Shown: piece by piece, positions 1 to 64,000 of the stretch
Position numbering within the stretch: position 1 is the first letter of the stretch
Layout: the number at the start of each line of letters is the position of its first letter
From: an uncultured Candidatus Saccharibacteria bacterium
GTDB lineage: Bacteria; Patescibacteriota; Doudnabacteria; UBA920
Direction of reading: 5' to 3'
Assembly: GCA_964436545.1 (NCBI GenBank)
Contig: CAYTCJ010000001.1
Coordinates: forward strand, 14,392-78,391
Length of the DNA stretch: 64,000 nt
Program-made: the position numbers and the translations under genes
Notes under the pieces: model-generated
What the model saw: only the letters and a program-made list of their open reading frames with translations
Database searches by the model: none
What the model was told of the DNA's origin: nothing

Positions 1-4
1 GATA

Positions 5-706
5 TTGGGGATTAGCGGTAAATACGATGCCAAAGTGTTGAATGGATTAGTTAAACAATATTGGGAGCCTGTGCCCAGAAAAAAATTTTTTGGTTGGCAA
101 AAAGCCAGCGATAAGCAAACTTCACCGAGGATTGAAGTGCAGTTTAAAGCCACCGAACAAGCGCATTTGGCTTTAGGGTTTAAAGGCTTGGCATATGGTG
201 ACAAACGCAATACTGCCCAGAGTGTTTTGTCGGCAATTTTAGGCGGAGGAATGTCTTCCCGGCTGTTTACCGAAGTGCGGGAAAAAAGGGGGCTGGGGTA
301 TTACGTAAGAGCCAGTGGCGGTTGTTATCAGGATACCGGAGTGTTTAATATTGGCGCCGGAGTGCAGGTGGATAAAATTGAAGAAGCCATAAAAATTATT
401 TTCCAAGAATTGGAAAAAATTAAATCATTTAAGGTTGGCGAGACTGAATTAACCAAAGCAAAGGAATTTTTAAAAGGCAAGACAATTTTGGCTTTGGAAG
501 ATAATCAGGTGAGACTGGATTGGTTTTTAGAGAGTACGGCTTTTCGGCCAAAAATTTTAACCCCGACCGAAGTGTTTAAAAAAATTGATGTGGTTAAAGC
601 AGAAGAAGTTCAAAAGGTGGCTAAAGCTTTGTTCAATAAAAAAACCATGACCTTGGCGGTAATCGGCCCGTATAAAAATGAAAAAATTTTTAAGCAATTA
701 ATTTAA
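5..706 (+). CDS. M16 family (insulinase-like) peptidase, C-terminal part; gene begins upstream of the window
   Basis: LGGGMSSRLFTEVREKRGLGYYV motif typical of M16 C-terminal domain; ORF open at window start. Confidence 0.75.
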   Translation: MGISGKYDAKVLNGLVKQYWEPVPRKKFFGWQKASDKQTSPRIEVQFKATEQAHLALGFKGLAYGDKRNTAQSVLSAILGGGMSSRLFTEVREKRGLGYYVRASGGCYQDTGVFNIGAGVQVDKIEEAIKIIFQELEKIKSFKVGETELTKAKEFLKGKTILALEDNQVRLDWFLESTAFRPKILTPTEVFKKIDVVKAEEVQKVAKALFNKKTMTLAVIGPYKNEKIFKQLI

Positions 707-1704
707 TGAGTATATCTATTGGTTGTCATGTTTCGGCTTCGGGGGGAGTTTGGAATGCGCCAAAGAATGCGTTTGATTTAGGTTGCGAAACTTTTCAAAT
801 CTTCACTCGTCCACCAATGGGTGGGCCTGCACCAAAGCTTGATGACGTGGTGGTTGAAAAATTTAAAATGGAAATGGTAAAATATTTTCCGAGTTTTAAC
901 TCCCCTCCTAAAGTAGGAGGGGATAAAGGGGTGGTATTTGTTGTCCATTGTCCGTATTTTGTAAATTTCGGTTCTGCTAAAAAAACCACTTATCACGGGT
1001 CAATTTCCGTGGTGTCCGAAGAATTAACACGGGCTAACTTACTTGGCGCAAAGTATGTTATGACCCACTTGGGGAGTTTTAAGGATTTAGGGCAAGCGGT
1101 AGGTATGAAGCAAGCTCAAGCGGGGTTAAAAAGCGTTTTGGAAAAATATGAAGGCAACTCCGACGCTACGGTCGGAGGAGTAAAAACAAAGTTTTTACTC
1201 GAAATATCTGCCGGAGCTGGAGAAGTGATTGGGGATACTTTTGAAGAATTAGCCGAACTTATGGAGCCATTAGTAAAATTTAAGACTTTCGGGGGGATTT
1301 GTTTTGACACCCAGCACGCGTTTTCAAGTGGCTATGATTTGCGCGATGCCTCATCAGTTGCCCAAACCTTTAAGGAGTTTGATAAAGTGATTGGCTTAAA
1401 ATGGCTAAAAATGAGTCATATGAATGATTCTAAAGTGGAATTAGGCGGAAAAAAGGACCGTCACGAACATATTGGGGAGGGAAAGATAGGCGAAAAGGGG
1501 TTTAAAGCAATTTTGGAGTATTTTAGCACCCTCTCTGTCCCGCACAAGCGGGACATCCCTGCCTTGCCGGCAGGCAGGTCTCCCAAGAAGGGAGAGAAAA
1601 ATAATGTGCTTCGCTTTATGCCCTTGATTTTGGAAACCGAACATGATAAAGTCAAAACAGATTTAAAAATTTTAAAACAATTAAGAGACAAAACTTTAAA
1701 ATAG
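706..1704 (+). CDS. nfo: Endonuclease IV (AP endonuclease family 2, xylose-isomerase-like TIM barrel) with two in-frame palindromic insertions
   Basis: N-terminal GCHVSASGG, HxxY/His-metal motifs; length 332 aa vs ~285 expected; insertions at 902-922 and ~1530-1597. Confidence 0.75.
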   Translation: MSISIGCHVSASGGVWNAPKNAFDLGCETFQIFTRPPMGGPAPKLDDVVVEKFKMEMVKYFPSFNSPPKVGGDKGVVFVVHCPYFVNFGSAKKTTYHGSISVVSEELTRANLLGAKYVMTHLGSFKDLGQAVGMKQAQAGLKSVLEKYEGNSDATVGGVKTKFLLEISAGAGEVIGDTFEELAELMEPLVKFKTFGGICFDTQHAFSSGYDLRDASSVAQTFKEFDKVIGLKWLKMSHMNDSKVELGGKKDRHEHIGEGKIGEKGFKAILEYFSTLSVPHKRDIPALPAGRSPKKGEKNNVLRFMPLILETEHDKVKTDLKILKQLRDKTLK

Positions 1705-1717
1705 AAAGGAAAAATAT

Positions 1718-1837
1718 ATGAATCCTGAGGTTAGAGGTTTAGGCGAATTATCACCGGCGGAAAGACTTAAGGAACTACAAGCTAATCGAGCTGTGCTTAA
1801 AGAGGTCATTTTGGCATTAGAGGAGCAAGGAGTATAA
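1718..1837 (+). CDS. small hypothetical protein (39 aa), translationally coupled to next ORF
   Basis: ATG preceded by aaagga RBS; stop 1 nt before next ATG. Confidence 0.3.
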   Translation: MNPEVRGLGELSPAERLKELQANRAVLKEVILALEEQGV

Positions 1838-1838
1838 A

Positions 1839-2069
1839 ATGAACGATAAACTTCAAAAGGTGATTCAGTTGGTACAAAACTCTCAACTGGACCAAACTAT
1901 AAAAGATATTTTAATTCGCGATTTACAGACCGAAGGCTTAGAAAATAATGCCTTTTTAAAAGAGCAGGTTAAAGCTTATTGTCTTTCGGAAATTCAGAAA
2001 ATCGATGCGGAAATGGAAGTGGTTATGCAGATTTTGGATGAAAAGGACCCTCAGTCAAAGCCAGAGTAA
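1839..2069 (+). CDS. hypothetical protein (76 aa)
   Basis: ORF; terminator hairpin at 2113-2140 follows. Confidence 0.35.
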   Translation: MNDKLQKVIQLVQNSQLDQTIKDILIRDLQTEGLENNAFLKEQVKAYCLSEIQKIDAEMEVVMQILDEKDPQSKPE

Positions 2070-2147
2070 GCGTTAATTTATTAAGTTGTGCAAAGCCTCA
2101 AATATCGGTATAATAAAAAAGCTTAGAATTAAGCTTTTTTATGTTTT

Positions 2148-2573
2148 ATGGCAGAGACTTTAGTAAGTCCAAGTGAAGTTAGTAGAGATTTAACTAAATT
2201 CGAAGTGGCAGACATTCAAGATATAAACAGTAAATTGGGCGATCCAGACGCAGATAGGGAATATTATGCATTTTTTAAGATGGAAGGCAATAGGTTTGGT
2301 AGATTTACAGTAGAGTTGGATAACGGAAATAATTTCGCAATTATTCCTTCAGACAAAAGTTTTACGCCAATTAAAAATTTAGTTTACGTGGTTTCTTTAA
2401 TTGCCAGGGTTGATGGAGGAAATCGAGATAAGAAATATAAGGGACTTTGGGCAAGTAAATCAGTAAGAGTTGTGGGTTATGTGGGTGAGTCAACAATTAA
2501 TCCCGATGCATTAATTGCGGACATGTTAGCACAGCAAGAAAAAATTTTAGAGAAAAAAAGAAATGCCAAATAA
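2148..2573 (+). CDS. hypothetical protein (141 aa)
   Basis: ORF overlapping metG start by 11 nt. Confidence 0.4.
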   Translation: MAETLVSPSEVSRDLTKFEVADIQDINSKLGDPDADREYYAFFKMEGNRFGRFTVELDNGNNFAIIPSDKSFTPIKNLVYVVSLIARVDGGNRDKKYKGLWASKSVRVVGYVGESTINPDALIADMLAQQEKILEKKRNAK

Positions 2574-4056
2574 ATTTTATTTAACCACCACTTTGCCATA
2601 TGTAAATTCCAGCCCTCATTTGGGGTTTGCTTTGGAAATGGTATTGGCCGACAGTATTGTTAGGTACCAAAAACTTTTAGGGGGGGAAGTATTTTTTAAT
2701 ACCGGTACCGACGAACACGGAGTGAAAATATTTAGAAAAGCTCAGGAAGAGGGTAAGGCGGTACAAAAGTATGTAGATGAGTTTGCGGAACAGTTTAAGC
2801 AATTAATGCCCGCTTTGGGGATTCTGCCCGAGATTCATTTTATTCGCACCACCGAAAAATATCATATTAACGCCTGCCAAGCTTTTTGGGAGCGTTGTTT
2901 TCAAAACGGGGATATTTATAAAAAGATTTATCATATTAAATACTGTGTGGGCTGTGAATTGGAAAAAACCGAAAGCGAATTAAGCTCGGACGGGAAATGT
3001 TTGGTGCATCCGAATTTGGTAATTGAAGTTTTAGAAGAAGAAAATTATTTTTTTCGGTTTAGTAAGTACCAACAATCTTTGTTAGAGTTTTACAAGCAAT
3101 CCCCCGATTTTGTGGTACCGGAATTTAGGTTTAATGAAATAAAAGAATTTGTAAAAAACGGTTTGCAAGATTTTTCCATTTCTCGGCTGAAAGAAAAAAT
3201 GCCTTGGGGAGTGCCGGTGCCCGGAGACGAAACTCAAGTAATGTATGTGTGGTTTGATGCTTTAATTAACTATGTTTCTACGCTAGGGTGGGGAGTAGAT
3301 AGCAATCAGCAAATCAGCAAATCAGCAAATCAGTTTACGGATTTTTGGGGTACAAAAGAAAAACCAAATGCCATACAAATTGCCGGTAAAGATAATTTAC
3401 GCCAACAATCGGCCATGTGGCAGGCTATGTTAATGTCTGCCGGGCTTCCCACCTCCAAACAAATTATCATTCACGGGTTTATTACCAGCGGAGGACAAAA
3501 AATGTCCAAGAGTTTAGGTAATGTGGCAGATCCTTATTCCATCTTGAGCCAGCTAAAAACCAAAGGGCTTACCAATGAGCAAGCTATAGATGCTTTACGA
3601 TATTATTTACTTAGAGAAATTCCCACTTTTGAAGATGGGGATTATACTTGGGAAAGGTTTGTAGAAAGTTATAATGCCAATTTGGCCAATGGGGTTGGAA
3701 ATTTAACGTCACGGATTTTGAAAATGGCAGTGAATGCCGGAATTATGAAGTATGAATTAGGAATTAGGAATGAGAAAACAAATCAGCATTTAGAAAAATA
3801 CGAACTCCAAAAAGCCATGGACCTGATTTGGCAAAAAATTAAAGCTTGTGACGAGTATATTCAAAAAACCGAACCCTTTAAACAAATTAAAGTGAATGAA
3901 GCGGAAGCTAAAAAAAATATTCAATTTTTACTTTCCGAATTGCATCAAATCGCCTTTGATTTACAAGCTTTTTTGCCTCATACGGCAGAGCAAATACTTA
4001 AAGCATTAACCGGAAATACGCAGAATGAAATTCCGCGTTTATTTCCAAGGATATAA
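2563..4056 (+). CDS. metG: Methionyl-tRNA synthetase (class I, minimal form) with short tandem-repeat insertion
   Basis: HLGF (HIGH-type) and KMSKS motifs; tandem caaatcag x3 at 3305-3335 encoding SNQQISKSANQ. Confidence 0.9.
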   Translation: MPNKFYLTTTLPYVNSSPHLGFALEMVLADSIVRYQKLLGGEVFFNTGTDEHGVKIFRKAQEEGKAVQKYVDEFAEQFKQLMPALGILPEIHFIRTTEKYHINACQAFWERCFQNGDIYKKIYHIKYCVGCELEKTESELSSDGKCLVHPNLVIEVLEEENYFFRFSKYQQSLLEFYKQSPDFVVPEFRFNEIKEFVKNGLQDFSISRLKEKMPWGVPVPGDETQVMYVWFDALINYVSTLGWGVDSNQQISKSANQFTDFWGTKEKPNAIQIAGKDNLRQQSAMWQAMLMSAGLPTSKQIIIHGFITSGGQKMSKSLGNVADPYSILSQLKTKGLTNEQAIDALRYYLLREIPTFEDGDYTWERFVESYNANLANGVGNLTSRILKMAVNAGIMKYELGIRNEKTNQHLEKYELQKAMDLIWQKIKACDEYIQKTEPFKQIKVNEAEAKKNIQFLLSELHQIAFDLQAFLPHTAEQILKALTGNTQNEIPRLFPRI

Positions 4057-4372
4057 ATTTATGAGTTCCAGAGTGCCTAATTTAGCGGGATATAGTAATA
4101 GACCTGCATATGAAATACAAAATACGGGCGCAGAGTACGATAGGTCAGGAGCAGATTTATCTGTGGAGTTAAACAGAGACGATTTAATAAGCCAAATACA
4201 AAGTGCTATAGAAGGAGTAGCTTCAATATCGGACAGTAATATTCAAAGTTTGGAAAATCAATTAAAAAATTTATTAAGAGAATTGCAAGATAATTCTTCT
4301 GGTCGTTCTTTAGAGACTATAAGTAAAGAGGTAGATAGTATTTTACAACAGTTAGGAGTTAATGATTATTAA
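4025..4372 (+). CDS. hypothetical protein (possible true start at Met 4061)
   Basis: ORF only. Confidence 0.3.
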   Translation: MKFRVYFQGYKFMSSRVPNLAGYSNRPAYEIQNTGAEYDRSGADLSVELNRDDLISQIQSAIEGVASISDSNIQSLENQLKNLLRELQDNSSGRSLETISKEVDSILQQLGVNDY

Positions 4373-4385
4373 TTTATAAAAATCT

Positions 4386-4595
4386 ATGCCAGACGAAGAA
4401 CAAAATGAATCTAATGGTAATTGTGGTGGGGCCACAGGTTCTGCAGGGAGTGCGATTGGGGGTTTCTTAGGTGGTGTGGGTGGTGCTATTGGTGGTGCTT
4501 TGGGTGGTTTAGGTGGTATGGTGGGTGGGTTGTTAGGCGGATCGAATTCGGGAGAACCGGAAGCCGGCAATGGAGAAAATTCAGAGGAAAATTAA
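4386..4595 (+). CDS. Gly-rich small protein (GGxxGG repeats, acidic N and C termini)
   Basis: GGT-codon-rich ORF in the Gly frame; alternative frames give W/C-rich or Pro-rich products judged spurious. Confidence 0.3.
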   Translation: MPDEEQNESNGNCGGATGSAGSAIGGFLGGVGGAIGGALGGLGGMVGGLLGGSNSGEPEAGNGENSEEN

Positions 4596-4617
4596 AGGTC
4601 TAAGAAATATTAATTAA

Positions 4618-5289
4618 TTGAATAATCAAAAAGATGTTATGCCTTCAGAAGTTTATGATACGGATAGAGAAAATTTGGCAAAAGCTGATGCTAATTTAGT
4701 AAGAGTAGGATTAAATGTTAGTTTAATAAAAGAGTTTAAAAGAGTGTTGGACTTAGGAGCAGGAGATTGTGTAATTGAAAGAACAGTTACACAAGCTGGG
4801 GGTACGAATGTTACTTCTGTTGGATTAAAACCATCAAATACCAATCGATCAAGAGCTGTAAATTTTACTTCCATGGATATTACTCGGGGGGTGGGAAGAT
4901 TACCTTTAGCAAGTTTTGATTTAATTGTGAGTATTAACGGACCAATGGCTTTATCTAAAACCCGTGAACAAGCAGTAGCAATGTTGGAAAATTCAATTAG
5001 ATTATTGTCACCTCATGGTGAATTAAGGATTGCACCAATTCGTTTTGGTTTTATTAAACAGGAATTATTTTCTCGAGATGAAAGATATGCCAACATCCAA
5101 GGAAAATTATCACATTTAAGAACTGCAAAAGAAATTGATTATTTACAACAAGTTAATCAACAAGCAGATTCTTTGACTCAGGAAAGATTACGAAATTTAG
5201 GTTATGTGTTTGAGGTTGGTCATGGGCTAAATGGGATAGAAAACAGTTATTTGGTTTTTAAGAAAAGTCAAAATCCTTATGTTAATTGA
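4618..5289 (+). CDS. putative class I SAM-dependent methyltransferase-like protein
   Basis: VLDLGAGDC motif-I-like sequence; otherwise unassigned. Confidence 0.4.
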   Translation: MNNQKDVMPSEVYDTDRENLAKADANLVRVGLNVSLIKEFKRVLDLGAGDCVIERTVTQAGGTNVTSVGLKPSNTNRSRAVNFTSMDITRGVGRLPLASFDLIVSINGPMALSKTREQAVAMLENSIRLLSPHGELRIAPIRFGFIKQELFSRDERYANIQGKLSHLRTAKEIDYLQQVNQQADSLTQERLRNLGYVFEVGHGLNGIENSYLVFKKSQNPYVN

Positions 5290-6253
5290 CACTCACGCCC
5301 ATATTAATTTTAAAGCCTTTGAGGCTGATGCTACGGAAGTGGTTCAGCGCGCTTTTAATAATGGAGTAAGTCTAATCTTGGTGGGGACGCAAATAGATAC
5401 TTCTAAAGAAGCAGTTGAGCTTGCTGAGAAATTTAACTCCCCCGCCTTCGGTACCCCCTCTTTGGCCAAAGAGGGGGGAGGGGGAGTTTATGCTGTCGTG
5501 GGTCTTCATCCGGTTCATACTTACAGCCAGCATTTAGACGAAGAAGAAACCAGCTTTCAAACCCGCGAAGAAATTTTTGATTATGAAGCTTATTATAAAC
5601 TTGCCAGTCATCCGCTGGTGGTGGGTATAGGGGAGTGCGGATTGGACTATTACAGAATTAAGAATGATGAATTAGGAATTATGAATGTGGAAGAAATTAA
5701 GAAAAAGCAAAAACTGACTTTTATTCAGCAAATTAAATTAGCAAAAGAATTAGACAAGGCATTAGTGATTCATTGTCGGCCCAGTGTCGGCACGGCAGAT
5801 GCTTATGAAGATATCCTTCAAATTCTGGACCAAGAATTTGAAAAATTCCAAATTCCAAATCCCAAATTCCAAATGCGGTTTGAAATTCATTCTTTTACCG
5901 GTTCACCGGAGATTGCTATGGAGTTTGTAAAACGTGGCGCTTATGTAGGTTTAAATGGTATAATTACCTTTGGAGATCGAAAGACAAAAAATCTGACGAC
6001 ATCCTCCATAGCCTTGGCGAAGGAGGGTGATAAGACCGGTAATATGAAAAAAGTGGTGGAAACTGTGCCTTTGGAGCGAATAGTTTTGGAAACCGATTCG
6101 CCTTACCTAACTCCAGTCCCGCATCGAGGAAAACGCAATGAGCCTTTATTTGTTAAACACGTAGCAGAAAAAGTGGCGGAAATTAAAGGTGTGTCTTTAG
6201 AAGAAGTGGCAAAAACCACAACTCAAAACGCTAAATTGTTATTTAATATTTAA
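5279..6253 (+). CDS. tatD: TatD family metal-dependent hydrolase (DNase) with in-frame palindromic and microsatellite insertions
   Basis: MLIDTHAHINF start, TatD His/Asp/Glu pattern; insertions at 5440-5490, 5850-5885, 6005-6030. Confidence 0.85.
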   Translation: MLIDTHAHINFKAFEADATEVVQRAFNNGVSLILVGTQIDTSKEAVELAEKFNSPAFGTPSLAKEGGGGVYAVVGLHPVHTYSQHLDEEETSFQTREEIFDYEAYYKLASHPLVVGIGECGLDYYRIKNDELGIMNVEEIKKKQKLTFIQQIKLAKELDKALVIHCRPSVGTADAYEDILQILDQEFEKFQIPNPKFQMRFEIHSFTGSPEIAMEFVKRGAYVGLNGIITFGDRKTKNLTTSSIALAKEGDKTGNMKKVVETVPLERIVLETDSPYLTPVPHRGKRNEPLFVKHVAEKVAEIKGVSLEEVAKTTTQNAKLLFNI

Positions 6254-6257
6254 AGTT

Positions 6258-9200
6258 ATGACTAAGTATAATCCAAAAAAAACCGAAGCGAAATGGCAAA
6301 AATTTTGGCAGACCCGAAAAATTTTTGTTGGCAAAGATTTTTCCAAAAAACCTAAAAAATTTGTCTTAGTGGAATTTCCATATCCTTCCGGTGCGGGTTT
6401 GCATATGGGCCATTTGCGTCCCTATGTGGCTGCCGATGTCTATGCTCGGTTTTGCAGAATGAAAGGTTTTGAAACTTTATTCCCCATGGGCTGGGATGCT
6501 TTTGGGCTTCCGGCAGAAAATTATGCTCTAAAAATGGGCGTGCATCCGGCCATTACCACCAAAAAGAACATTGCCAATGCTAAAAAACAAATGTTGTCTT
6601 GGGGACTTTCGTTCGATTGGAGCCGGGAAATTAATACCACAGATCCGAATTACTATAAATGGACACAGTGGTTATTTTTACAGTTCTATAAAAAGGGTTT
6701 GGCTTTTGAAGCGACCGGAGTCATTAATTGGTGTCCTTCTTGTAAAACTGGTTTGGCTAACGAAGAAGTGATAGACAACAGTTGTGAGCGTTGTGGCACT
6801 AAAGTGGAAAAGAAAGAATTAAGGCAATGGTATTTAAAAATTACTCAATACGCGGAAAAGTTATTGCAAGGTTTGGAAACTTTAAAAGCTTGGCCCGAAC
6901 CGGTAAAACTTCAACAACAGAATTGGATTGGTAAAAAAACCGGAATAAATATTACTTACGATATTGTTTCGGATAAGGCAGATTCAAATTATGTTTTACT
7001 TCATGGGTTTAACGGAAGCAGTGAGGGGATATTTTTTCCGTGGTTAAAACAAGAATTAAACAAACGAACAGTAAAAGTAGTTTGTCCTAATTTACCTAAC
7101 GCCAATCATCCCACAGAAGATGAACAAGTAGCATATGTGTTAAAAACTTGCGAATTTAATTCTCGCACTATTTTATTTGGCCATAGTTTAGGCGCGGTGG
7201 TGGCTTTAAAGGTGTTAGAAAAATTAAACACTAAAATTGCCGGAGTGGTTTTAGCCGGGGGTTTTACCAATCCAAATTTTAAAGATAATTCAAGACCGTT
7301 TGCAAAAACTTTTAATTGGCAGTTTGATTTTAATAAAATTAAATCCAATGTGGATTTTGTAAAGATTCTTAGCGATCCCACAGATTATGCCATTCCCACA
7401 GAGCAAGGAAAGAATCTGCAAATGAACTTGGCAGGCGCTCTTTTGGAAATCCCCGGTGAAAAACCGCATTACACTTCGGAAGTGGAACCTAATATTTTAA
7501 ACGCACTTCTACCTAACATTACTTGCTTTACCACTCGGCCAGACACCAACTTTGGAGCGACCTTTGTGGTAATCGGACCGGAACATCCGTATTTAAAACA
7601 TAGGCAAATTTTAAATATTGGCACCAAAGCTTGGCAAGCCATTGAAGCTTATAAGCAACAAGCTTTAAGCCAAGGCGATGAAGTTAGAACTGCGGAAAAC
7701 CGTAAAAAGACCGGAGTGTTTACGGGTTTGTATTGTTTGAACCCGCTCACTAATTTTAAAATGCCGTTATATGTGGCAGATTATGTGCTGGGGAATGTGG
7801 GTACCGGGGCGGTGGTGGGTGTGCCTGGGCATGACAAGCGGGATTTTGAATTTGCCCAAGTTTTTAATTTGGAAATTAAACGCGTGGTACAAAAGCATGA
7901 ACAAGACAATTTACCCATAACCACCTTAGAGCAAGTTCAGGAAGAAACAGGGGTTATGGTAAATTCCGAATTTTTAAACGGGTTAGATATCCATACCGCC
8001 ACAGAAAAAATTATGGATTATATGGAAAGTCAAGGAATGGGTAAACGAGTGGTAAATTATAAATTACGGGATTGGGTATTTAGTCGCCAAAGGTATTGGG
8101 GTGAACCTATTCCTTTGGTGCACTGTGAAGATTGCGGGGTAGTGCCGGTACCGGAAAAAGATTTGCCGGTTAAACTGCCCAAAGTAAAAAAATATGAACC
8201 TACCGGCACCGGGGAATCACCCTTGGCAGATATTTTAAATTGGGTTAAAACCAAATGCCCACAGTGTAAAAAGTTGGCTTATCGGGAAACTAACACTATG
8301 CCTCAGTGGGCAGGGAGTAGTTGGTATTGGTTAAGATTTACCGATGCCAAAAATTCCAAAGCTTTTGCATCTATCAAAAACCAAAAATACTGGACTCCGG
8401 TAGATGTATATTTTGGCGGAATGGAGCATACGACTTTGCATTTGCTTTACAGCCGTTTTTGGAATCAATTTTTGTTTGATAATGGCTTGGTAGTTTCCAG
8501 CGAACCCTATAGTTTGCGCAAACCTCACGGCATTGTTTTGGGTCCGGATGGCGAAAAAATGTCCAAGTCTCGGGGTAATGTGGTAGATCCGCAAGCGATA
8601 ATTAAACTTTATGGCGCAGATACCTTAAGAATGTATGAATTATTTTTAGGTCCGCATGAGGCCATGGTGGCGTTTAATGATAAAGGCGCCGTAGGGGTAA
8701 AACGGTTTTTAGATAGAATGTGGGATTGGGTATTAAATAATATCAAATATCAAAAATCAAATATCAAAGATTCGGAAAAAGTGGAGCAGGAATTGCATAA
8801 ATTAATAAAGAAAATCACTGAAGATATTGAAAATTTCCGCTTTAATACTTGTATCTCCGCTTTTATGGAGTTTTATAACCAAATTAAAGAAGAGAAGGTC
8901 TCTTGGGAAGTAATAAAAACTTTTTTAATTTTATTGTATCCTTTTGCCCCGCACGTAGCCGAAGAGTTGAATCAGCTTGCCAGCTCGTCAGCTAATCAGC
9001 GAATCCTCCGTCGCCATGGCTATGGAGGACAAGTCAGAAAGTCAGCGAATCAAAAAATTATTAAGTCACTCCAGTTGGCCAAGTGGCCGGAGTTTGACAG
9101 TACGAAAATTGTTCAGAAAGAAGCGGAAATTGTAATTCAAATTAATGGAAAAGTGAAAGGTAAAATTCAAGTGGGGTTTGATTCAGCCGAAGAGGCGGTT

Positions 9201-9305
9201 AAAGTGGAAGTTTTAAAATTGGAGGTTATTAAACAAGCTCTAATTAACGATAGCATTAAGCGAGTGGTATTTGTTAAGAACCGATTAATTAATTTGGTAA
9301 TCTAA
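6258..9305 (+). CDS. leuS: Leucyl-tRNA synthetase carrying an inserted alpha/beta-hydrolase domain (~6975-7500) at the CP1 editing-domain junction
   Basis: HMGH and KMSKS motifs, TTRPDT editing motif; 1015 aa vs ~800-860 typical; insertion contains LLHGFNGSS and GHSLGA nucleophile elbow. Confidence 0.9.
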   Translation: MTKYNPKKTEAKWQKFWQTRKIFVGKDFSKKPKKFVLVEFPYPSGAGLHMGHLRPYVAADVYARFCRMKGFETLFPMGWDAFGLPAENYALKMGVHPAITTKKNIANAKKQMLSWGLSFDWSREINTTDPNYYKWTQWLFLQFYKKGLAFEATGVINWCPSCKTGLANEEVIDNSCERCGTKVEKKELRQWYLKITQYAEKLLQGLETLKAWPEPVKLQQQNWIGKKTGINITYDIVSDKADSNYVLLHGFNGSSEGIFFPWLKQELNKRTVKVVCPNLPNANHPTEDEQVAYVLKTCEFNSRTILFGHSLGAVVALKVLEKLNTKIAGVVLAGGFTNPNFKDNSRPFAKTFNWQFDFNKIKSNVDFVKILSDPTDYAIPTEQGKNLQMNLAGALLEIPGEKPHYTSEVEPNILNALLPNITCFTTRPDTNFGATFVVIGPEHPYLKHRQILNIGTKAWQAIEAYKQQALSQGDEVRTAENRKKTGVFTGLYCLNPLTNFKMPLYVADYVLGNVGTGAVVGVPGHDKRDFEFAQVFNLEIKRVVQKHEQDNLPITTLEQVQEETGVMVNSEFLNGLDIHTATEKIMDYMESQGMGKRVVNYKLRDWVFSRQRYWGEPIPLVHCEDCGVVPVPEKDLPVKLPKVKKYEPTGTGESPLADILNWVKTKCPQCKKLAYRETNTMPQWAGSSWYWLRFTDAKNSKAFASIKNQKYWTPVDVYFGGMEHTTLHLLYSRFWNQFLFDNGLVVSSEPYSLRKPHGIVLGPDGEKMSKSRGNVVDPQAIIKLYGADTLRMYELFLGPHEAMVAFNDKGAVGVKRFLDRMWDWVLNNIKYQKSNIKDSEKVEQELHKLIKKITEDIENFRFNTCISAFMEFYNQIKEEKVSWEVIKTFLILLYPFAPHVAEELNQLASSSANQRILRRHGYGGQVRKSANQKIIKSLQLAKWPEFDSTKIVQKEAEIVIQINGKVKGKIQVGFDSAEEAVKVEVLKLEVIKQALINDSIKRVVFVKNRLINLVI

Positions 9306-9351
9306 CCGACCCGAATAATTCGTAATATTCGAATGCTCCGAATTCGGATAA

Positions 9352-10053
9352 TTGGGATGCCCTTCGTTGATTTGGATTGCGTTTATGATTATTTTTAAGT
9401 ATTCTAAACAACAACACAACCAAATAATCCAAGCCAGTGTGAAAGCTTTAAAACAAGGTAAAATTATAGTTTACCCGACTGATACTTGTTATGGTTTGGC
9501 AGTGGATGTGAGCCGGCTTCAGGCCATAAAACAACTTTACAAATTAAAAGGTAGAAATTTTAACAAACCCAGTTCCGTGGTGGTGCCGAGTTTGGCTTAT
9601 GCAAAAAAAATTGTGCAGTGGGGTAGTGAGGCACAGAAATTGGCAAAAAAGTTTTGGCCGGGAGCTATAACTTTGGTTTGCTCCCTCACCCTACCCTTTC
9701 CCTCTAGGGGAGAGGGGAGAGGGTTTAGAATTCTAACCGCAAAGACAAATTTTTTAGGTTTAAGACTGCCAAAAAATAGACTCGCTCTCGATTTAGCCAA
9801 AGGCTTAAAAAAGCCCATTACCGCAACTTCTGCCAATTTGGCGGGAAAAAGTGAGTGTTATTCAGTAGATGAAATTGTTCAACAATTTCAGCATCAAAAA
9901 ATTAAACCCGATATTATTATTGACGCTGGCAAATTACCTTTCCAAAAGCCATCTACTTTGGTAAAGCTGGAACATTCCGGTCAAGTATCCATAATTAGAC
10001 AAGGGCCCATTACTCAGTCACAAATTAAAAAAATTATAAACGCTAAACGCTAA
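9352..10053 (+). CDS. tsaC: L-threonylcarbamoyladenylate synthase (YrdC/Sua5 family) with in-frame palindromic insertion
   Basis: YPTDTCYGLAVD motif; imperfect cccctc-type palindrome at ~9681-9726 encoding PFPSRGEGRG. Confidence 0.8.
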   Translation: MGCPSLIWIAFMIIFKYSKQQHNQIIQASVKALKQGKIIVYPTDTCYGLAVDVSRLQAIKQLYKLKGRNFNKPSSVVVPSLAYAKKIVQWGSEAQKLAKKFWPGAITLVCSLTLPFPSRGEGRGFRILTAKTNFLGLRLPKNRLALDLAKGLKKPITATSANLAGKSECYSVDEIVQQFQHQKIKPDIIIDAGKLPFQKPSTLVKLEHSGQVSIIRQGPITQSQIKKIINAKR

Positions 10054-10072
10054 ACGCTACTCACTCATTATT

Positions 10073-11221
10073 ATGCTTTTAAATTTTCATTTATCCAATT
10101 ACTTTACCAAGCAAGTGAGAGAAGAGATTGGCGAATTGTATGCTCATTCCGCCATAGCTAATTTGGCCGGCTCTATGATGTTATTATTTGAGCCGATTTT
10201 TCTTTATGCGGTTTTAGATTTTTCTGTGGAAGAGGTTTTGTTGTTTACTGCACTGGTTTACGCAGTCTATATCCTCTGCATTCCTTTGGGAGGTAAGTCC
10301 GCCAGTCTGTTTGGTTATAAACATACCATTGCTTTAAGTGTGCCTTTCCAAATTATTTATTGGATGTTATTAATTGTCTCTCAGCAGGGGGTGGGTTTTG
10401 CTTATTTGGCGGCGGTTTTTTATGGATTGTCTAAAACTTTTTATTGGCCGGGTTTTCATTCTTTAATGGCCCGCTATTCGGACAAGGGTCAAGTGGGTAG
10501 GGAATTTGGCGCTGTGTATTCTTTAATTAGTTTAACTTTTATTGCCGGACCGTTTTTAGCCGGTTTTTTGTCTAAGCATTTTGGTTTTACCATTACTTTT
10601 GTGATTACTGCCATTATTTACGCCTTTAGTTTAGTGCCACTGTTTAGAGTTAAAGAAAGTTTTACGCCCAAAGAATATTTTTATAAAGATACTTGGGAAT
10701 TATTCCGCAGTTATCCCAAAAAGTTTTTAGGTTATTTGGGTTTTGGGGAAGAGTTGTTGGTTTTGAATATTTGGCCAATTTTTATTTATTTAATCGTGAA
10801 AGATTTTGAAAAGGCCGGGGGTTTAGCTACTATTGCCAGTTTAATTGCCGCCATTTTGGCTTTAATTATTGGGAAAGTTACGGACCAGTATTCTAAACGG
10901 GTATTAATTCGTTTAGGTGCTTTTTTTACAGCTTTGGTGTGGTTAATGCGGACCATTGCTACTAATTTTTGGAATACTTTTTTTGTTGACGCCTTGTCTA
11001 GAACCAGTAAAGAGATGGCCTTTATTCCCATTTCCACAGTTACCTACATTCGCGCGCAAAATATTCATGTGGTGCCCTATGTGGTTTTTTTTGAACAAAG
11101 TTTAGCCATTGGTAAATTAATAGCTTGTATTTTAGGGATTATTTTGTTTAGCTTAACCGGCAGTTTTGTGGTATTATTTGTGCTGGGTGCCGTATTTAGC
11201 TTATTGTATATGTTTGTGTAA
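10073..11221 (+). CDS. MFS-type transporter
   Basis: ~12 hydrophobic segments, MFS-like layout. Confidence 0.65.
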   Translation: MLLNFHLSNYFTKQVREEIGELYAHSAIANLAGSMMLLFEPIFLYAVLDFSVEEVLLFTALVYAVYILCIPLGGKSASLFGYKHTIALSVPFQIIYWMLLIVSQQGVGFAYLAAVFYGLSKTFYWPGFHSLMARYSDKGQVGREFGAVYSLISLTFIAGPFLAGFLSKHFGFTITFVITAIIYAFSLVPLFRVKESFTPKEYFYKDTWELFRSYPKKFLGYLGFGEELLVLNIWPIFIYLIVKDFEKAGGLATIASLIAAILALIIGKVTDQYSKRVLIRLGAFFTALVWLMRTIATNFWNTFFVDALSRTSKEMAFIPISTVTYIRAQNIHVVPYVVFFEQSLAIGKLIACILGIILFSLTGSFVVLFVLGAVFSLLYMFV

Positions 11222-11270
11222 AAACGCGGATTTTGCGCTGATATTAACGCGGATTAGCGCTAATAAGCAT

Positions 11271-11654
11271 ATGAAGTTATTATATGAAAAAGAATCCTAC
11301 GAAATCCGAGGCGCTTGTTTTAAAATTTGGAAGGAATTTGGAAACGCATATAAAGAATCAGTAGTGGATAAAGCGCTTACCTTGGAGCTTTTAACAAGGG
11401 GTTTGCAAGTTAGTGAACAAAAAAGAATTAATATTTACTATAATGATAAAAAAGTTGGTACTTATGTGCCAGATAAAGTGGTAAATGAAATTATTATTAT
11501 TGAGTTAAAGACCAAACCTTTTTTAACTCAAGGCGATATTAAACAGTTATGGCACTACTTGAAAGGTTCGAATTACAAATTAGGTTTTTTAGTTAACTTC
11601 GGAGATAAACTTGAAATTAAACGTATTGTTTACGACACGGCACGCTCTGCGTAA
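11271..11654 (+). CDS. GxxExxY family protein (PD-(D/E)XK-like)
   Basis: YEIRGA...LELLTRGL...YVPDKVVNEIIIIELK...LVNFG pattern matches GxxExxY family; flanked by inverted repeats. Confidence 0.7.
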   Translation: MKLLYEKESYEIRGACFKIWKEFGNAYKESVVDKALTLELLTRGLQVSEQKRINIYYNDKKVGTYVPDKVVNEIIIIELKTKPFLTQGDIKQLWHYLKGSNYKLGFLVNFGDKLEIKRIVYDTARSA

Positions 11655-11688
11655 GATCCGCGTAGTAATCAGCGAGAAATTTATATCT

Positions 11689-12939
11689 ATGCACTATTCA
11701 AACATTCAAGCAGAAGACTTACCTGTTTATGAGATTATTAAACGGGAAGAACAAAGACAAAAAGAGGGGATTGAATTGATTGCCAGTGAAAATTATGTAT
11801 CCAAAGCCGTGCTGGAGGCCATGGGGAGTATTTTAACTAACAAATATTCGGAAGGATATGTGGGCAAAAGGTATTATGGGGGTAATGAAATTATTGACCA
11901 AGCCGAGGGTTTAGCCATAGACAGAGCTAAACAATTATTTGAGGCAGAGCATGTAAATGTTCAACCATTGTCCGGCAGTCCGGCTAACTTAGCTGTGTAT
12001 ATGGCGTTGTTAAACCCGGGAGATAAAGTGTTGGGTTTTTCTTTGGACCAAGGCGGGCATTTGTCTCATGGTCATCCGTTAAATTTTAGTGGTAAACTTT
12101 ATACCATTGTGCCTTATTTTGCCAGAAAAGATACGGAAATTATTGATATGGATGAAGTAGAAGATATAGCTTTAAAGGAAAAACCAAAAATGATCTTAGC
12201 TGGTTTTAGCGCGTATTCTCGTTCTTTAGAGTGGAAACGTTTTAGAGAAATTGCAGACAAGTGTGGGGCATTGTTATTTGCTGATATTGCTCACATTGCC
12301 GGGTTAATTGCCGGCAAACAGTTAGAAAACCCTGTGCCATATTGCGATGTGGTTTCGACCACAACTCATAAAACTTTAAGAGGCCCTCGGGGTGCCATGA
12401 TTATGTGTAAAGAAAAATTTGCAAGTGCCATAGATAAAGCTGTGTTTCCAGGCGTGCAGGGTGGACCTCATGATCACATTAATGTAGCCAAAGCTATTTG
12501 TTTTGGCGAAGCTTTGCGTTCGGAATTTGTAGAATATTCAAAGCAAGTGATTGTCAATGCTCGTGCGCTTGTTATTGCGCTTCAAACCAAAGGCTACAGG
12601 ATAATTTCAGGTGGAACTGATAACCATCTAATGCTCATAGATTTGTTCGGGAGTAAAAGTATTACTGGCAAAGAAGCAGAAAAAGCTTTGGAGCACGTAG
12701 GAATTAGCATCAATAAAAATATGATTCCGTTTGACCCCAGAAAACCTTTGGACCCTTCGGGGATTCGGTTAGGCACACCGGCTTTAACCACAAGAGGTTG
12801 TAAGGCCACCAATATGCAAACCGTGGCGGATTTAATTGACGTGACCTTAATGCACAAAGACGACCCGATAAAATTAAAAGCCATTCAAGAACAAGTTAAG
12901 GCGTTTGCTTTAAAGTTTCCGGTTCCGGGTATAGAATAA
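11689..12939 (+). CDS. glyA: Serine hydroxymethyltransferase
   Basis: PLP-lysine region TTTHKTLRGPRG; 416 aa. Confidence 0.9.
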   Translation: MHYSNIQAEDLPVYEIIKREEQRQKEGIELIASENYVSKAVLEAMGSILTNKYSEGYVGKRYYGGNEIIDQAEGLAIDRAKQLFEAEHVNVQPLSGSPANLAVYMALLNPGDKVLGFSLDQGGHLSHGHPLNFSGKLYTIVPYFARKDTEIIDMDEVEDIALKEKPKMILAGFSAYSRSLEWKRFREIADKCGALLFADIAHIAGLIAGKQLENPVPYCDVVSTTTHKTLRGPRGAMIMCKEKFASAIDKAVFPGVQGGPHDHINVAKAICFGEALRSEFVEYSKQVIVNARALVIALQTKGYRIISGGTDNHLMLIDLFGSKSITGKEAEKALEHVGISINKNMIPFDPRKPLDPSGIRLGTPALTTRGCKATNMQTVADLIDVTLMHKDDPIKLKAIQEQVKAFALKFPVPGIE

Positions 12940-12947
12940 TTATTTTT

Positions 12948-13520
12948 TTGGAAATGGACTATTTATTAAATTGGGATAATCAGATTTTCTTGTGGCTGAA
13001 TCAATGGGCTGGGCAAGCCAATTTTACCGATGGGTTAATTCGGTTTTTAGCTCAAGATTTTCCTTATGTGGTAGCCATTGGTTTTATCTTAGTGTGGCTG
13101 TGGCGGGCGGAGGCGCGCCGGATGCTTTTGCAAGGTTTTTTGGCTTTACTGCTAGGCAGAGTAATTTTGGTGGAGATAATTAGACAAATTTTACCTCGGA
13201 GCCGACCTTTTGAAGTTTTGCATGTGGTGCAAATAATTAGTAAAGGCATGGAAAAATCTTTTCCGTCCGGCCACGCCACAGCTTTATTTGCTTTGGCTTT
13301 TTCCGTGTATTTTTATCATAAAAAATGGGGAGCAGGGTTATTGATAATATGTTTTATTTCGGTTTTAGCTCGGGTAATGGCCGGAGTGCATTATTTGTCC
13401 GACATTTTAGCCGGTGTGGCTTTAGGTTGGTTTTCGGCTTGGATAATACATACCTATGCCCATAAAGTAACTGATAGTTTACTGGGTTTTTGGCATAAAC
13501 TTGATTTTTGGCATAAATAA
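12948..13520 (+). CDS. PAP2 family phosphatase (undecaprenyl-diphosphatase-like)
   Basis: KSFPSGHAT and SR..xxH PAP2 motifs, membrane protein. Confidence 0.7.
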   Translation: MEMDYLLNWDNQIFLWLNQWAGQANFTDGLIRFLAQDFPYVVAIGFILVWLWRAEARRMLLQGFLALLLGRVILVEIIRQILPRSRPFEVLHVVQIISKGMEKSFPSGHATALFALAFSVYFYHKKWGAGLLIICFISVLARVMAGVHYLSDILAGVALGWFSAWIIHTYAHKVTDSLLGFWHKLDFWHK

Positions 13521-13540
13521 AATCCCGACAAAGTCGGGAT
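13521..13540. terminator. hairpin atcccgac-aaa-gtcgggat between convergent PAP2 gene and tRNA-Leu
   Basis: 8-bp perfect stem. Confidence 0.45.
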
Positions 13541-13541
13541 A

Positions 13542-13626
13542 TGGTGGCCGAGGAGGGAGTCGAACCCTCATGAGTTTCCCCGCGCGCTCTTGAGGCGCGT
13601 GCGTCTGCCAGTTCCGCCACTCGGCC
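13542..13626 (-). tRNA. tRNA-Leu (anticodon CAA), 85 nt with long variable arm and encoded CCA
   Basis: Cloverleaf read by hand: acceptor GGCCGAG, anticodon loop CUCAAGA, T-loop GGTTCGACTCC. Confidence 0.85.
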
Positions 13627-13732
13627 AATTAGTCTATGTATTTTACCAAGCTTTTTGCTTTGCGTAAAGCCTAAAAATTTGGTATGATTTTTTTATTCCT
13701 AACTTAAAGTGAGAAACCAAATTTAAATATTT

Positions 13733-14749
13733 ATGGATACACAAATCAACCCACCTGCTAACCTGCAGTTTAAGGCATTAGACCCAATTGCTCCCGGCGC
13801 GCCTTTTGGTTATGTTGCCAGTCCGTCCTTTGATGCTTCGTTGCCTGTAAATTCGGCTGTAAGTAGTAGCCAGACTTTACCTCTGCATTCGGGAGTAGAT
13901 TCGCCGGAAGCTTTAAAAAGCGACAAGGTTTCCTATGAAGATGCGAGCATTCAAGAAATTGATATCACTAAAATCGTTCCCAATCCGTTCCAGCCCAGAA
14001 AAACTTTTGAGCCCACTGCGCTACAAGAATTAGCCAATTCCATAAAAGAACACGGAGTCATTCAGCCTTTGGTGGTTACAAAAACCTTGAATGGTTATGA
14101 ATTGGTCGTGGGGGAAAGACGCTTTCGGGCTAGCCAACTTGCGGGACTTACTGCAGTGCCGGCTATTATTAAAGAGCAGATGGTAGATCAAACCAAATTG
14201 GAAGTGGCGTTAATAGAAAATATCCAAAGGCAGGAATTAAACCCCATAGAAGAAGCTCAGGCCTATGACCGGTTAATGAAGACTTTTAATTTGACTCAAG
14301 AAGCGGTAGCTAAAAAGGTGGGGAAAAGTCGTCCGGCTGTGGCAAATACCGTGCGGTTACTTAATTTACCGGCAGAAGTGCAAAGAGCGGTAATTGATGG
14401 CAGATTAACCGAAGGTCATGCGCGGGCGCTACTCGGGCTGAATGATCCGGAAAAAATTCTTTTGCTGTATAAAACCGTCATAGAAAAAAAATGGAATGTG
14501 CGGGAAGTGGAAGACAAAGTGCGGGATTTAACTCAGAAAAAACAAGTGGATGCAGTGGCGCCCGATACCAAACTTTTAGCCATGGAAAGCGAATTGCGCA
14601 TAAAACTGGGCACGCAAGTAAAAATTTTGAAACAGGGGAGAGGGGGAAAAATTACCATAGATTTTTATAGCGAAGAAGAATTGAACGAATTAATTCATAA
14701 AATGGCGCAAGCTCAAAATGGTATGGAAGGCGGATATTTGACGGTTTAA
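13733..14749 (+). CDS. parB: ParB/Spo0J family partition protein with ~90-aa N-terminal extension
   Basis: ParB N-domain IQPLVV...GERRFRA, HTH region. Confidence 0.8.
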   Translation: MDTQINPPANLQFKALDPIAPGAPFGYVASPSFDASLPVNSAVSSSQTLPLHSGVDSPEALKSDKVSYEDASIQEIDITKIVPNPFQPRKTFEPTALQELANSIKEHGVIQPLVVTKTLNGYELVVGERRFRASQLAGLTAVPAIIKEQMVDQTKLEVALIENIQRQELNPIEEAQAYDRLMKTFNLTQEAVAKKVGKSRPAVANTVRLLNLPAEVQRAVIDGRLTEGHARALLGLNDPEKILLLYKTVIEKKWNVREVEDKVRDLTQKKQVDAVAPDTKLLAMESELRIKLGTQVKILKQGRGGKITIDFYSEEELNELIHKMAQAQNGMEGGYLTV

Positions 14750-14876
14750 TGCTTGACCCCGTTAAAAGTCAGTCCCGACGAGTCGGGACTGCTGGCGAGA
14801 TAGCTCGCCAGACTTCTAACAGGGTTGACCCCGTTAAATCCGCCAAAGGCGGAACCGCACAGCGGTTATTTAACTG

Positions 14877-14905
14877 GGTTGACAACTTTTTTAAAAGGTT
14901 TATAC
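14877..14905 (+). promoter_or_regulatory. sigma70-like promoter (TTGACA-16nt-TATACT) firing into the non-coding region
   Basis: hexamers read in sequence. Confidence 0.3.
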
Positions 14906-15699
14906 TAATTATAGATACAGCAATGAATACCTTAAATTTAACTAATTTTCCTTCCGTCCGCCCAAGTCTCGTGAAGACTTTTATTTGGCATGCGCGGGGT
15001 TGGAATATGAGGTAGAATACAGAAAATCTCATAAACCTAAGCCAAAACCCCGCAAATAGGGGTTTTATTAATTTGTCATTCGGAACTTGTTTCAGAATCT
15101 AAAGCACATTAAAAATCAAAGACATCTTCCCATAATCTGCTTTCAACTGATTTTTTTCACAATTTTGAGCGAAAAACCTGAAGAGGAATGAAAGTGTAGC
15201 CAACGGCTACAGTGAATTCCGATGAAGTTTTTGCAGCCAAAATTTGGAAAAAAGGCTTGAAACTGAGATTATGGGAAGATGTCTAATAGCTATTGCTCGC
15301 AGAAATTCATCTTTTCTCTGTCATCCCGACCCGACTTCGCTAAAGCTTCGTCGGGCAAGCCGATTTTAGTAAATTTAGATGAGTGGTTTGCCCACCGTAG
15401 CCTTGGCGAAGGTGGGAGGGATCCCCCCTCTTTTCCAAAGAGGGGGTAGGGGGAGTTAAATGAAAAGGATTAATTTCCGCGAGCAATCGCAACAGTATGA
15501 GGTAGTCAAGCAATCTTACCGGATTGTTTGAGTGATAGCGTAAAGTTTGTTGAAGATATATTCCGCAATTATAGGAAAAAAAACTTCAACAGATTGCTAT
15601 CATAGGAAGGCACCGAACAACCTTCTATTCTACCTCATCCAATTTGGCGGTCCCTGCAAAGGGCAAAGAGAAAGTTGGCCACTTGTGGGCTAATAATTA

Positions 15700-16240
15700 T
15701 CTTTGGAGTTGAGCTTTTAGCTCCTCCCGCCTAAAAAGATGGCGGTATTACCGCCCTGACTCGTGTCTGTCGCACGAGCAGTAAGTCCTGCCGTAAAGGT
15801 GGGATGAAAAGAAGCGCGACGACAGCGCGCAAATAAGGAGGTGCTAAAAATGCACACCGAACTTCTCCCGGCGGCGCCCCCGCTCCGACCGGCACCGTCC
15901 ACCCTGCTCGTCCCGCCAATTCCCTCACCCGTCCCGATTCGTTTGCTCCGACGGGAGGAGAAGGAAGAGGCTCACGCCAGAGAGTGGTATGAGCTGAGGT
16001 CGTAGTGTGGGGCTTTGACAAGGTAAACCTCGCCATTGGCGGGGTTAAAAAGGCCAAATTATAGAGCCTTCCTTGTCACATTGTAGTTTTTTTTGCGAGA
16101 CGGTCAACAGCTGTTCCGTTTCGCACCCACGCCCGCAAGGGCCGTACTTGTAGAGAATCGTTTCATATTTTCATCTTCGATTCCTACAGTGCGGTCCTTG
16201 CGGGCACTGTTTCTTAATTTTTTTTCCGCCCCTTAGTAGG
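15700..16240 (+). ncRNA. GC-rich non-coding island; candidate large structured RNA of unknown class (strand uncertain)
   Basis: high GC in an AT-rich genome, no credible ORF, multiple GNRA-capped hairpins (gcccgcaagggc, ccttgcgggc), upstream promoter. Confidence 0.25.
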
Positions 16241-16428
16241 TGGTTTTTTTATTTATAAAAAATGATTATTGTCTTCGATCGTTTATGTCCTGATAGCTTT
16301 AAACTAAAAAAACGACTTAAGTCGTTGGTTAAGCATTTCGTTGGTCGGACTGCCGGGAATTCCTGCCTGCCGGCAGGCAGGGAACCCGGTCTATATGCAC
16401 CTTCACCCCGTTAAATATAATTTGTTTT

Positions 16429-16502
16429 TGGTCGGGATGCTGGGAATCGAACCCAGACTACATCCACCCCATGGACGCGTACTACCACTATACTACATCC
16501 CG
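16429..16502 (-). tRNA. tRNA-Pro (anticodon GGG), 74 nt, encoded CCA
   Basis: acceptor CGGGATG/CATCCCG, D-loop AGTGGTA, anticodon loop AUGGGGU, T-loop TTCGATT. Confidence 0.75.
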
Positions 16503-16659
16503 AATTAAAACAAATATTCAACGGGGCAAGTGAATGCGCCTGTCCGCCTACTGGCGGATACTACCGGTATATTTATCCCGTAGTCAGTTTACTGTACTAT
16601 GGGACTACAGTCAGTTATTGCAATGAATTATATAGAATTATCAGTTTTTGTCAAAGTTA

Positions 16660-17379
16660 TTACGTTTTTCCCAAAAAGACTTTTTCTAAAATATCGCTTT
16701 GAATAATGTGTTGGCCGGAATCGGTTTTTATTACTTGACCTTGAGCCAATACATAAGCTCTATCTACCATTGCCAGTAAAGATTTTAAATTGTGTTCTAC
16801 CACCACCACGGCTGTTTGGTGCCTGTGGTTGATTTCTTGAATTTTGGCAAATACTTCTTTTACCATTTTGGGCGATAAGCCCAAACTGGGTTCGTCTAAC
16901 AATAAAATTTTTGGCTCTGTCATTAGCCCTCGGGCAATGGCCAGCATTTGCTGTTGTCCGCCGGACAACTCACCGCTTTTGGCATGCCGTTTGGCTTTTA
17001 GCATGGGAAAAATTTCCAAAAGTTCCGCTATTCGGCGGTTAATTTCCGCAGGGGGGTTAACGGTGTAGCCACCAATCGCCAAGTTTTCCTCTACGGTTAA
17101 ATATTTAAACACTCTTCGGCCCTGCGGAACAAACGAAATACCTAAACTTACCATTTCATGCGTAAGGGGCTTAATGGATTTTTCGTGCCACAAAATTTGT
17201 CCGCTATCTATAGGTACTAAACCAAACATGGCTTTAAGGATGGTAGATTTACCCGCGCCATTCGGGCCCATAAGCGCCACAATTTCGCCTTCGTCAATGG
17301 CAATATTCACATTATTAAGTGCTTTGACTCCGCCGTAGTGAACGGATACATTTTTTAGTTGTAATAATATCTCTTGCAT
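16660..17379 (-). CDS. livF: Branched-chain amino acid ABC transporter ATP-binding protein (LivF-like)
   Basis: Walker A GPNGAGKST, LSGGQQQ signature. Confidence 0.8.
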   Translation of the reverse strand: MQEILLQLKNVSVHYGGVKALNNVNIAIDEGEIVALMGPNGAGKSTILKAMFGLVPIDSGQILWHEKSIKPLTHEMVSLGISFVPQGRRVFKYLTVEENLAIGGYTVNPPAEINRRIAELLEIFPMLKAKRHAKSGELSGGQQQMLAIARGLMTEPKILLLDEPSLGLSPKMVKEVFAKIQEINHRHQTAVVVVEHNLKSLLAMVDRAYVLAQGQVIKTDSGQHIIQSDILEKVFLGKT

Positions 17380-17493
17380 AAAATTTTAAGCTCGAAAATC
17401 TAAATGCTAAACAAACATTCAAATTATAAATTTTAAAGTTTAAACATTTGGGTTTTAGATTTTGTTTAGATTTTAGGATTTAGAATTTAGATT

Positions 17494-18225
17494 TTATTCC
17501 CCAAGGTATGCTTCGATGACTTTTTTTTCCGCTAAAACTTTCTCAGGTTGGCCTTGGGCCAGCAGTTTGCCTTCATCCATTACGTATAAATAATCACACA
17601 GTTCGCGAATGAGTTCCATATTATGTTCAATTAGGATAAGGGTTTTACCCTGCTGGCGCATTTCCTTAATAATACTTACCACAATTTTTATCATTTCCTT
17701 AAACAGTCCGGCAAAAGGTTCGTCCAGAAAGACAATTTTGGCATCCATGGCCAGCACACGGGCGATTTCTAAAAGTTTTCTTTGCCCGTAAGATAAATTA
17801 ATGGCCAGTTGATGTCGTTTTTCCCACAGTCCCACTTTTTCTAAAAGTTCTTTGGTGCGGATTTCGTCCAATTTTGTGTGCCGGGAAAATAAGGCCCCAA
17901 AAATATTTCGCTCGGTAAGAGTGACTAAAATATTATCTTGTACAGTTATTTGTTCAAACAGTTTTACTTCTTGGAAAGTTCGGGTAATTTGGTAAAGCGG
18001 GTTATGATGGGGAATAATGTTATTTAAGATCACGCCATCAATTTCCACTTTTCCGGCATCAATTTTATGAATACCTGTGAGTAAGTTGGTAAGCGTAGAT
18101 TTACCTGAGCCGTTTGGGCCCACCACTCCGGTAATTTTGCCTTGTTTAAAACCCATAGATAGGTTATCTACCGCGTAAACTCCGCCAAAGTGCTTACTTA
18201 AATTGTGGGTTTGTAAGATATTCAT
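17494..18225 (-). CDS. livG: Branched-chain amino acid ABC transporter ATP-binding protein (LivG-like)
   Basis: Walker A GPNGSGKST, ABC signature. Confidence 0.8.
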   Translation of the reverse strand: MNILQTHNLSKHFGGVYAVDNLSMGFKQGKITGVVGPNGSGKSTLTNLLTGIHKIDAGKVEIDGVILNNIIPHHNPLYQITRTFQEVKLFEQITVQDNILVTLTERNIFGALFSRHTKLDEIRTKELLEKVGLWEKRHQLAINLSYGQRKLLEIARVLAMDAKIVFLDEPFAGLFKEMIKIVVSIIKEMRQQGKTLILIEHNMELIRELCDYLYVMDEGKLLAQGQPEKVLAEKKVIEAYLGE

Positions 18226-18331
18226 GTGATTTAATTCGAAACTACTAAATCAACGAATCTGCGAAAGATCTGCGAAATAAAAATTTCGTATTGTTTTCGT
18301 GGTTTCGAGTATATTTTGTAGCTTCGTATTA

Positions 18332-19198
18332 TCATAATTTGTATTCTCCTAACAGACCTTGGGGTTTATGCATCATTAAAATTATTAACAAGAGTCCGTA
18401 AAGACCAAAACGGGCTTGGGCCGCAATGTCATTGGGTAAGCCTAAAAAGCGAAGTAGTTCGGGTAACAGAATTAAGAATAAGGCGCCAAACACAGAACCT
18501 TTTAAATTCGCCAGACCGCCTAAAATAATCATAGATAAAATTAAAACCGATTCGTGAATGGTAAAAGTGGACGGGTCAATAAAAGTTATATAGGTGGCAA
18601 ACAAGGCACCGGCCATACCGGCCATACCCGCGCTAAAAGTAAAGATGGCTAATTTATAGTGGCTGGGATTGTAGCCAAATATTGCAATGGTTTGTTCATC
18701 TTCGCGAATGGCTTTAAGCACTCGGCCAAAAGCCGATTGGGTAATAAATTTACAGAGCAGAAAAATTAAGAGTAAACAGCCAACAGTGAGTAATAAAAAG
18801 TTAAAGTTATCAAAAAAAGCTAAGCCAAATAACTCAGGGCGGGGGATGCCCGGAATGCCTAACGGACCGCGAGTTAAACTTTGCCAATTGAGCATAACGG
18901 AAAACACAATGGCGTTAAAACCTAAAGTGGCTAAAGCGTAATAATCATCTTTAAATTTGCTAAACACCAGCCCAACAAATACAGATAACAACATTGCCAA
19001 ACCGAGACTCATTAATACAGAAAAAAAGAAATTAAGACGATATTCAGTTGTGAGTATGGCAGTGGTATATGCTCCAATGCCAAAAAATCCCGCATGAGCT
19101 AAAGAGAGTAGTCCGGTGTAGCCCACAATTAAATTCAGCGATAGGGCTAGGACCGCATAAATGGCGAAGATAATGGCGAGATGAGTGAGGTATTCCAT
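18332..19198 (-). CDS. livM: Branched-chain amino acid ABC transporter permease (LivM-like)
   Basis: polytopic permease, operon context. Confidence 0.75.
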   Translation of the reverse strand: MEYLTHLAIIFAIYAVLALSLNLIVGYTGLLSLAHAGFFGIGAYTTAILTTEYRLNFFFSVLMSLGLAMLLSVFVGLVFSKFKDDYYALATLGFNAIVFSVMLNWQSLTRGPLGIPGIPRPELFGLAFFDNFNFLLLTVGCLLLIFLLCKFITQSAFGRVLKAIREDEQTIAIFGYNPSHYKLAIFTFSAGMAGMAGALFATYITFIDPSTFTIHESVLILSMIILGGLANLKGSVFGALFLILLPELLRFLGLPNDIAAQARFGLYGLLLIILMMHKPQGLLGEYKL

Positions 19199-19288
19199 AT
19201 ATTAAGTGTACAAAAATGACAAAAACGACGGAAATGACAAAAATATAGTGTCCAAATTTTTGCTCATTTTAGATTTTTATTATTTTTG

Positions 19289-20155
19289 TCATTTTTTTAT
19301 TATTCCTTGCGGTCTGAAGAGTAGAAAAATAATTAGTAAACCAAAAGCAATCGCGTCTTTCCATTCGCCGGAAATTTTCCAAATGCCAAAATTTTCCACA
19401 AAGCCCAGTAAAAACCCACCTAAAAATCCGCCGGTTATTGTGCCTAGTCCGCCAATAATGGCAGCAATTATGCCTTTGAGCAGTAAGTTTAAACCCATTA
19501 TGGGCTCTATACCGGTGTCGTGGCCAATAAAAATTCCGACCATTCCGCTAATGCCGGCTCCGAGCATAAATACTCTAGCAATAATTTGGTTGGTATTGAT
19601 GCCGACAATCTTGGCAACTTCTTCGTCATCACTTAAAGCATTAACAGCTTGACCAAAACGAGTAAAGCGAAATAGGCAAATGAAACCTACAAACACTAAA
19701 ACAGTGGTAACAAACAGCAGGAGTTGCAGGTCGGTAAAGGTGCCATTGAGCCAGGTGAAAATTTTGGGTGGATTGGCCGGAGGGTTTAAGGTTTTAAATT
19801 GACTGGTAAACAAAATGGCAATTACAGCTTGGATGAGGCTGAATAAACCAATGGAAGCCACTAAGACAATTAGGGGTTTGCTCTTTTTTTGTCTTAAGCG
19901 CAAGAAAATAAGTTTTTCAAAAATTAGGGCAAAAATGCCGGCGCTAATGATACCTAAAATAATTGCCAAGATGGAATTTAACCCGAGCTGAATTTTTAAA
20001 TAAAACGTGGTATAAGCGCCAATGACGGCAAAAGCTCCGTGGGCAAAATTAAAAAATTTGGTGGCACCAAAAATCAAATTAAAACTCATGGCTAAGAGGG
20101 CATAAAAACTGCCGGCAATTAGGGAGTTGATTATGAGTTGGGGCAGAATATCCAT
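19289..20155 (-). CDS. livH: Branched-chain amino acid ABC transporter permease (LivH-like); start placed at MDIL by alignment logic
   Basis: NFAHGAF motif aligned to LivH N-terminus; C-terminal codons lie inside a MITE-like repeat. Confidence 0.75.
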   Translation of the reverse strand: MDILPQLIINSLIAGSFYALLAMSFNLIFGATKFFNFAHGAFAVIGAYTTFYLKIQLGLNSILAIILGIISAGIFALIFEKLIFLRLRQKKSKPLIVLVASIGLFSLIQAVIAILFTSQFKTLNPPANPPKIFTWLNGTFTDLQLLLFVTTVLVFVGFICLFRFTRFGQAVNALSDDEEVAKIVGINTNQIIARVFMLGAGISGMVGIFIGHDTGIEPIMGLNLLLKGIIAAIIGGLGTITGGFLGGFLLGFVENFGIWKISGEWKDAIAFGLLIIFLLFRPQGIIKK

Positions 20156-20254
20156 AGTATTACACTGATTACAAATCCGCCAGACGGCGGACACAAATAT
20201 TACTGATAGTTATTGTAAATATTATATCAAATTTTTATATTCAAATAAAAAACA

Positions 20255-20281
20255 AAACCTCCCGAAATAATCGGGAGGTTT
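20255..20281 (-). terminator. intrinsic terminator after livJ (acctcccg-aaataat-cgggaggt followed by U-run on minus strand)
   Basis: hairpin plus T-rich tract; may act as an intra-operon attenuator. Confidence 0.5.
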
Positions 20282-20290
20282 TAGGTAAGG

Positions 20291-21460
20291 TTATTCAATA
20301 ATCGGAACTAATTTACCGTCTTTAATAACGGATGCTGAGTATGACGACTCATTATCACCATCGGGCTTGATGGAAACTTTACCTAAGGCTCCCGGCCAAT
20401 TTTTAATTGTTCGGGACCATTTGGCTAAGGCTTCGCCATTATAGCCCACGGTTTTGACGCCTTCGGCAAAGAGAGATACTAAATCATAATTGGCTGCAGA
20501 AAAACCTACAAAACTGATATCGGTATTGAATCTTTTTTTATAATTTTCAACTAAGGTTTTTAATTTCGGATTAGTTTCATCGGTTTTAAATTCTACCCCT
20601 AGCGCTCCTTCCATTTGAGCTTTGTTGTCAGTTAAGAATTTAATATCTGTGCTGACTATTTCATTTAACATAAGTTGAGGCTTCCAGTTTTGATCTGTCA
20701 TTTGCTTTAAAATTTTAGCAAAGGAAGTTGAACCATTGGTATTTAAAAATAGGGCATCCGGTTTGGTATTTTTTAATTTGGTGATTTGTGTGCTAAAGTT
20801 GGCTGTTCCGGGTGCAAATTCTTCGCTTTCTACCACTCCGCCTAATTTTTCAAAACTGTCTTTAAAAGCTTTTAATATGCCAGTGGCATATTCGGTTTGT
20901 TCGGTTAATACTGCCACTTTTTTATAACCTTTTTTATTAGCCATTTCGGCATCGATTTGGCCTTGGGCATTATCGTTGGGAGCGAGTCTGAAAAAATATG
21001 GGCTAATACCGGCCAGTTTGGGGTTGGTGGCTGAACCAGAGGCTAACACAACTTTACCAGCAGTCACAATTGGCTCAGCAGCTAGGGATTCACCACTGCA
21101 CAGACCGCCAATAATAAATTGGACTTTATCAACATTTACTAATTTTTGTGCTGCTGCACTGGCATCTTTGCCATTACATTTTCCATCTTCTAAAATTAAT
21201 TGAACTGTTTTGCCACTAATGCCACCTTGTTGATTTAATTCATCAACTGCCAGCTGTAAAACATTTTTAAAGACTTCGCCAATATTGGCTGTATCACCGG
21301 TTAAGCCTTGAATGGCTCCCAGTTTTATAACTTCGGGTAGTTCTGTTTTTACTTCGGGTTTCTCGGCTGTTGGGTTTTTGCTTTGTCTTTGCGACAAAAT
21401 ACCCCAAACCACTAACGCTAGAATAATAACTCCAATAATCCATTTGGTTGTGTTTGACAT
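20291..21460 (-). CDS. livJ: Branched-chain amino acid ABC transporter substrate-binding protein with N-terminal membrane anchor
   Basis: periplasmic binding protein type I pattern, operon context. Confidence 0.75.
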   Translation of the reverse strand: MSNTTKWIIGVIILALVVWGILSQRQSKNPTAEKPEVKTELPEVIKLGAIQGLTGDTANIGEVFKNVLQLAVDELNQQGGISGKTVQLILEDGKCNGKDASAAAQKLVNVDKVQFIIGGLCSGESLAAEPIVTAGKVVLASGSATNPKLAGISPYFFRLAPNDNAQGQIDAEMANKKGYKKVAVLTEQTEYATGILKAFKDSFEKLGGVVESEEFAPGTANFSTQITKLKNTKPDALFLNTNGSTSFAKILKQMTDQNWKPQLMLNEIVSTDIKFLTDNKAQMEGALGVEFKTDETNPKLKTLVENYKKRFNTDISFVGFSAANYDLVSLFAEGVKTVGYNGEALAKWSRTIKNWPGALGKVSIKPDGDNESSYSASVIKDGKLVPIIE

Positions 21461-21610
21461 AGGTTATTCTTTATTATTTATTAATAGATTTATTATAATG
21501 GAAAATTGTTTTTTATCAAGGTTAAATGTGTGGATGGCTTTGCACAAAATAAAAAAGCTCAATTGATGAGCCAAAGACTAATCTTGTTAAAATTTTATTT
21601 AGCTTTGTTA

Positions 21611-22357
21611 CTATTCAAATAACAACAAAGCCCACATAGCTACAATTCCAACAATAAACCAGAGTAAATGGATAAGCGCCACGGTTTTATTTTCTTCCTT
21701 TTGCAGTTGGGGGATTAGGTCGCTCATGGCAATGTAAATAAAACTGGCAGCCGAGAGGGCGAGGAGGGGAGTTAAGGAGAGGGTGGAATTTTTAAAAATC
21801 CATAAAACCAAAATTGAGCCTAGCACCGCAGTTAAGGCGGAAATAAAATTATAAAAGAGAGCTTTGGTTTTAGAAAAACCGCCGTGCACTAAAATGGCAA
21901 AGTTGCCCAGCTCTTGGGGAATTTCGTGAAAGATTACCGCTAACGTGGTGGCTATGCCCAAAGTCGGGCTAGTTAAATAGGCAGCAGCAATCACCATACC
22001 GTCTATAAAATTATGCATGCCATCGCTAATGAGGCTTAGGTAAGTGTAAGCGTGCACAGTTTCGTTATGCTCGCTGTGCGGATGGTGCCAAAAAATAAAT
22101 TTTTCCAAAATGAAAAAAATAATTATTCCCGACAATAACCACACACCGGTAAAGTTTGTCCAGCCGGTTTCGGTAATTTCCGGCAAAATATGAATAAAGA
22201 CATCGCCAAGGAGGGCGCCGGCGGAAAAACTCACCAAAGGTAAAAGCCAGTGCTTTAATTTTTCATTACCAATAATTAAGGTAATAATCCCAACCAATGA
22301 GATTAAACTTACGGCAAAAACGCTGAGTAGAGAATAAGTCCAAATGTGGGTAGGCAT
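21611..22357 (-). CDS. zupT: ZIP family zinc/metal transporter
   Basis: HNFIDGMVIAAAY and FHEIPQELGNFAIL motifs. Confidence 0.8.
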   Translation of the reverse strand: MPTHIWTYSLLSVFAVSLISLVGIITLIIGNEKLKHWLLPLVSFSAGALLGDVFIHILPEITETGWTNFTGVWLLSGIIIFFILEKFIFWHHPHSEHNETVHAYTYLSLISDGMHNFIDGMVIAAAYLTSPTLGIATTLAVIFHEIPQELGNFAILVHGGFSKTKALFYNFISALTAVLGSILVLWIFKNSTLSLTPLLALSAASFIYIAMSDLIPQLQKEENKTVALIHLLWFIVGIVAMWALLLFE

Positions 22358-22359
22358 AG

Positions 22360-23430
22360 TTAGTTAACTTGTTTGATAGCCAAAAAAGTAAGTAAGCTTA
22401 TTATAGCTCCAAACAACAAAGCAGACAATAAGGTGTTAGACCCAGTTTCGGGTGCGGTAAAGGTATTGGTGCCCGCAACACTACCCGGATTAAAGATGTT
22501 TTGTTCAGCGCGCTCCACAACTAAATTTACAGCTCCACTGCCCCCGCTGAATTGTAAGTAGTAAGTGCCATTATTTAATTCCGCAAGGACTTTTTTGACT
22601 GCGCTGGGACAGGTGGCGGAAGAGCCGGACATTAAAGAAATTTCTCCACCCGAGGAATTGGTAATTTTTACCGGCAGGTTTTGGTTAAGTAAAAAAATGT
22701 AATCGCCGGATGTGGGGGGTGTAAAAGCAACATAGTTTTGGTTGTGGGGTAGAGAGATATTAAATCTAGTATGCGAACGGGAAACATCGGGCGCATTTTG
22801 GGTTTGCTGGGTAGCGGTAACCGCTCTATCCGGTCCGTTTTGCACGTGTAAGCAGGCATGTTCTTCTAATTCATCAATTAAATTTTGATTGGTCACAGTC
22901 CCGTTGGGGGTTGGAGTTGGGTTAGGGTTTGTATTGCCAGTTGGGGGATTGGGGTTTGCATGAGAACGAGCGGGTATTGTAAGGGTGGTGGCGCTGGACA
23001 CCGGATTGGCGTTTTGGGCCGTGGCTGAGGCGGTATCTTGGCTTTGTCCGCTTTGAATGGTTTTAGCTTTATACATAATTACAGTCGGCGATGCCGTAAT
23101 GCTGGTAAATCTTAAACCCCCACTGGTTAGACCGGTTGGGGAGCTTTGACCATTTACAGTTAAACTGCCGGGAAGATATTCTAATAAGTGAGAGGGGAAG
23201 GTGTCGCTAACTACGGCATCCACAATATTGATGCCATTGGCGCTTTTAACCTCTAATTTAAATTCCACTTCTTCGCCTAAATGAACTTCCGCAGTGCTGG
23301 CAAAATCACCGGCGTCACTTAAGTTTCGCACGGTTTTTTGCAGGCTTAATTGGCCTAAGTTGGCTCCGGCCAAAGCCAGGTGAGGGCTTATAAACGGTAA
23401 GATTAAGAATAAGAATAAAAGTTTTTTCAT
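22360..23430 (-). CDS. secreted Thr/Pro/Asn-rich surface protein with C-terminal APETG-TM-KQVN anchor-like tail
   Basis: signal peptide, low-complexity NPNPTPTP linker, C-terminal sortase-like sorting signal. Confidence 0.5.
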   Translation of the reverse strand: MKKLLFLFLILPFISPHLALAGANLGQLSLQKTVRNLSDAGDFASTAEVHLGEEVEFKLEVKSANGINIVDAVVSDTFPSHLLEYLPGSLTVNGQSSPTGLTSGGLRFTSITASPTVIMYKAKTIQSGQSQDTASATAQNANPVSSATTLTIPARSHANPNPPTGNTNPNPTPTPNGTVTNQNLIDELEEHACLHVQNGPDRAVTATQQTQNAPDVSRSHTRFNISLPHNQNYVAFTPPTSGDYIFLLNQNLPVKITNSSGGEISLMSGSSATCPSAVKKVLAELNNGTYYLQFSGGSGAVNLVVERAEQNIFNPGSVAGTNTFTAPETGSNTLLSALLFGAIISLLTFLAIKQVN

Positions 23431-23481
23431 AGGTTTGGTTAGCTGGCGTGAGATTAATAATTATTTATGATTAAATAATAT

Positions 23482-23502
23482 AAATGCAAATCATTTGCAT
23501 TT
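23482..23502. promoter_or_regulatory. perfect 21-nt palindrome AAATGCAAATCATTTGCATTT; candidate Fur-family (Zur-like) operator in the promoter of the surface-protein/ZIP operon
   Basis: 7-1-7 inverted repeat architecture; second copy at 24705-24723. Confidence 0.5.
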
Positions 23503-23523
23503 TATAACAACTGTGTCGCTATG

Positions 23524-24111
23524 TCAATGGGACGACAGTTTTGTAAAAGTTAAGCACCTAATCCCATTTAGCCAACTCAAGGTGGTTTGGTGTTGGAAAG
23601 TAAAGTGGGCGACAGTGCCGAGGTTAATAATTTCTCGGGGTTGGTAGTATTGTTTAAAAAAATATTTTTCCGGGCACTTGTCTTGGTTTAAAAACCATTG
23701 CGACAGTTTGGTTAGAGGCATTAAGTCCACAATTAGCAGTTGGCCCAAGGGTTTTAAGACTCGGTAAGCTTCGGTTAAAATTAATTCCGGATTGGGGTAG
23801 TGGTGGCCGGAAAAGACGCAATCAAAAGTGTGCTCGGCAAAAGGTAAGTGTTCGGCATTGGCTACTGTAAACTGAGCCCAAGGATTTTGGTGTTTGGCTC
23901 GGTTAATGGCAGTGGGGGAAAGGTCTATGCCATAGCCTGTTAGGCCGGGGCAAAATTTCTTTAAGATTCTTAATTCATTGCCATTTCCGCAAGAAATATC
24001 TAAAAATTCAGGATTTGGAGGCAAGGTAAAAAGCTTAAAAAATTTTTTTTCTTCGGAAAAGTTTAACCAATTAGAAAGTTTTTTAAGCATATTTGTTAAA
24101 AGTTGTGGCAA
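23524..24111 (-). CDS. class I SAM-dependent methyltransferase
   Basis: motif I LDISCGNG, motif post-I/II pattern. Confidence 0.65.
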   Translation of the reverse strand: MPQLLTNMLKKLSNWLNFSEEKKFFKLFTLPPNPEFLDISCGNGNELRILKKFCPGLTGYGIDLSPTAINRAKHQNPWAQFTVANAEHLPFAEHTFDCVFSGHHYPNPELILTEAYRVLKPLGQLLIVDLMPLTKLSQWFLNQDKCPEKYFFKQYYQPREIINLGTVAHFTFQHQTTLSWLNGIRCLTFTKLSSH

Positions 24112-24153
24112 GGGGAGAGGTGGCTAGTTCCTCCCGCTTGCCTAAAAAAGGTT

Positions 24154-24690
24154 TTAGTGGTCGTGCCCGCCCCCAAAGGGGAGGGCTCGGGTTGCGCCGT
24201 GGGTGAGAAGCTCGGCCAGAAAAGCGGAGATCCCGTGGCCGAAAGCCACTTTTTTAAGCGGGCCCCAAATCCGCCTTTCAAAAAAACCTTTCTTTTGAAT
24301 GATTGCTACTTTATATGCTCGGCTGTCCGAGCAAATATAATAGCCTATCCTGTCCACCTTTTGTCCTGCCCAAGCCCCAGGCAGGACACAAAACACCGCG
24401 CTTTGGGTCTGCTGGTTCTTCCAGTCAGACCAAGATCCAGCGCCCCACACTACCTTCTGGTCGTGCCAGAGAGGCGGGGGGTAGTTTCTCCGTATTTGGT
24501 CATATGTTCCGAGCAGGGGGCCCGGGTACACGACCACGGCCTGAAACCCCGTGGGAAGGTTTTTTAGGAGGTCTTCCAATCCTCCTTCGTGTTGTGGCAC
24601 GCCACGGCGCGAAAAGCCGTGGTCGTGCCCATCTTGCCCCAGGGCGCACCATGGGGCGAACAAAAGCGCCAAAAACAATAGTAACAGCAT
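24154..24690 (-). CDS. GC-rich gene for a secreted protein with His motifs (HDH near N-terminus, GGGHDH at C-terminus); possibly metal-binding, possibly foreign
   Basis: signal peptide; starts right after the second palindromic box; GC far above local average; region also contains palindromic elements, so the coding call is tentative. Confidence 0.35.
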   Translation of the reverse strand: MLLLLFLALLFAPWCALGQDGHDHGFSRRGVPQHEGGLEDLLKNLPTGFQAVVVYPGPLLGTYDQIRRNYPPPLWHDQKVVWGAGSWSDWKNQQTQSAVFCVLPGAWAGQKVDRIGYYICSDSRAYKVAIIQKKGFFERRIWGPLKKVAFGHGISAFLAELLTHGATRALPFGGGHDH

Positions 24691-24704
24691 CGCTTACATA
24701 TCTT

Positions 24705-24723
24705 AATGCAAATCATTTGCATT
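24705..24723. promoter_or_regulatory. second copy of palindrome AATGCAAATCATTTGCATT in the divergent promoter between the His-motif gene and the Fur-family regulator
   Basis: perfect 19-nt inverted repeat. Confidence 0.5.
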
Positions 24724-24839
24724 TGTCAATATCCAAAAATTACAGATGGCATTAATACTCAGATGACGTTTGTAAACCTATTTTTTAGCCAGCCATCAAA
24801 TTATTTGGCTAATCGCAAGTTTTATTCTATAATTTCCAT

Positions 24840-25265
24840 ATGCAAACAGTGTGCAATATCCACAAGGAAAAAATTTCTAAGTCCCTAAAAGCGGGTAAAT
24901 TAAAAGTAACCCCCATAAGGGTTCGGTTGTTAGATATTTTAGAGCATGCCCACAAGCCCCTAAGGGTTAAGGACATTTGTCAAAAAATAAAATCCGACAT
25001 TGTTACGGTTTATCGGAATTTGGAAAATTTGGTGGCGTTGGGTTTGGTGAAAAGAATTTTTTTAGATCAAAAAGAAGCCTATTTTGAATTAGCCAATCAA
25101 GCTCACCACCACCACGCAATTTGTCAGCTGTGTGGTTTGGTTGTAGATGTAAAAATTGCTCACCATAACCAATTGGAAAAAACCGCTTTAAAAACTTCCG
25201 GGTTTGCCAATATTAGTAGTCATAGTTTGGAATTTTTTGGAATTTGTAAAAAGTGTCAAAAGTAA
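24840..25265 (+). CDS. Fur family transcriptional regulator (Zur/Fur-like)
   Basis: winged-helix N-terminus, HHHH and two CxxC pairs in the C-terminal half. Confidence 0.8.
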   Translation: MQTVCNIHKEKISKSLKAGKLKVTPIRVRLLDILEHAHKPLRVKDICQKIKSDIVTVYRNLENLVALGLVKRIFLDQKEAYFELANQAHHHHAICQLCGLVVDVKIAHHNQLEKTALKTSGFANISSHSLEFFGICKKCQK

Positions 25266-25269
25266 AAAT

Positions 25270-25797
25270 ATGATTTTAACCGGTAAACAAGTGCTCTTAA
25301 GACCTGTAAAGCTTAGCGATGCCAAGCGGTTTGTAAAATGGTTTAATGACCCTCAGGTGAATAAATTTATGTTTGTTAGAGGTATTACTTTAGCAGAGGA
25401 AAAGAAGTATATCTTAAATAGAATTCAAGGTAAGGTGAAAGATGTTTTGCATTTTTGTATAGACACCCAAACCGGAGTGCATATTGGCGCAGTGTCTTTA
25501 GAAAGTATTCAAAAACGCAATAAAAATGCCAGCTTTGGGATTATTATTGGCGATAAAAATTATTGGAGTAAGGGTTATGGGGAAGAAGCCTCTAGGTTGA
25601 TTTTGGATTATGGATTTAAAAAATTAAAACTGCATCGTGTTGAGCTGGATGTGTACAGTTACAATCACCGAGCGATGGGGCTATATAAAAAATTGGGTTT
25701 TAAAAAAGAAGCGGTGAGACGAGAGCACAATTTTTATAATGGGAAATTTTACGATACAATTATTATGGGTTTGTTAGACAGAGAGTGGAAAAATTAA
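25270..25797 (+). CDS. GNAT family N-acetyltransferase (RimJ/RimL-like)
   Basis: GNAT A/B motif region HRVELDVYSYNHRAMGLYKKLGF. Confidence 0.75.
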   Translation: MILTGKQVLLRPVKLSDAKRFVKWFNDPQVNKFMFVRGITLAEEKKYILNRIQGKVKDVLHFCIDTQTGVHIGAVSLESIQKRNKNASFGIIIGDKNYWSKGYGEEASRLILDYGFKKLKLHRVELDVYSYNHRAMGLYKKLGFKKEAVRREHNFYNGKFYDTIIMGLLDREWKN

Positions 25798-25804
25798 AAG
25801 AAAG

Positions 25805-26239
25805 GTGGTGAAATTTATGGGTTTTGATGTTTCGGTAAATCTTTGGGCAGTGTTAGTGTCTGCGGGAGCGAGCATGGTTATTGGGAGCGTGTGGTATGGG
25901 CCTTTGTTTGGCAAAAAATTTATTGCGCTGATGGGGATGGATAAGCTAACGCCCGCAGAAATGGTGCAAATGCAAAAAGGCATGTGGAAGACTTATGTGA
26001 TGCAAGTTGTCTCCAGTTTACTTTGTTTTTATGTTTTAGCTTGGTTTATTGAAGTCTTGGAAGCGTCAACGTTAATGGGTGGTTTAGAGGTGGCTTTTCT
26101 GATGTGGCTGGGGTTTGTTGTTCCAGTAAAATTCGGCGATGCCATTTGGGGTGGTAAAATGGGTTTATTTTGGCTGGGAATTGGTAATATGCTCTTTACA
26201 CTCTTGGCTTCAGGGGCAATTATCGGTGTGTGGCATTAA
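25805..26239 (+). CDS. DUF1761-like membrane protein
   Basis: 4 TM segments, WYGPLFGKKF motif. Confidence 0.5.
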   Translation: MVKFMGFDVSVNLWAVLVSAGASMVIGSVWYGPLFGKKFIALMGMDKLTPAEMVQMQKGMWKTYVMQVVSSLLCFYVLAWFIEVLEASTLMGGLEVAFLMWLGFVVPVKFGDAIWGGKMGLFWLGIGNMLFTLLASGAIIGVWH

Positions 26240-26287
26240 ATTAGTATAGTAGGACTTACGCTTTTGAGCTAAGTTCAAGGTATTTTT

Positions 26288-26332
26288 TCAAAGATGATCT
26301 TTGTTAATTAAAAAGACAAAGATCATCTTTGA
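26288..26332 (+). terminator. perfect 17-bp inverted repeat (tcaaagatgatctttgt / acaaagatcatctttga) with 11-nt loop, followed by T-rich tract
   Basis: seen directly; could also be a protein-binding site. Confidence 0.5.
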
Positions 26333-26375
26333 TATTTTGCTTGGCTCTTAGGTCAATTTTTGATATGATTAGCTT

Positions 26376-26819
26376 ATGAATGCTCAACCAAATTTTACCA
26401 CTCAACCAGAGCAAACTCGGGTAGAAAAACCTTGGGGTTTTGAAATTTTATTTACCCCGGCTACTTTTCCGCATACGGGTAAAATATTATTTGTTCAGGC
26501 GGGGAAAAAACCTTCTTTTCAATATCATGACGAAAAAGAAGAAGTGATTTGTTTGTATAGTGGTAAAGCTTTAATTTGGCTGGAAAATAGCCAAGGCGAA
26601 ATAGAAAAAATTCCCATGGAGCTTCAGAAAGGTTATTTGGTGCAAAAATTTCAAAAGCACAGAGTAGAAGCCATTGAGGATAGTTTTTTTCTGGAAAGTT
26701 CTTCTCCGGAAACGGGCATTACCGTGCGTTTGGAAGACGATTACAAACGGCCGGACGAAACCGAAGCCATGAGAAACTCCAAAAATCGCGGTTGGGTGGG
26801 CGGAAACCATAATCTATAA
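26376..26819 (+). CDS. cupin domain protein (phosphomannose-isomerase-like fold)
   Basis: EKPWGFE and QYHDEKEE cupin motifs. Confidence 0.5.
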   Translation: MNAQPNFTTQPEQTRVEKPWGFEILFTPATFPHTGKILFVQAGKKPSFQYHDEKEEVICLYSGKALIWLENSQGEIEKIPMELQKGYLVQKFQKHRVEAIEDSFFLESSSPETGITVRLEDDYKRPDETEAMRNSKNRGWVGGNHNL

Positions 26820-26842
26820 TTAATAAAAGAAAAACCAAATTT

Positions 26843-27019
26843 ATGTCCAACGAAAACCCCCATTATGTATGTGCCGGCACTTGCGGAGGCGTGTCCGACC
26901 ATGCCCAAAATTGTGAAGCGGAGAGTTGTAATTTTTTTAACGAACCCCTGCATGAATGTTATTGCGAAGATGGACTGCACAGAGAATCAATTCCGGACGC
27001 TGAGATGGTCAATGCTTAA
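26843..27019 (+). CDS. Cys-rich small protein (58 aa, 7 Cys, 4 His), not in the supplied ORF track
   Basis: ATG..TAA ORF read by hand: MSNENPHYVCAGTCGGVSDHAQNCEAESCNFFNEPLHECYCEDGLHRESIPDAEMVNA. Confidence 0.3.
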   Translation: MSNENPHYVCAGTCGGVSDHAQNCEAESCNFFNEPLHECYCEDGLHRESIPDAEMVNA

Positions 27020-27030
27020 AGCGCATTTAA

Positions 27031-28062
27031 ATGAAAAAAATAGTTTTATTTTTTATAGTTTTGGGCATTTGTTTAATGGGTTTTTTGGCTTGGAAAAAGT
27101 ATCAGCCCCGTGAGCCAAAACAGAATTTACCCACACCCGCCAGTCAAACTCAGCCTGAAGAAAAATTTTTTAGTATCAATGGCAAGCTCGTGGATGTGTC
27201 AATTAGTCAAACCAGACCTTTAGCCGTGGTAGTTGAAAACCATCCGGATGCCAGACCGCAGGCGGGTTTAAGCGAAGCCGATGTAGTTTATGAAACTGTG
27301 GCCGAGGGCGGGATTACTCGGTTTTTAGCTTTGTACCAAACTCAGGCGACTACAGCGATTGGGCCGGTGAGGTCTGCCAGAACTTATTTTGCTCAGCTCG
27401 CTAATGATTGGCAAGCGGTTTTTGCTCATGTGGGAGGCAATAGCGACGTGTTATTGAATCTTAAAAACCAGCTCTATCCGGAAATTTTAAATGTAGATGA
27501 ATTTTTTCACGCGTCAACTTTTCAAAGGGTGAGCAGTCGAGCTATGCCACATAACACGTATACTTCGGTTAAGCGGTTAAGAAATTTTTTGGCGAATTCG
27601 GGCGCTCGGTCTTTTATACCCAAATCCCCTTGGACTTTTAAATCCGAAAACCCAACTCTAACCGGTGTCAGCTTAGGCCTTAGTATAGATTTTTCGCAAG
27701 CCTCCTATGCGGTGGAGTGGCGGTATCAACCCCAGAACAACACTTACCTAAGAACTATTGCCCAGCAAACCGACCGTGACGAGAACAATCATCAGCCGAT
27801 TGAAGCTAAAAATATTTTAGTGCAATTTGTAAAAACCGTGCCCACCCAAACCGATACTGTTGGCTCTCTGGATATGGAATTAAATACGCAAGGGGAAGCC
27901 GTGGTGTTTTTAGACGGTCAAGTTATACAGGGTAAATGGCAATACCATAATCAGCAGACCAAATTTTTAACTTTAGACAATCAAGAGATTGCATTAAATC
28001 CCGGCGTGGTGTGGGTGGAAATAGTGCCTGAGGCAAGAAAAGCGTTGGTAACTTGGGAATAA
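27031..28062 (+). CDS. DUF3048 domain lipoprotein-like protein (YerB-like)
   Basis: N-terminal TM/signal, ARPQAGLSEADVVYE...EGGITRFLALY motif. Confidence 0.6.
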   Translation: MKKIVLFFIVLGICLMGFLAWKKYQPREPKQNLPTPASQTQPEEKFFSINGKLVDVSISQTRPLAVVVENHPDARPQAGLSEADVVYETVAEGGITRFLALYQTQATTAIGPVRSARTYFAQLANDWQAVFAHVGGNSDVLLNLKNQLYPEILNVDEFFHASTFQRVSSRAMPHNTYTSVKRLRNFLANSGARSFIPKSPWTFKSENPTLTGVSLGLSIDFSQASYAVEWRYQPQNNTYLRTIAQQTDRDENNHQPIEAKNILVQFVKTVPTQTDTVGSLDMELNTQGEAVVFLDGQVIQGKWQYHNQQTKFLTLDNQEIALNPGVVWVEIVPEARKALVTWE

Positions 28063-28096
28063 AAAATCCCCCGATTAGCGGGGGAAATTTAAGTGG

Positions 28097-28270
28097 CTAT
28101 TTGCTTTTACCTTTGGTTTTAATACAGCGAGCACAAGCTTTGACTCTTTGGCCGTTAAAAACCGAGTATTGTAAATTCGGAAGCAACCGTTTTATGGACG
28201 GTCTCATTGAGTGAGATCTTTTTATGGTTCTGCTGTAAGTTTTACCGCAGACCGCGCACATTCGGGGCAT
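28097..28270 (-). CDS. rpmB: 50S ribosomal protein L28 (57 aa), not in the supplied ORF track
   Basis: MPRMCAVCGK...RSHSM...LPNLQ...CARCIKTKG hand-translated from minus strand. Confidence 0.75.
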   Translation of the reverse strand: MPRMCAVCGKTYSRTIKRSHSMRPSIKRLLPNLQYSVFNGQRVKACARCIKTKGKSK

Positions 28271-28427
28271 TTTTGTAAAATTTTCAATTTTTAATTTTCA
28301 ATTTTTAATTAGTTTTAAATTTTAAAATTTAAAACTAAGACTTTAAAAATTGTTTAAAAATTATGAAAGGTAAATTAATAATTTAAATAACTTCAGTATT
28401 TTATCAAAGTTTGTTATAATAGTCAAC

Positions 28428-29042
28428 ATGGAAACACTAATTACACTGGTTATTTTAATCTTTAGTGCCATTGTGCACGAGGTGGCGCATGGGTTAATGG
28501 CGGAAAAGCTAGGGGATACGACTGCCAGAGACGAAGGTCGGATTACGTTAAACCCTGTGCCTCACATTGACCCTTTTGGGTCTTTACTCTTACCTTTTTT
28601 GCTTTTATCCATCGGTTCACCAATTGTGTTTGGAGCGGCTAAGCCAGTGCCGGTTAATGCGCATAATTTTAAAGATCCCAAAAAGGGCATGGCTTTGGTA
28701 AGTTTAGCCGGACCAATGGCTAACTTTATTTTAGCCATTGTGTGCGTAATTCCCATTAAACTTGGACTGGTAAATAGTATTTCTTACCCCATACTAATCC
28801 AAGCTATTTTGTTAAATATCGTTTTAGGCACGTTTAATTTAATTCCCATTCCGCCGTTAGATGGGAGTAAGATTTTAGCTTTCTTTGCGCCCGATGTCTG
28901 GATGGAAAAAATTTTGGCTTTAGAGAGGTATGGGTTTTTATTGGTGCTGGTGTTCTTAATGCTGGGGATTTTAGATAAAATTTTATTGCCGGTGATTATG
29001 ATATTTTTTAGAATTTTTAATTTACCTTTGTCGTGGTATTAA
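28428..29042 (+). CDS. M50 family (site-2 protease-like) membrane metalloprotease
   Basis: HEVAHG zinc motif, NLIPIPPLDG motif, polytopic. Confidence 0.7.
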   Translation: METLITLVILIFSAIVHEVAHGLMAEKLGDTTARDEGRITLNPVPHIDPFGSLLLPFLLLSIGSPIVFGAAKPVPVNAHNFKDPKKGMALVSLAGPMANFILAIVCVIPIKLGLVNSISYPILIQAILLNIVLGTFNLIPIPPLDGSKILAFFAPDVWMEKILALERYGFLLVLVFLMLGILDKILLPVIMIFFRIFNLPLSWY

Positions 29043-29148
29043 AAAATAGGACGAATAGGACACATAAGACTTATAAGTCCCATAGGTCTTGTTGCTTTTT
29101 TGGATAAAAAAACCGCGCGGACCCTCCGAGTGTCCGCGCGGGCAAGTC

Positions 29149-29334
29149 CTACTTCCTCTTGAAAAATAGAGGAATTAGGATAAACAAAATCCCAGTCCAG
29201 AGCAAAAGAAGCCCTAAACCGGCCAAAAATAGCGCCTCGAGTGGGCCTAATTGTGTCGGAATTCCCAACACCGCGCCGATGAACGGCACGATTAAGAGGA
29301 ACCCAACAAGGATTAAGCCCAGTTGAACTTTCAT
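29149..29334 (-). CDS. small membrane protein (61 aa)
   Basis: two hydrophobic helices; GC-rich hairpin terminator at 29112-29140. Confidence 0.3.
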   Translation of the reverse strand: MKVQLGLILVGFLLIVPFIGAVLGIPTQLGPLEALFLAGLGLLLLWTGILFILIPLFFKRK

Positions 29335-29486
29335 CTTTTTCCCCCCCTTCTTTCCTCCGGATGTTCCCTTCTTAGGGCTTTTTACTTACGCCTTGTTGTT
29401 TTTTTGTCGGTGCTTTTAAAAGATTCGCTTTGCCGGGGCAAGAGGCGAACTCTATATAATAACATAAAAGTAGGAATTTGTCAATT

Positions 29487-29515
29487 TTGACAGGATTGAT
29501 AATGGCTTATATAAT
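29487..29515 (+). promoter_or_regulatory. consensus sigma70 promoter TTGACA-17nt-TATAAT upstream of rpsL
   Basis: exact hexamers and spacing read in sequence. Confidence 0.55.
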
Positions 29516-29546
29516 TTAGGAACAATTAAAATAGAAACCGATTGCA

Positions 29547-29639
29547 TGTCATTCTGAACTCGTTTCAGAATCTATCTTGTTAATTTATAAAATAGATTCC
29601 GGACAATTTTAATAGCAAAATAAAATTTCCGGAATGACA
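29547..29639. mobile_element. MITE-like element, family A (TIR TGTCATTC(C/T)GAA ... TTCCGGAATGACA), in rpsL leader
   Basis: related copies at 30951-31069, 34472-34531, partial 15074-15098. Confidence 0.5.
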
Positions 29640-29905
29640 AACTAAGTGAATTACTTAATTGTCGATGTTTTTAGGAAAAGTGGCTTTTGGCCCACATCAA
29701 AGTTTCTTGATGAGTACTAAAAACCCGAAGTAGACTTAAACTGATGTCTACCCCTCCCTAGCCCTCCCCACCAAGGGGGAGGGAAAAGAGGCTTATCAGT
29801 TTTTATTGTGCCAAACTAATTTTTAATTATTAATTTTATAATTTTTAAATAATTTTCAAGGTTTAATTACAAAATTAAAAATTGGAAATTGAAAATTAAA
29901 TTCAA

Positions 29906-30319
29906 ATGCCAACCATCAACCAGTTAGTAAGAAAAGGCAGACGACCTTTGGTAGCCAAGTCCAAATCTCCGGCTTTGCAATACCGAATGAATTTGCTTAA
30001 GAACCGCGAAGTGCCTTCTGCCATGGGTAATCCGTTTATGCGCGGAGTGTGCTTAAAGGTGTATACCACCACGCCGAAAAAACCGAACTCGGCTTTAAGA
30101 AAAGTGGCAAAGGTAAAATTAACCAACGGTATGGAAGTAATTGCTTACATTCCGGGGGTGGGCCACAATTTACAAGAACACAGTGTGGTAATGATCCGCG
30201 GGGGCAGGGTAAAAGATTTGCCCGGTGTGCGTTACCATATTTTAAGAGGTAAGTTAGATACTCTCGGAGTCGACGGGAGAAAGCGCGGAAGAAGTAAGTA
30301 TGGAGCGAAGAGAAAATAA
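29906..30319 (+). CDS. rpsL: 30S ribosomal protein S12
   Basis: [12 protein letters not shown]... Confidence 0.95.
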
Positions 30320-30410
30320 TAAAAATGACAAAAACGACGAAAATTAAAAAAAGTAGAAATAGTTAAAATTTTTGTCATTTATTTAATTTTTGTCATTTTT
30401 GATCATTACA
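30310..30410. repeat. MITE-like element, family B (AAATGACAAAAACGACG ... TTTTTGTCATTT) between rpsL and rpsG; second copy at 19206-19300
   Basis: near-identical 17-mers shared by the two loci plus inverted TTTTTGTCATTT ends. Confidence 0.45.
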
Positions 30411-30415
30411 AACTT

Positions 30416-30928
30416 ATGCCAAGAAAATCACGAAGTTACGATAAACACACTCCGGAGCCAGACCCGAAATTCGGGAGTGTGAAGTATGCCAAATTTATTA
30501 ATTACATTATGGAGCGCGGAAAAAAGAACGTGGCGCGCAAGATTTTTTACGATGCCTTGGATATTGTGGGCAATAAATTGAAAGAAATCGTTAAAGACGA
30601 TAAAGGCCCCAAAGATGCCAGACAAATGTTTGATATTGCTTTAAAAAATATTGGTCCGTTAATGGAATTAAAATCCAGAAGAATTGGCGGGGCTAACTAT
30701 CAAGTGCCTATGGAAGTGGTGGAACCCCGCAGAACCACGGTGGCCATGAGATGGCTTCTTACTGCTGCTCGCAGTAAAAAAGGGATTAGAATGGCCGAAA
30801 GGTTAGCCGGTGAAATTATTGATGCCTACAATAAAACCGGGGTGGCCATGAAGAAAAGAGAAGATACTCACCGCATGGCAGAAGCTAACAAAGCTTTTGC
30901 TCACTTTGCGAGATTTGGTCGCAGATAG
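30416..30928 (+). CDS. rpsG: 30S ribosomal protein S7
   Basis: KREDTHRMAEANKAFAHF C-terminus. Confidence 0.95.
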   Translation: MPRKSRSYDKHTPEPDPKFGSVKYAKFINYIMERGKKNVARKIFYDALDIVGNKLKEIVKDDKGPKDARQMFDIALKNIGPLMELKSRRIGGANYQVPMEVVEPRRTTVAMRWLLTAARSKKGIRMAERLAGEIIDAYNKTGVAMKKREDTHRMAEANKAFAHFARFGRR

Positions 30929-30950
30929 GCGACAAGTTATAAAGCGTATG

Positions 30951-31069
30951 TGTCATTCCGGAAAATTGTAATGCTATACAATTTATCCGGAATCTATTCT
31001 AAAATAGATCCTGAAACCCCAATAGCAGAACCTTTGGTTCGCTACGGGGTAAACAAATTCAGGATGACA
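30951..31069. mobile_element. MITE-like element, family A copy
   Basis: TGTCATTCCGGAA ... TTCAGGATGACA termini. Confidence 0.5.
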
Positions 31070-31439
31070 AAAAAATACCCCTGCTTTAGCGGGGACGACA
31101 GACAACAGGAACTTTAAAATAAAAAAAAGCCCTTGTCCGACCGGATTAAATGTGCAGATAAGGGCCGGGGTTAGCGGAGCGAGTTGGCAAGTAACCAACC
31201 TAGCGCTAACCGCAAAACAAAAGCGCACCAAAGTGCTTTCATTTTACGCCCTCCTTTAAGGCGTAGGCAAAAATAACAGAGAGAGAGAGTTGTAAAGGCT
31301 TTAAAAATGTAAAGTGTAAATATTAAAATGAAAAATGACAGTTGAAAATTTTAAATTTAACATTGGAATTTTCCATTTTGATTTTTGAATTTTTAATTAA
31401 AATAAGTCTATTGAGACTTAATAGAAAAAAATAAGACAT

Positions 31440-33563
31440 ATGGCTCGAGAATATCCCATTGAAGTTACAAGAAACATTGGCATTATTGCCCACATTGATG
31501 CGGGCAAAACCACTACCACGGAAGGTATTTTGTATAATACCGGCATGATTCATAAAATTGGGGCGGTGCACGAAGGTGAAACGACTACCGATTGGATGGA
31601 ACAAGAACGCGAACGTGGCATTACCATTACCGCCGCGGCTGTAACTTGTTATTGGACGCCTCGGTTTATTAAATTAGCCGGCGATACAAAGCATAAAATT
31701 AACATTATTGACACTCCGGGCCACGTGGATTTTACCGTGGAAGTAGAACGTTCTTTGCGCGTGTTAGACGGCGCGGTTACGGTGTTTGACGGAAAAATGG
31801 GTGTGGAGCCTCAAAGTGAAACAGTGTGGCGCCAAGCCGATAAATACGGCGTACCACGTATTTGCTTTATCAATAAAATCAACCAGACCGGTGGGGATTT
31901 TTACAAATCTTTAGACTCCATTCATAAACGTTTAAGTCCTAACGCTTTTCCGATTCAATTACCCATTGGGTTTGAAAAAGACATTTGTGGCGTAGTGGAT
32001 TTAATTAATATGAAGGCTTATACCTATAAAGACTATACCGATAAAGAATTTACCATTGGGGAAGTGCCGGCCGATATGCTCGAGAAAGCTAAAGAGTATC
32101 GCCAACGACTTTTAGAAAAAGTGGTGGAAAGCGACGATGTTTTAATGGAAAAATATTTAGCCGGTCAGGAATTAACCGAAGGGGAATTTTTATCGGCCAT
32201 TAGAAAATCGGTGCAAGGCGGAAAGTTTTTCCCGGTAATTGGCGGGGACGGCAGAGGGATTATTGTGCAAACAATTTTGGACGCGGTGGTAAATTTCCTA
32301 CCCAGTCCGACAGACAGAGGTGAAGTTAAAGGCACCGATATTAAAACCGGCGCTGAAGTTTTAAGAAAGCCGGCCGACAGCGAACCCTTTACGGCTTTGG
32401 CTTTTAAAATTGCCACCGACCCGTTTGTGGGCAGACTGTGTTTTTTCCGTGTGTATTCCGGTAAATTAGAGGCCGGGAGTTATGTGCTGAATGCTCGCAC
32501 TCAAAATAAAGAAAGAGTCGGGCGAATTGTGCGTATGAAAGCCGACGATAGAGAAGAAGTGAAAGAAGTGTTTGCCGGAGATATTTGTGCTTTGGTGGGT
32601 CCCAAAGACACCTTTACCGGAGATACTTTGTGCGATACCGAACATCCGGTGCAACTGGAAACCATCAAATTTGCCGAACCGGTAATTTCTATGGCTATTG
32701 AGCCTAAGACCAAAGCTGACCAAGAAAAAATGGGTATTGCTTTGTCTAAATTAGCCGAAGAAGATCCTACTTTTAGAATTCGAGGCGACGAAGAAACTCA
32801 ACAAACCATTATTTCGGGGATGGGTGAACTGCACTTGGAAATTATTGTAGACAGAATGAAAAGAGAATTTAAAGTGGAAGCCAATGTGGGTAAACCCGAA
32901 GTGGCTTATAAAGAAACCATTAAAGGCACCGCCGAAGCGGAAAGTAAATACATCAGACAATCTGGTGGTAAAGGTCAATATGGTCATGTGTATTTGCGAA
33001 TTGAGCCTTTGGAAAGAGGAAAAGGTTATGAGTTCGTAGATGAAATTGTGGGCGGGGTAATTCCGAAAGAATTTATTAAACCGGTGGATAAAGGTGTGCA
33101 GGAATCCGCTGCCAATGGCGTAATTGCCGGTTATCCTTTGGTGGATTTTAGAATTGCGCTTTACGATGGTAGCTACCACGATGTAGATTCCAGCGAAATG
33201 GCATTTAAAATTGCCGCTTCTAAAGGTTTGCAAGAAGTGGTAAAACGCGCCACTCCAATTATTTTGGAACCAATTATGAAAGTGGAAGTGATTACTCCGG
33301 AAAGCAATATGGGTGATGTGATTGGCGACTTAAATTCCAAACGCGCTCAAATTAACGAAATGACCGACCGCTTGCACTTAAAAGTTATAGACGCCCATGT
33401 GCCACTTAGTGAAATGTTTGGTTATGCCACAGCTTTAAGAAGTATGACCCAAGGTCAGGCTTCTTATACCATGGAATTTGACCATTACGAAGAAGTGCCA
33501 AAAAATGTAGCGCAAAAAATTATTGAAAGCCGTGCCGGAATAAATGTAAGAAAAGGGATGTAG
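31440..33563 (+). CDS. fusA: Elongation factor G
   Basis: [13 protein letters not shown]-domain, full length 707 aa. Confidence 0.95.
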
Positions 33564-33788
33564 GGAAATCAAATTCTAAAACCTAAATTCCTAAATACTA
33601 AATAGAAGAAAATTTGTAAGTTTACAATTTATTATTTATATTTTGTATTTTGTTTAGACTTTAGTGTTAAGAATTTCGAAGTTTAAAAGCCATGGGCAAT
33701 TTACAAGACATTATTAACTTAAGTAAGGCCGACTTGTCCGCCAAAGCTAATTTAAATAATTTAGTTAAGTTAAAATATTTGTAATATT

Positions 33789-34121
33789 ATGGTAAGCTTT
33801 CAGAATATAATTGATTTAGCGAAGGCGGATGGAGGCAAGTTTTTTGTAATGGATGAACAGGGTGATGTTAAATTGGTAGTTATGTCAGTTGGGGAATATG
33901 AAAAATTACTTGTGGGTAAATTGCAAAAACAACTAAAAGATATTGAAGAAATCAATCAGGAAATTATTAAAGCGCAAATTATTGAACCGGAAATTGAGGC
34001 TTTAATTCCTCAGCTAAAAGGCAAAAAAGCTCCGGCCATTCCCAGAGTGGATTTAAGAGAAGAAGTGATTGATCCTTCTTTTGATTTTGAAGGTCCTAAA
34101 GGCGAATTTGAGGATATGTAA
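33789..34121 (+). CDS. hypothetical acidic protein (110 aa)
   Basis: ORF only. Confidence 0.4.
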   Translation: MVSFQNIIDLAKADGGKFFVMDEQGDVKLVVMSVGEYEKLLVGKLQKQLKDIEEINQEIIKAQIIEPEIEALIPQLKGKKAPAIPRVDLREEVIDPSFDFEGPKGEFEDM

Positions 34122-34298
34122 CAGGACTTCCGCACCGCCACTTTATAGGGCGGGCAAAGCCCGACCCTTAAAGTGGCTCTGGCCAACTTCTTCGTTATTT
34201 TCTTCAAGGTTTTTGTCGCCGTAGTCAGACTACGTCTCCAAAAATCCTCAGAAAATGCCTCGAACTTGGCTCAGTGCGGAAGCCCTGAATAAAAAGTT

Positions 34299-34327
34299 TT
34301 GACAAAAGTTTAGGTTGGTTTTATAAT
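34299..34327 (+). promoter_or_regulatory. consensus sigma70 promoter TTGACA-17nt-TATAAT upstream of tuf
   Basis: exact hexamers and spacing. Confidence 0.55.
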
Positions 34328-34471
34328 GCATTAGCAAAATTATTAATTAATCTTGCCCTGGATTCTGTAAGCTCCGATGTTAATCGGAGTGCGGAGAAAA
34401 GAGAAGAGCCCTTGGCTTTGCGCCTCTATCGATACGGCGCAGCGCTTAGGGTTTCTCGGGCAAAATGTTTG

Positions 34472-34531
34472 TGTCATTCCGAATTTATTTCGGAATCTAT
34501 CTATGGATCCTGAAACAAGTTCAGGATGACA
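34472..34531. mobile_element. MITE-like element, family A copy in the tuf 5' leader
   Basis: two adjacent hairpins attccgaa..ttcggaat and atcctgaa..ttcaggat flanked by GTCAT/ATGAC. Confidence 0.5.
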
Positions 34532-34554
34532 GAAACGACGAAAGGATTGTAAAG

Positions 34555-35736
34555 ATGGCAGATAAATTTGATAGAAGTAAGACTCACGTGAACGTGGGAA
34601 CCATTGGTCACGTTGACCACGGTAAAACCACTTTGACTGCAGCCATTACTACTGTGCTCGCCAAAACCGGCGGAGCCAAAGCCAGGGCGTATGATTCCAT
34701 TGACAACGCTCCGGAAGAAAAAGCTCGAGGAATTACCATTAACACCGCTCACGTAGAATACGAAAGCGCCAAAAGACACTACGCCCACGTGGATTGTCCG
34801 GGTCATGCTGACTACGTAAAGAACATGATTACCGGAGCTGCGCAAATGGATGGCGCCATTTTGGTGGTATCCGCTGCCGATGGTCCAATGCCTCAAACCA
34901 GAGAACACATTTTGCTCGCCAGACAAGTTGGCGTACCATACATTGTCGTATTTATGAACAAGTGCGATATGGTGCAAGACAAAGAGCTTTTGGATTTAGT
35001 GGAAGAAGAAATTCGAGACTTGCTCAACAAATACGAATTCCCAGGTAAAGACACTCCAATTATTCGAGGCAGTGCTTTAAAAGCTTTGGAAGGGGATGCG
35101 GAATACGAAAAATCCATCCACCAATTGGTAGAAACTTTGGATTCTTATATTCCCGATCCGGTTCGCGAAACCGACAAACCATTCTTAATGCCGATTGAAG
35201 ATATCTTCTCCATTGAAGGTAGAGGTACTGTGGTTACCGGAAGAATTGAACGCGGACAAATTAACATCAACGAAGAAATTGAAATCGTCGGTATTCGCCC
35301 AACTGCCAAAACCGTGGTAACCGGTATTGAAATGTTCAATAAGCAATTAGACAGCGGTATGGCTGGGGATAACGCCGGAATTTTACTTCGAGGTACCAAA
35401 AAGGACGAAGTAGAACGCGGACAAGTGCTTTGCAAACCGGGTTCCATTAACCCGCATACGGAATTTGAAACCGAAGTCTATGTGTTAACCAAAGAAGAAG
35501 GTGGCCGACATACGCCATTCTTTAAAGGGTATAAACCTCAATTCTATGTGCGAACCACAGACGTGACCGGTGATGTGACTTTGCCGGAAGGTCAAGAAAT
35601 GGTTATGCCTGGGGATACCGTAAAGTTAACGGTTAAGTTAATTACTCCGGTAGCTTTGGAAGAAAAAGGTAAATTCGCTATCCGGGAAGGTGGTAAAACC
35701 GTAGGCGCTGGCGTAGTTACTAAAATTATCAAATAG
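34555..35736 (+). CDS. tuf: Elongation factor Tu (true start [11 protein letters not shown]; the longer track ORF reads through the MITE)
   Basis: GHVDHGKTT, full EF-Tu length 394 aa. Confidence 0.95.
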
Positions 35737-35816
35737 TTAGTGAAGATTGACGGTTAGTTTTTCAGTCAATCAAAATTTTACCCCGCCCGCATTTTGCGGA
35801 CGGGGTAAAATCATAT

Positions 35817-36581
35817 ATGGCAATAAGTGGTAAAAAAATCAATCAATTTGGGTATGTGGATTTTTCCGATTTTGCGAGACCGTTAGGGATTGGGCTGGCT
35901 AAATTTTTGGTTTTGTCTCCAGTCCGAGCCTATCATATAACCATAATTCATTTTATGTTTGGGCTTGGCGCATGCATATTGTTTTACGAACGTCAGTTTG
36001 GGTTGGGGATAATTTTATTACAAATCAAAAATTGGTTAGATGCCACCGATGGTTCTTTAGCCAGACTTCAAAACAGACCTTCTAAAGTGGGAAGGTTTTT
36101 GGACAGCAATTTAGACTTTATTGTTAATTTGGGGTTATTTGCCTCAATCACTGGCATGAGTTGGTGGGAACGAGGATTGAGCGCTTTTAGTTTTGTGTTG
36201 CAATGCTCAGTATATAACTACTACACGATTATTTTTAGAACCGCATTGGGGGGAGAGAGTACCAGTAAACTTCAAGAAGACGGAACTAGCCATTATTCTT
36301 ACGACAACCCTCGAGCGGTTAAAATATTATTTATTGGGTATAAATATTTTTATCTTTGGCAAGATAAATTAATTGATTGGATCGAATTAAAACTGTTAAA
36401 AACTCATCGCAAAATTCCCAGTGTATTGTTTGCTAATTGGATATCGGTTCATGGGTTAGGCTTTCAGTATCTGGTGTTTTCGGCTTTATTAGTTATTAAT
36501 CCTCAGTATTTAAGTGTGTATTTTTGCTTAATTGCTAATTGGTTACTTATTGGCCAATTAGTCTATCGAAAATATAAGTAA
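35817..36581 (+). CDS. CDP-alcohol phosphatidyltransferase family membrane protein
   Basis: DG(x)2AR(x)8G(x)3D(x)3D motif: DGSLARLQNRPSKVGRFLDSNLD. Confidence 0.55.
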   Translation: MAISGKKINQFGYVDFSDFARPLGIGLAKFLVLSPVRAYHITIIHFMFGLGACILFYERQFGLGIILLQIKNWLDATDGSLARLQNRPSKVGRFLDSNLDFIVNLGLFASITGMSWWERGLSAFSFVLQCSVYNYYTIIFRTALGGESTSKLQEDGTSHYSYDNPRAVKILFIGYKYFYLWQDKLIDWIELKLLKTHRKIPSVLFANWISVHGLGFQYLVFSALLVINPQYLSVYFCLIANWLLIGQLVYRKYK

Positions 36582-36706
36582 TATTATACCATAAATTTAT
36601 TTTTTTGTCAATTATATGAAATATTCTTGACAAAAGATTAGGTTTCGTATAAACTATTGCAAGTGTCTAAAAATGCTTTTAAATATTAAACTTTTTGAAC
36701 TTTAAA

Positions 36707-37036
36707 ATGCAGAAAGTTGAAGAAAATAACGCTCCCAAAATTCGTATAAAAATTAGAGCTTATGATCATAAGTTAATTGATCAGAGCTGTAAGCAAATTG
36801 TTGATACAGCCAAAAGAAGCGGAGCAAAAATCAGCGGACCCATTCCACTACCTACAGACAAAACCAAATATACGGTTTTGCGTTCTACTTTTGTGCATAA
36901 AGACAGCCGAGAACAATTTGAAATGCGAGTGCATAAGCGTTTAATAGATATTTTAGAAGCCACAGCAAAAACCATAGATTCCTTAACGAATTTGAATTTA
37001 CCGGCCGGAGTAGACGTAGAGATAAAAATGTCGTAG
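36707..37036 (+). CDS. rpsJ: 30S ribosomal protein S10
   Basis: [14 protein letters not shown]... Confidence 0.9.
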
Positions 37037-37188
37037 GATATTTCCGGTATTAAGTTAATATTTTGTAAACCAGTTCTCATCCATCAAAGTCACAAGGGCT
37101 CGGGTAGATGAGATAACGATTTACTCACATCAATAAAGATAAGCCTTACTTATGTTTATTAGTGCGAGCAAATCAGCTCGTTTTTTTT

Positions 37189-37854
37189 ATGAACTTTGCA
37201 ATTGGCAGAAAAGTGAATATGACCCAAATTTTTGATGCCACCAGTGGTGTGGTTTTGCCTGTGACCGTAATTAAAGTTACGCCCATGGTTATTACTCAAG
37301 TGAAAACCAGCACTGGAAAAGATAAGTACAATGCGGTGCAAGTGGGTGTCGGGTTTAAGAAAAACTTGTCAAAATCTATCACCGGACATGTAAAAAAAGC
37401 CGGCAGTTTTGGCATCATTTCAGAATTTAAAGTTACCGATACTCAAGACTATGCAGTAGGCAAAAAATTAGATTTAAGTGGCTTTCAAGTCGGTGAAGTG
37501 GTTAAAGCAGTGGGAACTTCCAAAGGTAGAGGTTTTCAGGGTGCCATTAAGAGGCATGGCTTTGCCGGTTTTCCGGCCAGTCACGGACACGATAAGCCCA
37601 GAAGCGTAGGGAGTATTGGTCAAAGATGGCCCCAGCACGTTAGAAAAGGTATGCGCATGGCCGGGCACATGGGTAATACTCAAGTTACAGTAAAAAATTT
37701 ACAAGTGGTACAGGTGGATAATAAACACCATTTAATTGCCCTTAAAGGCGCGGTACCCGGAGCTATGAATTCGATTGTAAAAATTATTAGCACCGGTAAA
37801 GTCAAACCTTTGGTAAAAGTGGAAGTGGTTAAGGAAGAGAAAAAGAAGAAGTAA
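37189..37854 (+). CDS. rplC: 50S ribosomal protein L3
   Basis: GRKVNMTQIFD... Confidence 0.9.
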   Translation: MNFAIGRKVNMTQIFDATSGVVLPVTVIKVTPMVITQVKTSTGKDKYNAVQVGVGFKKNLSKSITGHVKKAGSFGIISEFKVTDTQDYAVGKKLDLSGFQVGEVVKAVGTSKGRGFQGAIKRHGFAGFPASHGHDKPRSVGSIGQRWPQHVRKGMRMAGHMGNTQVTVKNLQVVQVDNKHHLIALKGAVPGAMNSIVKIISTGKVKPLVKVEVVKEEKKKK

Positions 37855-37857
37855 AAA

Positions 37858-37943
37858 AGTAGTAAGTTGTAAGTGGGTAAGTAGCCAGCCTGACGGCAAG
37901 GCAGGTAAGTACTTACAACTTTACAACTTACTACTTACAACTT
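37858..37943. repeat. 85-nt palindromic spacer repeat (gtaagttgtaagt...cctgcctgacggcaaggcagg...acttacaactta), copy 1
   Basis: copies also at 43591-43653, 44197-44283, 45628-45713. Confidence 0.6.
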
Positions 37944-37948
37944 GTTAT

Positions 37949-38599
37949 ATGAAAATTCCAGTTTACAATCAACAAGCCGAAGTTGTCGCAGAAATGGATT
38001 TAAATCCTAAGATTTTTGAAGTTAAGCCAAAAGCGCATTTATTGGCCGAAGCGGTGAGAATTCAGCTATCCAATGCCAGACAAGGCGGAGCCAATACTAA
38101 AACTCGAGGTGAAGTAAGAGGTGGGGGTAAAAAACCTTGGAAGCAAAAAGGCACCGGCAGGGCCAGAGCCGGTTCCATAAGAAGTCCGATTTGGCGAGGT
38201 GGGGGTATAACTTTTGGTCCGAAAGCTAACCGAAATTGGGAATTAAAGTTGAACCAGAAAGCCAAGACCCAAGCTCTGTTTATGTCCCTGTCCGATAAAG
38301 CCAAAGAGCAAAAGTTAATTGTTTTAGATAAGTTAACTTTGCCCGAGATGAAGACGAAAGCTTTGGTAAAAATTATGGCAGACTTAAAACAAGGTTTAAA
38401 GACAATGGGGAAAAGTCAGTTGGTGGTGTTATCGGGTAAAGATGAAAACTTAATTAAGTCGGCGCGTAATTTAACTACTGTAAAAACCATTTTTGCCAAG
38501 AACTTGAATTTATTGGAAGTACTTAAAGCCGATACCTTAGTGGTTTTAAAAGATAGCTTGCCGGTAATTGAAAAGACTTATTTAAAGACTAGTAAGTAA
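37949..38599 (+). CDS. rplD: 50S ribosomal protein L4
   Basis: operon position and sequence. Confidence 0.9.
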   Translation: MKIPVYNQQAEVVAEMDLNPKIFEVKPKAHLLAEAVRIQLSNARQGGANTKTRGEVRGGGKKPWKQKGTGRARAGSIRSPIWRGGGITFGPKANRNWELKLNQKAKTQALFMSLSDKAKEQKLIVLDKLTLPEMKTKALVKIMADLKQGLKTMGKSQLVVLSGKDENLIKSARNLTTVKTIFAKNLNLLEVLKADTLVVLKDSLPVIEKTYLKTSK

Positions 38600-38659
38600 T
38601 AGGTAGTAGGTAGCATTTAGTTCTTTCTAAACGCTATTCCTTAAACGCTAAAAATATTT

Positions 38660-39019
38660 ATGGGATTATTTTCTTCCAAAGATGAAAAGTCAGAAACAGC
38701 AGAAACTAAGGTTTCTGAAGTTAAAGTTGTCTTACCAAAGCAGTCGGCTTTACTAATTCCCAGAATTTCCGAAAAATCCGCTCAAGGGGTAAAGCATCAT
38801 AAATATGTGTTTTTAGTGGCTAAAGGTTTAAATAAAATTGAAGTTAAGAAGACTGTGGAAGCGGAATATAAAGTTAAAGTGGTGATGGTGAATATGGTAA
38901 ATGTCAAAGGTAAAAGTAGGCAGTTTGGCAGATTTCCCGGTAAGACTTCCAGTTTTAAAAAAGCCGTAGTTACTTTAAAAGCCGGTGATAGCATTAAAGG
39001 TTTAACTGAAGGGGTTTAA
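38660..39019 (+). CDS. rplW: 50S ribosomal protein L23 (N-terminally extended)
   Basis: operon position and sequence. Confidence 0.85.
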   Translation: MGLFSSKDEKSETAETKVSEVKVVLPKQSALLIPRISEKSAQGVKHHKYVFLVAKGLNKIEVKKTVEAEYKVKVVMVNMVNVKGKSRQFGRFPGKTSSFKKAVVTLKAGDSIKGLTEGV

Positions 39020-39094
39020 ATAGTAAGTAGTGGGTAGTAGGTAGCATTTAGTTCTTTCTAAACGCTACTTACTAAACGCTAACCGCTGATTCAT

Positions 39095-39931
39095 ATGGCC
39101 GTAAAATTATACAATCCAACCAGTCCGGGCAGACGTATCCACAGTGTTACGGATTATTCGATTTTAAAGAAAAAAGTTAAAACACCTAAGTCTTTATTAA
39201 ATTCCAAAGCCAGACCGGCGGGTAGAAATCATTCCGGAAAAATTACTGTTCGTCATCAGGGTGGTGGGCACAGAAGAATTATGAGGACTGTGGATTTTTC
39301 CAGAAACGATAAGTTAGACATTCCCGCTAAAGTTCAAACCGTAGAATATGATCCCACTCGCACTGCTTTTATTTCTTTAGTAGCTTATAAAGACGGCGAG
39401 AAGCGATATATTTTATCACCGAGTGGTTTAAAAGTTGGCGATACGGTAGTGTATAGTCCAAAAGCCGATATTCATCCAGGCAATCGTTTGCCCATAAAAA
39501 ATATTCCAGTAGGAACTTTTATTCACGACATTGAACTTATCCCCGGCGCTGGGGGTAAGGTGGCAAAATCAGCTGGGGCTTATGCTATACTGCAAACGAT
39601 AGAAGCCGGTCACGCTTTACTTAAAATGCCTTCCAGTGAAATTAGAAAAGTGAATGAAAACTGTTTAGCCAGTATTGGTCAGATGTCAAATATAGATTGG
39701 ATGAATGTCCGTATTGGAAAAGCTGGTAGAAGCAGGCATATGGGCTGGAGACCAACAGTAAGAGGAAAAGTTATGAACCCGGTAGACCACCCACACGGTG
39801 GTGGTGAAGGTGTAAACCCGATTGGGCTTAAATATCCGAAAACCCCTTGGGGTAAACATGCTTTGGGTGTTAAAACTAGAGATAAGAAGAAGTATTCTAA
39901 TAAATTTATTATAAAGAGAAGAAGTAAATAG
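39095..39931 (+). CDS. rplB: 50S ribosomal protein L2
   Basis: HPHGGGEG motif. Confidence 0.95.
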
Positions 39932-40023
39932 TTTACAGATACACAGATAACACGGAATATACAGATTTATATTGAATAAATTTGTATCCGTGATATCTGT
40001 GAAATCCGTGAATCAGTGAACAT

Positions 40024-40353
40024 ATGTCACGATCATCTAAAAAAGGACCATATATAGACCAGAGGCTGTTAAAAAAAGTCTTAAATGCTAAGCGAGGCGC
40101 TCAGATTAAAACCTGGTCGCGCGATTGCACTATTGCTCCGGAATTTGTTGGGTTTACTTTTTTAGTTCATAATGGCCGAAAGCATATTGATGTGTACGTG
40201 ACAGAGAATATGGTTGGACATAAGTTAGGTGAATTTGCTTTAACTCGTAAGTTTACCAGACACGGTGGTAAGATGGCGAAAGAACAAGAAATGGCTGCCG
40301 CAGCTGCAGAAAAAGCCAAATTAGAAGCCAGTAAGGAGCCTGTAAAGAAGTAA
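40024..40353 (+). CDS. rpsS: 30S ribosomal protein S19 (Ala-rich C-terminal extension)
   Basis: sequence and position. Confidence 0.9.
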
Positions 40354-40435
40354 GTGCATGTTAACATGCAATCATCCTAACATCTTATCATCAGAAATAG
40401 CAGTTGTTAGAATGTTAAAATGATAGAATGTTTAA

Positions 40436-41023
40436 ATGAGTTATATGACAAAAGAACAACAGTTAAAAACTGAATCAGTAAAACTTGTTAAGGCATTTGC
40501 CCGCGATCTTAGAATTGCCCCTAGAAAAATTCGTTTAGTGGCAAATTTGGTTAAGGGTATGAATGTTAATTCAGCTATGGTTCAACTTCAGCATATGCAC
40601 CAAAAAGCCGCTCCAATGGTGGCCAGATTAATTAAGAGTGCTATAGCTAATGCCAAAAATAATTTTTCTTTAGATACTGATAAATTGTTTGTTCACAGTA
40701 TTACAGCTGACATGGGTAAATCTATGAAGAGATATTTTCCCAGAGCGAGAGGCAGTGCTTTTGTTATCCGCCGAAAGTTATCTCATTTAAATGTAGTTTT
40801 AGTAGAGAAAAATGCAGGTAAAGGCAGTAAAGTAAAATTAGATTTATTTAAGAAAAAAGCCGAGCACAAAGATTCACATAATATAGATAAAGAGGAAGCG
40901 GTAAATACTCCTGTGCCCAAAGTGTTAGGTAAAAAGAGCGAAGTGTTTAAGACTGAACAGCAAGTGAAGTTGAATCAAGCCCAAAACAAGCGAAGATTAT
41001 TTAATCGAAAGAGCGGAGAATAA
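40436..41023 (+). CDS. rplV: 50S ribosomal protein L22 with ~80-aa basic C-terminal extension
   Basis: sequence and position. Confidence 0.85.
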   Translation: MSYMTKEQQLKTESVKLVKAFARDLRIAPRKIRLVANLVKGMNVNSAMVQLQHMHQKAAPMVARLIKSAIANAKNNFSLDTDKLFVHSITADMGKSMKRYFPRARGSAFVIRRKLSHLNVVLVEKNAGKGSKVKLDLFKKKAEHKDSHNIDKEEAVNTPVPKVLGKKSEVFKTEQQVKLNQAQNKRRLFNRKSGE

Positions 41024-41104
41024 TTAATAGTCAAAAAGCGATTAGCAAATAGTGATTAGGATAAGATACTACTCACTAAGCACTACTCACTAAGCACTAA
41101 TTTT

Positions 41105-41779
41105 ATGGGTCATAAGATCAATCCAACATCAATAAGAATGAAAATCACCGAGGACTGGAAGTCCCGCTGGTTTGCTAAGCCCGCTCAATTTTCTAAAGTT
41201 TTGGCAGAAGATGCCAAGATTAGAGAGTATTTGGAAAAGCATTTAAAGAAAGCCGGTTTAGTAAGATTAGATATTGAACGAACCAATAAAGGCACAGTGA
41301 CAATTACAGTCAAGACAACTAAGCCCGGGTTAATTATTGGTAAAGGTGGAGCTGGAATCGAAGAATTGAAGAAAAAGATTAAGCAAAAATTAAGAATTCA
41401 AACTGAGCTAAAAGTAAATATAGAAGAAGTCCGCGATATTAATTTACAAGCAATGGCAATTGCTAATTCCATTGCCGAACAAATTGAGAAACGAGTTGCC
41501 TTTAGAAAACTCATGAAGCAATCTTTGGAGCAAATTATGAATGCTGGTGCAAGAGGTGCTAAGGTGGCGATTGGTGGAAGATTAAACGGAGCGGAAATTG
41601 CCAGAACCGAACATTTGTCGCAAGGTAAAATTCCTTTACACACTTTAAGAGCCAATATCGATTTTGCGAGAAGTACTGCTTTTACCACTTACGGCACAGT
41701 TGGCATTAAAGTCTGGATTTATAAAGGAGATGTGTTTGAGGAAAAAAATCAAAATTCAAAAATTAAAATTCAAAATTAA
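41105..41779 (+). CDS. rpsC: 30S ribosomal protein S3
   Basis: KH domain GKGGAGIEELKK. Confidence 0.95.
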   Translation: MGHKINPTSIRMKITEDWKSRWFAKPAQFSKVLAEDAKIREYLEKHLKKAGLVRLDIERTNKGTVTITVKTTKPGLIIGKGGAGIEELKKKIKQKLRIQTELKVNIEEVRDINLQAMAIANSIAEQIEKRVAFRKLMKQSLEQIMNAGARGAKVAIGGRLNGAEIARTEHLSQGKIPLHTLRANIDFARSTAFTTYGTVGIKVWIYKGDVFEEKNQNSKIKIQN

Positions 41780-41845
41780 AGAGTTTTGTCGAAGGCAAAA
41801 CACCTAAATTTTACAGTTTGATATTTACATTTTAAATTATTTTTT

Positions 41846-42250
41846 ATGTTCATACCGAAGAAACTTAAACACCGCAAACACCATCGCGGTCATACCAAGG
41901 GTCAAGCCAATGCCGGGGCGACTATTGCTTTTGGGCAGTTTGCCTTAAAAGCCATAGAAAGTTCATGGGTGACTGCCAGGCAAATTGAGTCAGCCAGACG
42001 CGCTATGACTCGTTATGTGCAACGAGGGGGTAAGATTTGGATTAGACTTTTTGCCGATAAACCGGTGACAGTGCACGGTAATGAAAGCCCCATGGGTGGA
42101 GGTAAAGGTGCGGTAGACCATTTTGTTTCCGTGGTAAAGAAAGGTAAAATTTTATTTGAAATGGACGGCGTCACTCGCGAACAAGCCGAAGAAGCCATGA
42201 GACTCGCCAGTTATAAATTGCCGGTAAAGACTAAGTTTTTAGTTAAATAA
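41846..42250 (+). CDS. rplP: 50S ribosomal protein L16
   Basis: sequence and position. Confidence 0.95.
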
Positions 42251-42270
42251 TGTTTTAAAGAGTTTATTCT

Positions 42271-42450
42271 ATGAAATTTAATGAATTGAAAATTAAATCT
42301 AAGGAAGAATTGGTAGTCCTGCTTAAGGATTTAAAGAAGCAAATGGCGGAATTATCCGTTAAATTGAAGCTGAATCAGGAAAAGCAAAACCATAAATTAA
42401 AAGTGTTAAAAAAAGATATTGCCAGAGTTATGACAATTTTACAGTATTAA
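42271..42450 (+). CDS. rpmC: 50S ribosomal protein L29 (59 aa), not in the supplied ORF track
   Basis: hand translation MKFNELKIKSKEELVVLLKDLKKQMAELS... Confidence 0.8.
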   Translation: MKFNELKIKSKEELVVLLKDLKKQMAELSVKLKLNQEKQNHKLKVLKKDIARVMTILQY

Positions 42451-42462
42451 TTTTTTGAATAT

Positions 42463-42708
42463 ATGGATACAATTTCTCAAAAACAACAAATGCGAGGACT
42501 GGTAATTTCCAATAAGATGGATAAAACCGTAGTCGTGAAGGTGGATATTCGGAAGCGACACCCCAAGTATAAAAAGTCCTACACAGTTTCCAGGAAGTTT
42601 AAAGCTCACGATGCCAATAACGAGTACCAAATTGGAGATAAAGTAGTCATTGAAGCCACCCGGCCCATTAGTAAAGAGAAGAAATTTAAAGTATTAAGTA
42701 AAATATAG
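42463..42708 (+). CDS. rpsQ: 30S ribosomal protein S17
   Basis: sequence and position. Confidence 0.9.
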   Translation: MDTISQKQQMRGLVISNKMDKTVVVKVDIRKRHPKYKKSYTVSRKFKAHDANNEYQIGDKVVIEATRPISKEKKFKVLSKI

Positions 42709-42779
42709 CCTTGAGTAAGTAGTGGGTAGCATTTAGTTACCGGCTACTCACTAATTGCTACTCACTAATCGCTAATTCT

Positions 42780-43172
42780 ATGTTACAAGTAAGAAGTTGG
42801 ATTAAAATAGCAGACAACACCGGCGCGAGAGTCGTTAATGTTTTTAGCGTGAATGGAAAAAATAAGAATCGTTATGCTCGAGTGGGAAGTATTGTCGCGG
42901 GAAGTGTAAAAGTGGCAGATCCTAACAGCGGTTATAAAAAAGGTGATAAAGTCTATGCTTTAATTGTGCGAACCAGAAAAGAAATGAGACGTAAAGATGG
43001 TTCTTATATAAGATTTGATGAAAATGCCGGCGTGCTGGTTAGTAAAGAATCCGGTGAGCCCAAAGGGACACGTATTTTTGGTCCCATTCCGAGAGAAGTT
43101 AAAGAGTTTGCTTTGGGTGAATTTGAAGACGGACTTAAAAAGATTTTATCCTTAGCTCCAGAAGTAATTTAA
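42780..43172 (+). CDS. rplN: 50S ribosomal protein L14
   Basis: sequence and position. Confidence 0.95.
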   Translation: MLQVRSWIKIADNTGARVVNVFSVNGKNKNRYARVGSIVAGSVKVADPNSGYKKGDKVYALIVRTRKEMRRKDGSYIRFDENAGVLVSKESGEPKGTRIFGPIPREVKEFALGEFEDGLKKILSLAPEVI

Positions 43173-43271
43173 AACGCCGATATGACGCTGAATTAAACAA
43201 ACCGCTGAACTAACGCGGAAAACATCAGCGACATTCAGTGTATTAATCAGCGATTAATTAGCGGTATAAAT

Positions 43272-43589
43272 ATGAATAAATTAAGATTAAAAAAAGGTGA
43301 TTCGGTAAAGGTGTTATCGGGCAAAGATAAAGGGAAGACCGGAAAGATTTTGGAAGTTTTGCCTAAAATTTTTAAAGTGGTAGTAGAAGGTGTCAACACC
43401 CATACTCGTTTTGAAAAGAGTAAAAAGGCCGGGCAACCGGGTAAAAAGGTTGAATTTTTTTCTCCTTTACCAATTAGCAAGGTTCAGTTGTTAGACCCGG
43501 ATTCCGGTAAGCCAACCCGAGTGGGTTATAACCTATTAGAGAATAAAACTAAAGAGCGGATTGCAAAAGTAAGTAAGAAAGTAATATAA
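43272..43589 (+). CDS. rplX: 50S ribosomal protein L24
   Basis: KOW motif. Confidence 0.9.
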   Translation: MNKLRLKKGDSVKVLSGKDKGKTGKILEVLPKIFKVVVEGVNTHTRFEKSKKAGQPGKKVEFFSPLPISKVQLLDPDSGKPTRVGYNLLENKTKERIAKVSKKVI

Positions 43590-43590
43590 A

Positions 43591-43653
43591 AGTAGTAAGT
43601 TGTAAGTTAGTAAGTAGTAAGTACTTACAACCTACAACTTACCAACTTACAAC
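43591..43653. repeat. palindromic spacer repeat copy 2 (lacks central cctgcc core)
   Basis: gtaagttgtaagt / acttacaac arms. Confidence 0.55.
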
Positions 43654-43661
43654 TATCACAT

Positions 43662-44201
43662 ATGGAAAGATTGCAAGCAAAATATAATAAGGAAATTATT
43701 CCAGCTTTAACCACTAAGTTTGGTTTTAAGAATGTTATGGAAGTGCCAAAAATTGTTAAGGTGGTTTTGAATGTGGGCTTGGGGAAAATTAAAGAAGATA
43801 AAAAGAAGATCGATTTAACTTTTGAAGATGTAAAGAAAATTGCCGGACAGTCGCCGGTTAAAACCAAAGCCAGAAAATCCATTTCCGGTTTTAAAGTTAG
43901 AGAGAATCAAGTGGTGGGTTTAATGTGCACTTTACGCGGATACAGAATGTATAGTTTTTTGGATAAATTAATTAACGTGGCGTTGCCTCGCGTAAGAGAT
44001 TTTCAAGGCGTATCGGCCGAGGGGTTTGACGGCAGAGGCAATTATCATTTGGGTATGAAAGAACAGATTGTGTTTCCCGAAGTGCCGGCTGACTCCTTAG
44101 AAAATATTTTTGGTTTTGAAATTTCCATAGTTACTAACGCGCATAAAGATGAACCGGCAAGAGAGTTATTAAAATTAATGGGTTTCCCTTTTAAGAAGTA
44201 G
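43662..44201 (+). CDS. rplE: 50S ribosomal protein L5
   Basis: sequence and position. Confidence 0.95.
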   Translation: MERLQAKYNKEIIPALTTKFGFKNVMEVPKIVKVVLNVGLGKIKEDKKKIDLTFEDVKKIAGQSPVKTKARKSISGFKVRENQVVGLMCTLRGYRMYSFLDKLINVALPRVRDFQGVSAEGFDGRGNYHLGMKEQIVFPEVPADSLENIFGFEISIVTNAHKDEPARELLKLMGFPFKK

Positions 44202-44283
44202 TAAGTTGTAAGTGGGTAAGTAGCCTGCCTGACGGCAAGGCAGGTAAGTACTTACAACTTTACAACTTAGAACTTACAACTAA
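44197..44283. repeat. palindromic spacer repeat copy 3
   Basis: near-identical to copy 1. Confidence 0.6.
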
Positions 44284-44286
44284 GTT

Positions 44287-44481
44287 ATGGCTACACAAGC
44301 TCAAATCGCCAAATCATTAAGAAGCAGAAAAAAACCCAAGTTTTCCACGCGGGTAGTAAGACGTTGTTTTAGATGCGGTAGAAAAGCCGGCTACATTCGA
44401 GATTTTGATTTATGCAGAATCTGTTTTAGAGAAATGGCCAGTCGGGGGGAAATTCCGGGAATCGTTAAAGCAAGTTGGTAA
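44287..44481 (+). CDS. rpsZ: 30S ribosomal protein S14 type Z (zinc-binding)
   Basis: CxxC...CxxC. Confidence 0.9.
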
Positions 44482-44580
44482 TTAAATATAAGAGATAAGA
44501 GAATAGTGAATTGAGAATAGAAAAAGAATTGGTTTCTCCTAATCACTAATCACTAAGCACTAATAACTAAGTAATAAATT

Positions 44581-44973
44581 ATGTTTACCGATCCAATTTC
44601 CGACATGTTAACCAGAATAAGAAACTCTGTAGTCGCTAAAAAAAGCGAAGTGGTTTTGCCTTTTTCAAAATTTAAAAAAGCTTTAGCTGAAGTTTTGGTT
44701 AAAGAAGGCTTTGTTAAATCGGTGAAGGAATTGGCAGGTGAACATAAAATGTTAGCTTTAGAATTAAAATATTCCAGTGAAGGTGAGCCGGTAATTTCAG
44801 GTATTAAGCGAGTCAGCAAGCCCGGACAAAGAATTTATTTGCCTTTTATTAAAATCCCCAGAACCAATAGTGGCTTTGGTGTTACGATAGTTTCCACCTC
44901 TAAAGGTTTATTTACCGATAAAGAAGCTAGAAAGTTAAAGATGGGGGGCGAAGTAATTTGTCAGGTTTGGTAG
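44581..44973 (+). CDS. rpsH: 30S ribosomal protein S8
   Basis: sequence and position. Confidence 0.95.
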   Translation: MFTDPISDMLTRIRNSVVAKKSEVVLPFSKFKKALAEVLVKEGFVKSVKELAGEHKMLALELKYSSEGEPVISGIKRVSKPGQRIYLPFIKIPRTNSGFGVTIVSTSKGLFTDKEARKLKMGGEVICQVW

Positions 44974-45070
44974 AAAATGCAAAATTATAGAGTGCTTCGC
45001 GACATTTAATAGAACAGTTCCGAAGGAACAACTAAATTTTACACTTTGATTTTTAAACTTTAAATTATAT

Positions 45071-45625
45071 ATGAGCAGAATAGGCAAAAAACCAGTAGTT
45101 ATCCCCAGTGGCGTTAAGGTAGAACTTAAGGACCTTGAGTTAAAGGTGTCCGGACCAAAAGGCAATTTGCAAATGCAGGTTCATCCACAAGTAAAGGTGA
45201 CGGCCAACGATAAAGAAGTATTGGTGGATGTGGCGGATAAAGCCAATAAAAAACAGAAGGCATTATGGGGTCTTACCCGTTCTTTAATCCAAAATTTAGT
45301 GGATGGGGTTAACAAAGGTTTTGAGAAAAAATTAGAAGTGAACGGAGTGGGTTTTAAAGTGGTGGCTACGGGAGCCAAACTTACTCTCTCTTTGGGTTTT
45401 TCTCATCCGATTGAAATGACAGCCCCCGCTGGTGTTACTGTGGCAGTAGAAAAAAATCTAATTACCATTTCCGGTGCCGATAAGCAAAAAGTTGGTCAAT
45501 TTGCCGCTGAAGTTCGCGAGTTAAAGAAACCTGAACCGTATAAAGGCAAAGGCATAAAGTATCTCGATGAAGTGATTCAAAGAAAAGCCGGAAAAGTCGT
45601 GAAAGTGGTAGGAGGCGGGAAGTAA
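45071..45625 (+). CDS. rplF: 50S ribosomal protein L6
   Basis: sequence and position. Confidence 0.95.
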   Translation: MSRIGKKPVVIPSGVKVELKDLELKVSGPKGNLQMQVHPQVKVTANDKEVLVDVADKANKKQKALWGLTRSLIQNLVDGVNKGFEKKLEVNGVGFKVVATGAKLTLSLGFSHPIEMTAPAGVTVAVEKNLITISGADKQKVGQFAAEVRELKKPEPYKGKGIKYLDEVIQRKAGKVVKVVGGGK

Positions 45626-45627
45626 AC

Positions 45628-45713
45628 AGTAGTAAGTTGTAAGTTAGTAAGTAGCCTGCCTGACGGCAAGGCAGGTAAGTGCTTACAACTTTACAACTTA
45701 GTACTTACAACTA
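45628..45713. repeat. palindromic spacer repeat copy 4
   Basis: near-identical to copy 1. Confidence 0.6.
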
Positions 45714-45718
45714 ATTAT

Positions 45719-46072
45719 ATGAACAAGAACAAGCAAAAAAATATTAAGCGAATAATTCGACACAATCGGGTAAGAGCCAAGATTGCGGGCACGGCTACTG
45801 TGCCTAGACTTTCGGTTTTTAGAAGTCAAGGACACATTTACGCACAAATTATAGATGATGTAACCGGAAAAACTTTGGTTTCCGCCAATAGTCAGAAATT
45901 GGGCTTAAAGTTAAAAAAGAGCGAGATTGCCAAAGAAGTAGGCAAAAATGTGGCCAATTTGGCTTTAAAGCAAAATATTGCTACAGTAGTTTATGATAGA
46001 GGCGGGTATAAATATCACGGTAGAGTGAAAGCTTTAGCCGAAGGTGCTCGGGAAGTAGGACTTAAGTTTTAA
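45719..46072 (+). CDS. rplR: 50S ribosomal protein L18
   Basis: sequence and position. Confidence 0.9.
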
Positions 46073-46179
46073 TCAATCAAATCCTCGAATAAAACGAATC
46101 CGCGAATGTGTACAAATATAAGTATTCGCAAATTCGGAATCACTCGTAGATTTGTCTAATTTGTATATTTGTTATATTT

Positions 46180-46686
46180 ATGGAAAAAAGACGAAGACAA
46201 CAGAATAAAGACGGCGAACAAGCCCAAGAAAGAAGCGAGTTTGACCAAAAAGTTGTAGAGGTTAAAAGAGTAACTCGGGTTATGGCCGGGGGTAAGAGAA
46301 TGCGTTTTAGGGCTTTAGTCGTGATTGGGGATCATAAGGGCCGAGTGGGAGCGGGTTTAAGAAAAGGTATGGATTTCTCCGATAGCGTAGCCAAAGCTAC
46401 TGCCGCTGCCAAAAAAGAGTTAATTAGTTTGCCTCTAGTAAACGGGACCATTCCCCATATGGTTAACATTAAATATAAATCCAGCAAATTAGCTTTAATG
46501 CCTGCCAAAGCCGGTAGCGGGGTAATTGCCGGAGGTGCCATTCGAAGCGTAATGGAATTGGCCGGTGTAAAGAATGTGGTAAGTAAAATGTTAGGCTCCA
46601 ATAATAAAGTTAATAATGTTAAAGCGGTATTTGAAGCTTTTAAGCAAATGAAGAGCAAAGCGGATATTAGTAAAATGCGCAAGTAA
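46180..46686 (+). CDS. rpsE: 30S ribosomal protein S5
   Basis: sequence and position. Confidence 0.95.
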   Translation: MEKRRRQQNKDGEQAQERSEFDQKVVEVKRVTRVMAGGKRMRFRALVVIGDHKGRVGAGLRKGMDFSDSVAKATAAAKKELISLPLVNGTIPHMVNIKYKSSKLALMPAKAGSGVIAGGAIRSVMELAGVKNVVSKMLGSNNKVNNVKAVFEAFKQMKSKADISKMRK

Positions 46687-46763
46687 TTACTTAGCATTTA
46701 GTAAGTAGTAGGTAGCATTTAGCTTCCGCTATTCACTAAACGCTACTCACTAAACGTTATTCT

Positions 46764-47198
46764 ATGATTAAATTACATCAACTTAAAAAACATCCAAAAT
46801 CTACGCACCGAAGAAAAGTTGTGGGACGCGGTTTGGGTAGCGGACACGGCACTTATTCCACTCGAGGGGGGAAAGGTCAAACGGCTAGAACCGGACATAG
46901 TAAAATGCCGGCTAATTTTGAAGGCGGTCGTCAACCCTTGGTAAGACAAATGCCTAAATTAAGAGGTTTTAGTGCTTTAAGCGACAAGCATGCGATTTTG
47001 GCTTTAGATGAGTTAAATGTTTTTGCGGATAATGATATAATTGATTTACCCGCTTTAAAGCAAAAAAAGTTAGTCGATGCCAATGTGAGTAAAGTAAAAA
47101 TTTTACAAGGTGAAATCAAAAAGAAATTAAACATCAAATTACCGATTTCCGCATCAGCTAAATTGGCGGTAGAAAAGCTCGGCGGGAAAATTTTATAA
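46764..47198 (+). CDS. rplO: 50S ribosomal protein L15 (no L30 gene between S5 and L15)
   Basis: sequence and position. Confidence 0.9.
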   Translation: MIKLHQLKKHPKSTHRRKVVGRGLGSGHGTYSTRGGKGQTARTGHSKMPANFEGGRQPLVRQMPKLRGFSALSDKHAILALDELNVFADNDIIDLPALKQKKLVDANVSKVKILQGEIKKKLNIKLPISASAKLAVEKLGGKIL

Positions 47199-47267
47199 GA
47201 GCGAGTAGGGCTTAGCGGATAGGGTATGGAAACCTAAACGCTAAATGCTACACGCTAAACGCTAAAA

Positions 47268-48548
47268 ATGAACAAATTATTGTTAATTTGGAAAACTAAA
47301 GATCTTAGAACCAAAATTCTAATTGTGTTTGGTTTGCTTTTAATTACTCGTGTGTTAGCCAGCGTGCCGATTCCGGGCATTGATGCCTCTAACTTAAAAG
47401 CGCTGTTTCAACAAAGTCAATTTTTGGGTTTGCTAAATATTTTTTCCGGAGGCGGACTTACCAATTTCTCCATTGCCATGATGGGAGTAGGGCCGTACAT
47501 TACCGCATCCATTATTATGCAATTGTTAACGATTATTGTGCCCAGTTTGGCGGAATTACAAAAGGAAGGCGGGGAAGCCGGTAGAGCGCAAATTAATATG
47601 TATACTCGGTATTTAACTATCCCCTTAGCAATTTTGCAAGGTTTTGGCACTATTCGGTTATTGCAAAGCCAAGGGGGAGCTGCGGTGTTGGGCAATTTTA
47701 ATGCTTTCCAATGGTTTGTTACGTTGTTATCCATTACTGCCGGGACTTTGTTTTTAATGTGGCTGGGAGAAATTATGTCCGAATACGATGTAGGTAATGG
47801 AGTGTCTTTAATTATTTTTGCCGGGATTGTGGCTCAATTGCCATCTAGTTTGTTGTTTTTAAAAGATTGGTATGACCCCAGTAAATTACCGGTAGTGTTA
47901 GGTTTTGTGGCTGTAATTTTGGTGGTTATTGCCGGTGTGGTGTTAGCTACCGAAGCTCAAAGAAATGTACCAATTGCATATGCTAAACGGGTGAGAGGAA
48001 ATAAATTGTTTGGGGGAGTAGATACGCATTTGCCTTTAAGGTTAAACCAAGCAGGTGTAATTCCCATTATTTTTGCCATTTCCATTATGCTTTTTCCCGC
48101 TATGGTAGCTCAGTTTTTTATTAACGCGAAGTCGCCTTTCTTAGCTAATAATGCGCAAAGAGTGATTGATTTGTTTAATTCCCAAGGGTGGTTTTACGGG
48201 ATTGTGTATTTTGTTTTAGTGATGGCTTTTACTTATTTTTACACCGCGGTAATTTTTAACCCCACGGAAATTGCAGAAAATGTGCAAAGGAATGGCGGGT
48301 TTATTCCGGGACTTCGGCCTGGCACCCAGACTGCGGAATTTTTAGACAAAGTTTTAAACAGAATAACTTTAGCCGGGGCATTTTTCTTAGCGCTGATTGC
48401 GGTTTTGCCGTTGATTATGCAAAATTTAAGTGGCGCTCGGGCTTTGAGTTTTGGTGGAACTTCGCTCTTGATCGCTGTGTCAGTAGTTATTGAAATAATC
48501 AAAAAGATTGACGCCCAATTGACTATGCACGATTACGAAGGCTTTTAG
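47268..48548 (+). CDS. secY: Preprotein translocase subunit SecY
   Basis: 10-TM pattern, conserved SecY segments. Confidence 0.95.
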   Translation: MNKLLLIWKTKDLRTKILIVFGLLLITRVLASVPIPGIDASNLKALFQQSQFLGLLNIFSGGGLTNFSIAMMGVGPYITASIIMQLLTIIVPSLAELQKEGGEAGRAQINMYTRYLTIPLAILQGFGTIRLLQSQGGAAVLGNFNAFQWFVTLLSITAGTLFLMWLGEIMSEYDVGNGVSLIIFAGIVAQLPSSLLFLKDWYDPSKLPVVLGFVAVILVVIAGVVLATEAQRNVPIAYAKRVRGNKLFGGVDTHLPLRLNQAGVIPIIFAISIMLFPAMVAQFFINAKSPFLANNAQRVIDLFNSQGWFYGIVYFVLVMAFTYFYTAVIFNPTEIAENVQRNGGFIPGLRPGTQTAEFLDKVLNRITLAGAFFLALIAVLPLIMQNLSGARALSFGGTSLLIAVSVVIEIIKKIDAQLTMHDYEGF

Positions 48549-48640
48549 GTCCACTGATCACCGATACCGCAGATAACACAGATTTAAAACCAATTTACTT
48601 TCAATAGTAAACCTGCCATAATATTGGCAGGTTTTAAATT

Positions 48641-49006
48641 ATGACTAAAGACGAATTTGAAAATTTAATTACCGATGCGGTTAATGCGCTCCCAAAAACC
48701 ATTCAAGATAAATTGAATAATGTGGAAATTGTTTTGGAAGAGGGTGAGTCGCCGAATAACAGTTTGTTTGGTTTGTATCACGGGGTGTCGCAAATTGCCC
48801 GCGGTTCGGCTTATGGAAGTAGCCCGACTTTGCCGGATAAAATTACCTTGTGGCAGGGAACGATTGAAAAGTTTGCAGGTGAGACATCTAAAATTCCCAG
48901 TTTAGTGAGGCGCGTGGTGTGGCATGAAATTGGTCACCATTTTGGTTTTAATGAGGAAGAAATTAGAAAATTGGAAAAGAAATGGGAAGCCGAGGGGAAG
49001 GTATAG
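48641..49006 (+). CDS. zincin-like small metallopeptidase-fold protein (HExxH: VVWHEIGHHFGF)
   Basis: single HExxH motif near C-terminus; family assignment tentative. Confidence 0.45.
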   Translation: MTKDEFENLITDAVNALPKTIQDKLNNVEIVLEEGESPNNSLFGLYHGVSQIARGSAYGSSPTLPDKITLWQGTIEKFAGETSKIPSLVRRVVWHEIGHHFGFNEEEIRKLEKKWEAEGKV

Positions 49007-49087
49007 ACCACAGATACATTGAGGCATGCAGATTACAGATAAACTGATTAGCTCAGCATTGACAGGTTAATCAATAAGGTGTAAAAT

Positions 49088-49486
49088 TTGGAGTTAATTG
49101 TTAATTTATGGTATAATATTTATATGGTAGATATAACTCAATATCCAAAGAGACCTGAGCAACCTCGTCGTTTAGAAGTGGAAGCTTTAGGTACAAAGAG
49201 TTCACCAGAAGTAGATAATAGAACAGGGGAAGAATTAGCAGGTGGAGCTAGAACTGAGGTTGCTAAAGCCATTTCTGAACAGGTGGCTCAAATTGAGGCT
49301 GGAGAGGCGCCGGCTGTTGACCCGAATATTTTGAAGGGAGCAAAACAAGAGGCCCAAGATCCAAACGCGCATGTAGATAATTTACAAAGATTTCTAAGTG
49401 CATTAAATAGTGGCGAAGCATTCGATCCAGCAGAACTAACAGATAATGTTTTAAGTCCAGAAAGAGACAAAGCCGGACTGAATTAG
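49088..49486 (+). CDS. hypothetical acidic, low-complexity protein (likely start Met 49124)
   Basis: ORF only. Confidence 0.35.
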   Translation: MELIVNLWYNIYMVDITQYPKRPEQPRRLEVEALGTKSSPEVDNRTGEELAGGARTEVAKAISEQVAQIEAGEAPAVDPNILKGAKQEAQDPNAHVDNLQRFLSALNSGEAFDPAELTDNVLSPERDKAGLN

Positions 49487-49531
49487 AAATAAAATTTTAA
49501 ATTTTTTTGATTAGTAAAAAACAAAAATAAA

Positions 49532-52084
49532 ATGCTCTTGGGTTTCGATGCAGTACAAATTGCCTTTTTAATTTTAGTTGCCCTAGTTATTGTTTTTGGC
49601 TGGGTGTTTTTTTATTTTTTTAAAAAACACGTTTATCATAAAGGGCATGTAGTGCCTCGCACGCTGGATTGGGTATTTTTGGAAATTCAAATGCCCAAAG
49701 AAAATAGTGAAGATAAAGACCAACAGCGAACTAAAAGTGAAGAAGAAAAAAAAGCCCTCATTGCTGTTGGTGAACAACTATTTACGACGCTATCGGAAAG
49801 CGGACACAGTAAGGGGTGGCTCAAGGGTAAGGATTATTATAGTTTTGAAATTGCCTGTACTGATAAGAAAATTTCTTTCTACATTAATTGTCCGAAACAT
49901 TTACAGCAATTGGTGGAAAAACAACTCCAAGCCCAGTATCCTCATGCGTTTGTGGAGCAGGTGAAGGGGTATAATCCGTTTCAAAAAGGTTCAGAGGTGG
50001 AAGCCAAGGAATTACAATTAAATAAAAAATATGTTTACCCGTTTCGCACTTATAAGAACACCGAAACCGATCCGTTAAACGCGCTTACCAATGCCATGAG
50101 TAAACTTCAGGAAGGTGAGGGTGTGGCGATTCAGTATGTTATTAGTCCGGCAGGCACAGCTTGGCAATCTACCCCTCGGCATATGGCTTTGGAAGTCCAG
50201 CAAGGCAAGAATCCGGAGTTAATTGAACGGGGACATATTTACAAAGTGTTTATTGGGTTTCGACGCTTTTTAGCCAGTGTTTTAACCGGCACTACCGGTC
50301 AGCAAAGCCAAGGTTCGCATGTGCATAAAGATTTAAGCGGTTACGGGGCGCCAATTCAACTTACCCCCATGCAACAGGAAATTGTTAAACGGCTCGAAGA
50401 AAAGGCCAGCCGACCGGGTTATAAAATGAACATTCGTTTGGTGACTTCTTCGGTAATTCCGGGAAATGCCAAAATGCATATGCATAATTTGGTTTCCAGT
50501 TTTTTGCAATATAATTTTCCGCCCTTTAACGGTTTAAGGGAAAAACGAAGAAACAAGAATGAAGTGTTGATTGATTACATTTTTCGGGTATTTAGAGATT
50601 ATGGTAAAACCAATATTATTAATACCGAAGAGATGTGCTCGTTGTGGCATTTGCCCACGCCGTTTATTGAGACACCGAATATTAAATGGTTAATTTCCAA
50701 AAAAGCTCCTCCGCCCATTAATGTGCATCAGGCAGGTTTGTTGATTGGTAAAAATATTTATCGGAACGTGGAAACTCCCATTTATATGGGCCGGGAAGAC
50801 AGACGCCGACATACTTATATTTTGGGCAGAACCGGAAGCGGTAAGTCCGTGCTGTTGTCCAACATGGCCATTCAGGATATTAAAAACGGCGAAGGTTTAT
50901 GTGTAATTGATCCGCACGGCGATTTGATTCAAGATATTTTATTAAATTGTCCCAAAGAACGAGCCGAAGACATTATTGTTTTAGAACCGTTCGATATGGA
51001 GCGTCCGATTGGTTTAAATATGCTGGAAGTGGACAGCGAAGAACAAAAAGATTTTGCCGTGCAGGAAATGATTTCGATTTTTTATAAATTGGTTACCGAT
51101 CCGGCCATGCTGGGGCCCATGTTTGAACATAATATGCGTAATGCCATGTTGACTTTAATGGCCGACGAAGAACATCCGGGTACCATAACCGATGTGCCGA
51201 GGATTTTTACCGATACCGAATTTCAACGTTATAAATTATCTAAAGTGAAAGATCACGTAGTGAGATTATTCTGGGAAAAAGAAATGGCGAAAACCTCGGA
51301 TTTTCACAAATCGGAAATGTTGGGGTATTTGATTTCCAAGGTGGGTCGGTTTGTGGAAAATACCATGATGCGCAATATTGTCGGGCAATCCAAGAGTGGT
51401 TTTAATTTTAGAAAAGTGATGGATGAAGGCAAAGTGTTATTGGTAAATTTATCCAAAGGCCGAACCGGTGAAATTAATGCCAAGTTATTGGGGTTAATTC
51501 TTGTTTCTAAAATTCAAATGGCAGCATTATCTCGAGCGGATATACCGGAAGAAAAACGTCGCGACTTTTATTTGTATGTAGATGAGTTCCAAAATTTTAT
51601 TACCGATGCGTTTTCCTCAATTTTATCGGAAGCGAGAAAATATAAGTTAAATTTAATTATCGCACACCAGTATTTGGGACAGTTAGAAACTCAGGCCGGG
51701 GCTCAAGGGGCTGGCAGTAAAGATTTACGCGATGCGGTATTTGGCAACGTGGGGACTATGGTGGTGTTTAGAACCGGAGCGGAAGATAGCGAAGTTTTAG
51801 GCAAGGAATTTAGCCCGACTTTTAACCAGTTTGATTTGGTAAACATAGACAGGTATAATGCTTATGTAAAACTCATGGTCAATGGCACAGCCAGTAAGCC
51901 GTTTAATATGGCGACAATGCCTCCGCGTAAAGAAGGCACGGAAGAAGTCGCCAATGCCATCCGCCAATTGTCTCGTTTAAAATATGGACGAGCCAGAGCC
52001 GAAGTGGAAGCTGAGCTTTTGGAAGCCGGACAAGTGGCAGAGAGTATGGCCGAAGCCTTGCCGGCCATTGAACGAGGTTTGTAA
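49532..52084 (+). CDS. membrane-anchored TraG/TraD/VirD4-like (type IV coupling protein family) P-loop ATPase, 850 aa
   Basis: N-terminal TM; Walker A LGRTGSGKS; Walker B YVDEFQNF; IIAHQYLGQL...FGNVGT motif typical of TraG/VirD4 family. Confidence 0.65.
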   Translation: MLLGFDAVQIAFLILVALVIVFGWVFFYFFKKHVYHKGHVVPRTLDWVFLEIQMPKENSEDKDQQRTKSEEEKKALIAVGEQLFTTLSESGHSKGWLKGKDYYSFEIACTDKKISFYINCPKHLQQLVEKQLQAQYPHAFVEQVKGYNPFQKGSEVEAKELQLNKKYVYPFRTYKNTETDPLNALTNAMSKLQEGEGVAIQYVISPAGTAWQSTPRHMALEVQQGKNPELIERGHIYKVFIGFRRFLASVLTGTTGQQSQGSHVHKDLSGYGAPIQLTPMQQEIVKRLEEKASRPGYKMNIRLVTSSVIPGNAKMHMHNLVSSFLQYNFPPFNGLREKRRNKNEVLIDYIFRVFRDYGKTNIINTEEMCSLWHLPTPFIETPNIKWLISKKAPPPINVHQAGLLIGKNIYRNVETPIYMGREDRRRHTYILGRTGSGKSVLLSNMAIQDIKNGEGLCVIDPHGDLIQDILLNCPKERAEDIIVLEPFDMERPIGLNMLEVDSEEQKDFAVQEMISIFYKLVTDPAMLGPMFEHNMRNAMLTLMADEEHPGTITDVPRIFTDTEFQRYKLSKVKDHVVRLFWEKEMAKTSDFHKSEMLGYLISKVGRFVENTMMRNIVGQSKSGFNFRKVMDEGKVLLVNLSKGRTGEINAKLLGLILVSKIQMAALSRADIPEEKRRDFYLYVDEFQNFITDAFSSILSEARKYKLNLIIAHQYLGQLETQAGAQGAGSKDLRDAVFGNVGTMVVFRTGAEDSEVLGKEFSPTFNQFDLVNIDRYNAYVKLMVNGTASKPFNMATMPPRKEGTEEVANAIRQLSRLKYGRARAEVEAELLEAGQVAESMAEALPAIERGL

Positions 52085-52112
52085 AATTTCTAATTCCTAA
52101 TTTTAATCAATA

Positions 52113-52346
52113 ATGGCAGAAGAAAATTATATTAGCATTTTAGGTAAGTTTTTAAGTAATCTGTTACAGAATGGTAAAATTAGCATTAAAGATTCGGTAA
52201 TTATTATGAAGGCCTTTGAGCCGGTGTGTACGAATATAAAAACTCGGCAAGATTTAATTCAGTTTTTAGATAAGTATGTGGGGTATTATTGGGAATTAAA
52301 AACATTAAAAAGTCAGTTATTAGATTCACATCATAAATTTGATTAA
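52113..52346 (+). CDS. hypothetical protein (77 aa)
   Basis: ORF only. Confidence 0.35.
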   Translation: MAEENYISILGKFLSNLLQNGKISIKDSVIIMKAFEPVCTNIKTRQDLIQFLDKYVGYYWELKTLKSQLLDSHHKFD

Positions 52347-52354
52347 ATAACTTT

Positions 52355-52645
52355 ATGTCAGGACATGGACATGGACATGGGCACGAATCACATGGGGGCG
52401 GGCACGAGTCACACGGTGGCGGTGGGGGTGGTGGTAAAGGGTACTTAGGGAAGTTTTTTAAGGAATTTTCCCCTTTATTTTTAGCCGGCACCATGTTGTT
52501 TAATATGTTTGACCAAAAAGGGGTGGTGGAGTTTGTAAACCACTTTTCTAATCCGGCTGTGGAATTTTTTAGCGCTCCCTTTGTTAAAGGGGGTGGTGGG
52601 GGCGGGGGGCATGGCGGTGGGGGCGGGCACGGGGGACATCATTAA
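52355..52645 (+). CDS. His/Gly-rich small protein (HGHGHGHESHGGGHESHGG... ...GGGGGHGGHH); putative metal-binding
   Basis: low-complexity termini around a hydrophobic core; opposite-strand Pro/Cys ORF considered an artefact. Confidence 0.4.
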   Translation: MSGHGHGHGHESHGGGHESHGGGGGGGKGYLGKFFKEFSPLFLAGTMLFNMFDQKGVVEFVNHFSNPAVEFFSAPFVKGGGGGGGHGGGGGHGGHH

Positions 52646-52733
52646 TTTGCTTTTATTAAATAAATCGTTTATAATAGTTATGTTTTAAACGATAGTTTAG
52701 AAACAAAAAGAAGTATTTAATCAAAATAAAAAT

Positions 52734-53351
52734 ATGGACAATCATTCAAATTTGGCGTTAATCGCCCAAATGATAGATTCGGCGGAAAAGAATATTCAAA
52801 CCGCCAAACAGTTGTTAAGAGAAATGCTGGGCGGGTTGCCGGTTAAAGGCAGTGTGGGGGCTTCGGAAAAAATGCAAAGCTTTGTAGTTTCCGAAGGCGG
52901 AAAAATTATTGAAGGCAGTTTTGACGGGCAAAATATGTCCGGGCCGGATGGTAAGCAATATCCGGTGCCGGCTAACTATGCTTCTAAATCAAAGCTTGTG
53001 GTGGGCGATATTTTAAAGTTAACCATTGCCGAAGACGGCTCCTTTATTTATAAACAAATTGGTCCGGTGGAAAGAAGAAAGGCTTTGGGCATATTAATGG
53101 TAGATGAACGAGGTGATTTTAGAGTCCTCGCAGAAGGTAAGTCCTTTAGAGTGCTTACCGCGTCTTTAACTTACTTTAAGTCCGAACCTGGCGATGAAGT
53201 AACCATTGTTTTACCGGCCACCGGTGACGTAGAGTGGGCAGCCGTGGAAAATGTCATTAAAAAAGGTTCGGGTGGAGCGGTGGTGGATCAGGAAATGTCC
53301 GAGGCTTCGCCTAAAAAGAAACTCAAACTGGATGATGATGAAGAGCTTTAG
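52734..53351 (+). CDS. hypothetical protein (205 aa), acidic C-terminus
   Basis: ORF only. Confidence 0.4.
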   Translation: MDNHSNLALIAQMIDSAEKNIQTAKQLLREMLGGLPVKGSVGASEKMQSFVVSEGGKIIEGSFDGQNMSGPDGKQYPVPANYASKSKLVVGDILKLTIAEDGSFIYKQIGPVERRKALGILMVDERGDFRVLAEGKSFRVLTASLTYFKSEPGDEVTIVLPATGDVEWAAVENVIKKGSGGAVVDQEMSEASPKKKLKLDDDEEL

Positions 53352-53420
53352 TCCACAGATGCACAGATAGCACGGATGGCACCGATTAATATTTGATCTT
53401 CTATAATATGGATCAAAAAT

Positions 53421-54122
53421 ATGGATAAAACTCCATCAGGAACTAATATATCACTAACACAAAAAATCACCGGAATTTTGCAAAGTCAGCCGGTGATTTT
53501 GCAATTTTTTAAGTTTGCCGGCATTGGATTTTTAACCACAGCATTTGATTTTTTATTGTTTAATATTCTCTCCAAGGTTTTGCACATTAGTGCGGGTATG
53601 CCTCTGGCAATAGTTAATATTTTTACTTTTATTTTGGCTTTAGCGCATAGCTTTATTTGGAACGCGAATTGGACTTTTAACAGCCATCAGGCAATTTCTG
53701 AATTAAAGATTTTTGCCCAATCCATCATAATTGGCACAATTGGAGTGGTGGGAGTTTTATTGTCCGTAGTAGGGGGAAAAGTTATGGCGAATTATACTTA
53801 TTATGTAATTATTTTATTGGTGTTGATATGTATGGAAGTGGTGTTGTGGAAGAGTTTTGCCTTAGTCTGGTTTGCGGATAAGACGAAGATGTTTCCCAAA
53901 ACCATTTTAACTTTTATTTTAGTGAGCGTGATTGGCGCGAGTATTAACAGTGGTTTGGTGGGGGCAGTTACCAAATATTATCCGCTTACCGATAATGTGG
54001 ATTTCAACAAAAATTTAGCCAAAGTGTTCGCTAATGCGATTTCTTTAATTTGGAATTTTGTGGGGTATAGGATATTGGTGTTTAAGAAACAACCGCAAGT
54101 GAGTTTGACAAAATTTAAGTGA
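53421..54122 (+). CDS. GtrA-like membrane protein (polysaccharide synthesis flippase-associated family), possibly duplicated domain
   Basis: FFKFAGIGFLTTAFDFLLFNIL and NFVGYRILVFK motifs. Confidence 0.6.
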   Translation: MDKTPSGTNISLTQKITGILQSQPVILQFFKFAGIGFLTTAFDFLLFNILSKVLHISAGMPLAIVNIFTFILALAHSFIWNANWTFNSHQAISELKIFAQSIIIGTIGVVGVLLSVVGGKVMANYTYYVIILLVLICMEVVLWKSFALVWFADKTKMFPKTILTFILVSVIGASINSGLVGAVTKYYPLTDNVDFNKNLAKVFANAISLIWNFVGYRILVFKKQPQVSLTKFK

Positions 54123-54367
54123 TAGCTTATCATAAACTTATGAGTAAAGCAGTAATTAAATTTACAGTTTCCGCTTGGTGGACTTTGCAAATATTCGCAA
54201 AGTCTGTGGTTTAATTTGTCTTTTTCCTTTTTAACCACCTTCTTTGCGAAGGTGGTTTTGTTTTGGCCGGATTCATATCGGTTGTTTGATATGAACAGCA
54301 TCCAGCGCAAAACTACAATGCAGGCGGTAAGTGCGCTTGGGTACTCGCTTGCAAAGAGAGAGGAAAA

Positions 54368-54643
54368 ATGTTTGAGAAAGTGTCCGAAGTGTTGGCGTCA
54401 CTGTGTGTTGACGGGGCCGTTCTGGGATCGGCTACTGTTGAGGTAACACTTAAACGTGGAAGCGTGAGCGTGGCTCACCTTGACATAAGGGTTGAGGCAG
54501 ACGGGAGCTGTAGGATCACCAGTGCATTGGTCGATGAGCAGTTCCACCCAGCGATCAAGGAGACGCTGGAAATGCACAAACCGGATTATGTACAAGTTTC
54601 CGACTTCAGTGTCACGGGGCGTGGACTCTGGGACTTCGATTGA
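54368..54643 (+). CDS. hypothetical protein (91 aa) in a GC-rich island, flanked by two hairpin terminators (54228-54255, 54655-54695)
   Basis: GC well above genome average; own terminator. Confidence 0.35.
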   Translation: MFEKVSEVLASLCVDGAVLGSATVEVTLKRGSVSVAHLDIRVEADGSCRITSALVDEQFHPAIKETLEMHKPDYVQVSDFSVTGRGLWDFD

Positions 54644-54772
54644 TATTCATCACGGAGGGTGTGGTTGGCATAAAAACCTACCACACCCAATAAGTTTATT
54701 AACGGAGTAAACCCTAAATTACTAAGTATTTGCAGACTTTTTTTGTTTAAAAAAAAATGGTAATATGTATTT

Positions 54773-56422
54773 ATGTCCGTTTTATATAGAAAATATCGAC
54801 CACAAGTTTTTGCTGAAGTAGTTGGGCAACAGCCAATTATTACCACTTTGCAAAACCAAATTACCACGGGGCGAATTGCCCACGCTTTTTTATTTGTAGG
54901 AAGTCGGGGAATTGGCAAGACTTCCGTAGCTCGCATTTTAGCTAAGGCAATAAATTGTCAATCAGTAAATCAGTCAATCAGTAAATCTGCTAATCAGGAA
55001 CCCTCTTTGTCCCTTAATAGTTCGGGACATCTCCCCCTGTCTGCCGACAAGGCAGGCCCAGAGGGGGAGAAAAATATTGTACAGGCTTTGCCTGATGCCT
55101 TAGGTGAGGCGTGCGGTAAGTGCGAAGTATGCAAAGCAATTGAGCAAGGTAATTTTATCGATTTAGTAGAAATCGATGCCGCTTCCAATACCGGAGTGGA
55201 TAATATTCGTGAATTAATTGAGCACACTAAATTTGCTCCGGCAAAAGCCAAATATAAGGTGTTTATAATTGACGAAGCCCATATGCTGTCTAAGGGCGCT
55301 TTTAATGCTTTGCTAAAAACTTTAGAAGAGCCACCGAGTCATGCCGTATTTATTTTAGCCACAACTGAAGTGGGTAAAGTGCCACCTACCATTATTTCTC
55401 GGACGCAAAGGTTGGATTTCAAGCGCGTTTCCATTGAAGTAATTGAAGCCTATTTGCGTAAAATTTTAGCTTGGGAAACCGCTCAAGTAGATGAGCAAAT
55501 CATTAAGTTAATTGCCGTGAATGCCGAAGGGGGGATGCGAGATGCTTTGTCTTTGTTAGACAAGGTCTTAAGTTTAGGGGCGCAGGCCGAGCTGGAGTCG
55601 GTTTTAAGACTTTTGGGCATAACCAATATTTCCAAAATGGAAAAGTTAGCCGAATTAATTTTTACTCACCAATCTCGCTTAATTCCGACGTTCTTAAAAG
55701 ATTTATACGAAGAAGGAGTAGATTTTATTGCCTTTAATAAGGACTTTTTAGAATATTTAAGAAAATTGTTGATTGTCAAAATATATGAATCCAGTCCGGA
55801 TTGGGGACTGACTCCGGCTCAAATTACTACTTTAGAGACAGTAAGCCATGCTCAAACCGAAGCCAAACTCATTAACACGATTAGATTATTTTTGCGTTCA
55901 TTAAAGGAACAAAATTCCGCGCCGAGTGTGGATTTGCCCGTATTATTAGCCAGCGTAGAAGCATCCTTTAGCCCAACTGCGGGATTGGGAGAAGTAAAAA
56001 AAAAGTCCAGTTTAAGTGAAGCTCCGGTCGTGGCATCTAAGGCTGGCGAAATAACTAGTCCCAGTTTACAGCCAGCGGTTAATTTGGCAGACAGCATAAC
56101 TTTAGAACAAGTTGAAGAAAAATGGACTGCATTTGTACAAGCGATTAAAGCTTTTAACGGACCTTTGGCCAATTTATTACGCACCGCGCAAATTTTTCAA
56201 GTTAAAGTGAGTAAGGTTTTTATTCTGGTTAAATACCAATTTCATAAGCAAAATTTGGAACAAGCCAAAAATAGTGATTTAACCGCTAAGGTGTTAAACG
56301 AGATTTACCATCTGCCTTTGGAATTGATTGTGGTAGTTAAGGAAGAAGCAGAAGATCAAGCGCCCACTAAGGTGGATGTAAGCTCGGCTTTGCAAGTTTT
56401 TGGGGGAGAAGTGATTGAGTAA
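54773..56422 (+). CDS. dnaX: DNA polymerase III subunit gamma/tau with in-frame repeat/palindrome insertion
   Basis: AAA+ GSRGIGKTS, clamp-loader motifs; insertion 54958-55070 encodes SVNQSISKSANQ...PLSADKAGPEGEK. Confidence 0.9.
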   Translation: MSVLYRKYRPQVFAEVVGQQPIITTLQNQITTGRIAHAFLFVGSRGIGKTSVARILAKAINCQSVNQSISKSANQEPSLSLNSSGHLPLSADKAGPEGEKNIVQALPDALGEACGKCEVCKAIEQGNFIDLVEIDAASNTGVDNIRELIEHTKFAPAKAKYKVFIIDEAHMLSKGAFNALLKTLEEPPSHAVFILATTEVGKVPPTIISRTQRLDFKRVSIEVIEAYLRKILAWETAQVDEQIIKLIAVNAEGGMRDALSLLDKVLSLGAQAELESVLRLLGITNISKMEKLAELIFTHQSRLIPTFLKDLYEEGVDFIAFNKDFLEYLRKLLIVKIYESSPDWGLTPAQITTLETVSHAQTEAKLINTIRLFLRSLKEQNSAPSVDLPVLLASVEASFSPTAGLGEVKKKSSLSEAPVVASKAGEITSPSLQPAVNLADSITLEQVEEKWTAFVQAIKAFNGPLANLLRTAQIFQVKVSKVFILVKYQFHKQNLEQAKNSDLTAKVLNEIYHLPLELIVVVKEEAEDQAPTKVDVSSALQVFGGEVIE

Positions 56423-56556
56423 GTCCCCATTTTTTTTGGCAAAAGGGCAGTTTTTTGGTATAATTTAGGACATACACATTCCCATTTTTGGCAATTCAAA
56501 ATGGAGTTTAAAAACTAAAAGAGCTATTTTTTAAACAAAATCTATTAAGTAATTCT

Positions 56557-57840
56557 ATGTTAGAAAATAAAAATCCAGACTCTAAAGAATTATTAACTCA
56601 AGATATGCTTAAGCATAGTTGGGTAGATTATCATCAACACTGGACCAGATATATTTGGCCTATAGTTTTAATTAGTTTGGCAGGTGGATTTTTTGGCGGA
56701 TTAATCAGCTTATATGGCATAAAACATAACCGTTTTTTAAACGAGTATTTTTTGGCGTCTAACTCAGTTTTGTCAAAGGAACCTCAAAATCGGACTGTGG
56801 TATTGGCTGAAGACTCCTCGGTGATAGATGTGGTTAAACAGGCCAGTCCAGCCGTGGTTTCTATTGTGGTAACTAAAGACATAAGCAAGTTAAGGCAATT
56901 TGGGTTTAATCCTTTTGAAGATGATTTTTTTGATCTGTTTGGAAGCACGCAAAAGCCCAAAAGTAATGTGCCGGATATTCGACAAGTGGGCGCGGGGAGT
57001 GGGTTTTTTGTCAGTGCCGATGGTTTAATTTTAACTAATAAGCATGTTGTAGCGGATAGTCAGGCCTCTTATACTGTAATTACCAATGACGGTAAAGAGT
57101 ACGAAGCTAAAATTTTAACCACAGATTCCAGAAATGATTTAGCCATCATTAAAATTGAAATCGCAAAAAGTAATTTTTTAGAGTTTGCGCCTGCCGATAA
57201 TTTAACCGTGGGACAAAGAGTAATTGCCATTGGCAATTCTTTGGGGCAGTATCAGAATACTGTGACTACCGGAGTGATTTCGGGGATTGGGAGAAGTATT
57301 ATTGCCGGTTCCAGCGAGGGTACCGAACAACTAGAAGGGGTAATTCAAACTGACGCAGCCATTAACCCGGGTAATAGCGGTGGTCCGTTATTAAATTCCT
57401 TAGGTCAGGTGGTGGGGATTAATACCGCGGTGGATAATCAGGGGCAGTTAGTCGGGTTTGCCATTCCCGGACAAGATGCGAAAAAAGCTTTAGAAAGTTA
57501 TAAAAAATCAGGAAAAATTTCTCGCCCCTTTATTGGCGTAAGGTATATTATGTTATCGAAAGCTTTGGCGGAAAAAGAGCAATTGCCGAAAGATTATGGC
57601 GCGTTATTAATTAGGGGCGATAGCACAACCGATTTTGCCGTGGTGCCCGGCAGTCCGGCCGATAAAGCCGGCTTAAAGGAAAATGATATTATTTTAGAAA
57701 TTAATGGGGTAGAGTTAAAAAAAGAAAAGACTTTAGCCCAGGAGTTAAAGAAGTATGATGTAAATGCTGTTTTGAATTTAAAAATTTATAGTGGGGGGAA
57801 TGAGAGAATAGTAAGAGTGACTTTAGTAGAAGGTAAGTAA
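56557..57840 (+). CDS. htrA: HtrA/DegP family serine protease with PDZ domain
   Basis: GNSGGPLLN catalytic Ser region, N-terminal TM. Confidence 0.85.
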   Translation: MLENKNPDSKELLTQDMLKHSWVDYHQHWTRYIWPIVLISLAGGFFGGLISLYGIKHNRFLNEYFLASNSVLSKEPQNRTVVLAEDSSVIDVVKQASPAVVSIVVTKDISKLRQFGFNPFEDDFFDLFGSTQKPKSNVPDIRQVGAGSGFFVSADGLILTNKHVVADSQASYTVITNDGKEYEAKILTTDSRNDLAIIKIEIAKSNFLEFAPADNLTVGQRVIAIGNSLGQYQNTVTTGVISGIGRSIIAGSSEGTEQLEGVIQTDAAINPGNSGGPLLNSLGQVVGINTAVDNQGQLVGFAIPGQDAKKALESYKKSGKISRPFIGVRYIMLSKALAEKEQLPKDYGALLIRGDSTTDFAVVPGSPADKAGLKENDIILEINGVELKKEKTLAQELKKYDVNAVLNLKIYSGGNERIVRVTLVEGK

Positions 57841-57850
57841 TGATTAGAAT

Positions 57851-58237
57851 ATGAAAATATTAGGAATAGATTATGGTGAAAAGCGGATAGGTTTGGCCAT
57901 TAGTGATGAGTCCCAAACAGTTGCATTTGAATTGGATATTTTATCACCAAAAGAATTCTTTAATCAGATTCATCAGCTCATAAACAGTCAGCAAATCAGC
58001 AAGATAATTTTGGGATGGCCACTGAATATGAGCGGAGAAGAAACAAAAAAAACTAGAGAAGTAGAAAATTTTAAATTTAAAATTAAAAAAAAAACTGGCT
58101 TGCCTGTGGAAATTATTGACGAACGTCTTTCATCGCAAATGGCAGAGCACCTAAGCCACAGTAAAAAAAATTTAGACAGTCTGGCGGCTCAAATACTTTT
58201 GCAAAATTATTTAAATAAAAATTATGAAAAAAAATAA
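57851..58237 (+). CDS. ruvX: YqgF/RuvX Holliday-junction-resolvase-like nuclease
   Basis: MKILGIDYGEKRIGLAISDE. Confidence 0.8.
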   Translation: MKILGIDYGEKRIGLAISDESQTVAFELDILSPKEFFNQIHQLINSQQISKIILGWPLNMSGEETKKTREVENFKFKIKKKTGLPVEIIDERLSSQMAEHLSHSKKNLDSLAAQILLQNYLNKNYEKK

Positions 58238-58796
58238 TTTTTTTAGTTTCAGGCAAAATTTAACTATAAATTTACATGGCAAGCAAGGGTTTACGCTTAT
58301 AGAGCTTTTAGTCGTGATTGCCATTATTGGTTTGTTAGCCTCAGTGGTTTTGGTTAGTTTGAATTCTGCCAGAGCTAAGGCGAGAGATACTAAAAGAAAG
58401 GCGGATTTAGCTCAAATTAGTAAGGCTTTGGAATTATATTACGACAAATATGGCACTTACATTACGGCTGGAGGTGGTTGGCGATCAACTCCTTCTAATC
58501 CGGCTACGGCTTGTGGTTGCGGGTGGCTCGGGTATCAAGATACCGGAAACTATACCTTGGCAGTAACCGCAGTATTAAAGAATGAGGGTTTTTTAAGTCA
58601 AAGTTTAATTGATGATCCCAAAGGTCCTAATCCGAGTTATATGATTTATACTTGTGGAGGTGCGGGAAATGCTCAGAGGTATAATTTATATGCTACGTTG
58701 GAAAATCCAACTACAGCGGAAACATTAGCTATTGATAGCAGTTGTGTGCCAACGCTTGATACTGATTATGGTAAAAATTATGTAATCGGAAATTAA
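58224..58796 (+). CDS. type IV pilin / pseudopilin (prepilin-type N-terminal cleavage/methylation domain)
   Basis: KQGFTLIELLVVIAIIGLLAS. Confidence 0.8.
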   Translation: MKKNNFFSFRQNLTINLHGKQGFTLIELLVVIAIIGLLASVVLVSLNSARAKARDTKRKADLAQISKALELYYDKYGTYITAGGGWRSTPSNPATACGCGWLGYQDTGNYTLAVTAVLKNEGFLSQSLIDDPKGPNPSYMIYTCGGAGNAQRYNLYATLENPTTAETLAIDSSCVPTLDTDYGKNYVIGN

Positions 58797-58864
58797 ATTT
58801 ACTAATTTCTAATTTTTGGTTCGCAAAGTTTTTTAGTAATAGTTGAGCTTTACCTGTTAATTTT

Positions 58865-59935
58865 ATGAGCGAGTTTCGACAAAATCCCATTTCTAAAGCC
58901 TGGGTCTTAATGGCTCCTTTAAGAGACAAACGGCCCGATGATTACAAGACTTATTCGGTAATGAATGGTGTTTTGGAAAAAGATAAAACTTGCGTTTTTT
59001 GTCCGGGTTTGGAAGATAAGAATGTGGAAATTGGCAGGTATGTTTACGAAGATTATGCGTTAATGCATAAACATTTAGACCAGCCCAAACCTACCTTAGC
59101 GTTTATTCCACCTTTAAGACAAGCAGTTAAAACCAGTCAAGATTGGGAACTGAGAGTGATTGAAAATAAATTTCCTTCTTTGGAGCATGCCGTAAGTTAT
59201 GCGCATAAGGAATTTTATTTTTCCACTACCGGTGCGGGCGATCATGAGGTGTTAATTTTAAGAAAACACAATGAGCCGGTGGCGCTTCAGTCCATTGCTA
59301 CGGTAGAATTAAGTTTAAGAGCTTTAATCCAAAGAATTAATACCTTATCTCGGCATCCGGAAAATGCTTATGTACAAGTGTTTCATAATCATGGGCGAGA
59401 TGCCGGTGCTTCTTTACTCCACCCCCACTATCAAATATTAGCTTTGCCAATTGTCCCTCCGCATATTCATAGTGAAATTATGGGTTGTCAACACTATTTT
59501 AATTTACACCAAAGCGATATTTACGGCGATATTATTCACGAAGAATTAAGTTTAAAAAGCCGAATTGTTCACGAAGATGAATATTTTGTGGTAGTGTGTC
59601 CATATGCGTCGCGCAAACCTTTTGAAATGTGGGTGTTGCCCAAAAGGCAGTGTGCCAGATTTGAAGCCCAAACCGAGGCGGAAGTGTATCACTTATCTTT
59701 TTTGCTTAAAGCGGTTTTAGGCCAATTATTTTTAAAATTAGGTGATCCGCCGTTAAATTTTTATGTGCATACGATGCCAAATTTAAAGGAGAGTAAAACT
59801 TATAACGAAAAAGCGTTCAGGTGGCATTTAACTATTTTTCCTCGGCTTACCATTTGGGCGGGATTTGAATACGCTACCGGTATTCCGGTAAATCCCATTT
59901 TGCCAGAGGTTAGCACTGAGTTTTTGAAAAAATAA
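58865..59935 (+). CDS. galT: galactose-1-phosphate uridylyltransferase-like HIT-superfamily protein
   Basis: CVFCPG zinc motif and HPHYQ (HxHxQ) active site. Confidence 0.6.
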   Translation: MSEFRQNPISKAWVLMAPLRDKRPDDYKTYSVMNGVLEKDKTCVFCPGLEDKNVEIGRYVYEDYALMHKHLDQPKPTLAFIPPLRQAVKTSQDWELRVIENKFPSLEHAVSYAHKEFYFSTTGAGDHEVLILRKHNEPVALQSIATVELSLRALIQRINTLSRHPENAYVQVFHNHGRDAGASLLHPHYQILALPIVPPHIHSEIMGCQHYFNLHQSDIYGDIIHEELSLKSRIVHEDEYFVVVCPYASRKPFEMWVLPKRQCARFEAQTEAEVYHLSFLLKAVLGQLFLKLGDPPLNFYVHTMPNLKESKTYNEKAFRWHLTIFPRLTIWAGFEYATGIPVNPILPEVSTEFLKK

Positions 59936-60110
59936 GAAACTAATTTACGCATGGAACAAATCTACTTATAGCAACGAATTTAACAAATTGACCTCATTCG
60001 TAGATTCGTCTAATTTCTAGATTAGATAATTTTATGAAAAAACTTATCATAGCAAATTGTCCCTCCTTCGCTAAAGCTTCGAAGGATCTTCGAGAAACTT
60101 AACCCTCATT

Positions 60111-60818
60111 ATGCCAAAAAAACTTATCATAGCAAATTGGAAACTTAACCCAACGACTTTAAAAGAGGCGCAGAAGTTGGCGGAATCCATCAATAAAACC
60201 AAAAAGCATACGGTAGTTTTGTGTCCGCCAACTATTTATTTATCCCAAATTGATTTTCCCAACTTGGGAGCGCAAGATTGTTTTTGGACGGAGAAAGGTG
60301 CTTATACCGGCCAAGTGAGCACTGCCCAGCTTAAAGATTTAAAAGTTAAATATTGTTTGGTAGGGCATAGTGAGAAACGGGAATTTGGTGGCGATACAGA
60401 TGCGATTATTAACGCCAAAATTAAAAGTTGTTTGGCGAATAAAATTATTCCGGTTTTGTGCGTGGGTTTTAATACCACGGTTGAGCAGGACGATTTGGAA
60501 GTAATAGATATTTTAAAACAGCAATTAGAGGCGGGTTTAGCCGGAGTGGATACAGCTAAAGTAATTGTGGCGTATGAGCCGGTATGGGCCATTTCTTCAG
60601 GTAATCCATATGCAACTAAAAAAATTGCCACCCCAGAACATGCAGAAAAAATCGCAATTTTTATCAAATCCAAATTTGGTGTAAAAAAGGTGTTGTATGG
60701 TGGGAGCGTTAACCCCTCTAACGGAATGAATTTTTTAATTGAACCAAATATAGACGGATTGTTAGTGGGTGGTGCCAGTTTAATTCCCAGTCAGTTTAAT
60801 CAGATAATTAATTTATGA
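60111..60818 (+). CDS. tpiA: Triosephosphate isomerase (start region duplicated by an upstream insertion)
   Basis: LIIANWKLN, catalytic loop; decoy start at 60034. Confidence 0.9.
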   Translation: MPKKLIIANWKLNPTTLKEAQKLAESINKTKKHTVVLCPPTIYLSQIDFPNLGAQDCFWTEKGAYTGQVSTAQLKDLKVKYCLVGHSEKREFGGDTDAIINAKIKSCLANKIIPVLCVGFNTTVEQDDLEVIDILKQQLEAGLAGVDTAKVIVAYEPVWAISSGNPYATKKIATPEHAEKIAIFIKSKFGVKKVLYGGSVNPSNGMNFLIEPNIDGLLVGGASLIPSQFNQIINL

Positions 60819-60926
60819 TCAAATCTACAAATTTGACGAATCAACGAATGACTACGTATATATGAATATGGTCATTTGTTAAATTTGTTGCTATGAGTAG
60901 ATTTGTTCCATTCGTAAATTCGAATT

Positions 60927-61376
60927 ATGATATACATTGCTTCGGATCATGCGGGGTTTGAGCTTAAAAAAGCAATAGTGGAATATTTAAAAGTTAAAGG
61001 TTTGGAATTTGCCGATTTAGGCCCTTTTGAGTTTAATAAAGAAGACGATTATCCGGATTGGATTTTTCCTTGCGCTCAAAAAGTGGCCGAAGAAGCGGGG
61101 TCCAAAGGGATTATTTTAGGTTCCTCAGGACAAGGTGAGGCGATTGTTGCCAATAAAGTTAAGGGCATTCGAGCGGTAGTTTTTTATGGCGGGGATATGG
61201 AAATAATTAGAAGAAGTCGCACGCATAATAATTCGCAAATCCTTTCTTTGGGGGCGAGGTATTTAACCTTGGAAGTTGCCAAGGAAGCGGTGGATTTATG
61301 GCTAAATACGCAGTTTGAAGGTGGTCGTCACGAACGCCGAATTAAAAAAATTACAGAATTAGAGAATCAAATTTAA
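60927..61376 (+). CDS. rpiB: Ribose-5-phosphate isomerase B
   Basis: MIYIASDHAGFELK. Confidence 0.85.
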   Translation: MIYIASDHAGFELKKAIVEYLKVKGLEFADLGPFEFNKEDDYPDWIFPCAQKVAEEAGSKGIILGSSGQGEAIVANKVKGIRAVVFYGGDMEIIRRSRTHNNSQILSLGARYLTLEVAKEAVDLWLNTQFEGGRHERRIKKITELENQI

Positions 61377-61482
61377 TCTTACCCCTTTTTTGTTAGTGGT
61401 AGATTTTTTAAAACTAAATTCTACAACAAAAAACCGATTTCAGATACATAGCAAAGTAATTTTCTGAAGTGACAAAATATTT

Positions 61483-62121
61483 ATGGCGCAAATTATTCCC
61501 GCAATTCTAGAAACTACCCTCCCGGGCTTTGAAAGAAGTCTGAATTTAGTATGTAAATTGCCCGGCCTTAACCGAATTCAAGTAGATTTTGGCGATGGCG
61601 AATTTATAGAAAATCGTTTGGTAAATGTAGCGGAAATAGATGCTTTGAATCCGGCTTTGGAGTGGGAGGCACATTTAATGGTTAAAGAACCTCAAGATTT
61701 TTTGGACTACCAAATTTGCGGGTTTAAAACTATTATTGTGCATTTTGAGGCTTTTCCATCAACTGACGCTTTAAAAGCGACTTTGGAAACTATAAAAAAG
61801 ATGGGTTTTAAAACCGGAGTGGCTATAAATCCTTCAACATCAGTTAAGGTATTACAAGACATTACAGCAGACCAATATCTTATAATGAGCGTAGTTCCCG
61901 GTAAGCAAGGGCAGTTGTTTATTCTGTCTACAATAGAGAAAGTCAAGGAGTTAAGGCAAATGTTTCCACATGGTATAATAGAAGTAGATGGCGGAGTAAA
62001 TGAAACTAACATTAAAAGTTTAAAAGATGCCGGTGTAGACTTAATTTGTGTGGGCTCGGCTTTGGTAAAAGCTCCGGATGTGAGTTTGGCTTACGCACAT
62101 TTGGAAGATGAGATTGTATGA
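61483..62121 (+). CDS. rpe: Ribulose-phosphate 3-epimerase
   Basis: TIM-barrel Rpe motifs, VDGG. Confidence 0.8.
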   Translation: MAQIIPAILETTLPGFERSLNLVCKLPGLNRIQVDFGDGEFIENRLVNVAEIDALNPALEWEAHLMVKEPQDFLDYQICGFKTIIVHFEAFPSTDALKATLETIKKMGFKTGVAINPSTSVKVLQDITADQYLIMSVVPGKQGQLFILSTIEKVKELRQMFPHGIIEVDGGVNETNIKSLKDAGVDLICVGSALVKAPDVSLAYAHLEDEIV

Positions 62122-62152
62122 ATTATGAATAGTGAGGTATGAGGTATGAATC

Positions 62153-62521
62153 GTGAATAATAGAAAAGAAAAAATGAAAATATTTAGTTTGGAAACAAAA
62201 AAGCATTTGGTGGGGTGGGCGATAGTTTTAGGTTTTATTATAAATATAATAATACTTAAAACCGTACTTTTTAAAGAGTCTTGCTCAGTAACTCCTGAAG
62301 ACAGTTTAGTCCCTTGGGCGGGTTTGCGGATTTGTAAGTATTCAACTGGTATTCCGTTCCGTGTAGTATTTAATTATTTTGAACTTAGGAATGATGGACC
62401 TGTGCATAATTTAAATTATTTTTTGAATATTGTTTTTTGGATTTTTGTAGTTTTAATAGTTTTAAGTGTAGTTAGACATTTTAGAAAGAAAAGTAATCAA
62501 AATATTATAAGCAAAAGGTAG
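62153..62521 (+). CDS. hypothetical membrane protein (122 aa)
   Basis: two hydrophobic segments. Confidence 0.35.
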   Translation: MNNRKEKMKIFSLETKKHLVGWAIVLGFIINIIILKTVLFKESCSVTPEDSLVPWAGLRICKYSTGIPFRVVFNYFELRNDGPVHNLNYFLNIVFWIFVVLIVLSVVRHFRKKSNQNIISKR

Positions 62522-62555
62522 CAAGATGCAGTATTCTTTTTGTATTTTGAGAGAG

Positions 62556-62700
62556 GGTATATCACCCCCCCAGCCCCCCTCTTACCCTAAGAGGGGGAAG
62601 ACTGCAAAGAATGAGCCATTAATCTACTTAACCCTAAGAGGGGGAGATATCACCCCCTAACCCCCTCTTACATTAAGAGGGGGGTCTGCAAAGAATCACC
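62556..62700. repeat. two tandem ~75-nt units each containing a ccccctctta-N-taagaggggg palindrome
   Basis: atatcaccccc...ccccctcttaccctaagagggggaagactgcaaagaat x2. Confidence 0.6.
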
Positions 62701-62788
62701 CCCTATGTCAGTCGTTTATGATTAACATGAGCTCCTATACGAAGTAAACCTAATCTCCTCTTAAGGTAAGAGAAAAAAAATGTAAAAC

Positions 62789-63631
62789 ATGCCTAAACTA
62801 ACCATCAACGAAATAAAACACAAAGCTAATCTTATTAGACAAGATATTATTGAAATGCTACTTCAAGCCGGTAGTGGCCACAGTGCCGGGCCTTTGGGTA
62901 TGGCAGAGGTGTTTGCATGTTTGTATTTTGAAGTTTTACAACATAATCCTAAAAGTCCGACAGATGAAAATCGGGATCGGGTAGTGTTATCTTGCGGGCA
63001 TATTTGTCCTGTGCTTTACGCCAGTTTGGCGGAGAGTGGTTATTTTCCCAAAGAAGAACTGAAAACTTTACGGCAATTAAATTCTCGTTTGCAGGGTCAT
63101 CCGCATAATTTGGCTTTGCCGGGCATAGAAACTTCTAGCGGTCCGTTAGCACAAGGGGTGAGCCAAGCCGTGGGTATGGCTTATGGGTTAATGATGGATG
63201 GGAGAAAAAGCCAAAGAGTTTATTTAATTATGTCCGATGGCGAACAACAAGAAGGTCAGGTTTGGGAAGGTGTAATGTTTGCCGGTAAATATCGTTTGCA
63301 TAATTTAACCGCGTTTATAGATAGAAACAATATTCAAATTGATGGCAATACCGAAGATGTGATGCCACTAGGTGAACTGAAGGCTAAATATGAAGCATTT
63401 AATTGGCACGTCATAGAAGTAGACGGACATAACCCACAAAAAATAATTGATGCTTGTTATGAAGCTAAGGCCATTTACGAAAAGCCCACAGTCATTATTG
63501 CCCATACGATTCCGGGGAAAGGTGTGGATTTTATGGAAGGAGATTATAAGTGGCATGGAATGCCTCCCAACAAAGACCAAGCCGAAAGAGCTTTAAGTCA
63601 ATTAAAGATGCTCGGAGGTAGTGATGCTTGA
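62789..63631 (+). CDS. tktA: Transketolase, N-terminal (TPP-binding) subunit
   Basis: GHSAGPLGMAEV motif. Confidence 0.85.
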   Translation: MPKLTINEIKHKANLIRQDIIEMLLQAGSGHSAGPLGMAEVFACLYFEVLQHNPKSPTDENRDRVVLSCGHICPVLYASLAESGYFPKEELKTLRQLNSRLQGHPHNLALPGIETSSGPLAQGVSQAVGMAYGLMMDGRKSQRVYLIMSDGEQQEGQVWEGVMFAGKYRLHNLTAFIDRNNIQIDGNTEDVMPLGELKAKYEAFNWHVIEVDGHNPQKIIDACYEAKAIYEKPTVIIAHTIPGKGVDFMEGDYKWHGMPPNKDQAERALSQLKMLGGSDA

Positions 63632-63905
63632 GGGTAAAAATATTTTTAAGTTTAGTGAGAGATTAAAAAGAGCCGAGCAAGATCCAAGGTGGCAGGCGAT
63701 TAAGTTATACACTTTAAAACAAATGATCTTGGCAGAATTAAGTTCCGATGATGTGGTAGAAAGGAATTATTTAAATACTTGTAACACACTTGAGGCCTGT
63801 AAAAAATTTGCTCAGGATTGCGGGATTTATATTTCTGATGATGAATTGCGTCAGCAAGCAGTGTTAAATTTTGTGCAAGTAAGCGATGGAATATTAAATT
63901 TATAA
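63621..63905 (+). CDS. hypothetical protein (94 aa) wedged between transketolase N and C subunit genes
   Basis: ORF overlapping tkt-N by 11 nt. Confidence 0.35.
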   Translation: MMLEGKNIFKFSERLKRAEQDPRWQAIKLYTLKQMILAELSSDDVVERNYLNTCNTLEACKKFAQDCGIYISDDELRQQAVLNFVQVSDGILNL

Positions 63906-63908
63906 TTT

Positions 63909-64000
63909 ATGATGCAACTGAATTCAAAAATTGGCCAAAATGATATTGAGCAAATTCCCACCCGTAATGGTTATGGGGAAGCGCTTTTGGAATTGGGGGC
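63909..64000 (+). CDS. tktB: Transketolase C-terminal subunit, 5' fragment (runs off window)
   Basis: MMQLNSKIGQNDIEQIPTRNGYGEALLELG. Confidence 0.6.
   Translation, partial: MMQLNSKIGQNDIEQIPTRNGYGEALLELG

Follow-up and report, generated by a model that had tools for sequence, protein, structure and literature searches.

GC-rich hairpins are in excess in a 64-kb window of a Patescibacteria relative

The source genome, that of a small, AT-rich relative of the Patescibacteria (CPR), carries several families of GC-rich hairpin repeats of 20–90 bases, and in the 64-kb stretch of it that we analysed (the window) these lie mostly between genes and also in frame within the housekeeping genes nfo, tatD, leuS, tsaC and dnaX. 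Counting perfect hairpins with a stem of at least 7, a loop of at most 14 and a stem GC content of at least 60%, we found 26 in the window compared with 3.8 ± 2.1 in 30 dinucleotide shuffles (a ~7-fold excess), including 8 with stems of at least 10, of which the shuffles contained none. The arrangement CCCCCTCTT-N5-AAGAGGGGG, with up to three mismatches, gave five matches at four sites (those at 5454 and 5455 overlap) against 0.01 expected. The half-sites GAGGGG, GGCAGG and CGAAGG are frequent on their own because the plus strand is G-rich, and significance is limited to the paired arrangement. A first-pass annotation of this DNA had named hit counts no higher than chance as grounds for rejecting its reading; the pairs do exceed chance. 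Every palindrome that it listed is present, to within 1–2 nt. In the window, non-coding DNA carries GC-rich hairpins at 11 times the density seen in confident ORFs; insertion into genes is tolerated here, as had been suggested, but not preferred.

The hairpins make up at least four families (F1, F2, F3 and F6) plus the composites E1 and E2. F2 is the 21-nt unit CCTGCCTGCCGGCAAGGCAGG, whose six-frame translation is free of stop codons. Most of the hairpins have RNA folds of −14 to −38 kcal/mol (z = −2.5 to −5.9); the tsaC hairpin is no more stable than composition-matched shuffles (z = −1.07). At the gathering threshold, Rfam returned only two tRNAs and chance hairpin matches from the whole window, and Rfam E-value searches of 14700–16700, 24050–24900 and 29000–29950 gave nothing beyond tRNAs and chance hairpin matches, which rules out the intergenic hairpin clusters as a known structured RNA.

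Hairpin units lie in frame in protein loops

The nfo gene carries insertions at three loop sites:

901..923, plus strand: F1-like hairpin in nfo loop 1 (tcccctccta-AAG-taggagggga; 10-bp stem, AAG loop), read as SPPKVGGD
1156..1182, plus strand: 27-nt in-frame insertion in nfo loop 2 (NSDATVGGV), with the hairpin ctccgac-GCTACG-gtcggag at 1158–1177
1528..1608, plus strand: composite E1 in nfo loop 3, left end ACCCTCTCTGTCCC, right end GGGAGAGAAAAATAATGTG, containing hairpin A (1536–1555), a nested F2 (1558–1578) and hairpin C (1579–1595)
1558..1578, minus strand (canonical orientation): the F2 21-mer in nfo E1, read as PALPAGR

Among relatives Nfo ranges in length from 282 to 401 residues, and almost all of this variation falls at the three loop sites, which an AlphaFold model of the protein places in low-confidence helix-to-strand loops, with residues 279–300 (loop 3) at pLDDT <50. 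The loop 1 hairpin (RNA fold −17.9 kcal/mol, z = −3.6) falls within an 11-residue gap relative to PDB 3aal and has the same sequence in nfo orthologues of 89% and 81% identity. The 27-nt unit of loop 2 is likewise a gap relative to the PDB homologue and is missing in both close nfo orthologues (L035 and L036). Divergence is unusually high in the ~45 nt 3′ of it, which share their allele type with two distant relatives (P0034 and P0005); this suggests that the insertion arrived by recombination. At loop 3 the 89%-identical orthologue (L035) lacks exactly the 21 nt of F2, with a unique placement and no target duplication; in L036 the hairpin sequence of this loop differs from that of the window and is palindromic nonetheless.

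Insertions in tatD, leuS and tsaC are as follows:

5435..5485, plus strand: composite F1 element in tatD loop 1 (ccttcgg mini-hairpin, palindrome, tail GGAGGGGGAGTT), read as NSPAFGTPSLAKEGGGG
5972..6028, plus strand: E2, 57 nt, in tatD loop 2 (GDRKTKNLTTSSIALAKEG), with an F3 hairpin at 6003–6027
8985..9056, plus strand: 24-residue insertion near the LeuS C-terminus, with AATCAGC-type short repeats around an F3-like hairpin at 9004–9029
9678..9731, plus strand: GC-rich imperfect hairpin in a tsaC loop (LTLPFPSRGEGRG; hairpin ~9684–9728)

The tatD loop 1 element, which contains a perfect palindrome of 24 nt (5454–5477), corresponds to a 15-residue gap relative to PDB 2gzx and is absent from orthologues L002–L012; its core and AGGGGGAGTT tail are common to an intergenic copy at 15424–15458 and to L036:1132–1166. 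E2 corresponds to a 19-residue gap relative to the PDB homologue and is missing in all orthologues tested (L001–L012 and L031). It is patchy in closer and more distant relatives, some of which have an extra nested 12-residue insert, and its flanks in tatD (GGNGAT...GGTGAT) are no more than suggestive of a target duplication. The leuS insertion, with a hairpin of −14 kcal/mol (z = −3.1), is missing in L002 and L004, shorter in L003 and shared with an 86%-identical relative (L171). In that same relative the tsaC site is occupied by an AT-rich GGAATTAAGAATT array between well-conserved flanks. An 18-nt extension of the tsaC pyrimidine arm is also seen; in more distant orthologues the tsaC loop is shorter. 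Only four indels of at least 6 nt distinguish the window from this relative in ~9.5 kb of coding DNA, and hairpin turnover is therefore not rapid.

In dnaX an E1 element carries a second nested F2:

55000..55081, plus strand: composite E1 in dnaX, between the first Cys of the zinc module and CGxC (EPSLSLNSSGHLP...GEKNIVQ), with the palindrome at 55031–55069
55036..55056, plus strand: F2 variant in the loop of the dnaX E1 hairpin (CCTGTCTGCCGACAAGGCAGG), read as LSADKAG

Aligned with E. coli tau, the dnaX product has a stretch of ~48 residues (65–112) that is left unaligned between two aligned segments. E1, ~60 nt long alone and 81–82 nt counting the nested F2, is found in dnaX of some relatives at 45–71% amino acid identity and is missing in others. 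The F2 variant differs from F2 at three positions, is predicted by a fold computation to stack coaxially on the E1 stem, and its 21 nt are missing in all three relatives aligned as DNA (including those at 71% and 48%) and in all relatives as protein. A search of a representative library with the 40-residue dnaX E1 peptide, which is too short a query, returned only an unrelated leucine-rich-repeat protein. The E1 elements of nfo and dnaX are homologous, yet their left ends are read in different frames (TLSVP in nfo, EPSLSL in dnaX); compared with P0136, E1 has 86% DNA identity and the flanking dnaX 68% (Fisher p = 0.0014). The inserted entity is DNA and not a protein motif, because the frames differ between nfo and dnaX and E1 is more conserved than the dnaX sequence around it.

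Taken together, the palindromes within ORFs are, as first proposed, in-frame loop insertions that are missing in orthologues and PDB homologues (nfo, tatD, leuS, tsaC and dnaX), and their presence or absence in sister orthologues is clean at the DNA level for F2 in nfo and dnaX and for the 27-nt unit in nfo. The insertions are discrete, translated units with empty sites and without target duplication. The host genes had been described as essential, a description that does not fit two of them, since nfo and tatD are not essential in model bacteria.

Hairpin modules between genes and in ribosomal spacers

15329..15458, plus strand: mosaic of intergenic hairpin modules (F6 at 15329–15352, F3 at 15392–15416, F1 plus tail at 15424–15458)
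16362..16381, no strand assigned: F2 as a 20-nt perfect palindrome, 3′ of tRNA-Pro
29762..29783, no strand assigned: intergenic F1b hairpin (ccctcccc-ACCAAG-ggggaggg)
37885..37905, plus strand: F2 (one mismatch) at the tip of spacer hairpin S1 (37854–37953), ribosomal-protein operon
43579..43655, plus strand: S1 spacer hairpin without F2, the paralogous empty site in the four-copy S1 alignment
44224..44244, plus strand: F2 at the tip of an S1 copy (44193–44292)
45655..45675, plus strand: F2 at the tip of an S1 copy (45624–45723)
60060..60086, plus strand: F6 hairpin 5′ of tpiA (CTTCGCTAAAGCTTCG core, also at 15335–15350)
62555..62726, plus strand: two ~86-nt tandem units 5′ of the transketolase gene, with F1 hairpins at 62575–62597 and 62661–62683

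The proposal that the same cores also occur between genes is borne out at 15392–15458, 16362–16381, 29762–29783, 62575–62597 and 62661–62683; at 24160–24200, a stretch that may or may not be coding, there is only an imperfect palindrome. Their presence in the ribosomal-spacer repeats is likewise borne out by F2 at S1 tips, including those at 44224–44244 and 45655–45675. When the four S1 copies are aligned, three carry F2 at the tip and the fourth is shorter there by exactly 21 nt; the whole S1 at 44193–44292 folds at −37.5 kcal/mol (z = −5.9). In the counterpart of the 15329–15458 mosaic in L171, F1 is kept and other hairpin modules replace F6 and F3. The 20-mer 3′ of tRNA-Pro is identical in L006, whose tatD is 50% identical, and the F1b core is also found once each in L001, L039 and L040 and at two places in L036, one of them in frame within nfo. 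F1 itself has 4–5 copies in the window. A 167-nt foldback at 15119–15285 is MITE-like in appearance and separate from F2.

F2 recurs letter for letter in unrelated metagenomic contigs

The window holds six copies of F2 (~1 per 11 kb), as against three in the relatives' loci L001–L041, and a scan of metagenomes found F2 letter for letter in at least 120 unrelated environmental contigs. The metagenome statistics given below are drawn from the matches listed (at least 120 contigs, 126 copies). Among these, the base before F2 (position −1) is a purine in 119 of 126 copies, whether the copy lies in coding or non-coding DNA, and position-specific counts showed nothing else that stands out. None of three filled/empty pairs (nfo, dnaX and S1) has a target duplication. 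Of the 126 copies listed, 11 have GTAG or CTAC and 2 have CGTC or GACG no more than 6 nt from an end of F2.

Long ORFs contain 56% of the copies among the matches listed, compared with 64% of random positions, and the host genes among these matches encode TatD, MnmA, ribonucleotide reductase, an FtsX-type permease and a class I tRNA synthetase (tRNA-synt_1 plus Anticodon_1). Orientation relative to transcription is biased in the same set of matches, by 57:21 in ORFs and by 12:2 between co-directional genes. The two cysteine-free frames are used by 45 of 56 copies in ORFs among the matches listed (p = 7e-13), a bias from which it follows that F2 is translated and its peptide under selection. 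Slippage-type short tandem arrays lie beside 22 of the 126 listed copies (2 expected), and among these matches short tandem arrays run in phase through F2. We also considered that F2 might target the tips of hairpins, as seen in dnaX and the S1 spacers; among the metagenome matches listed, F2 lies at tips of other hairpins 6 times against 2 expected (permutation maximum, 6), which is not significant.

When F1, F1b, F6 and E1 were sought in the F2-bearing contigs among the matches listed, none was found. Because F2-bearing loci lack them, we reject the view of the first-pass annotation that all of the elements belong to a single proliferating family; there are at least four families, plus composites, with independent distributions. 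Pfam identified no transposase in ~50 window ORFs (a set without most of the ribosomal-protein ORFs) and no transposase or RAYT in L102 and L130 among the ORFs that inverted F2 copies enclose. The literature searched on palindromic insertions in CPR, on F2 itself and on the peptides that it encodes held no relevant report.

Interpretation and alternatives

We consider the hairpins best explained, with a probability of roughly 0.6, as several independent families of very small, GC-rich elements that a Patescibacteria lineage harbours as selfish, non-autonomous DNA like REPs and RPEs. They would live mainly in intergenic DNA, as mosaic arrays and at S1 spacer tips, and copies in ORFs would persist only if they add a multiple of three nucleotides, are read in a stop-free frame, encode a harmless peptide (the pyrimidine arm giving Pro/Ser/Ala/Leu, then the purine arm Gly/Lys/Glu/Arg) and lie in a permissive surface loop. 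F2, being 21 nt long and stop-free in six frames, has a suitable length and frame by construction. We infer that F2 may be copied by a strand-specific, single-strand or hairpin-directed reaction, resembling that of the HUH tyrosine transposases (IS200/IS605 TnpA, RAYT) and supplied in trans, and that insertion alleles, once present, may also move between lineages via homologous recombination. The parallel with RAYT or IS200/IS605 chemistry is weak, because there is no GTAG/CGTC tag and the target is one purine only. Also weighing against the selfish-DNA reading are the slow turnover relative to the 86%-identical genome, the lack of a transposase among the ORFs scanned, and the non-significant enrichment of F2 at hairpin tips among the metagenome matches listed. 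A bolder proposal, which we advance tentatively and hold to have somewhat less than an even chance, is that F2 (R|CCTGCCTGCCGGCAAGGCAGG) is an active, frame-neutral 21-nt mobile element that inserts strand-specifically after a purine, with no target duplication and by means of a hairpin- or ssDNA-directed enzyme, in many uncultivated lineages, in Patescibacteria and perhaps beyond, and that with F1, F3, F6 and E1 it would be a main source of lineage-specific CPR loop insertions.

The hairpins might instead be selected cis-acting signals, either RNA structures that process or stabilise mRNA, act in termination or make translation pause, or sites bound by a conserved protein; function would then maintain their sequence, and copies in ORFs would be positioned so as to affect the mRNA. 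We regard this as unlikely. The exact 21-mer is preserved in at least 120 contigs and its orientation bias extends to non-coding DNA (12:2 among the matches listed), a combination that counts against our preferred reading in that it would also fit a selected function; moreover, the structures are highly stable, hairpins of the ribosomal-protein operon lie between cistrons as mRNA-stabilising REPs do, several contain CCUCC/GGAGG (an anti-SD/SD pair), and the DNA of E1 is more conserved than its host gene. However, close relatives and paralogous spacers differ in presence or absence with nothing else changed, degenerate copies exist (at 37885 with one mismatch, in dnaX with three), copies per genome vary widely, insertion points are spread across unrelated proteins, different modules replace each other at one site, and the frame bias reflects a constraint on the peptide and not a need for an mRNA position. 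Less likely again is that hairpins form in place through replication errors in hypervariable loops and spacers, with template switching creating or perfecting inverted repeats and slippage creating the 7–8-nt arrays, and resemble each other by convergence. This would account for the different but still palindromic hairpins that the same loop carries across relatives (nfo loop 3 in L036 and the window), for the slippage-type arrays adjoining 22 of the 126 F2 copies listed (2 expected) and for the 18-nt growth of the tsaC pyrimidine arm. Convergence, however, cannot yield 21 of 21 identical bases in at least 120 unrelated contexts, and the same 23–25-nt F1 and F3 units are present at unlinked loci. 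Furthermore, template switching copies nearby sequence whereas F2 is unrelated to its neighbours: its insertions are complete units with unchanged flanks, and in all three filled/empty pairs examined, neither of its arms could have been copied as the reverse complement of sequence already present alongside.

F2-like sequences could also be signals for DNA uptake or recombination drive in naturally competent cells, in which case alleles with them would be favoured in uptake and recombination and would build up both in genes and in spacers. In Neisseria and Haemophilus, genome-maintenance genes are rich in uptake sequences, which often pair into hairpins. Conservation of F2 across lineages, its occurrence in coding DNA at nearly the random rate (56% compared with 64% among the matches listed), an insertion allele (at least one) that travelled with a recombination tract, and the window's type IV pilin-like gene (N_methyl motif) are all consistent with this idea. 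It is nonetheless improbable, as F2 is ~10 times less dense than known uptake sequences, related genomes differ greatly in its density, several unrelated hairpin families coexist, and the purine at −1 and the strand bias are left unexplained. We give almost no credence to the segments being ordinary ancestral protein parts, chance palindromes or assembly artefacts, given the shuffle controls, their absence from most orthologues and all PDB homologues, the use of the same DNA in different frames, and the identical sequence in independent NCBI, JGI and Logan assemblies. Distant relatives do share some inserted peptides, and the first-pass annotation had named such sharing as the mark of ancestral segments; E1 in dnaX and nfo and E2 in tatD do recur, but patchily, and with this patchy spread and the conservation of E1 DNA beyond that of its host gene, simple ancestry does not fit. 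The selfish-DNA reading is also weakened by E1 and E2, which distant relatives carry at the same site, since a random inserter would need ancient presence with many precise losses, site-specific re-insertion or spread by recombination.

In-frame palindromic repeats have so far been regarded as an oddity confined to Rickettsia and a handful of other genomes; their occurrence in Patescibacteria shows that they are more widespread than had been assumed and that they can remodel the proteins of reduced genomes. F2 offers a clean, minimal system for how a 21-nt hairpin gets copied, with testable signatures in the purine at −1, the lack of duplication and the strand bias. On the practical side, hairpin elements can break gene calls, inflate apparent protein divergence and mark strains in metagenomes. 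If F2 is active, its 21 nt would place it among the smallest mobile elements known, and together with F1, F3, F6 and E1 it would be among the main causes of the greater length and variability of CPR housekeeping proteins compared with their homologues.

Comparison with known systems

Rickettsia palindromic elements (RPEs) are ~100–150 bp long (Ogata et al. 2000, as cited in PMC3733652) and have a terminal CGTC tag according to Di Nocera et al. (PMC3733652). The likeness to RPEs drawn in the first-pass annotation is apt as a description of behaviour, because in-frame loop insertions, intergenic copies and clean presence/absence are all borne out; membership of the family fails on length. As with RPEs, hairpins lie between genes and in frame in housekeeping ORFs, adding surface peptides and leaving function intact, with several families per genome and no known transposase. 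Unlike RPEs, the units are 20–27 nt (composites ~57–90 nt), they are GC-rich in an AT-rich Patescibacteria host, and the CGTC tag is absent from F2 (2 of 126 copies among the matches listed).

REPs and BIMEs are similar in being 20–40-nt imperfect palindromes present in many copies, in operon intercistronic spacers and as mosaics of modules (PMC3733652), with occasional copies in genes, including those for replication and repair, and no target duplication (PMC3733652). REPs are mostly extragenic, and a genome with REPs has a cognate RAYT gene that they often flank. F2 differs from REPs in having neither a GTAG nor a CGTC tag and in occurring in ORFs at near the random rate among the metagenome matches listed, beyond what "extragenic" implies; no RAYT was seen in the DNA examined (window ORFs and the inverted F2 pairs in L102 and L130).

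Like IS200/IS605 elements and their miniature derivatives (PATEs), F2 leaves no target duplication, is biased in strand or orientation and involves a DNA hairpin. Those elements have two different subterminal hairpins and insert 3′ of a 4–5-nt target, whereas F2 consists of one 21-nt hairpin and prefers no more than a purine at −1, and no IS200/IS605 TnpA was found among the window ORFs or at the inverted F2 pairs (L102 and L130). In contrast to MITEs, F2 is one hairpin without terminal inverted repeats flanking an internal region and without a target-site duplication.

GC-rich palindromes tolerated in frame in an AT-rich, reduced genome are also a feature of the GC clusters and double-hairpin elements of fungal mitochondria and of the coding palindromes of nematomorphs (PMC6649704). 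The mitochondrial repeats of Nematomorpha can be as long as 284 bp and do not represent a single unit copied to many places (PMC6649704). The mitochondrial systems differ in being organellar and in having other sequences.

Like the DUS and USS of Neisseriaceae and Pasteurellaceae, F2 is a short exact motif found in related genomes, in genes and in spacers, with biased use of ORF frames. DUS and USS occur at ~1 per kb, evenly so across related genomes, are non-palindromic and arise by point substitution, not by discrete insertion. F2, in contrast, is a discrete insertion that is far sparser (~1 per 11 kb in the window) and whose density varies more.

Palindromes in five genes of the window are insertions

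The window has a GC content of 39% and a GC skew that is positive throughout, and its + strand carries almost all genes; the nearest named relatives of its proteins are MAGs of Patescibacteria, Doudnabacteria and 'Saccharibacteria'. Each of the palindromes claimed by a first-pass annotation was found in the window, including those in five genes identified with Pfam:

706-1704, nfo, endonuclease IV (AP_endonuc_2)
5279-6253, tatD, TatD
6258-9305, leuS, LeuRS
9352-10053, tsaC, TsaC/Sua5
54773-56422, dnaX, DnaX

Comparison with orthologues and structures bears out the annotation's claim that the intragenic palindromes are insertions, and does so in all five genes. Homologues of Nfo range from 282 to 401 residues, with length variation almost wholly at three sites that are precisely the sites of the hairpins in the window, and in the alignment with PDB 3aal the gaps cover two hairpin segments. 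In an AlphaFold model (mean pLDDT 79; residues 279-300 below 50) all three sites are helix-to-strand loops of the TIM barrel, a face that we take, from TIM barrels in general, to point away from the catalytic end. Both hairpin sites in tatD are gaps relative to PDB 2gzx and to all tested orthologues (33-57% identity), and syntenic orthologues of LeuRS and TsaC lack the segment in question (24 residues in LeuRS) or have a shorter one. In DnaX, the first cysteine of the zinc module is separated from its CGxC by a stretch of ~48 residues (65-112) that has no counterpart in E. coli tau and is missing from many relatives.

Paired palindromes also exceed chance: the window holds 26 perfect hairpins whose stem is GC-rich and 7 bp or longer, compared to 3.8 ± 2.1 in dinucleotide shuffles, and eight with stems of at least 10 bp, compared to none in every shuffle. 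The pattern CCCCCTCTT…AAGAGGGGG has five matches, at four sites, where 0.01 are expected. Palindrome half-sites do not stand out by themselves, given a + strand rich in purines and G. Most hairpins fold much better than composition-matched shuffles, the tsaC hairpin no better, and taken all together the GC hairpins are 11 times denser in the non-coding DNA of the window.

We note three further features of the gene complement. In LeuRS an inserted domain (residues 245-368) separates the catalytic core from the editing domain; it is alpha/beta-hydrolase-like (Pfam Abhydrolase_1/6 and Ser_hydrolase, E ~1e-7) and also occurs in the close relative L171. A PD-(D/E)XK_3 nuclease ORF (11166-11654), likewise present in L171, overlaps the called ORFs of both its neighbours, the MFS transporter and SHMT genes. 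Just 3′ of the ribosomal-protein and secY region, 49532-52084 encodes a large VirD4/TraG-like coupling protein (TrwB_AAD_bind, T4SS-DNA_transf) conserved in the relatives L039 and L040.

The hairpins fall into separate families

The annotation had assigned the palindromes to one proliferating family, a claim that does not hold, as several types can be told apart:

F1: CCCCCTCTT-N3-6-AAGAGGGGG with tail AGGGGGAGTT; tatD loop 1, 15424, 62575, 62661
F1b: CCCTCCCC…GGGGAGGG
F2: a 21-mer
F3: CCxCCxTAGCCTTGGCGAAGGxGGG; tatD loop 2, leuS (variant), 15392
F6: CTTCGCTAAAGCTTCG; 15335, 60066
E1: ~60-nt composite ACCCTCTCTGTCCC…GGGACATCTCCC…GGGGGAGAAAAATATTGT; nfo loop 3 and dnaX
E2: 57-nt element holding an F3 hairpin; tatD loop 2

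The left end of E1 encodes TLSVP in nfo and EPSLSL in dnaX, in different reading frames, and the homology is therefore one of DNA and not of protein. E1 in dnaX is 86% identical to that of a genome whose DnaX is only 48% identical, compared to 68% for the flanking P-loop region (p = 0.0014), and it is missing from equally distant relatives; F2 is nested within E1 in both nfo and dnaX in the window genome only. Among the listed F2-bearing metagenome loci (769 kb), E1 ends gave isolated mismatched matches only, and F1, F1b and F6 were not found; the host ranges of the families are therefore separate. In L036, the locus of an nfo orthologue with 81% identity, F3 occurs in frame, as does F1 in an M24 peptidase gene. 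At 985-1260 of L036 that gene is broken at an A-run by a 1-nt frameshift, which is probably an assembly error, and three GC hairpins (F1b, CCTCCC-type and F1) lie in frame just 3′ of the frameshift.

Other repeats lie nearby. A 167-nt foldback (15119-15285) with ~18-nt perfect terminal inverted repeats, AGACATCTTCCCATAATC, is cleanly missing from the orthologous spacer of L171 and is thus MITE-like and distinct from the small hairpin families. AT-rich tandem arrays of 7-8-nt units (GTAAGTA, CTAAACG, AATCAGC, GAATTAG) occupy ribosomal-protein operon spacers at 37.8-47.3 kb and occur in frame in MetRS, TatD, DnaX and LeuRS:

3740-3786, 5655-5715, 54959-54997, 8985-9003 and 9030-9055, 7-8-nt arrays in ORFs

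These arrays vary between relatives and are a preferred F2 context in the listed metagenome loci. Two GC-rich regions with many GC hairpins and ORFs open in several frames (15731-16057 and 24154-24690) had no match in Pfam or Rfam.

Relatives carry empty sites and exchanged modules

Presence/absence differences between relatives were found at the DNA level in nfo and dnaX, at the tsaC site and in an intergenic mosaic. Two JGI relatives have nfo genes (89% and 81% amino acid identity) that are ~90% identical to the window in nucleotides, and both lack a 27-nt block (1156-1182) with the hairpin ctccgac-GCTACG-gtcggag; the ~45 nt that follow this insertion are unlike those of these two orthologues and are of the allele type found in distant relatives. 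The 89% relative also lacks exactly 21 nt, CCTGCCTTGCCGGCAGGCAGG (1558-1578), and at this empty F2 site the flanks are those of the window, with no duplication. In dnaX, three relatives lack exactly the 21 nt (55036-55056) that are an F2 variant in the window. In the ribosomal-protein operon of the window, a spacer hairpin of ~100 nt (S1) is present in four copies, three with the F2 21-mer at the tip and one (43579-43655) with a gap of exactly 21 nt. The hairpin units are discrete, have empty sites and leave no duplication.

L171 is 86% identical to the window over 10.5 kb and shares the tatD and leuS elements. At the tsaC site it has an AT-rich GGAATTAAGAATT array versus the GC hairpin of the window, and in the mosaic at 15.3-15.5 kb it keeps F1 while other hairpin modules replace F6 and F3. 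Modules turn over at fixed hot spots.

F2 is widespread in metagenomes and is translated

A scan of JGI metagenome contigs for exact matches to CCTGCCTGNCGGCAAGGCAGG found F2 in at least 120 contigs (median GC 0.41 among the matches listed), as well as in seven 'viral' contigs. In two IMG/VR 'viral' contigs (GC 0.52-0.55; L165 632-673 and L167 2003-2044) two units meet head to head as a perfect palindrome of 42 nt, located where a 1.7-kb ORF begins. The presence of glycogen phosphorylase and saccharopine dehydrogenase genes on one F2 contig suggests that the unit may extend beyond Patescibacteria.

Of the listed copies, 100 lie clear of contig ends, and 56 of these fall within long ORFs; random positions in those loci do so in 64% of cases. 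Hosts among the listed matches include MnmA, class II ribonucleotide reductase, a class I tRNA synthetase, an FtsX-type permease and TatD, where the copy occupies the variable loop that also holds an element in the window; to judge by motifs, DnaE is another host. Most listed copies (122 of 136) have C as the middle base, and this variant is stop-free in all six frames. The 56 listed ORF copies are read mostly as xLPAGKAG (35) or PALPAGR (10), and only 11 use any of the four cysteine-encoding frames (p = 7e-13). This bias indicates that F2 elements in ORFs are translated and that selection on the resulting peptide has filtered them.

A purine precedes 119 of 126 listed copies and is the rule both within ORFs (55/57) and elsewhere (21/23). 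Canonical orientation follows the sense strand in 57 of 78 listed ORF copies and in 12 of 14 listed copies between co-directional genes. The strand and base-context signature is independent of coding status. Target duplication was not seen among the listed copies, and in 22 of 126 (2 expected) F2 breaks a tandem array of 7-8-nt units whose phase is kept on the far side.

Origin and spread of the elements

We propose that new F2 copies would be made by a reaction that is directed by a single strand or a hairpin and is similar to HUH tyrosine transposition, after which selection would leave only copies that are a multiple of three in length, stop-free and cysteine-free, in permissive loops. Recombination probably provides a second route of spread, as at the nfo 27-nt insertion with its tract of distant-relative type. 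No transposase was found among the roughly 50 window ORFs scanned against Pfam, which took in a minority of the ribosomal-protein ORFs, or in ORFs between inverted F2 pairs at two metagenome loci.

That the hairpins are instead a selected RNA or DNA signal is unlikely: such a signal would account for the exact sequence conservation and the transcription-linked orientation, but fits poorly with presence/absence between close relatives and paralogues, degenerate copies, variable copy number and interchangeable modules. We give somewhat less weight to the idea that template switching or slippage made the hairpins where they now stand; this may well explain hot spots, short arrays and the upkeep of perfect stems but not identical 21-mers in more than 100 contexts. 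A drive of the DNA-uptake-sequence kind is less probable again, since it could spread the units yet does not account for their origin as discrete insertions, and ancestry, chance or artefact we consider excluded.

Relation to known elements

The first-pass annotation's observation stands and its interpretation in part only, the single family being lost. The elements, the F2 sequence and the F2 peptides are not described in the literature searched, which falls short of proving novelty. The small hairpin elements lack the defining features of MITEs and show the IS200/IS605 signature only in part. The annotation's likening to Rickettsia palindromic elements (RPEs) holds for behaviour, which is the same as that of RPEs and intragenic REPs (PMC3733652), but not for membership: the window elements differ from RPEs in length and in lacking the CGTC tag, and from REPs in lacking the GTAG tag. 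A RAYT transposase, the REP partner, was not seen among the window ORFs scanned or in the F2-pair intervals. Set beside these systems, F2 is an unusually small, widespread unit.

Follow-up and report, generated by a model that had tools for sequence, protein, structure and literature searches.

The locus and its repeat-bearing genes

The window considered here, a 64,000-nucleotide (64-kb) stretch of a metagenome-assembled contig, carries short tandem arrays of an N-AATCAG-N octamer in three essential genes, metG, leuS and dnaX, which Pfam identifies as encoding MetRS, LeuRS and DnaX (Table 1). A first-pass annotation had proposed such arrays in these genes, with a shared unit and within essential proteins, and this holds throughout: each array lies within a few bases of where it was placed, and all are in frame and encode (I)SKSANQ-type peptides. 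The additional k-mers that it listed in leuS (aatatcaaa) and tatD were recovered by TRF as arrays of the same nature. The spacer bases are particular to each locus of the window, namely GCAAATCA in metG, GTCAATCA/GTAAATCA in dnaX and GCTAATCA/GCGAATCA in leuS.

In metG, the array forms an 8-aa (three-unit) insertion in a length-variable loop C-terminal to the LGW motif. The leuS site 2 array is divided into two halves (8987-9003 and 9034-9052) by a 30-nt palindrome of family D19 (9004-9033), giving the peptide SSSANQ-RILRRHGYGGQV-RKSANQ; the relatives L165, L166 and L167 hold the uninterrupted array SSSANQRISKSANQ. The two-unit stretch in ruvX is a conserved proto-array, native to the protein and involving no insertion.

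Table 1. Genes, arrays and palindromic elements of the window.
Feature	Position	Strand	Unit or element	Peptide or remark
Composite element, copy 2, in AP_endonuc_2 ORF (706-1704)	1528..1607	+	same composite as in dnaX	in frame
metG ORF	2563-4056	+		gene identity by Pfam
metG site 1	3304..3333	+	octamer array (AATCAGCA) x3.8, 100 % pure	SNQQISKSANQ
metG site 2	3739..3771	+	heptamer array (GGAATTA-type)	GIMKYELGIRNE
tatD site 1	5435..5488	+	GC-rich nested palindrome (CCCCCTCTTTGG/CCAAAGAGGGGG)	SPAFGTPSLAKEGGGG; fold z = -2.8
tatD site 2	5655..5701	+	heptamer array GAATTAKGAAT	KNDELGIMNVEE; family D5
tatD site 3	5843..5874	+	heptamer array (AAATTCC) x4.6	KFQIPNPKFQ
tatD site 4	5971..6027	+	57-nt insertion, 3' end = D19 palindrome CCTCCATAGCCTTGGCGAAGGAGGG	empty in L165
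leuS ORF	6258-9305	+		gene identity by Pfam
leuS site 1	8739..8768	+	heptamer array (AATATCA) x4.3	NIKYQKSNIKD
leuS site 2	8987..9052	+	octamer array GCTAATCA GCGAA|TCA GAAAGTCA GCGAATCA, interrupted	linker before C-terminal domain
Sua5/TsaC insert	9683..9723	+	GC-rich palindromic/array insert (CCCTC..AGGGGAG x2.6)	LPFPSRGEGRG
dnaX ORF	54773-56422	+		gene identity by Pfam
dnaX array	54959..54997	+	N-AATCAG-N x5	QSVNQSISKSANQ; zinc-module loop
dnaX composite hairpin	54998..55080	+	ACCCTCTTTGTCCC-loop-GGGACATC, then TCTCCCCC..GGGGGAGA	GC-rich; z = -3.6
ruvX	57986..58006	+	two AATCAG units (AGTCAGCAAATCAGCAAGATA); family D14	native residues NSQQISK

Insertions relative to canonical homologs

Alignment of MetRS with PDB entries 2csx and 4dlp leaves gaps of 13 and 8 aa, respectively, opposite the insert. 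The LeuRS linker, of 33 aa, exceeds the 8-aa one of T. thermophilus (1h3n), and the DnaX zinc-module loop runs to 48 aa from NC to the residues before the CGxC motif, compared with 5 aa in E. coli tau/gamma. Among ~110 Patescibacteria homologs, this DnaX loop is 5 aa long in 36 and 11-50 aa long in more than 50. The segments thus face gaps with no conserved counterpart in canonical MetRS, LeuRS and DnaX, as the first-pass annotation had supposed, and the alignments indicate that they are genuine lineage-specific in-frame insertions. In the AF2 model, the DnaX insert has a pLDDT of 44-75 between flanks above 90 (44-56 over the composite hairpin), which predicts a disordered loop.

The source is a MAG contig and repeats can mislead assemblers, yet it is scarcely conceivable that assembly or sequencing errors or chimeric joins produced these repeats. 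The arrays, at ~30-40 nt, are shorter than a read, and the long ORFs stay intact. Moreover, at least seven independent assemblies, drawn from different studies (L001, L002/L003, L004, L005, L085, L165, L166/L167), contain orthologs of these arrays, and an identical AP-endonuclease protein, including its element, is encoded in an independent Logan assembly.

Loop hot spots and their varied inserts

The phenomenon is confined neither to AATCAG nor to information-processing genes: other arrays and palindromes are present in TatD, in Sua5/TsaC and in a TIM-barrel protein resembling AP endonucleases, and quite different units occupy the same loops across relatives. For example, 13 of 27 relatives have AATCAG arrays, other arrays or GC palindromes at MetRS site 1, and the remaining 14 have no insert; the non-AATCAG arrays there are of four other heptamer or octamer kinds, two of them hairpin-forming. 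Likewise, metG site 2 holds different arrays or GC palindromes in relatives, and the window's own metG array (3740-3786) is 79 % identical to the array of tatD site 2, both belonging to family D5. The tatD site 1 palindrome is missing in 15 orthologs, tatD site 3 takes large hairpin-element inserts in relatives, and the Sua5/TsaC insert site differs in L165. Even among 94 % identical relatives leuS site 1 varies. In L008 and L010 this site holds AATCAGG and AAATCAGA arrays. The LeuRS and TatD sites show the same behavior as the MetRS and DnaX loops: a given loop is a hot spot whose insert changes from species to species. Six orthologous pairs were compared with the syntenic relative L165 (68-88 % amino acid identity, five of them at 80-88 %); where their lengths clearly differ, the difference falls in arrays or palindromes.

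GC-rich palindromic mini-elements

The palindromic mini-elements measure 21-80 nt and are GC-rich in a host genome of 39 % GC. A TGTCCC..GGGACA composite of ~60-80 nt is present in two copies, one in dnaX and one in the AP-endonuclease ORF, whose reading frames partly differ; each has its own nested 21-nt mini-hairpin (CCTGTCTGCCGACAAGGCAGG at 55036-55056 in dnaX; 1558-1578 in the AP_endonuc_2 copy). The family of this mini-hairpin, CCTGCC-N9-GGCAGG, comprises six aligned copies, and its CTGCC..GGCAG core pattern has 8 matches in the window against 0.27 expected. A further family of 25-30-nt palindromes has the form CCTCC..GGAGG, and the D19 palindrome occurs in three copies in differing frames, read as SSIALAKEG in tatD and as ILRRHGYGG in leuS. 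On either strand the GC parts form strong folds and are thus palindromes of DNA; the AATCAG array is unstructured (z = +0.3). Intergenic palindrome copies are GTAG-rich.

Direct evidence of recent movement belongs to these GC-rich palindromes and not to the arrays. The 30-nt palindrome of the leuS AATCAG array is absent from relatives of 94 % and 85 % identity, and it entered the array after the split from the 94 % identical relative. Similarly, the 21-nt dnaX hairpin is absent in three orthologs and the 57-nt tatD insert in L165. Comparisons of filled with empty sites leave a border ambiguity of at most 2-3 nt overall: the leuS insertion duplicated no more than 2 nt (TC), and the borders of the 21-nt dnaX hairpin allow at most a CC ambiguity. 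A search for target-site duplications (TSDs) around 2056 GC islands found flanking direct repeats of at least 7 nt at 56, against ~43 in shuffled-pair controls, which is no clear signal. A few flanking repeats of 8-12 nt turned up, all of them inside arrays. Pfam searches of ~40 ORFs in the 64-kb window found no transposase, Y1_Tnp/RAYT or reverse transcriptase, and Rfam matched two tRNAs only in the window, with no family for the AATCAG tract.

Age and conservation of the AATCAG arrays

A spreading AATCAG repeat had been one suggestion. The comparison with relatives speaks against a single element that now moves between genes, since the spacers are locus-specific and each array is closer to its ortholog elsewhere than to the other arrays of the window; this best match to cross-species orthologs argues that the arrays are old and vertically inherited, locus by locus. 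Ectopic homogenization among the window's arrays is rejected because of the same locus-specific spacers. In metG, the window, L165 and L005 have four units and L085 has three intact units and one degenerate AACCAG. The dnaX array has five units in three species and eight (three more) in a fourth, and its spacers show a 16-nt super-period that differs among species, which suggests array turnover. Length heterogeneity, also raised earlier, was not seen, and the metG array DNA is identical in a relative whose MetRS is 82 % identical. No copy-number polymorphism came to light that would point to ongoing slippage. At 90 % identity, the protein clusters of MetRS, TatD, DnaX and RuvX have a single member each; the LeuRS cluster supplied the relatives of 85-94 % identity. 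The MetRS neighbor-joining tree is star-like at 73-85 % identity and favors neither gain nor loss of AATCAG.

At the DNA level, the arrays are unusually well conserved. The metG array is identical in L165 DNA, and at third positions no other 14-codon stretch of the gene is as well conserved (100 % vs 53 %); codon identity at identical residues reaches 83 % in the dnaX array against 50 % in the comparison, and 73 % against 49 % for metG. Across 51 units compared, the hexamer core is 90-100 % invariant and both spacer positions vary freely. This conservation exceeds what would be expected of a neutral passenger; homogenization may account for it, given also that each position of the unit is non-synonymous in one frame or another.

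The window contains 31 copies of AATCAG on the + strand, 12 of them in arrays, and 7 on the - strand. The arrays are confined to the sense strand of genes, and intergenic DNA has none. A role as a DNA uptake sequence (DUS/USS), an idea that arose from a weak ComP_DUS pilin match at 58224-58793, is rejected, as AATCAG outside arrays is not over-represented (19 single copies on the + strand vs ~21 expected by our base-composition estimate). The probability that a unit contains ATCAG is 0.9 %, and its presence at at least five independent gene sites of ~60 gives p ~2.5e-4; this value fails correction over all 5-mers, the core being a post-hoc pick among 1024, and recurrence above chance is suggestive only. 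Among 5.8 billion proteins, searched by a method blind to inserts of 11-13 aa, the peptide translated from (AATCAGCA)n matched only long arrays, all in very small hypothetical ORFs from unrelated bacteria.

A clade-wide excess of short arrays

The AATCAG arrays are but one sign of a phenomenon that extends across the clade. From 1.98 Mb of Patescibacteria DNA, TRF reported 140 arrays of period 7, 34 of period 8 and 30 of period 9, compared with none of period 7 and at most one of period 8-9 in codon-block shuffles of the same DNA; a 50-kb E. coli control had no period-7/8 arrays. Head-to-tail copies of short units thus stand far above chance by both measures. About half of the arrays (62 of period 7 and 20 of period 8) lie within ORFs of at least 150 aa, and 54 of 92 intergenic period-7/8 units have stop codons in both orientations.

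Origin of the arrays and hairpins

The account that we consider fairly probable is one of slippage-born arrays and very small mobile hairpins, sieved by selection for frame, absence of stops and loop tolerance. The AATCAG octamer arrays, old and vertically inherited, would be translated low-complexity insertions, part of a stock of small repeat DNA, selfish or near neutral, that is spread through the genome of a Doudnabacteria-like Patescibacterium. In one process, units of 7-9 nt would multiply in tandem, most simply by replication slippage or template switching, in intergenic DNA and genes alike and with a strong period-7 bias. In the other, very small GC-rich palindromes would disperse genome-wide and enter hairpin loops, arrays and genes. 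Within genes, units of 7 or 8 nt would be retained in three-unit steps (21 or 24 nt, equivalent to 7 or 8 aa), and only with a stop-free sense strand: AATCAG passes, and its complement CTGATT, containing TGA, would not. Hydrophilic residues would be encoded, and the inserts would persist only where a loop or linker can accommodate them, so that these loops come to look like hot spots. The slippage origin of the arrays, an agent that moves the palindromes and the neutrality of the encoded peptides are what we infer in this account.

Other accounts can be set beside this one. Mini-elements with a staggered cut of 7-8 bp and an AATCAG-like target preference could insert and then excise, with leftover TSDs growing the array and adding targets. 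Such footprints would explain why unit lengths vary so little and why a few unit sequences recur, and GC palindromes do lie repeatedly inside arrays or between array units: leuS site 1 of L165 reads AGTTATCA[34 nt]AGTTATCA, L094 has AGTATCAAGTAT[palindrome]AGTATCAAGTAT and L144 has CCAAATAC[..]CCAAATAC. Arrays also often adjoin palindromes, as in dnaX, L165 tatD site 1 and intergenic D1 elements. We nevertheless regard footprints as improbable, given the near-absence of duplication at the dated leuS insertion and the dnaX hairpin, the lack of an excess of flanking repeats around GC islands over shuffled pairs, and the many arrays, such as metG 3304-3333, with no palindrome nearby; within a periodic array, moreover, an insertion that makes no TSD is indistinguishable from one with a TSD of one period. 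An improbable origin too, to our minds, is selection of (AATCAG-NN)n as DNA or RNA, whether as a multimeric site to which a protein or RNA binds or as an unstructured A-rich tract affecting the transcription or translation of these genes, with the peptide as a by-product. The invariant core and free spacers, which extend across species down to 48 % DnaX identity, the raised synonymous-site conservation, the single-stranded tract and its recurrence in MetRS, LeuRS and DnaX and native presence in RuvX all fit this. Against these stand the many orthologs, indeed most, that lack the tract and hold unrelated units, palindromes or nothing at the site, along with the unremarkable frequency of AATCAG outside arrays on either strand, an 8-nt spacing that mismatches the DNA helical repeat, a palindrome tolerated mid-array in leuS and the absence of an Rfam match.

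Protein-level adaptation, in which S/N/Q/K-rich peptides are selected as flexible linkers or interaction patches that tune, for example, the LeuRS C-terminal domain or the DnaX zinc module, seems very unlikely. The peptide ISKSANQ is identical in MetRS, DnaX and LeuRS (L165) though some codons differ, the metG and dnaX copies diverge in DNA at four places, three of them synonymous, and the inserts occupy linkers and loops where length can matter. However, the P0015/L002 DnaX peptide is altered (GIRESVDQ) and its DNA core retained, the same loops take inserts of unrelated chemistry or stay empty, the frame in which a given DNA element is read changes from gene to gene, and the model shows a disordered segment of low confidence. 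Returning to slippage and mobile hairpins under a coding sieve, a bolder extension, which we hold to be unlikely, is that Patescibacteria may harbor an ultra-small mobile or templated repeat system (7-8-nt arrays plus 21-30-nt hairpins) that continually remodels the surface loops of essential proteins. The AATCAG arrays would then not be passive, serving instead as a multimeric recognition site, maintained by selection on the DNA or RNA, or as the preferred target or footprint of an insertion machinery.

The genomes of Patescibacteria (candidate phyla radiation, CPR) are deemed extremely streamlined, yet essential proteins carry translated repeat DNA: MetRS, LeuRS, the DnaX clamp loader, TatD and TsaC do so, and placeable length differences among close relatives fall in the repeat pieces. 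Such inserts affect the alignment of CPR marker proteins, phylogeny and structure prediction. They also affect estimates of indel evolution and, since an array or hairpin is open in more than one frame, gene calling. Furthermore, the system is a natural experiment on which protein loops tolerate insertions, and the period-7/8 bias and 21-nt mobile hairpins may lead to a new mutational or mobile mechanism.

Relation to known repeat systems

By analogy, the arrays and hairpins appear to be of an RPE-, STRR- or SDR-like kind, and a search of the literature found nothing on such repeats in Patescibacteria. Palindromic elements also lie in frame within genes of Rickettsia, where they are known as RPEs (Ogata et al. 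2000, summarized in PMC10969869). The window likewise contains dispersed palindrome families, in frame in unrelated housekeeping genes of a bacterium with a reduced genome, translated as extra peptides at fold-compatible positions and present in intergenic copies too. Three families (D19, the composite and the 21-nt mini-hairpin) are multi-copy and dispersed in one genome, in-frame inserts occur in the unrelated conserved genes tatD, leuS, dnaX, Sua5 and the AP-endonuclease ORF, and the sites are permissive, comprising the predicted low-confidence DnaX loop and the LeuRS inter-domain linker. In this ultra-small bacterium and its relatives, repeat DNA colonizes protein loops that tolerate it, a situation similar to that of the palindromic elements of Rickettsia. 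RPEs measure ~100-150 bp against 21-80 nt for the GC-rich elements here. Unlike RPEs, these are mutually nested, tied to 7-8-nt arrays and found in a different phylum, and their frame varies by copy, so there is no single conserved peptide.

Heptamer repeats of cyanobacteria (STRR) were reportedly described by Mazel in 1990, and very small dispersed repeats (SDR) of 21-27 nt are said to have been described by Elhai and colleagues in 2008. As in those systems, arrays of 7-nt period dominate and are often paired in inverted orientation, forming hairpins; a 21-nt mini-hairpin turns up within hairpin loops and within or next to arrays, and orthologous sites are found filled and empty. The heptamer arrays, nested mini-elements and filled and empty sites make a resemblance that is functional only, as unit sequences and taxon are different. 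We know of no description of protein-loop hot spots for the cyanobacterial repeats. STRR, TAACTGA and GGGAATC repeats are overwhelmingly intergenic, whereas about half of those here lie in frame in genes, essential ones included. STRR/SDR repeats are mentioned in PMC5861425, PMC3116915, PMC4692102 and PMC4679880. Two of these sources (PMC4679880 and PMC4692102), where they discuss the survey of Mrazek, Guo and Shah (2007), report period 7 as the commonest class of long SSRs, with polymerase slippage proposed as its origin, and multiple-of-three units as tolerated in coding regions. Unlike in that survey, 7-/8-nt units predominate in the genes examined here, framed by three-unit steps and stop-free units.

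The contingency loci of Haemophilus, Neisseria and Mycoplasma share with this system short tandem repeats in the coding sequences of small genomes, but their units are 1-5 nt long, compared with 7-8 nt in only 4-8 copies here, and the genes of the window are essential, cytoplasmic and housekeeping. A phase-variable contingency locus is rejected for metG, leuS and dnaX: every ortholog examined is in frame, and none of them shows an on/off frameshift variant. REP/BIME-RAYT elements and MITEs are also short imperfect palindromes in many copies, partly composite or nested. Many copies in the window are intragenic and translated; no RAYT or transposase was found among ~40 ORFs of its 64 kb, nor a clear signature of terminal inverted repeats (TIR) with TSD. 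Finally, Lang and colleagues reportedly described in 2014 mobile GC clusters of yeast mitochondria and translationally bypassed 'byp' elements. There too, palindromic mini-elements rich in GC have entered a compact, AT-rich genome, its coding genes among the sites, and nest within one another. Unlike byp elements, the copies in the window give no sign of bypassing; all are in frame and stop-free, so ordinary translation suffices.

Arrays in housekeeping genes

The window (39 % GC) derives from a Patescibacteria (CPR) genome; the nearest relatives of its DnaX and MetRS carry the labels Candidatus Doudnabacteria or Patescibacteria group. The first-pass annotation had proposed in-frame AATCAG-type repeats in metG, leuS and dnaX, with other k-mer repeats in leuS and tatD, and all were recovered as arrays (see the table), as was the absence of the segments from canonical homologs of MetRS, DnaX and LeuRS in alignments to homologs and structures. 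Triplet reading of the 8-nt unit passes through all three frames, so three units (24 nt) add exactly 8 residues and the peptide period is 8 residues; three 7-nt units add 7.

Repeat arrays exceed chance and are far more general than AATCAG. Across the window and 163 related loci (1.98 Mb), TRF arrays of at least 2.8 copies numbered 140 for period 7, 34 for period 8 and 30 for period 9; codon-block shuffles gave essentially zero, and a 50-kb E. coli control carrying the same ribosomal operons held none of period 7 or 8. Inside ORFs of at least 150 aa lie 62 period-7 and 20 period-8 arrays, and the window, with 4.2 arrays per 10 kb, is among the densest of the set.

AATCAG-type arrays are confined to genes and to the sense orientation: ATCAG or CTGAT appeared in 0 of 113 non-ORF arrays, and CTGATT, the complement of AATCAG, includes TGA. 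Stop codons in both orientations are carried by 54 of 92 intergenic period-7/8 units. The consensus units of some coding arrays also include a stop; at metG 3739-3771, TAT replaces TAG at the in-frame occurrence. Counting MetRS site 1, LeuRS site 2, the DnaX loop, native RuvX and, in the relatives L008 and L010, LeuRS site 1, ATCAG recurs independently at no fewer than five places. If every 7- or 8-mer of coding sequence that lacks a stop were free to expand, 0.9 % of units would be expected to contain it; against that null the recurrence is suggestive only (p ~2.5e-4, uncorrected). In RuvX, native residues NSQQISK are encoded by a two-unit stretch, with RNQQISK as counterpart in the related locus L002; units number two or three across the two, and the segment is kept between these distant species within an ordinary conserved segment. 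It is a conserved proto-array, a type of sequence in which slippage could begin.

Positions of genes and repeat features (window unless L002 or L165 is named)
Feature	Position	Remarks
AP-endonuclease ORF, composite	1528-1607	ACCCTCTYTGTCCC-loop-GGGACATC..TCYCCC-loop-GGGRGAGAAAAATAWTGT
dnaX, composite	54998-55080	same; frames partly differ
metG	2563-4056	Pfam
metG array	3304-3333	perfect (AATCAGCA) x3.8; SNQQISKSANQ
tatD	5279-6253	Pfam
tatD heptamer array	5843-5874	AAATTCC x4.6
tatD 57-nt insert	5971-6027	filled; empty in L165
tatD D19	6003-6027	SSIALAKEG
leuS	6258-9305	Pfam
leuS heptamer array	8739-8768	AATATCA x4.3
leuS octamers, left	8987-9003	GTCAGCTAATCAGCGAA
leuS D19	9005-9029	ILRRHGYGG; frame differs from tatD copy
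leuS octamers, right	9034-9052	TCAGAAAGTCAGCGAATCA
D19, third copy	15392	
dnaX	54773-56422	Pfam
dnaX array	54959-54997	five N-AATCAG-N units; QSVNQSISKSANQ
ruvX	57851-58237	Pfam
ruvX AATCAG stretch	57986-58006	
L002 ruvX stretch	14891-14910	
Mini-hairpin	1558, 16362, 37885, 44224, 45655, 55036	21 nt, CCTGCC-N9-GGCAGG
TGTCATTCNGAAYTYRTTTCAGAATCTA inverted repeat	15074-15101, 29547-29574, 34472-34499	
CCCATTCGRCAGGCTCAGGRCA element, L165	12480-12545, 8640-8800, 4480-4640	GC-rich, dispersed
Ribosomal-protein hairpins	37854-37953, 43579-43655, 44193-44292, 45624-45723	roughly 100 nt, intergenic
Further ribosomal-operon repeats	38572-38651, 39003-39082, 42688-42782, 46674-46767, 41068-41107, 47230-47266	intergenic
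parB/tRNA-Pro region	14750-16430	~1.6 kb
GC-rich segment therein	15843-15987	up to 85 % GC
GC-rich tandem repeats	52361-52647	
PDDEXK_3 gene	11166-11651	
PDDEXK_3 homolog, L002	16410-16631	
Pilin-like protein	58224-58796	

Insertion hot spots

Against solved structures, the MetRS insert corresponds to a gap of 13 aa (2csx) or 8 aa (4dlp). In DnaX the insert occupies the zinc-module loop, which from NC to the residues preceding CGxC spans 48 residues in the window and 5 in E. coli tau/gamma, as in 36 of ~110 Patescibacteria homologs; an AlphaFold2 model built on an alignment of 53 sequences (pLDDT 44-75 for residues 62-110, above 90 in the flanks) points to a disordered loop at the surface. In LeuRS, the anticodon-binding and C-terminal domains are joined by site 2, a linker of 33 aa (8 aa in T. 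thermophilus LeuRS). Elsewhere in LeuRS (1015 aa), an inserted alpha/beta-hydrolase domain (Ser_hydrolase/Abhydrolase_1) separates the editing domain from the N-terminal catalytic part, at residues about 245-365 (window 6990-7350), and is shared with the 85 % identical ortholog P0125 of L165.

The same protein loop holds different inserts in different species. MetRS site 1 carries AATCAG arrays in the window, L005, L085 and L165, a (CATGAAN)n hairpin in L006 (fold z = -6.4) and L086, GC-rich palindromes such as CCCTCC..GGAGGG in L007, L009, L024, L010 and L088, and in other relatives (CGGATAAC)n..(CCGACTT)n, (GACAAGA)4, (AGTGACG)4, (GTGGACA)4 or (GATTAAA)3; 14 of 27 relatives have no insert. 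Differing arrays or GC palindromes fill MetRS site 2, differing arrays (AATCAGG and AAATCAGA among them) LeuRS sites 1 and 2, and differing arrays and hairpin elements four TatD sites, while the DnaX loop has either its 5-aa baseline or inserts of 11-50 aa. The MetRS tree is star-like (73-85 % identity) and insert type is not shared with the nearest neighbour, L085 (AATCAG) being closest to L088 (GC palindrome); therefore, either site turnover is fast or gains are parallel.

The close relative L165 is fully syntenic (M16 peptidase, AP endonuclease, MetRS, TatD, LeuRS, Sua5, MFS transporter), with 80-88 % protein identity in five of six pairs and 68 % for Sua5. In the six pairs, the clear length differences are located in an array or GC-rich palindrome, which shows that it is through these elements that orthologs come to differ in length. 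For example, the heptamer array at metG site 2 is replaced in L165 by a palindrome encoding LLPWRGE, and tatD site 1 has nested additions in L165. The CCCATTCGRCAGGCTCAGGRCA element of L165 sits within LeuRS, TatD and AP endonuclease, its copies being read in different frames (PIRQAQGRQ, HSASSGHA, LHSTGSGHA).

Dispersed palindromes

The D19 palindrome family (CCTCC-N15-GGAGG) and the composite element recur within the window, and the mini-hairpin core pattern has 8 matches vs 0.27 expected; the dnaX copy of the mini-hairpin, which sits inside the loop of another, larger hairpin, is missing in three orthologs. GC-rich parts of these elements give strong folds on either strand (z = -2.8 to -3.9), like DNA palindromes; the AATCAG array shows no structure (z = +0.3). 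TatD of L006, L007 and L014 contains inserted hairpin peptides, RHSEGVRPNEES..EILRFAQND, related to the TGTCATTCNGAAYTYRTTTCAGAATCTA element.

The leuS octamer array, which in the window flanks a 30-nt palindrome, is uninterrupted (GCTAATCA GCGAATCA GCAAGTCA GCGAATCA) in LeuRS relatives L166 and L167 (94 % identity) and L165 (85 %), and in L165 it encodes SSSANQRISKSANQ, so LeuRS is a third protein with the ISKSANQ peptide. In the window the palindrome, TCCTCCGTCGCCATGGCTATGGAGGACAAG, was inserted between GCGAA and TCA with a duplication of at most 2 nt, an event that the comparison dates. Arrays are therefore present beforehand and can take up palindromes, and it is for the palindromes that recent movement is shown. 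That elements instead build the arrays, through 7-8-bp target duplications left as footprints, is unlikely.

Age, conservation and mechanism

The AATCAG arrays are old and surprisingly constant. They have orthologs in L165, L005 and L085 for metG and in L001 (71 % aa identity), L004 (58 %) and L002 (48 %) for dnaX, which makes an artefact extremely improbable. Their spacers are locus-specific, so each locus passes on its own array by descent, with no copying from gene to gene; the earlier suggestion of a repeat spreading between genes is thus not borne out. The dnaX spacers follow a 16-nt super-period that differs from species to species, suggesting that arrays turn over internally, and L002 has 8 units vs 5 (+3 units).

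A 51-unit logo reads N-A(90 %)-A(92 %)-T-C-A(96 %)-G-N, with T, C and G fixed by the search pattern and both spacer positions free. Where residues are identical, the codons also agree in 83 % of cases for the dnaX array vs 50 % elsewhere (p = 1e-6 from pooled, non-independent pairs) and in 73 % vs 49 % for metG. When third positions are compared with L165, no 14-codon window of metG is better conserved than its array (100 % vs 53 % mean; 2/482 windows), and the array of leuS comes close to the maximum for that gene (93 % vs 56 %). Such constancy would fit a DNA- or RNA-level function of the tract, which we consider about as doubtful as the footprint model. A protein-level linker function would suit the inserts' loop positions and is less probable still: in L002 DnaX the peptide is altered to GIRESVDQ and the AATCAG core is unchanged. 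Homogenisation may account for the conservation, each homogenised unit position being non-synonymous in some frame, but it may not suffice on its own.

We consider it fairly probable that three processes act jointly: 7-9-nt units would be multiplied by slippage or template switching, very small hairpin elements would disperse independently, and selection would keep out all inserts except those that preserve the frame, lack stops, are hydrophilic and fall in tolerant loops. A heptamer bias has been reported for long bacterial SSRs (PMC4679880, PMC4692102).

The closest analogue is the Rickettsia palindromic elements, which insert in-frame in housekeeping genes (PMC10969869). Cyanobacterial heptamer STRR arrays and 21-27-nt SDR mini-elements are also close. 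The latter were reportedly described by Elhai in 2008. Compared with these analogues, the elements here are of very small size, arrays occur coupled to hairpins, the host phylum differs, and 7-/8-nt units predominate within genes, where multiples of three were the tolerated class in earlier reports. No description of such repeats in Patescibacteria was found in the literature searched.

Other features of the window

The ribosomal-protein hairpins have arms of tandem heptamers, (AAGTAGT)n and (ACTTACA)n, with the 21-nt mini-hairpin at the tip (fold z ~ -5.7, both strands); the equivalent E. coli spacers are about 10-30 nt only. They may serve as processing, terminator or stabiliser elements or be no more than selfish repeats. 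In the further repeat families of this operon, arms of (TAGTAGG/GTAGTAAG)n are matched with arms of (CTAAACG/CACTAAG)n; these repeats are rich in GTAG, the tetranucleotide flanking E. coli REPs.

The parB/tRNA-Pro region has few if any long ORFs, several palindromes, very GC-rich segments and no Rfam family match even at E < 0.1. Between a VirD4/TrwB-like ATPase gene and ORF 52734-53351, the tandem repeats of high GC content (GGACAT x3.3, 21-nt units, G-runs) would, if translated, give a low-complexity peptide rich in His and Gly. The pilin-like protein (type IV) carries a methylation motif at its N terminus and weakly matches, under the Pfam cut-off, ComP_DUS, the DNA-uptake-sequence receptor (E = 2.7e-4). 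Finally, a small PD-(D/E)XK (PDDEXK_3) nuclease gene, with a small homolog in L002, overlaps the SHMT gene start, and its product is a candidate selfish nuclease.

Follow-up and report, generated by a model that had tools for sequence, protein, structure and literature searches.

The leucyl-tRNA synthetase (LeuRS) gene located in the 64,000-nucleotide stretch of DNA analyzed in this work (hereafter the window, to which all coordinates refer) encodes, inside its CP1 editing domain, an in-frame serine hydrolase of the YdeN/RBBP9 type. In our best explanation, which we hold with about even confidence, this guest is an autonomous, exchangeable enzyme cassette and not a component of CP1 proofreading, and it is probably an alpha-aminoacyl ester/amide hydrolase. 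An exchangeable guest is preferred to a second proofreading site because the hydrolase is also nested in other essential proteins and because it is swapped between near-identical LeuRSs.

The LeuRS Host Gene and Its Integrity

The leuS gene (positions 6258–9305, forward strand, as are all features described below) is a single, unbroken open reading frame (ORF) of 1015 aa with zero internal stops. Its product was recognized as a bacterial-type LeuRS by the TIGR00396 (leuS_bact) profile (929.2 bits, cut-off 548.4), matched in two stretches flanking the insert, and by similarity to the T. thermophilus enzyme (1H3N; E-value 2e-209), in the alignment with which residues 1–236 correspond to T. thermophilus residues 1–236, and residues 421–762 to residues 243–579. 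The HMGH class I signature (aa 49–52; 6402–6413) is intact, with H49, G51, and H52 being invariant in 91 sequences, and the same holds for the CP1 motifs, i.e., TTRPDT (7530–7547; T425, T426, R427, P428, and T430 invariant), GTG (7800–7808; G515, T516, and G517), and HDKRD (7830–7844; H525, D526, R528, and D529), in the same 91 sequences. The editing residue Asp529 of the last motif is the equivalent of E. coli D345 and T. thermophilus D347 (positions were mapped on 1H3N). The KMSKS loop (aa 767–771; 8556–8570) is also intact and invariant in the family alignment, and the part of the CP1 editing domain following the insert (aa 421–600; 7518–8057) was matched by PF13603 (aa 420–590, profile positions 22–185). 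Judging by these signatures, the gene probably encodes a working, canonical bacterial LeuRS.

Position and Fold of the Inserted Hydrolase

The guest, identified with Pfam, 1UXO, AF2, and Foldseek as a lid-less alpha/beta serine hydrolase of the YdeN/RBBP9 family (PF06821), covers aa 238–420 (6969–7517), and the span of 6975–7500 proposed in a first-pass annotation of this DNA falls within it. That annotation had counted about 185 extra residues before TTRPDT, which agrees well with the 1H3N alignment, where 184 residues (237–420) occupy the place of 6 residues in the T. thermophilus enzyme; the distance from NWIG to TTRPDT is 203 residues in the window LeuRS vs. 25 in insert-less relatives. 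The anchor on the upstream side of the insert is the NWIG motif with the first CP1 beta-strand (aa 222–237, KKTGINITYDIV; 6921–6968), the strand spanning residues 226–237 in the model. The guest is placed between this strand and strand 420–425, i.e., in the loop of the first beta-hairpin within CP1, where it replaces the 6-residue hairpin loop of canonical LeuRS, and the junctions read ...DIV|SDK... and ...LPN|ITC.... The site had initially been assigned to the point at which the polypeptide enters the editing domain; its location within CP1 was confirmed, but it is the first hairpin loop and not the junction of CP1 with the catalytic core proper.

As expected from the earlier assignment, the insert alone matched Pfam hydrolase families above their gathering scores, i.e., Abhydrolase_1 (PF00561; E-value 3e-9), Abhydrolase_6 (PF12697; 1.2e-8), and Ser_hydrolase (PF06821; 3.3e-8, 34.1 bits vs. 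a gathering score of 22). The PF06821 match comprises profile positions 1–118 of 172, and the C-terminal third of the hydrolase, lying outside it, is covered by the fold match and by the alignment (residues 8–162) with YdeN 1UXO, which was matched by the insert sequence with an E-value of 1.7e-12. The AF2 model of the insert alone had a pLDDT of 96.6 and a pTM of 0.93, and the Foldseek search with this model retrieved 1UXO (E-value 1.7e-13, TM 0.85 over 184 columns) and RBBP9 (TM 0.83), the matches following them having about 10^6-fold worse E-values. According to this model, the insert is a domain folding independently, as had been supposed. In the full-length model, the pLDDT of the guest region was 91–98 and stayed high through the linkers, which are very short (about 6 and 2 residues). 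This combination suggests that the guest would be held on CP1 in a fixed orientation, needless for a mere passenger.

Catalytic Residues, Selection, and Putative Chemistry

All hydrolase hallmarks listed in the first-pass annotation (the LLHGFNGSS loop, GHSLGA, and later Asp and His candidates) are present, and they constitute an intact Ser-Asp-His triad with an HG oxyanion-hole dipeptide. The latter (H249-G250; 7002–7007) is conserved in the fusions (His in 74 and Gly in 82 of 84) and in 11 of 11 stand-alone proteins. The nucleophile elbow GHSLG (aa 308–312; 7179–7193) contains Ser310 (7185–7187) and Gly312, both found in 84/84 fusions, as is the catalytic His404 (7467–7469). The triad acid belongs to the D373-P-T-D376 segment (7374–7385), with D373 present in 82 of the 84 fusions and position 376 occupied by Asp in 75 and by Glu in nine of them; Asp376 (D139 of the insert) is the family-wide conserved acid, nearly invariant across hosts and stand-alone forms. 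In the comparison of hosts and stand-alone forms, no variation was seen at the Ser, the His, or the oxyanion Gly. The dN/dS values were 0.094 for the insert, 0.089 for CP1, and 0.042 for the core, so the guest is under purifying selection. Based on these residues, we infer that the guest hydrolase is catalytically competent and apparently active. Given the invariant triad and a dN/dS as low as 0.09, a dead structural spacer was ruled out.

Human RBBP9 is an aminopeptidase requiring a free alpha-amine (PMC8866121), and it is reported to activate valacyclovir, in which an amino acid is esterified to a nucleoside analogue (Shenoy 2020, cited in PMC7730578). By analogy, the Ser-Asp-His triad of the guest would likely hydrolyse alpha-aminoacyl esters or amides whose alpha-amine is free, i.e., the enzyme would be of the aminopeptidase or amino-acid esterase type. 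As RBBP9 acts on both esters and amides of this kind and only when the alpha-amine is free, an activity of the guest towards aminoacyl esters is chemically plausible; the free-amine requirement is documented for RBBP9 only. It should be stressed that the alpha-amine anchor of RBBP9, Glu108, aligns with Ser345 of the guest, a conserved Asp343 being two residues off, and is not clearly conserved. The insert matched only alpha/beta-hydrolase families, and no homology to the known editing folds (CP1, AlaX, YbaK/ProXp, and Dtd) was detected. To our knowledge, no function is known for the YdeN/RBBP9 family in prokaryotes.

Distribution of the Guest and of Its Insertion Sites

The insert is widespread among relatives, as revealed by the alignment suggested earlier for this purpose: the guest occupies the same position (hereafter site A) in 90 of the 120 closest LeuRS relatives (Candidatus Doudnabacteria/Patescibacteria). 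The best 150 HMMER matches included 87 stand-alone proteins and about 57 embedded domains, 50 of which resided in LeuRS, by far the commonest host, although this share is biased because the query was taken from LeuRS. Members of this hydrolase subfamily also occur as nested domains at another, distant LeuRS site (site C), which gives at least two sites in this enzyme, and, with unchanged domain boundaries, in ValRS, AlaRS, UvrA, Kae1/TsaD, SecA, and EngA. The dominance of LeuRS, along with the entry into ValRS and AlaRS, might mean that the guest is functionally tied to aminoacyl chemistry and not just hosted. Free-standing copies of about 180 aa are common in CPR bacteria and DPANN archaea, and the 64-kb window and each short locus searched contained one hydrolase copy or none. 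When the insert was used in a word-indexed search, 12 stand-alone proteins were the sole matches, and every fusion was missed, even the identical one; a word-indexed profile search was dominated by short proteins. The contig scan, which used patterns specific to the window protein and is therefore no taxonomic census, yielded about eight close relatives and 70 ordinary LeuRSs. In the literature searched, we found neither a described LeuRS–hydrolase fusion nor a description of CPR guest domains, in line with the initial remark that an esterase–LeuRS fusion was not known.

The comparison with relatives also indicated other sites, both empty in the window LeuRS. Site B is a CP1 loop region (aa 544–593; 7887–8036), in which relatives carry a NUDIX, methyltransferase, or HAD domain. 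Site C directly follows HCEDCG (aa 622–627; 8121–8138) and holds the same hydrolase family in relatives without the site-A insert; these site-C hydrolases nest in different site-A classes (54%, 57%, and 39% identity to the nearest site-A insert). Altogether, NUDIX, HAD, SAM-methyltransferase, and GNAT domains occupy the same or neighbouring LeuRS loops in relatives, with GNAT being nested in the LeuRS of relative P0230, and an IS200-like Y1 transposase domain is found in frame at site A of one relative (P0186).

Gain, Loss, and Replacement of the Guest

The histories of guest and host are decoupled. Over 3741 pairs, the identities of inserts and backbones were hardly correlated (r = 0.15). A difference in insert presence was seen with the three closest backbones (identity of 96.9, 93.0, and 92.9%), and backbones about 90% identical carry inserts merely 35–48% identical. 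Orthologous loci with and without the insert share one synteny (MetRS, methyltransferase-like, TatD, LeuRS, Sua5, MFS, and SHMT), by which a paralogous second leuS was ruled out, and they exhibit mosaic DNA identity (82–100%). Where an empty allele has a loop segment of 28 nt, the filled one has 555 nt, with no duplication. The origin of empty alleles from random deletions is unlikely, since the empty sites retain a spacing of exactly 25 residues and the conserved 'IEN..' hairpin. The GC3 of the insert is 0.301, as compared with 0.350–0.410 in any equal-sized window of the remaining gene. At the junctions, neither terminal repeats nor a target-site duplication were found (no repeat pair brackets nt 6969/7517), and the insert gave no Hint domain or intein Pfam match and no endonuclease, the alpha/beta hydrolase accounting for the whole segment; identification of the insert as an intein or a transposon was rejected, as their signatures are missing there. 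Mosaicism and incongruence are the grounds on which we infer that the exchange proceeds by recombination, and the NJ trees used are crude.

The loop of the first CP1 hairpin thus hosts a complete and probably catalytically competent YdeN/RBBP9-family serine hydrolase, whose subfamily exists both free-standing in CPR/DPANN and nested in frame within surface loops of several large essential proteins. In the mechanism that we propose, recombination through the highly conserved flanks (NWIGK... / ...TTRPDTxFGAT) would add, remove, or exchange whole-domain alleles, and the backbone of Doudnabacteria-type LeuRS evolves largely independently of its guest.

Alternative Explanations

In the first-pass annotation, the hydrolase had been thought of as possibly grafted onto the proofreading module, and a second hydrolytic site coupled to the synthetase, clearing aminoacyl species which LeuRS makes or meets (mischarged aminoacyl-tRNALeu, misactivated aminoacyl-adenylate, or homocysteine thiolactone), would agree with several observations. 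RBBP9 cleaves alpha-aminoacyl amides and, reportedly, an aminoacyl ester formed with a nucleoside analogue; LeuRS hosts the domain most often and was entered at both A and C, and ValRS and AlaRS are, like LeuRS, editing synthetases; the linkers are short and confidently modelled, and the triad is strictly conserved under purifying selection within LeuRS. However, the full conservation of the CP1 editing residues means that there is no deficit to compensate, which rules out compensation for a degenerate CP1, and backbones 93–97% identical do without the insert. Moreover, the same subfamily is present in UvrA, SecA, and EngA, whose functions do not involve aminoacyl esters, the location of sites A and C in separate regions of the enzyme speaks against precise geometric coupling, and the co-resident NUDIX, HAD, methyltransferase, and GNAT domains are ill-suited to an editing role. 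Such coupling seems rather unlikely to us, and the idea of a proofreading graft was not upheld; the moonlighting esterase, mentioned as its alternative, is closer to the evidence favoured here. The guest might otherwise be a selfish mobile cassette inserted in frame, resembling inteins in its ecology but lacking splicing, which would settle in permissive loops by conserved motifs of essential genes, where it is hard to lose, and spread by recombination through conserved flanks, any benefit to the host being secondary. Conserved, essential, NTP-using hosts (LeuRS, ValRS, AlaRS, UvrA, SecA, EngA, and Kae1) in CPR and DPANN, insertion points adjoining invariant motifs, polymorphism between near-identical alleles, incongruent phylogeny, deviant GC3, and the transposase domain at site A of P0186 are all in line with this. 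We nevertheless regard it as unlikely, given junctions without an endonuclease, Hint domain, terminal repeats, or target-site duplication, the strong purifying selection and invariant triad, needless for a purely selfish element, and the free-standing paralogues, which are abundant ordinary genes.

An immunity enzyme built into its own target, destroying aminoacyl-nucleotide (aminoacyl-adenylate-mimic) antibiotics directed against class I synthetases, was also considered; the GNAT, NUDIX, HAD, and methyltransferase domains would then be other toxin inactivators, and the fast turnover of cassettes would reflect an arms race. The serine hydrolase and GNAT nested in LeuRS have a parallel in the MccF serine peptidase and MccE GNAT (PMC7157772), IleRS with a GNAT domain is already present in NCBIfam (NF040702), and presence/absence polymorphism with swaps of divergent alleles on near-identical backbones is typical of diversifying selection. 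Yet this case is wholly circumstantial and in our opinion very improbable, as MccF is an S66 peptidase and not an alpha/beta hydrolase, guests in UvrA, SecA, EngA, and Kae1 are left unexplained, and the hydrolase frequently stands alone in CPR and DPANN. We know of no LeuRS-directed natural product from these communities. Finally, the probability that the insert is an artefact, i.e., an assembly chimera, a frameshift hiding a separate gene, or a dead spacer, is practically negligible. The window does come from a metagenome-assembled genome, and an exact look-up of the protein gave no match, but independent JGI, ENA, and Logan assemblies yielded, in the same synteny, the representative of a 100%-identity cluster as well as an orthologue of 88% identity, the triad is invariant with dN/dS of 0.09, and the fold is confidently predicted. 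The frameshift or separate gene considered at the outset is ruled out by these assemblies, by the continuous ORF of 1015 aa, and by the 90/120 relatives of the same architecture.

Significance of the Proposed Guest Cassette

Extending the preferred reading of the guest as an exchangeable enzyme cassette, we tentatively raise the possibility, itself open to considerable doubt, that CPR and DPANN harbour a whole class of exchangeable in-frame guest-enzyme cassettes, intein-like but without splicing, in loops of essential proteins adjoining invariant motifs. Its members would be the YdeN-type hydrolase and the NUDIX, HAD, SAM-methyltransferase, GNAT, and IS200-type domains, and its hosts LeuRS above all, followed by ValRS, AlaRS, Kae1, SecA, EngA, and UvrA. 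For the synthetases, such cassettes would perhaps form a target-mounted arsenal, which might inactivate aminoacyl-nucleotide inhibitors. A guest that is under strong purifying selection, that is nevertheless swapped like a cassette between almost identical LeuRSs, and that turns up repeatedly in unrelated essential proteins of both bacteria and archaea suggests that ultra-small symbionts have a way of organising or moving genes which has yet to be described. The recurrent association of YdeN/RBBP9 domains with editing synthetases also offers a testable hypothesis, i.e., hydrolysis of an alpha-aminoacyl ester or amide.

The LeuRS analyzed here represents a clade-wide natural case in which the editing domain of an essential synthetase tolerates an additional enzyme in a hairpin loop (two or three in relatives), and the permissive sites A, B, and C are directly useful for LeuRS engineering. 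In a 2026 survey of domain insertions (PMC13114784), PF13603 was listed as insertion-only, with a host function in zero instances, whereas it acts as a host in this protein.

Comparison with Known Systems

The window LeuRS shares with canonical LeuRSs (1H3N/2BYT and E. coli 4AQ7) the class I and editing signatures as well as the domain order, and its CP1 likewise interrupts the Rossmann fold after ZN-1. It differs from them in that the leucine-specific domain is missing (residues 762–767 correspond to T. thermophilus residues 579–637 in the 1H3N alignment) and that CP1 itself hosts a further domain, which results in a two-level nesting. The guest has the lid-less fold of about 180 residues common to B. 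subtilis YdeN (1UXO) and human RBBP9 (2QS9, 7OEX, and 9FCR), with TM of 0.83–0.85 and rmsd of 2.2–2.4 A, and resembles them in the HG oxyanion loop, the GHSxG elbow, the Asp/His positions, length, and termini, although its identity to these solved structures is only 18–24%. YdeN and RBBP9 stand alone, whereas the guest sits whole and in frame inside a domain of another protein.

With inteins, the guest shares conserved, essential, NTP-using hosts, insertion adjoining invariant motifs, presence/absence polymorphism among close relatives, and a history decoupled from that of the host gene. Unlike inteins, it has no Hint fold, splicing residues, or homing endonuclease, and is an ordinary enzyme, presumably kept in the mature protein. 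Processed microcin C is countered by two known kinds of enzymatic immunity, the MccF serine peptidase, which cuts the aminoacyl-nucleotide amide, and the MccE GNAT, which acetylates the alpha-amine (PMC7157772). Both act on synthetase-targeting alpha-aminoacyl-nucleotides, and serine hydrolases and GNATs are also the types represented among the LeuRS guests. MccF, however, is an S66 peptidase of another fold than the YdeN-type alpha/beta hydrolase, and both Mcc enzymes are separate proteins encoded in antibiotic gene clusters and not nested guests. The IleRS with GNAT, compared at the level of its NCBIfam family entry (NF040702), likewise unites a class Ia synthetase and a small-molecule-modifying enzyme in one polypeptide; it differs in both guest family and host, and the guest of the window LeuRS is nested in the editing domain, polymorphic, and swappable.

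Host Gene and Position of the Insert

The leuS gene is located at positions 6258–9305 of the window (forward strand) and forms one open frame (1015 codons), uninterrupted as described in the first-pass annotation. The encoded protein scored 929 bits against TIGR00396 (cut-off 548), with the match split into two stretches, and in an alignment of 91 LeuRS sequences, mixing those with and without the insert, the HMGH, KMSKS, TTRPDT, GTG, and HDxRD motifs were invariant. Asp529, located in HDxRD, is the equivalent of the editing residue D347 of the T. thermophilus enzyme. On every sequence and fold criterion checked, the host is assigned to the bacterial LeuRS proteins. The leucine-specific domain known from the T. 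thermophilus and E. coli enzymes is missing (aa 762–767 cover T. thermophilus residues 579–637), and the host's low-complexity segment preceding the C-terminal domain (window 9170–9230, aa ~905–937; ...SSSANQRILRRHGYGGQVRKSANQK...; pLDDT 49–60) is variable or deleted (15–25 residues) in most relatives.

Alignment to the T. thermophilus LeuRS structure (1H3N) paired aa 1–236 with residues 1–236 and aa 421–762 with residues 243–579, so aa 237–420 occupy the place of a six-residue loop. This loop connects beta-strands 1 and 2 of the editing domain CP1, i.e., strand 226–237 (KKTGINITYDIV) and strand 420–425, which runs into TTRPDT. The insert, whose coordinates had been reported accurately, has its true limits at nt 6969–7517 (forward strand); its earlier placement at the CP1 junction needs refinement, as it lies in the first hairpin inside CP1 rather than at the actual CP1/core junction.

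Identity and Fold of the Guest Domain

The insert (aa 238–420) alone exceeded the Pfam gathering scores of the alpha/beta-hydrolase families Abhydrolase_1, Abhydrolase_6, and Ser_hydrolase PF06821 (E-values 3e-9 to 3e-8), in agreement with the earlier assignment based on the LLHGFNGSS and GHSLGA motifs, both of which are present. Its top solved relatives by sequence were YdeN of B. subtilis (1UXO, E = 1.7e-12) and human RBBP9 (E ~7e-8). AlphaFold2 modelled it very confidently both within the full-length LeuRS (pLDDT 91–98 for aa 240–420, compared with a mean of 87.1 and pTM of 0.75 for the whole protein) and alone (pLDDT 96.6, pTM 0.93). The Foldseek search against the PDB returned YdeN (TM 0.85, rmsd 2.2 Å) and RBBP9 (TM 0.83) with E-values of ~1e-12 to 1e-13, all remaining alpha/beta hydrolases being about a million-fold worse. 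By every sequence and fold criterion checked, the guest is a YdeN/RBBP9 member of PF06821. In the full-length model it is joined to the host by linkers of about six residues on the N-side (238–243) and two on the C-side (418–419). Comparison with inteins, IS elements, and known editing folds led to the rejection of each of these classes.

Conservation and Selection

Within the 120 best LeuRS matches in a collection of 5.8 billion proteins, a domain of ~175 residues was present at exactly the same position (site A) in 90, comprising 77 with this domain alone, 12 with a second inserted domain, and one tandem; insert-bearing relatives, where named, belong to Candidatus Doudnabacteria or Patescibacteria. 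The window LeuRS matches one cluster representative at 100% identity, and an 88%-identical orthologue was found on six contigs from independent assemblies, with unchanged gene order. In 84 LeuRS fusions Ser310, Gly312, and His404 were invariant, Asp373 was present in 82, and position 376 was Asp in 75 and Glu in nine. When all hosts and free-standing homologues were considered, the sole invariant columns were the nucleophile Ser, His, and the oxyanion Gly, with Asp376 nearly invariant. The dN/dS values between the window gene and the 88% orthologue were 0.094 for the insert, 0.089 for CP1, and 0.042–0.075 for the rest of the gene; they are approximate (dS ~1), and the insert is indistinguishable from CP1 and near the remaining parts. 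The architecture of the relatives, the independent assemblies, the invariant triad residues, the dN/dS values, and the intact host motifs exclude an artefact, a pseudogene, or a dead spacer. The LeuRS-hydrolase arrangement is real and conserved.

Permissive Sites in LeuRS

The LeuRS proteins of this clade have at least three permissive sites. The hydrolase is the usual guest of site A; moreover, one LeuRS carries two hydrolases in tandem there, and others a GNAT or NUDIX domain together with the hydrolase. Site B (window aa ~544–593, nt 7887–8036), within CP1, is unoccupied in the window LeuRS, and in relatives it holds NUDIX, class I SAM-methyltransferase (Methyltransf_23/11), or HAD phosphatase (HAD_2) domains. 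These guests were found in P0072, P0103, P0038, P0095, and P0070, in some cases alongside the site-A hydrolase and in others without it; the HAD domain weakly resembles PpaX (pyrophosphatase) and the NUDIX domain weakly resembles RppH/NudB. Site C, directly after the HCxxCG zinc-knuckle motif (window aa 626/627, nt ~8138), holds the same hydrolase family where site A is empty (P0053, P0069, P0115, P0189, P0180, and P0209).

In the partial 998-aa LeuRS P0186 (Candidatus Parcubacteria, MCX6741383.1), site A is occupied in frame by a Y1 transposase domain of the IS200 type (PF01797, residues 269–374, E = 5e-14) and site C by the hydrolase; this could be a clue to the entry of foreign ORFs into the site-A loop.

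Histories of Guest and Host

Guest and host have different histories. Across 3741 fusion pairs, insert identity hardly followed backbone identity (r = 0.15), and inserts only 35–48% identical were found on backbones ~90% identical. The three highest backbone identities in the set (96.9, 93.0, and 92.9%) each paired an occupied with an empty site A. The closest of these pairs is syntenic over ~14 kb, so the loci are orthologues and not paralogues, and the DNA identity along its leuS genes is a mosaic (82–100%). At every empty site A the spacing is 25 residues and an 'IEN..' hairpin is conserved, which argues against random deletion. In the DNA, 28 nt of loop sequence in the empty allele are swapped for 555 nt in the occupied one, with no duplication or terminal repeats found at the insert junctions. 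The site-C hydrolases are each nearest to a different site-A class (54%, 57%, and 39% identity) in NJ trees, which are crude, and this indicates repeated movement of the domain between sites. In the window gene, the GC3 of the insert (0.301) is lower than that of all equal-sized windows of the remaining gene (0.350–0.410).

Loci L002 and L005 differ between TatD and leuS (locus ~5300–5995 versus 5602–5949): the insert-bearing strain has a 231-aa ORF without assigned function there, and the insert-less strain a 115-aa DUF559 gene (Vsr-like endonuclease fold). In both, a bAvd/23S_rRNA_IVP gene lies downstream of Sua5.

The Guest Outside LeuRS

Searched exhaustively with HMMER, 1.84 billion cluster representatives yielded 1450 matches to the insert (33 below 1e-30). 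Among the best 150 of them, 87 were free-standing proteins of ~180 residues and 50 had LeuRS parts, and the same subfamily was nested, at 34–44% identity and with identical domain limits, in six non-LeuRS proteins, i.e., ValRS (P0158; L091 4001–7783), AlaRS (P0217), UvrA (P0222), Kae1/TsaD (P0166; L089 4001–5527; splitting PF00814), SecA (P0167), and EngA/Der (P0228; between both GTPase domains). Two of these nested copies have a degenerate GxSxG elbow (WHSLW in UvrA and AESFS in Kae1) but keep Ser, Asp, and His. The Kae1 gene adjoins archaeal ribosomal protein genes (L7Ae, S28e, and L24e), which indicates that the guest occurs in archaea too. The nearest free-standing homologue (52% identity) adjoins an archaeal-type RNA polymerase subunit N gene, and in many lineages of CPR and DPANN, RBBP9/YdeN hydrolases commonly occur as free-standing proteins; within the 64-kb window no second copy of the domain was found.

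Possible Roles of the Guest

The best-supported reading, to which we give an even chance, is that LeuRS works canonically and merely hosts an autonomous serine hydrolase, predicted to be catalytically competent. The guest would be one of a set of small enzymes that ultra-small CPR/DPANN organisms bear in frame within large essential proteins, in their surface loops, and alleles would swap guests through homologous recombination across highly conserved flanking motifs. By analogy, its chemistry may be that of RBBP9, the sole characterised relative. RBBP9 cleaves amide substrates to release one amino acid, whose alpha-amine must be free (PMC8866121), and valacyclovir, a nucleoside analogue esterified with an amino acid, is hydrolysed by it as well (Shenoy et al. 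2020, cited in PMC7730578). Glu108, the alpha-amine anchor of RBBP9, is not clearly conserved, as it aligned with Ser345 of the window LeuRS, the conserved Asp343 being two residues off.

The other readings are not fully exclusive of this one or of each other. Functional coupling of the hydrolytic site to the synthetase would agree with the chemistry of the family, with LeuRS being the predominant host, with the tight linkers, and with the domain having entered LeuRS, ValRS, and AlaRS independently, but CP1 is intact, the guest is dispensable in near-identical backbones, the two LeuRS sites (A and C) lie far apart, and UvrA, SecA, and EngA are hosts as well, and we consider coupling unlikely; the second proofreading site conceived in the first-pass annotation is weakened by the wider distribution of the guest. 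If the guest were a selfish in-frame cassette, its intein-like range of hosts, the polymorphism, and the incongruence of guest and host would be explained, yet mobility machinery is absent and selection on catalysis is strong, and we consider this reading rather improbable. Target-mounted immunity against aminoacyl-nucleotide inhibitors is suggested by the nesting of both a serine hydrolase and a GNAT domain in LeuRS, as the serine peptidase MccF and the GNAT MccE are the enzymes known to confer immunity to microcin C (PMC7157772), and by a rapid guest turnover that resembles that of an arms-race locus; the case is circumstantial throughout, and we regard it as a long shot. The chance of an artefact is negligible.

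Other Genes in the Window

The PF13177 clamp-loader AAA+ module of DnaX (549 aa; 54773–56422, forward strand) was matched in two stretches, which suggests a small insertion in its P-loop domain, and this may be a further loop insertion in an essential protein of this genome. In TatD (324 aa; 5279–6253, forward strand) a 253-position profile is stretched over 321 residues, with extra segments, one of them Gly-rich (...LAKEGGGGVYAV...). An 850-aa VirD4/TrwB-like type IV coupling protein (HerA/DUF87 ATPase; 49532–52084, forward strand), encoded in the same window as the core translation genes (EF-G, EF-Tu, and SecY), may belong to a conjugative or DNA-uptake system with a bearing on the proposed recombination.

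Comparison with Known Systems

In line with the earlier remark that no described esterase-LeuRS fusion was known, our literature search found no paper on LeuRS-hydrolase fusions or on guest domains in CPR synthetases; automatic annotations do pick up some of the present proteins, with 'leucyl-tRNA synthetase/predicted alpha/beta hydrolase family esterase' (JGI) for one and 'alpha/beta fold hydrolase' (NCBI) for another. In a 2026 domain-insertion survey (PMC13114784), the editing domain of LeuRS is classed as insertion-only, 'zero instances of host function' being recorded for it, a statement that fails for the window LeuRS. Swappable guest enzymes in essential proteins of CPR/DPANN organisms are more unusual than the LeuRS-hydrolase finding alone. 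An extra catalytic domain in a synthetase is already represented in annotation resources by NCBIfam NF040702 (IleRS with GNAT domain), and the 1318-aa LeuRS P0230, with GNAT (residues 306–394) beside the hydrolase (residues 437–603) at site A, recalls both this model and the MccE-type acetylation of aminoacyl-nucleotide toxins.
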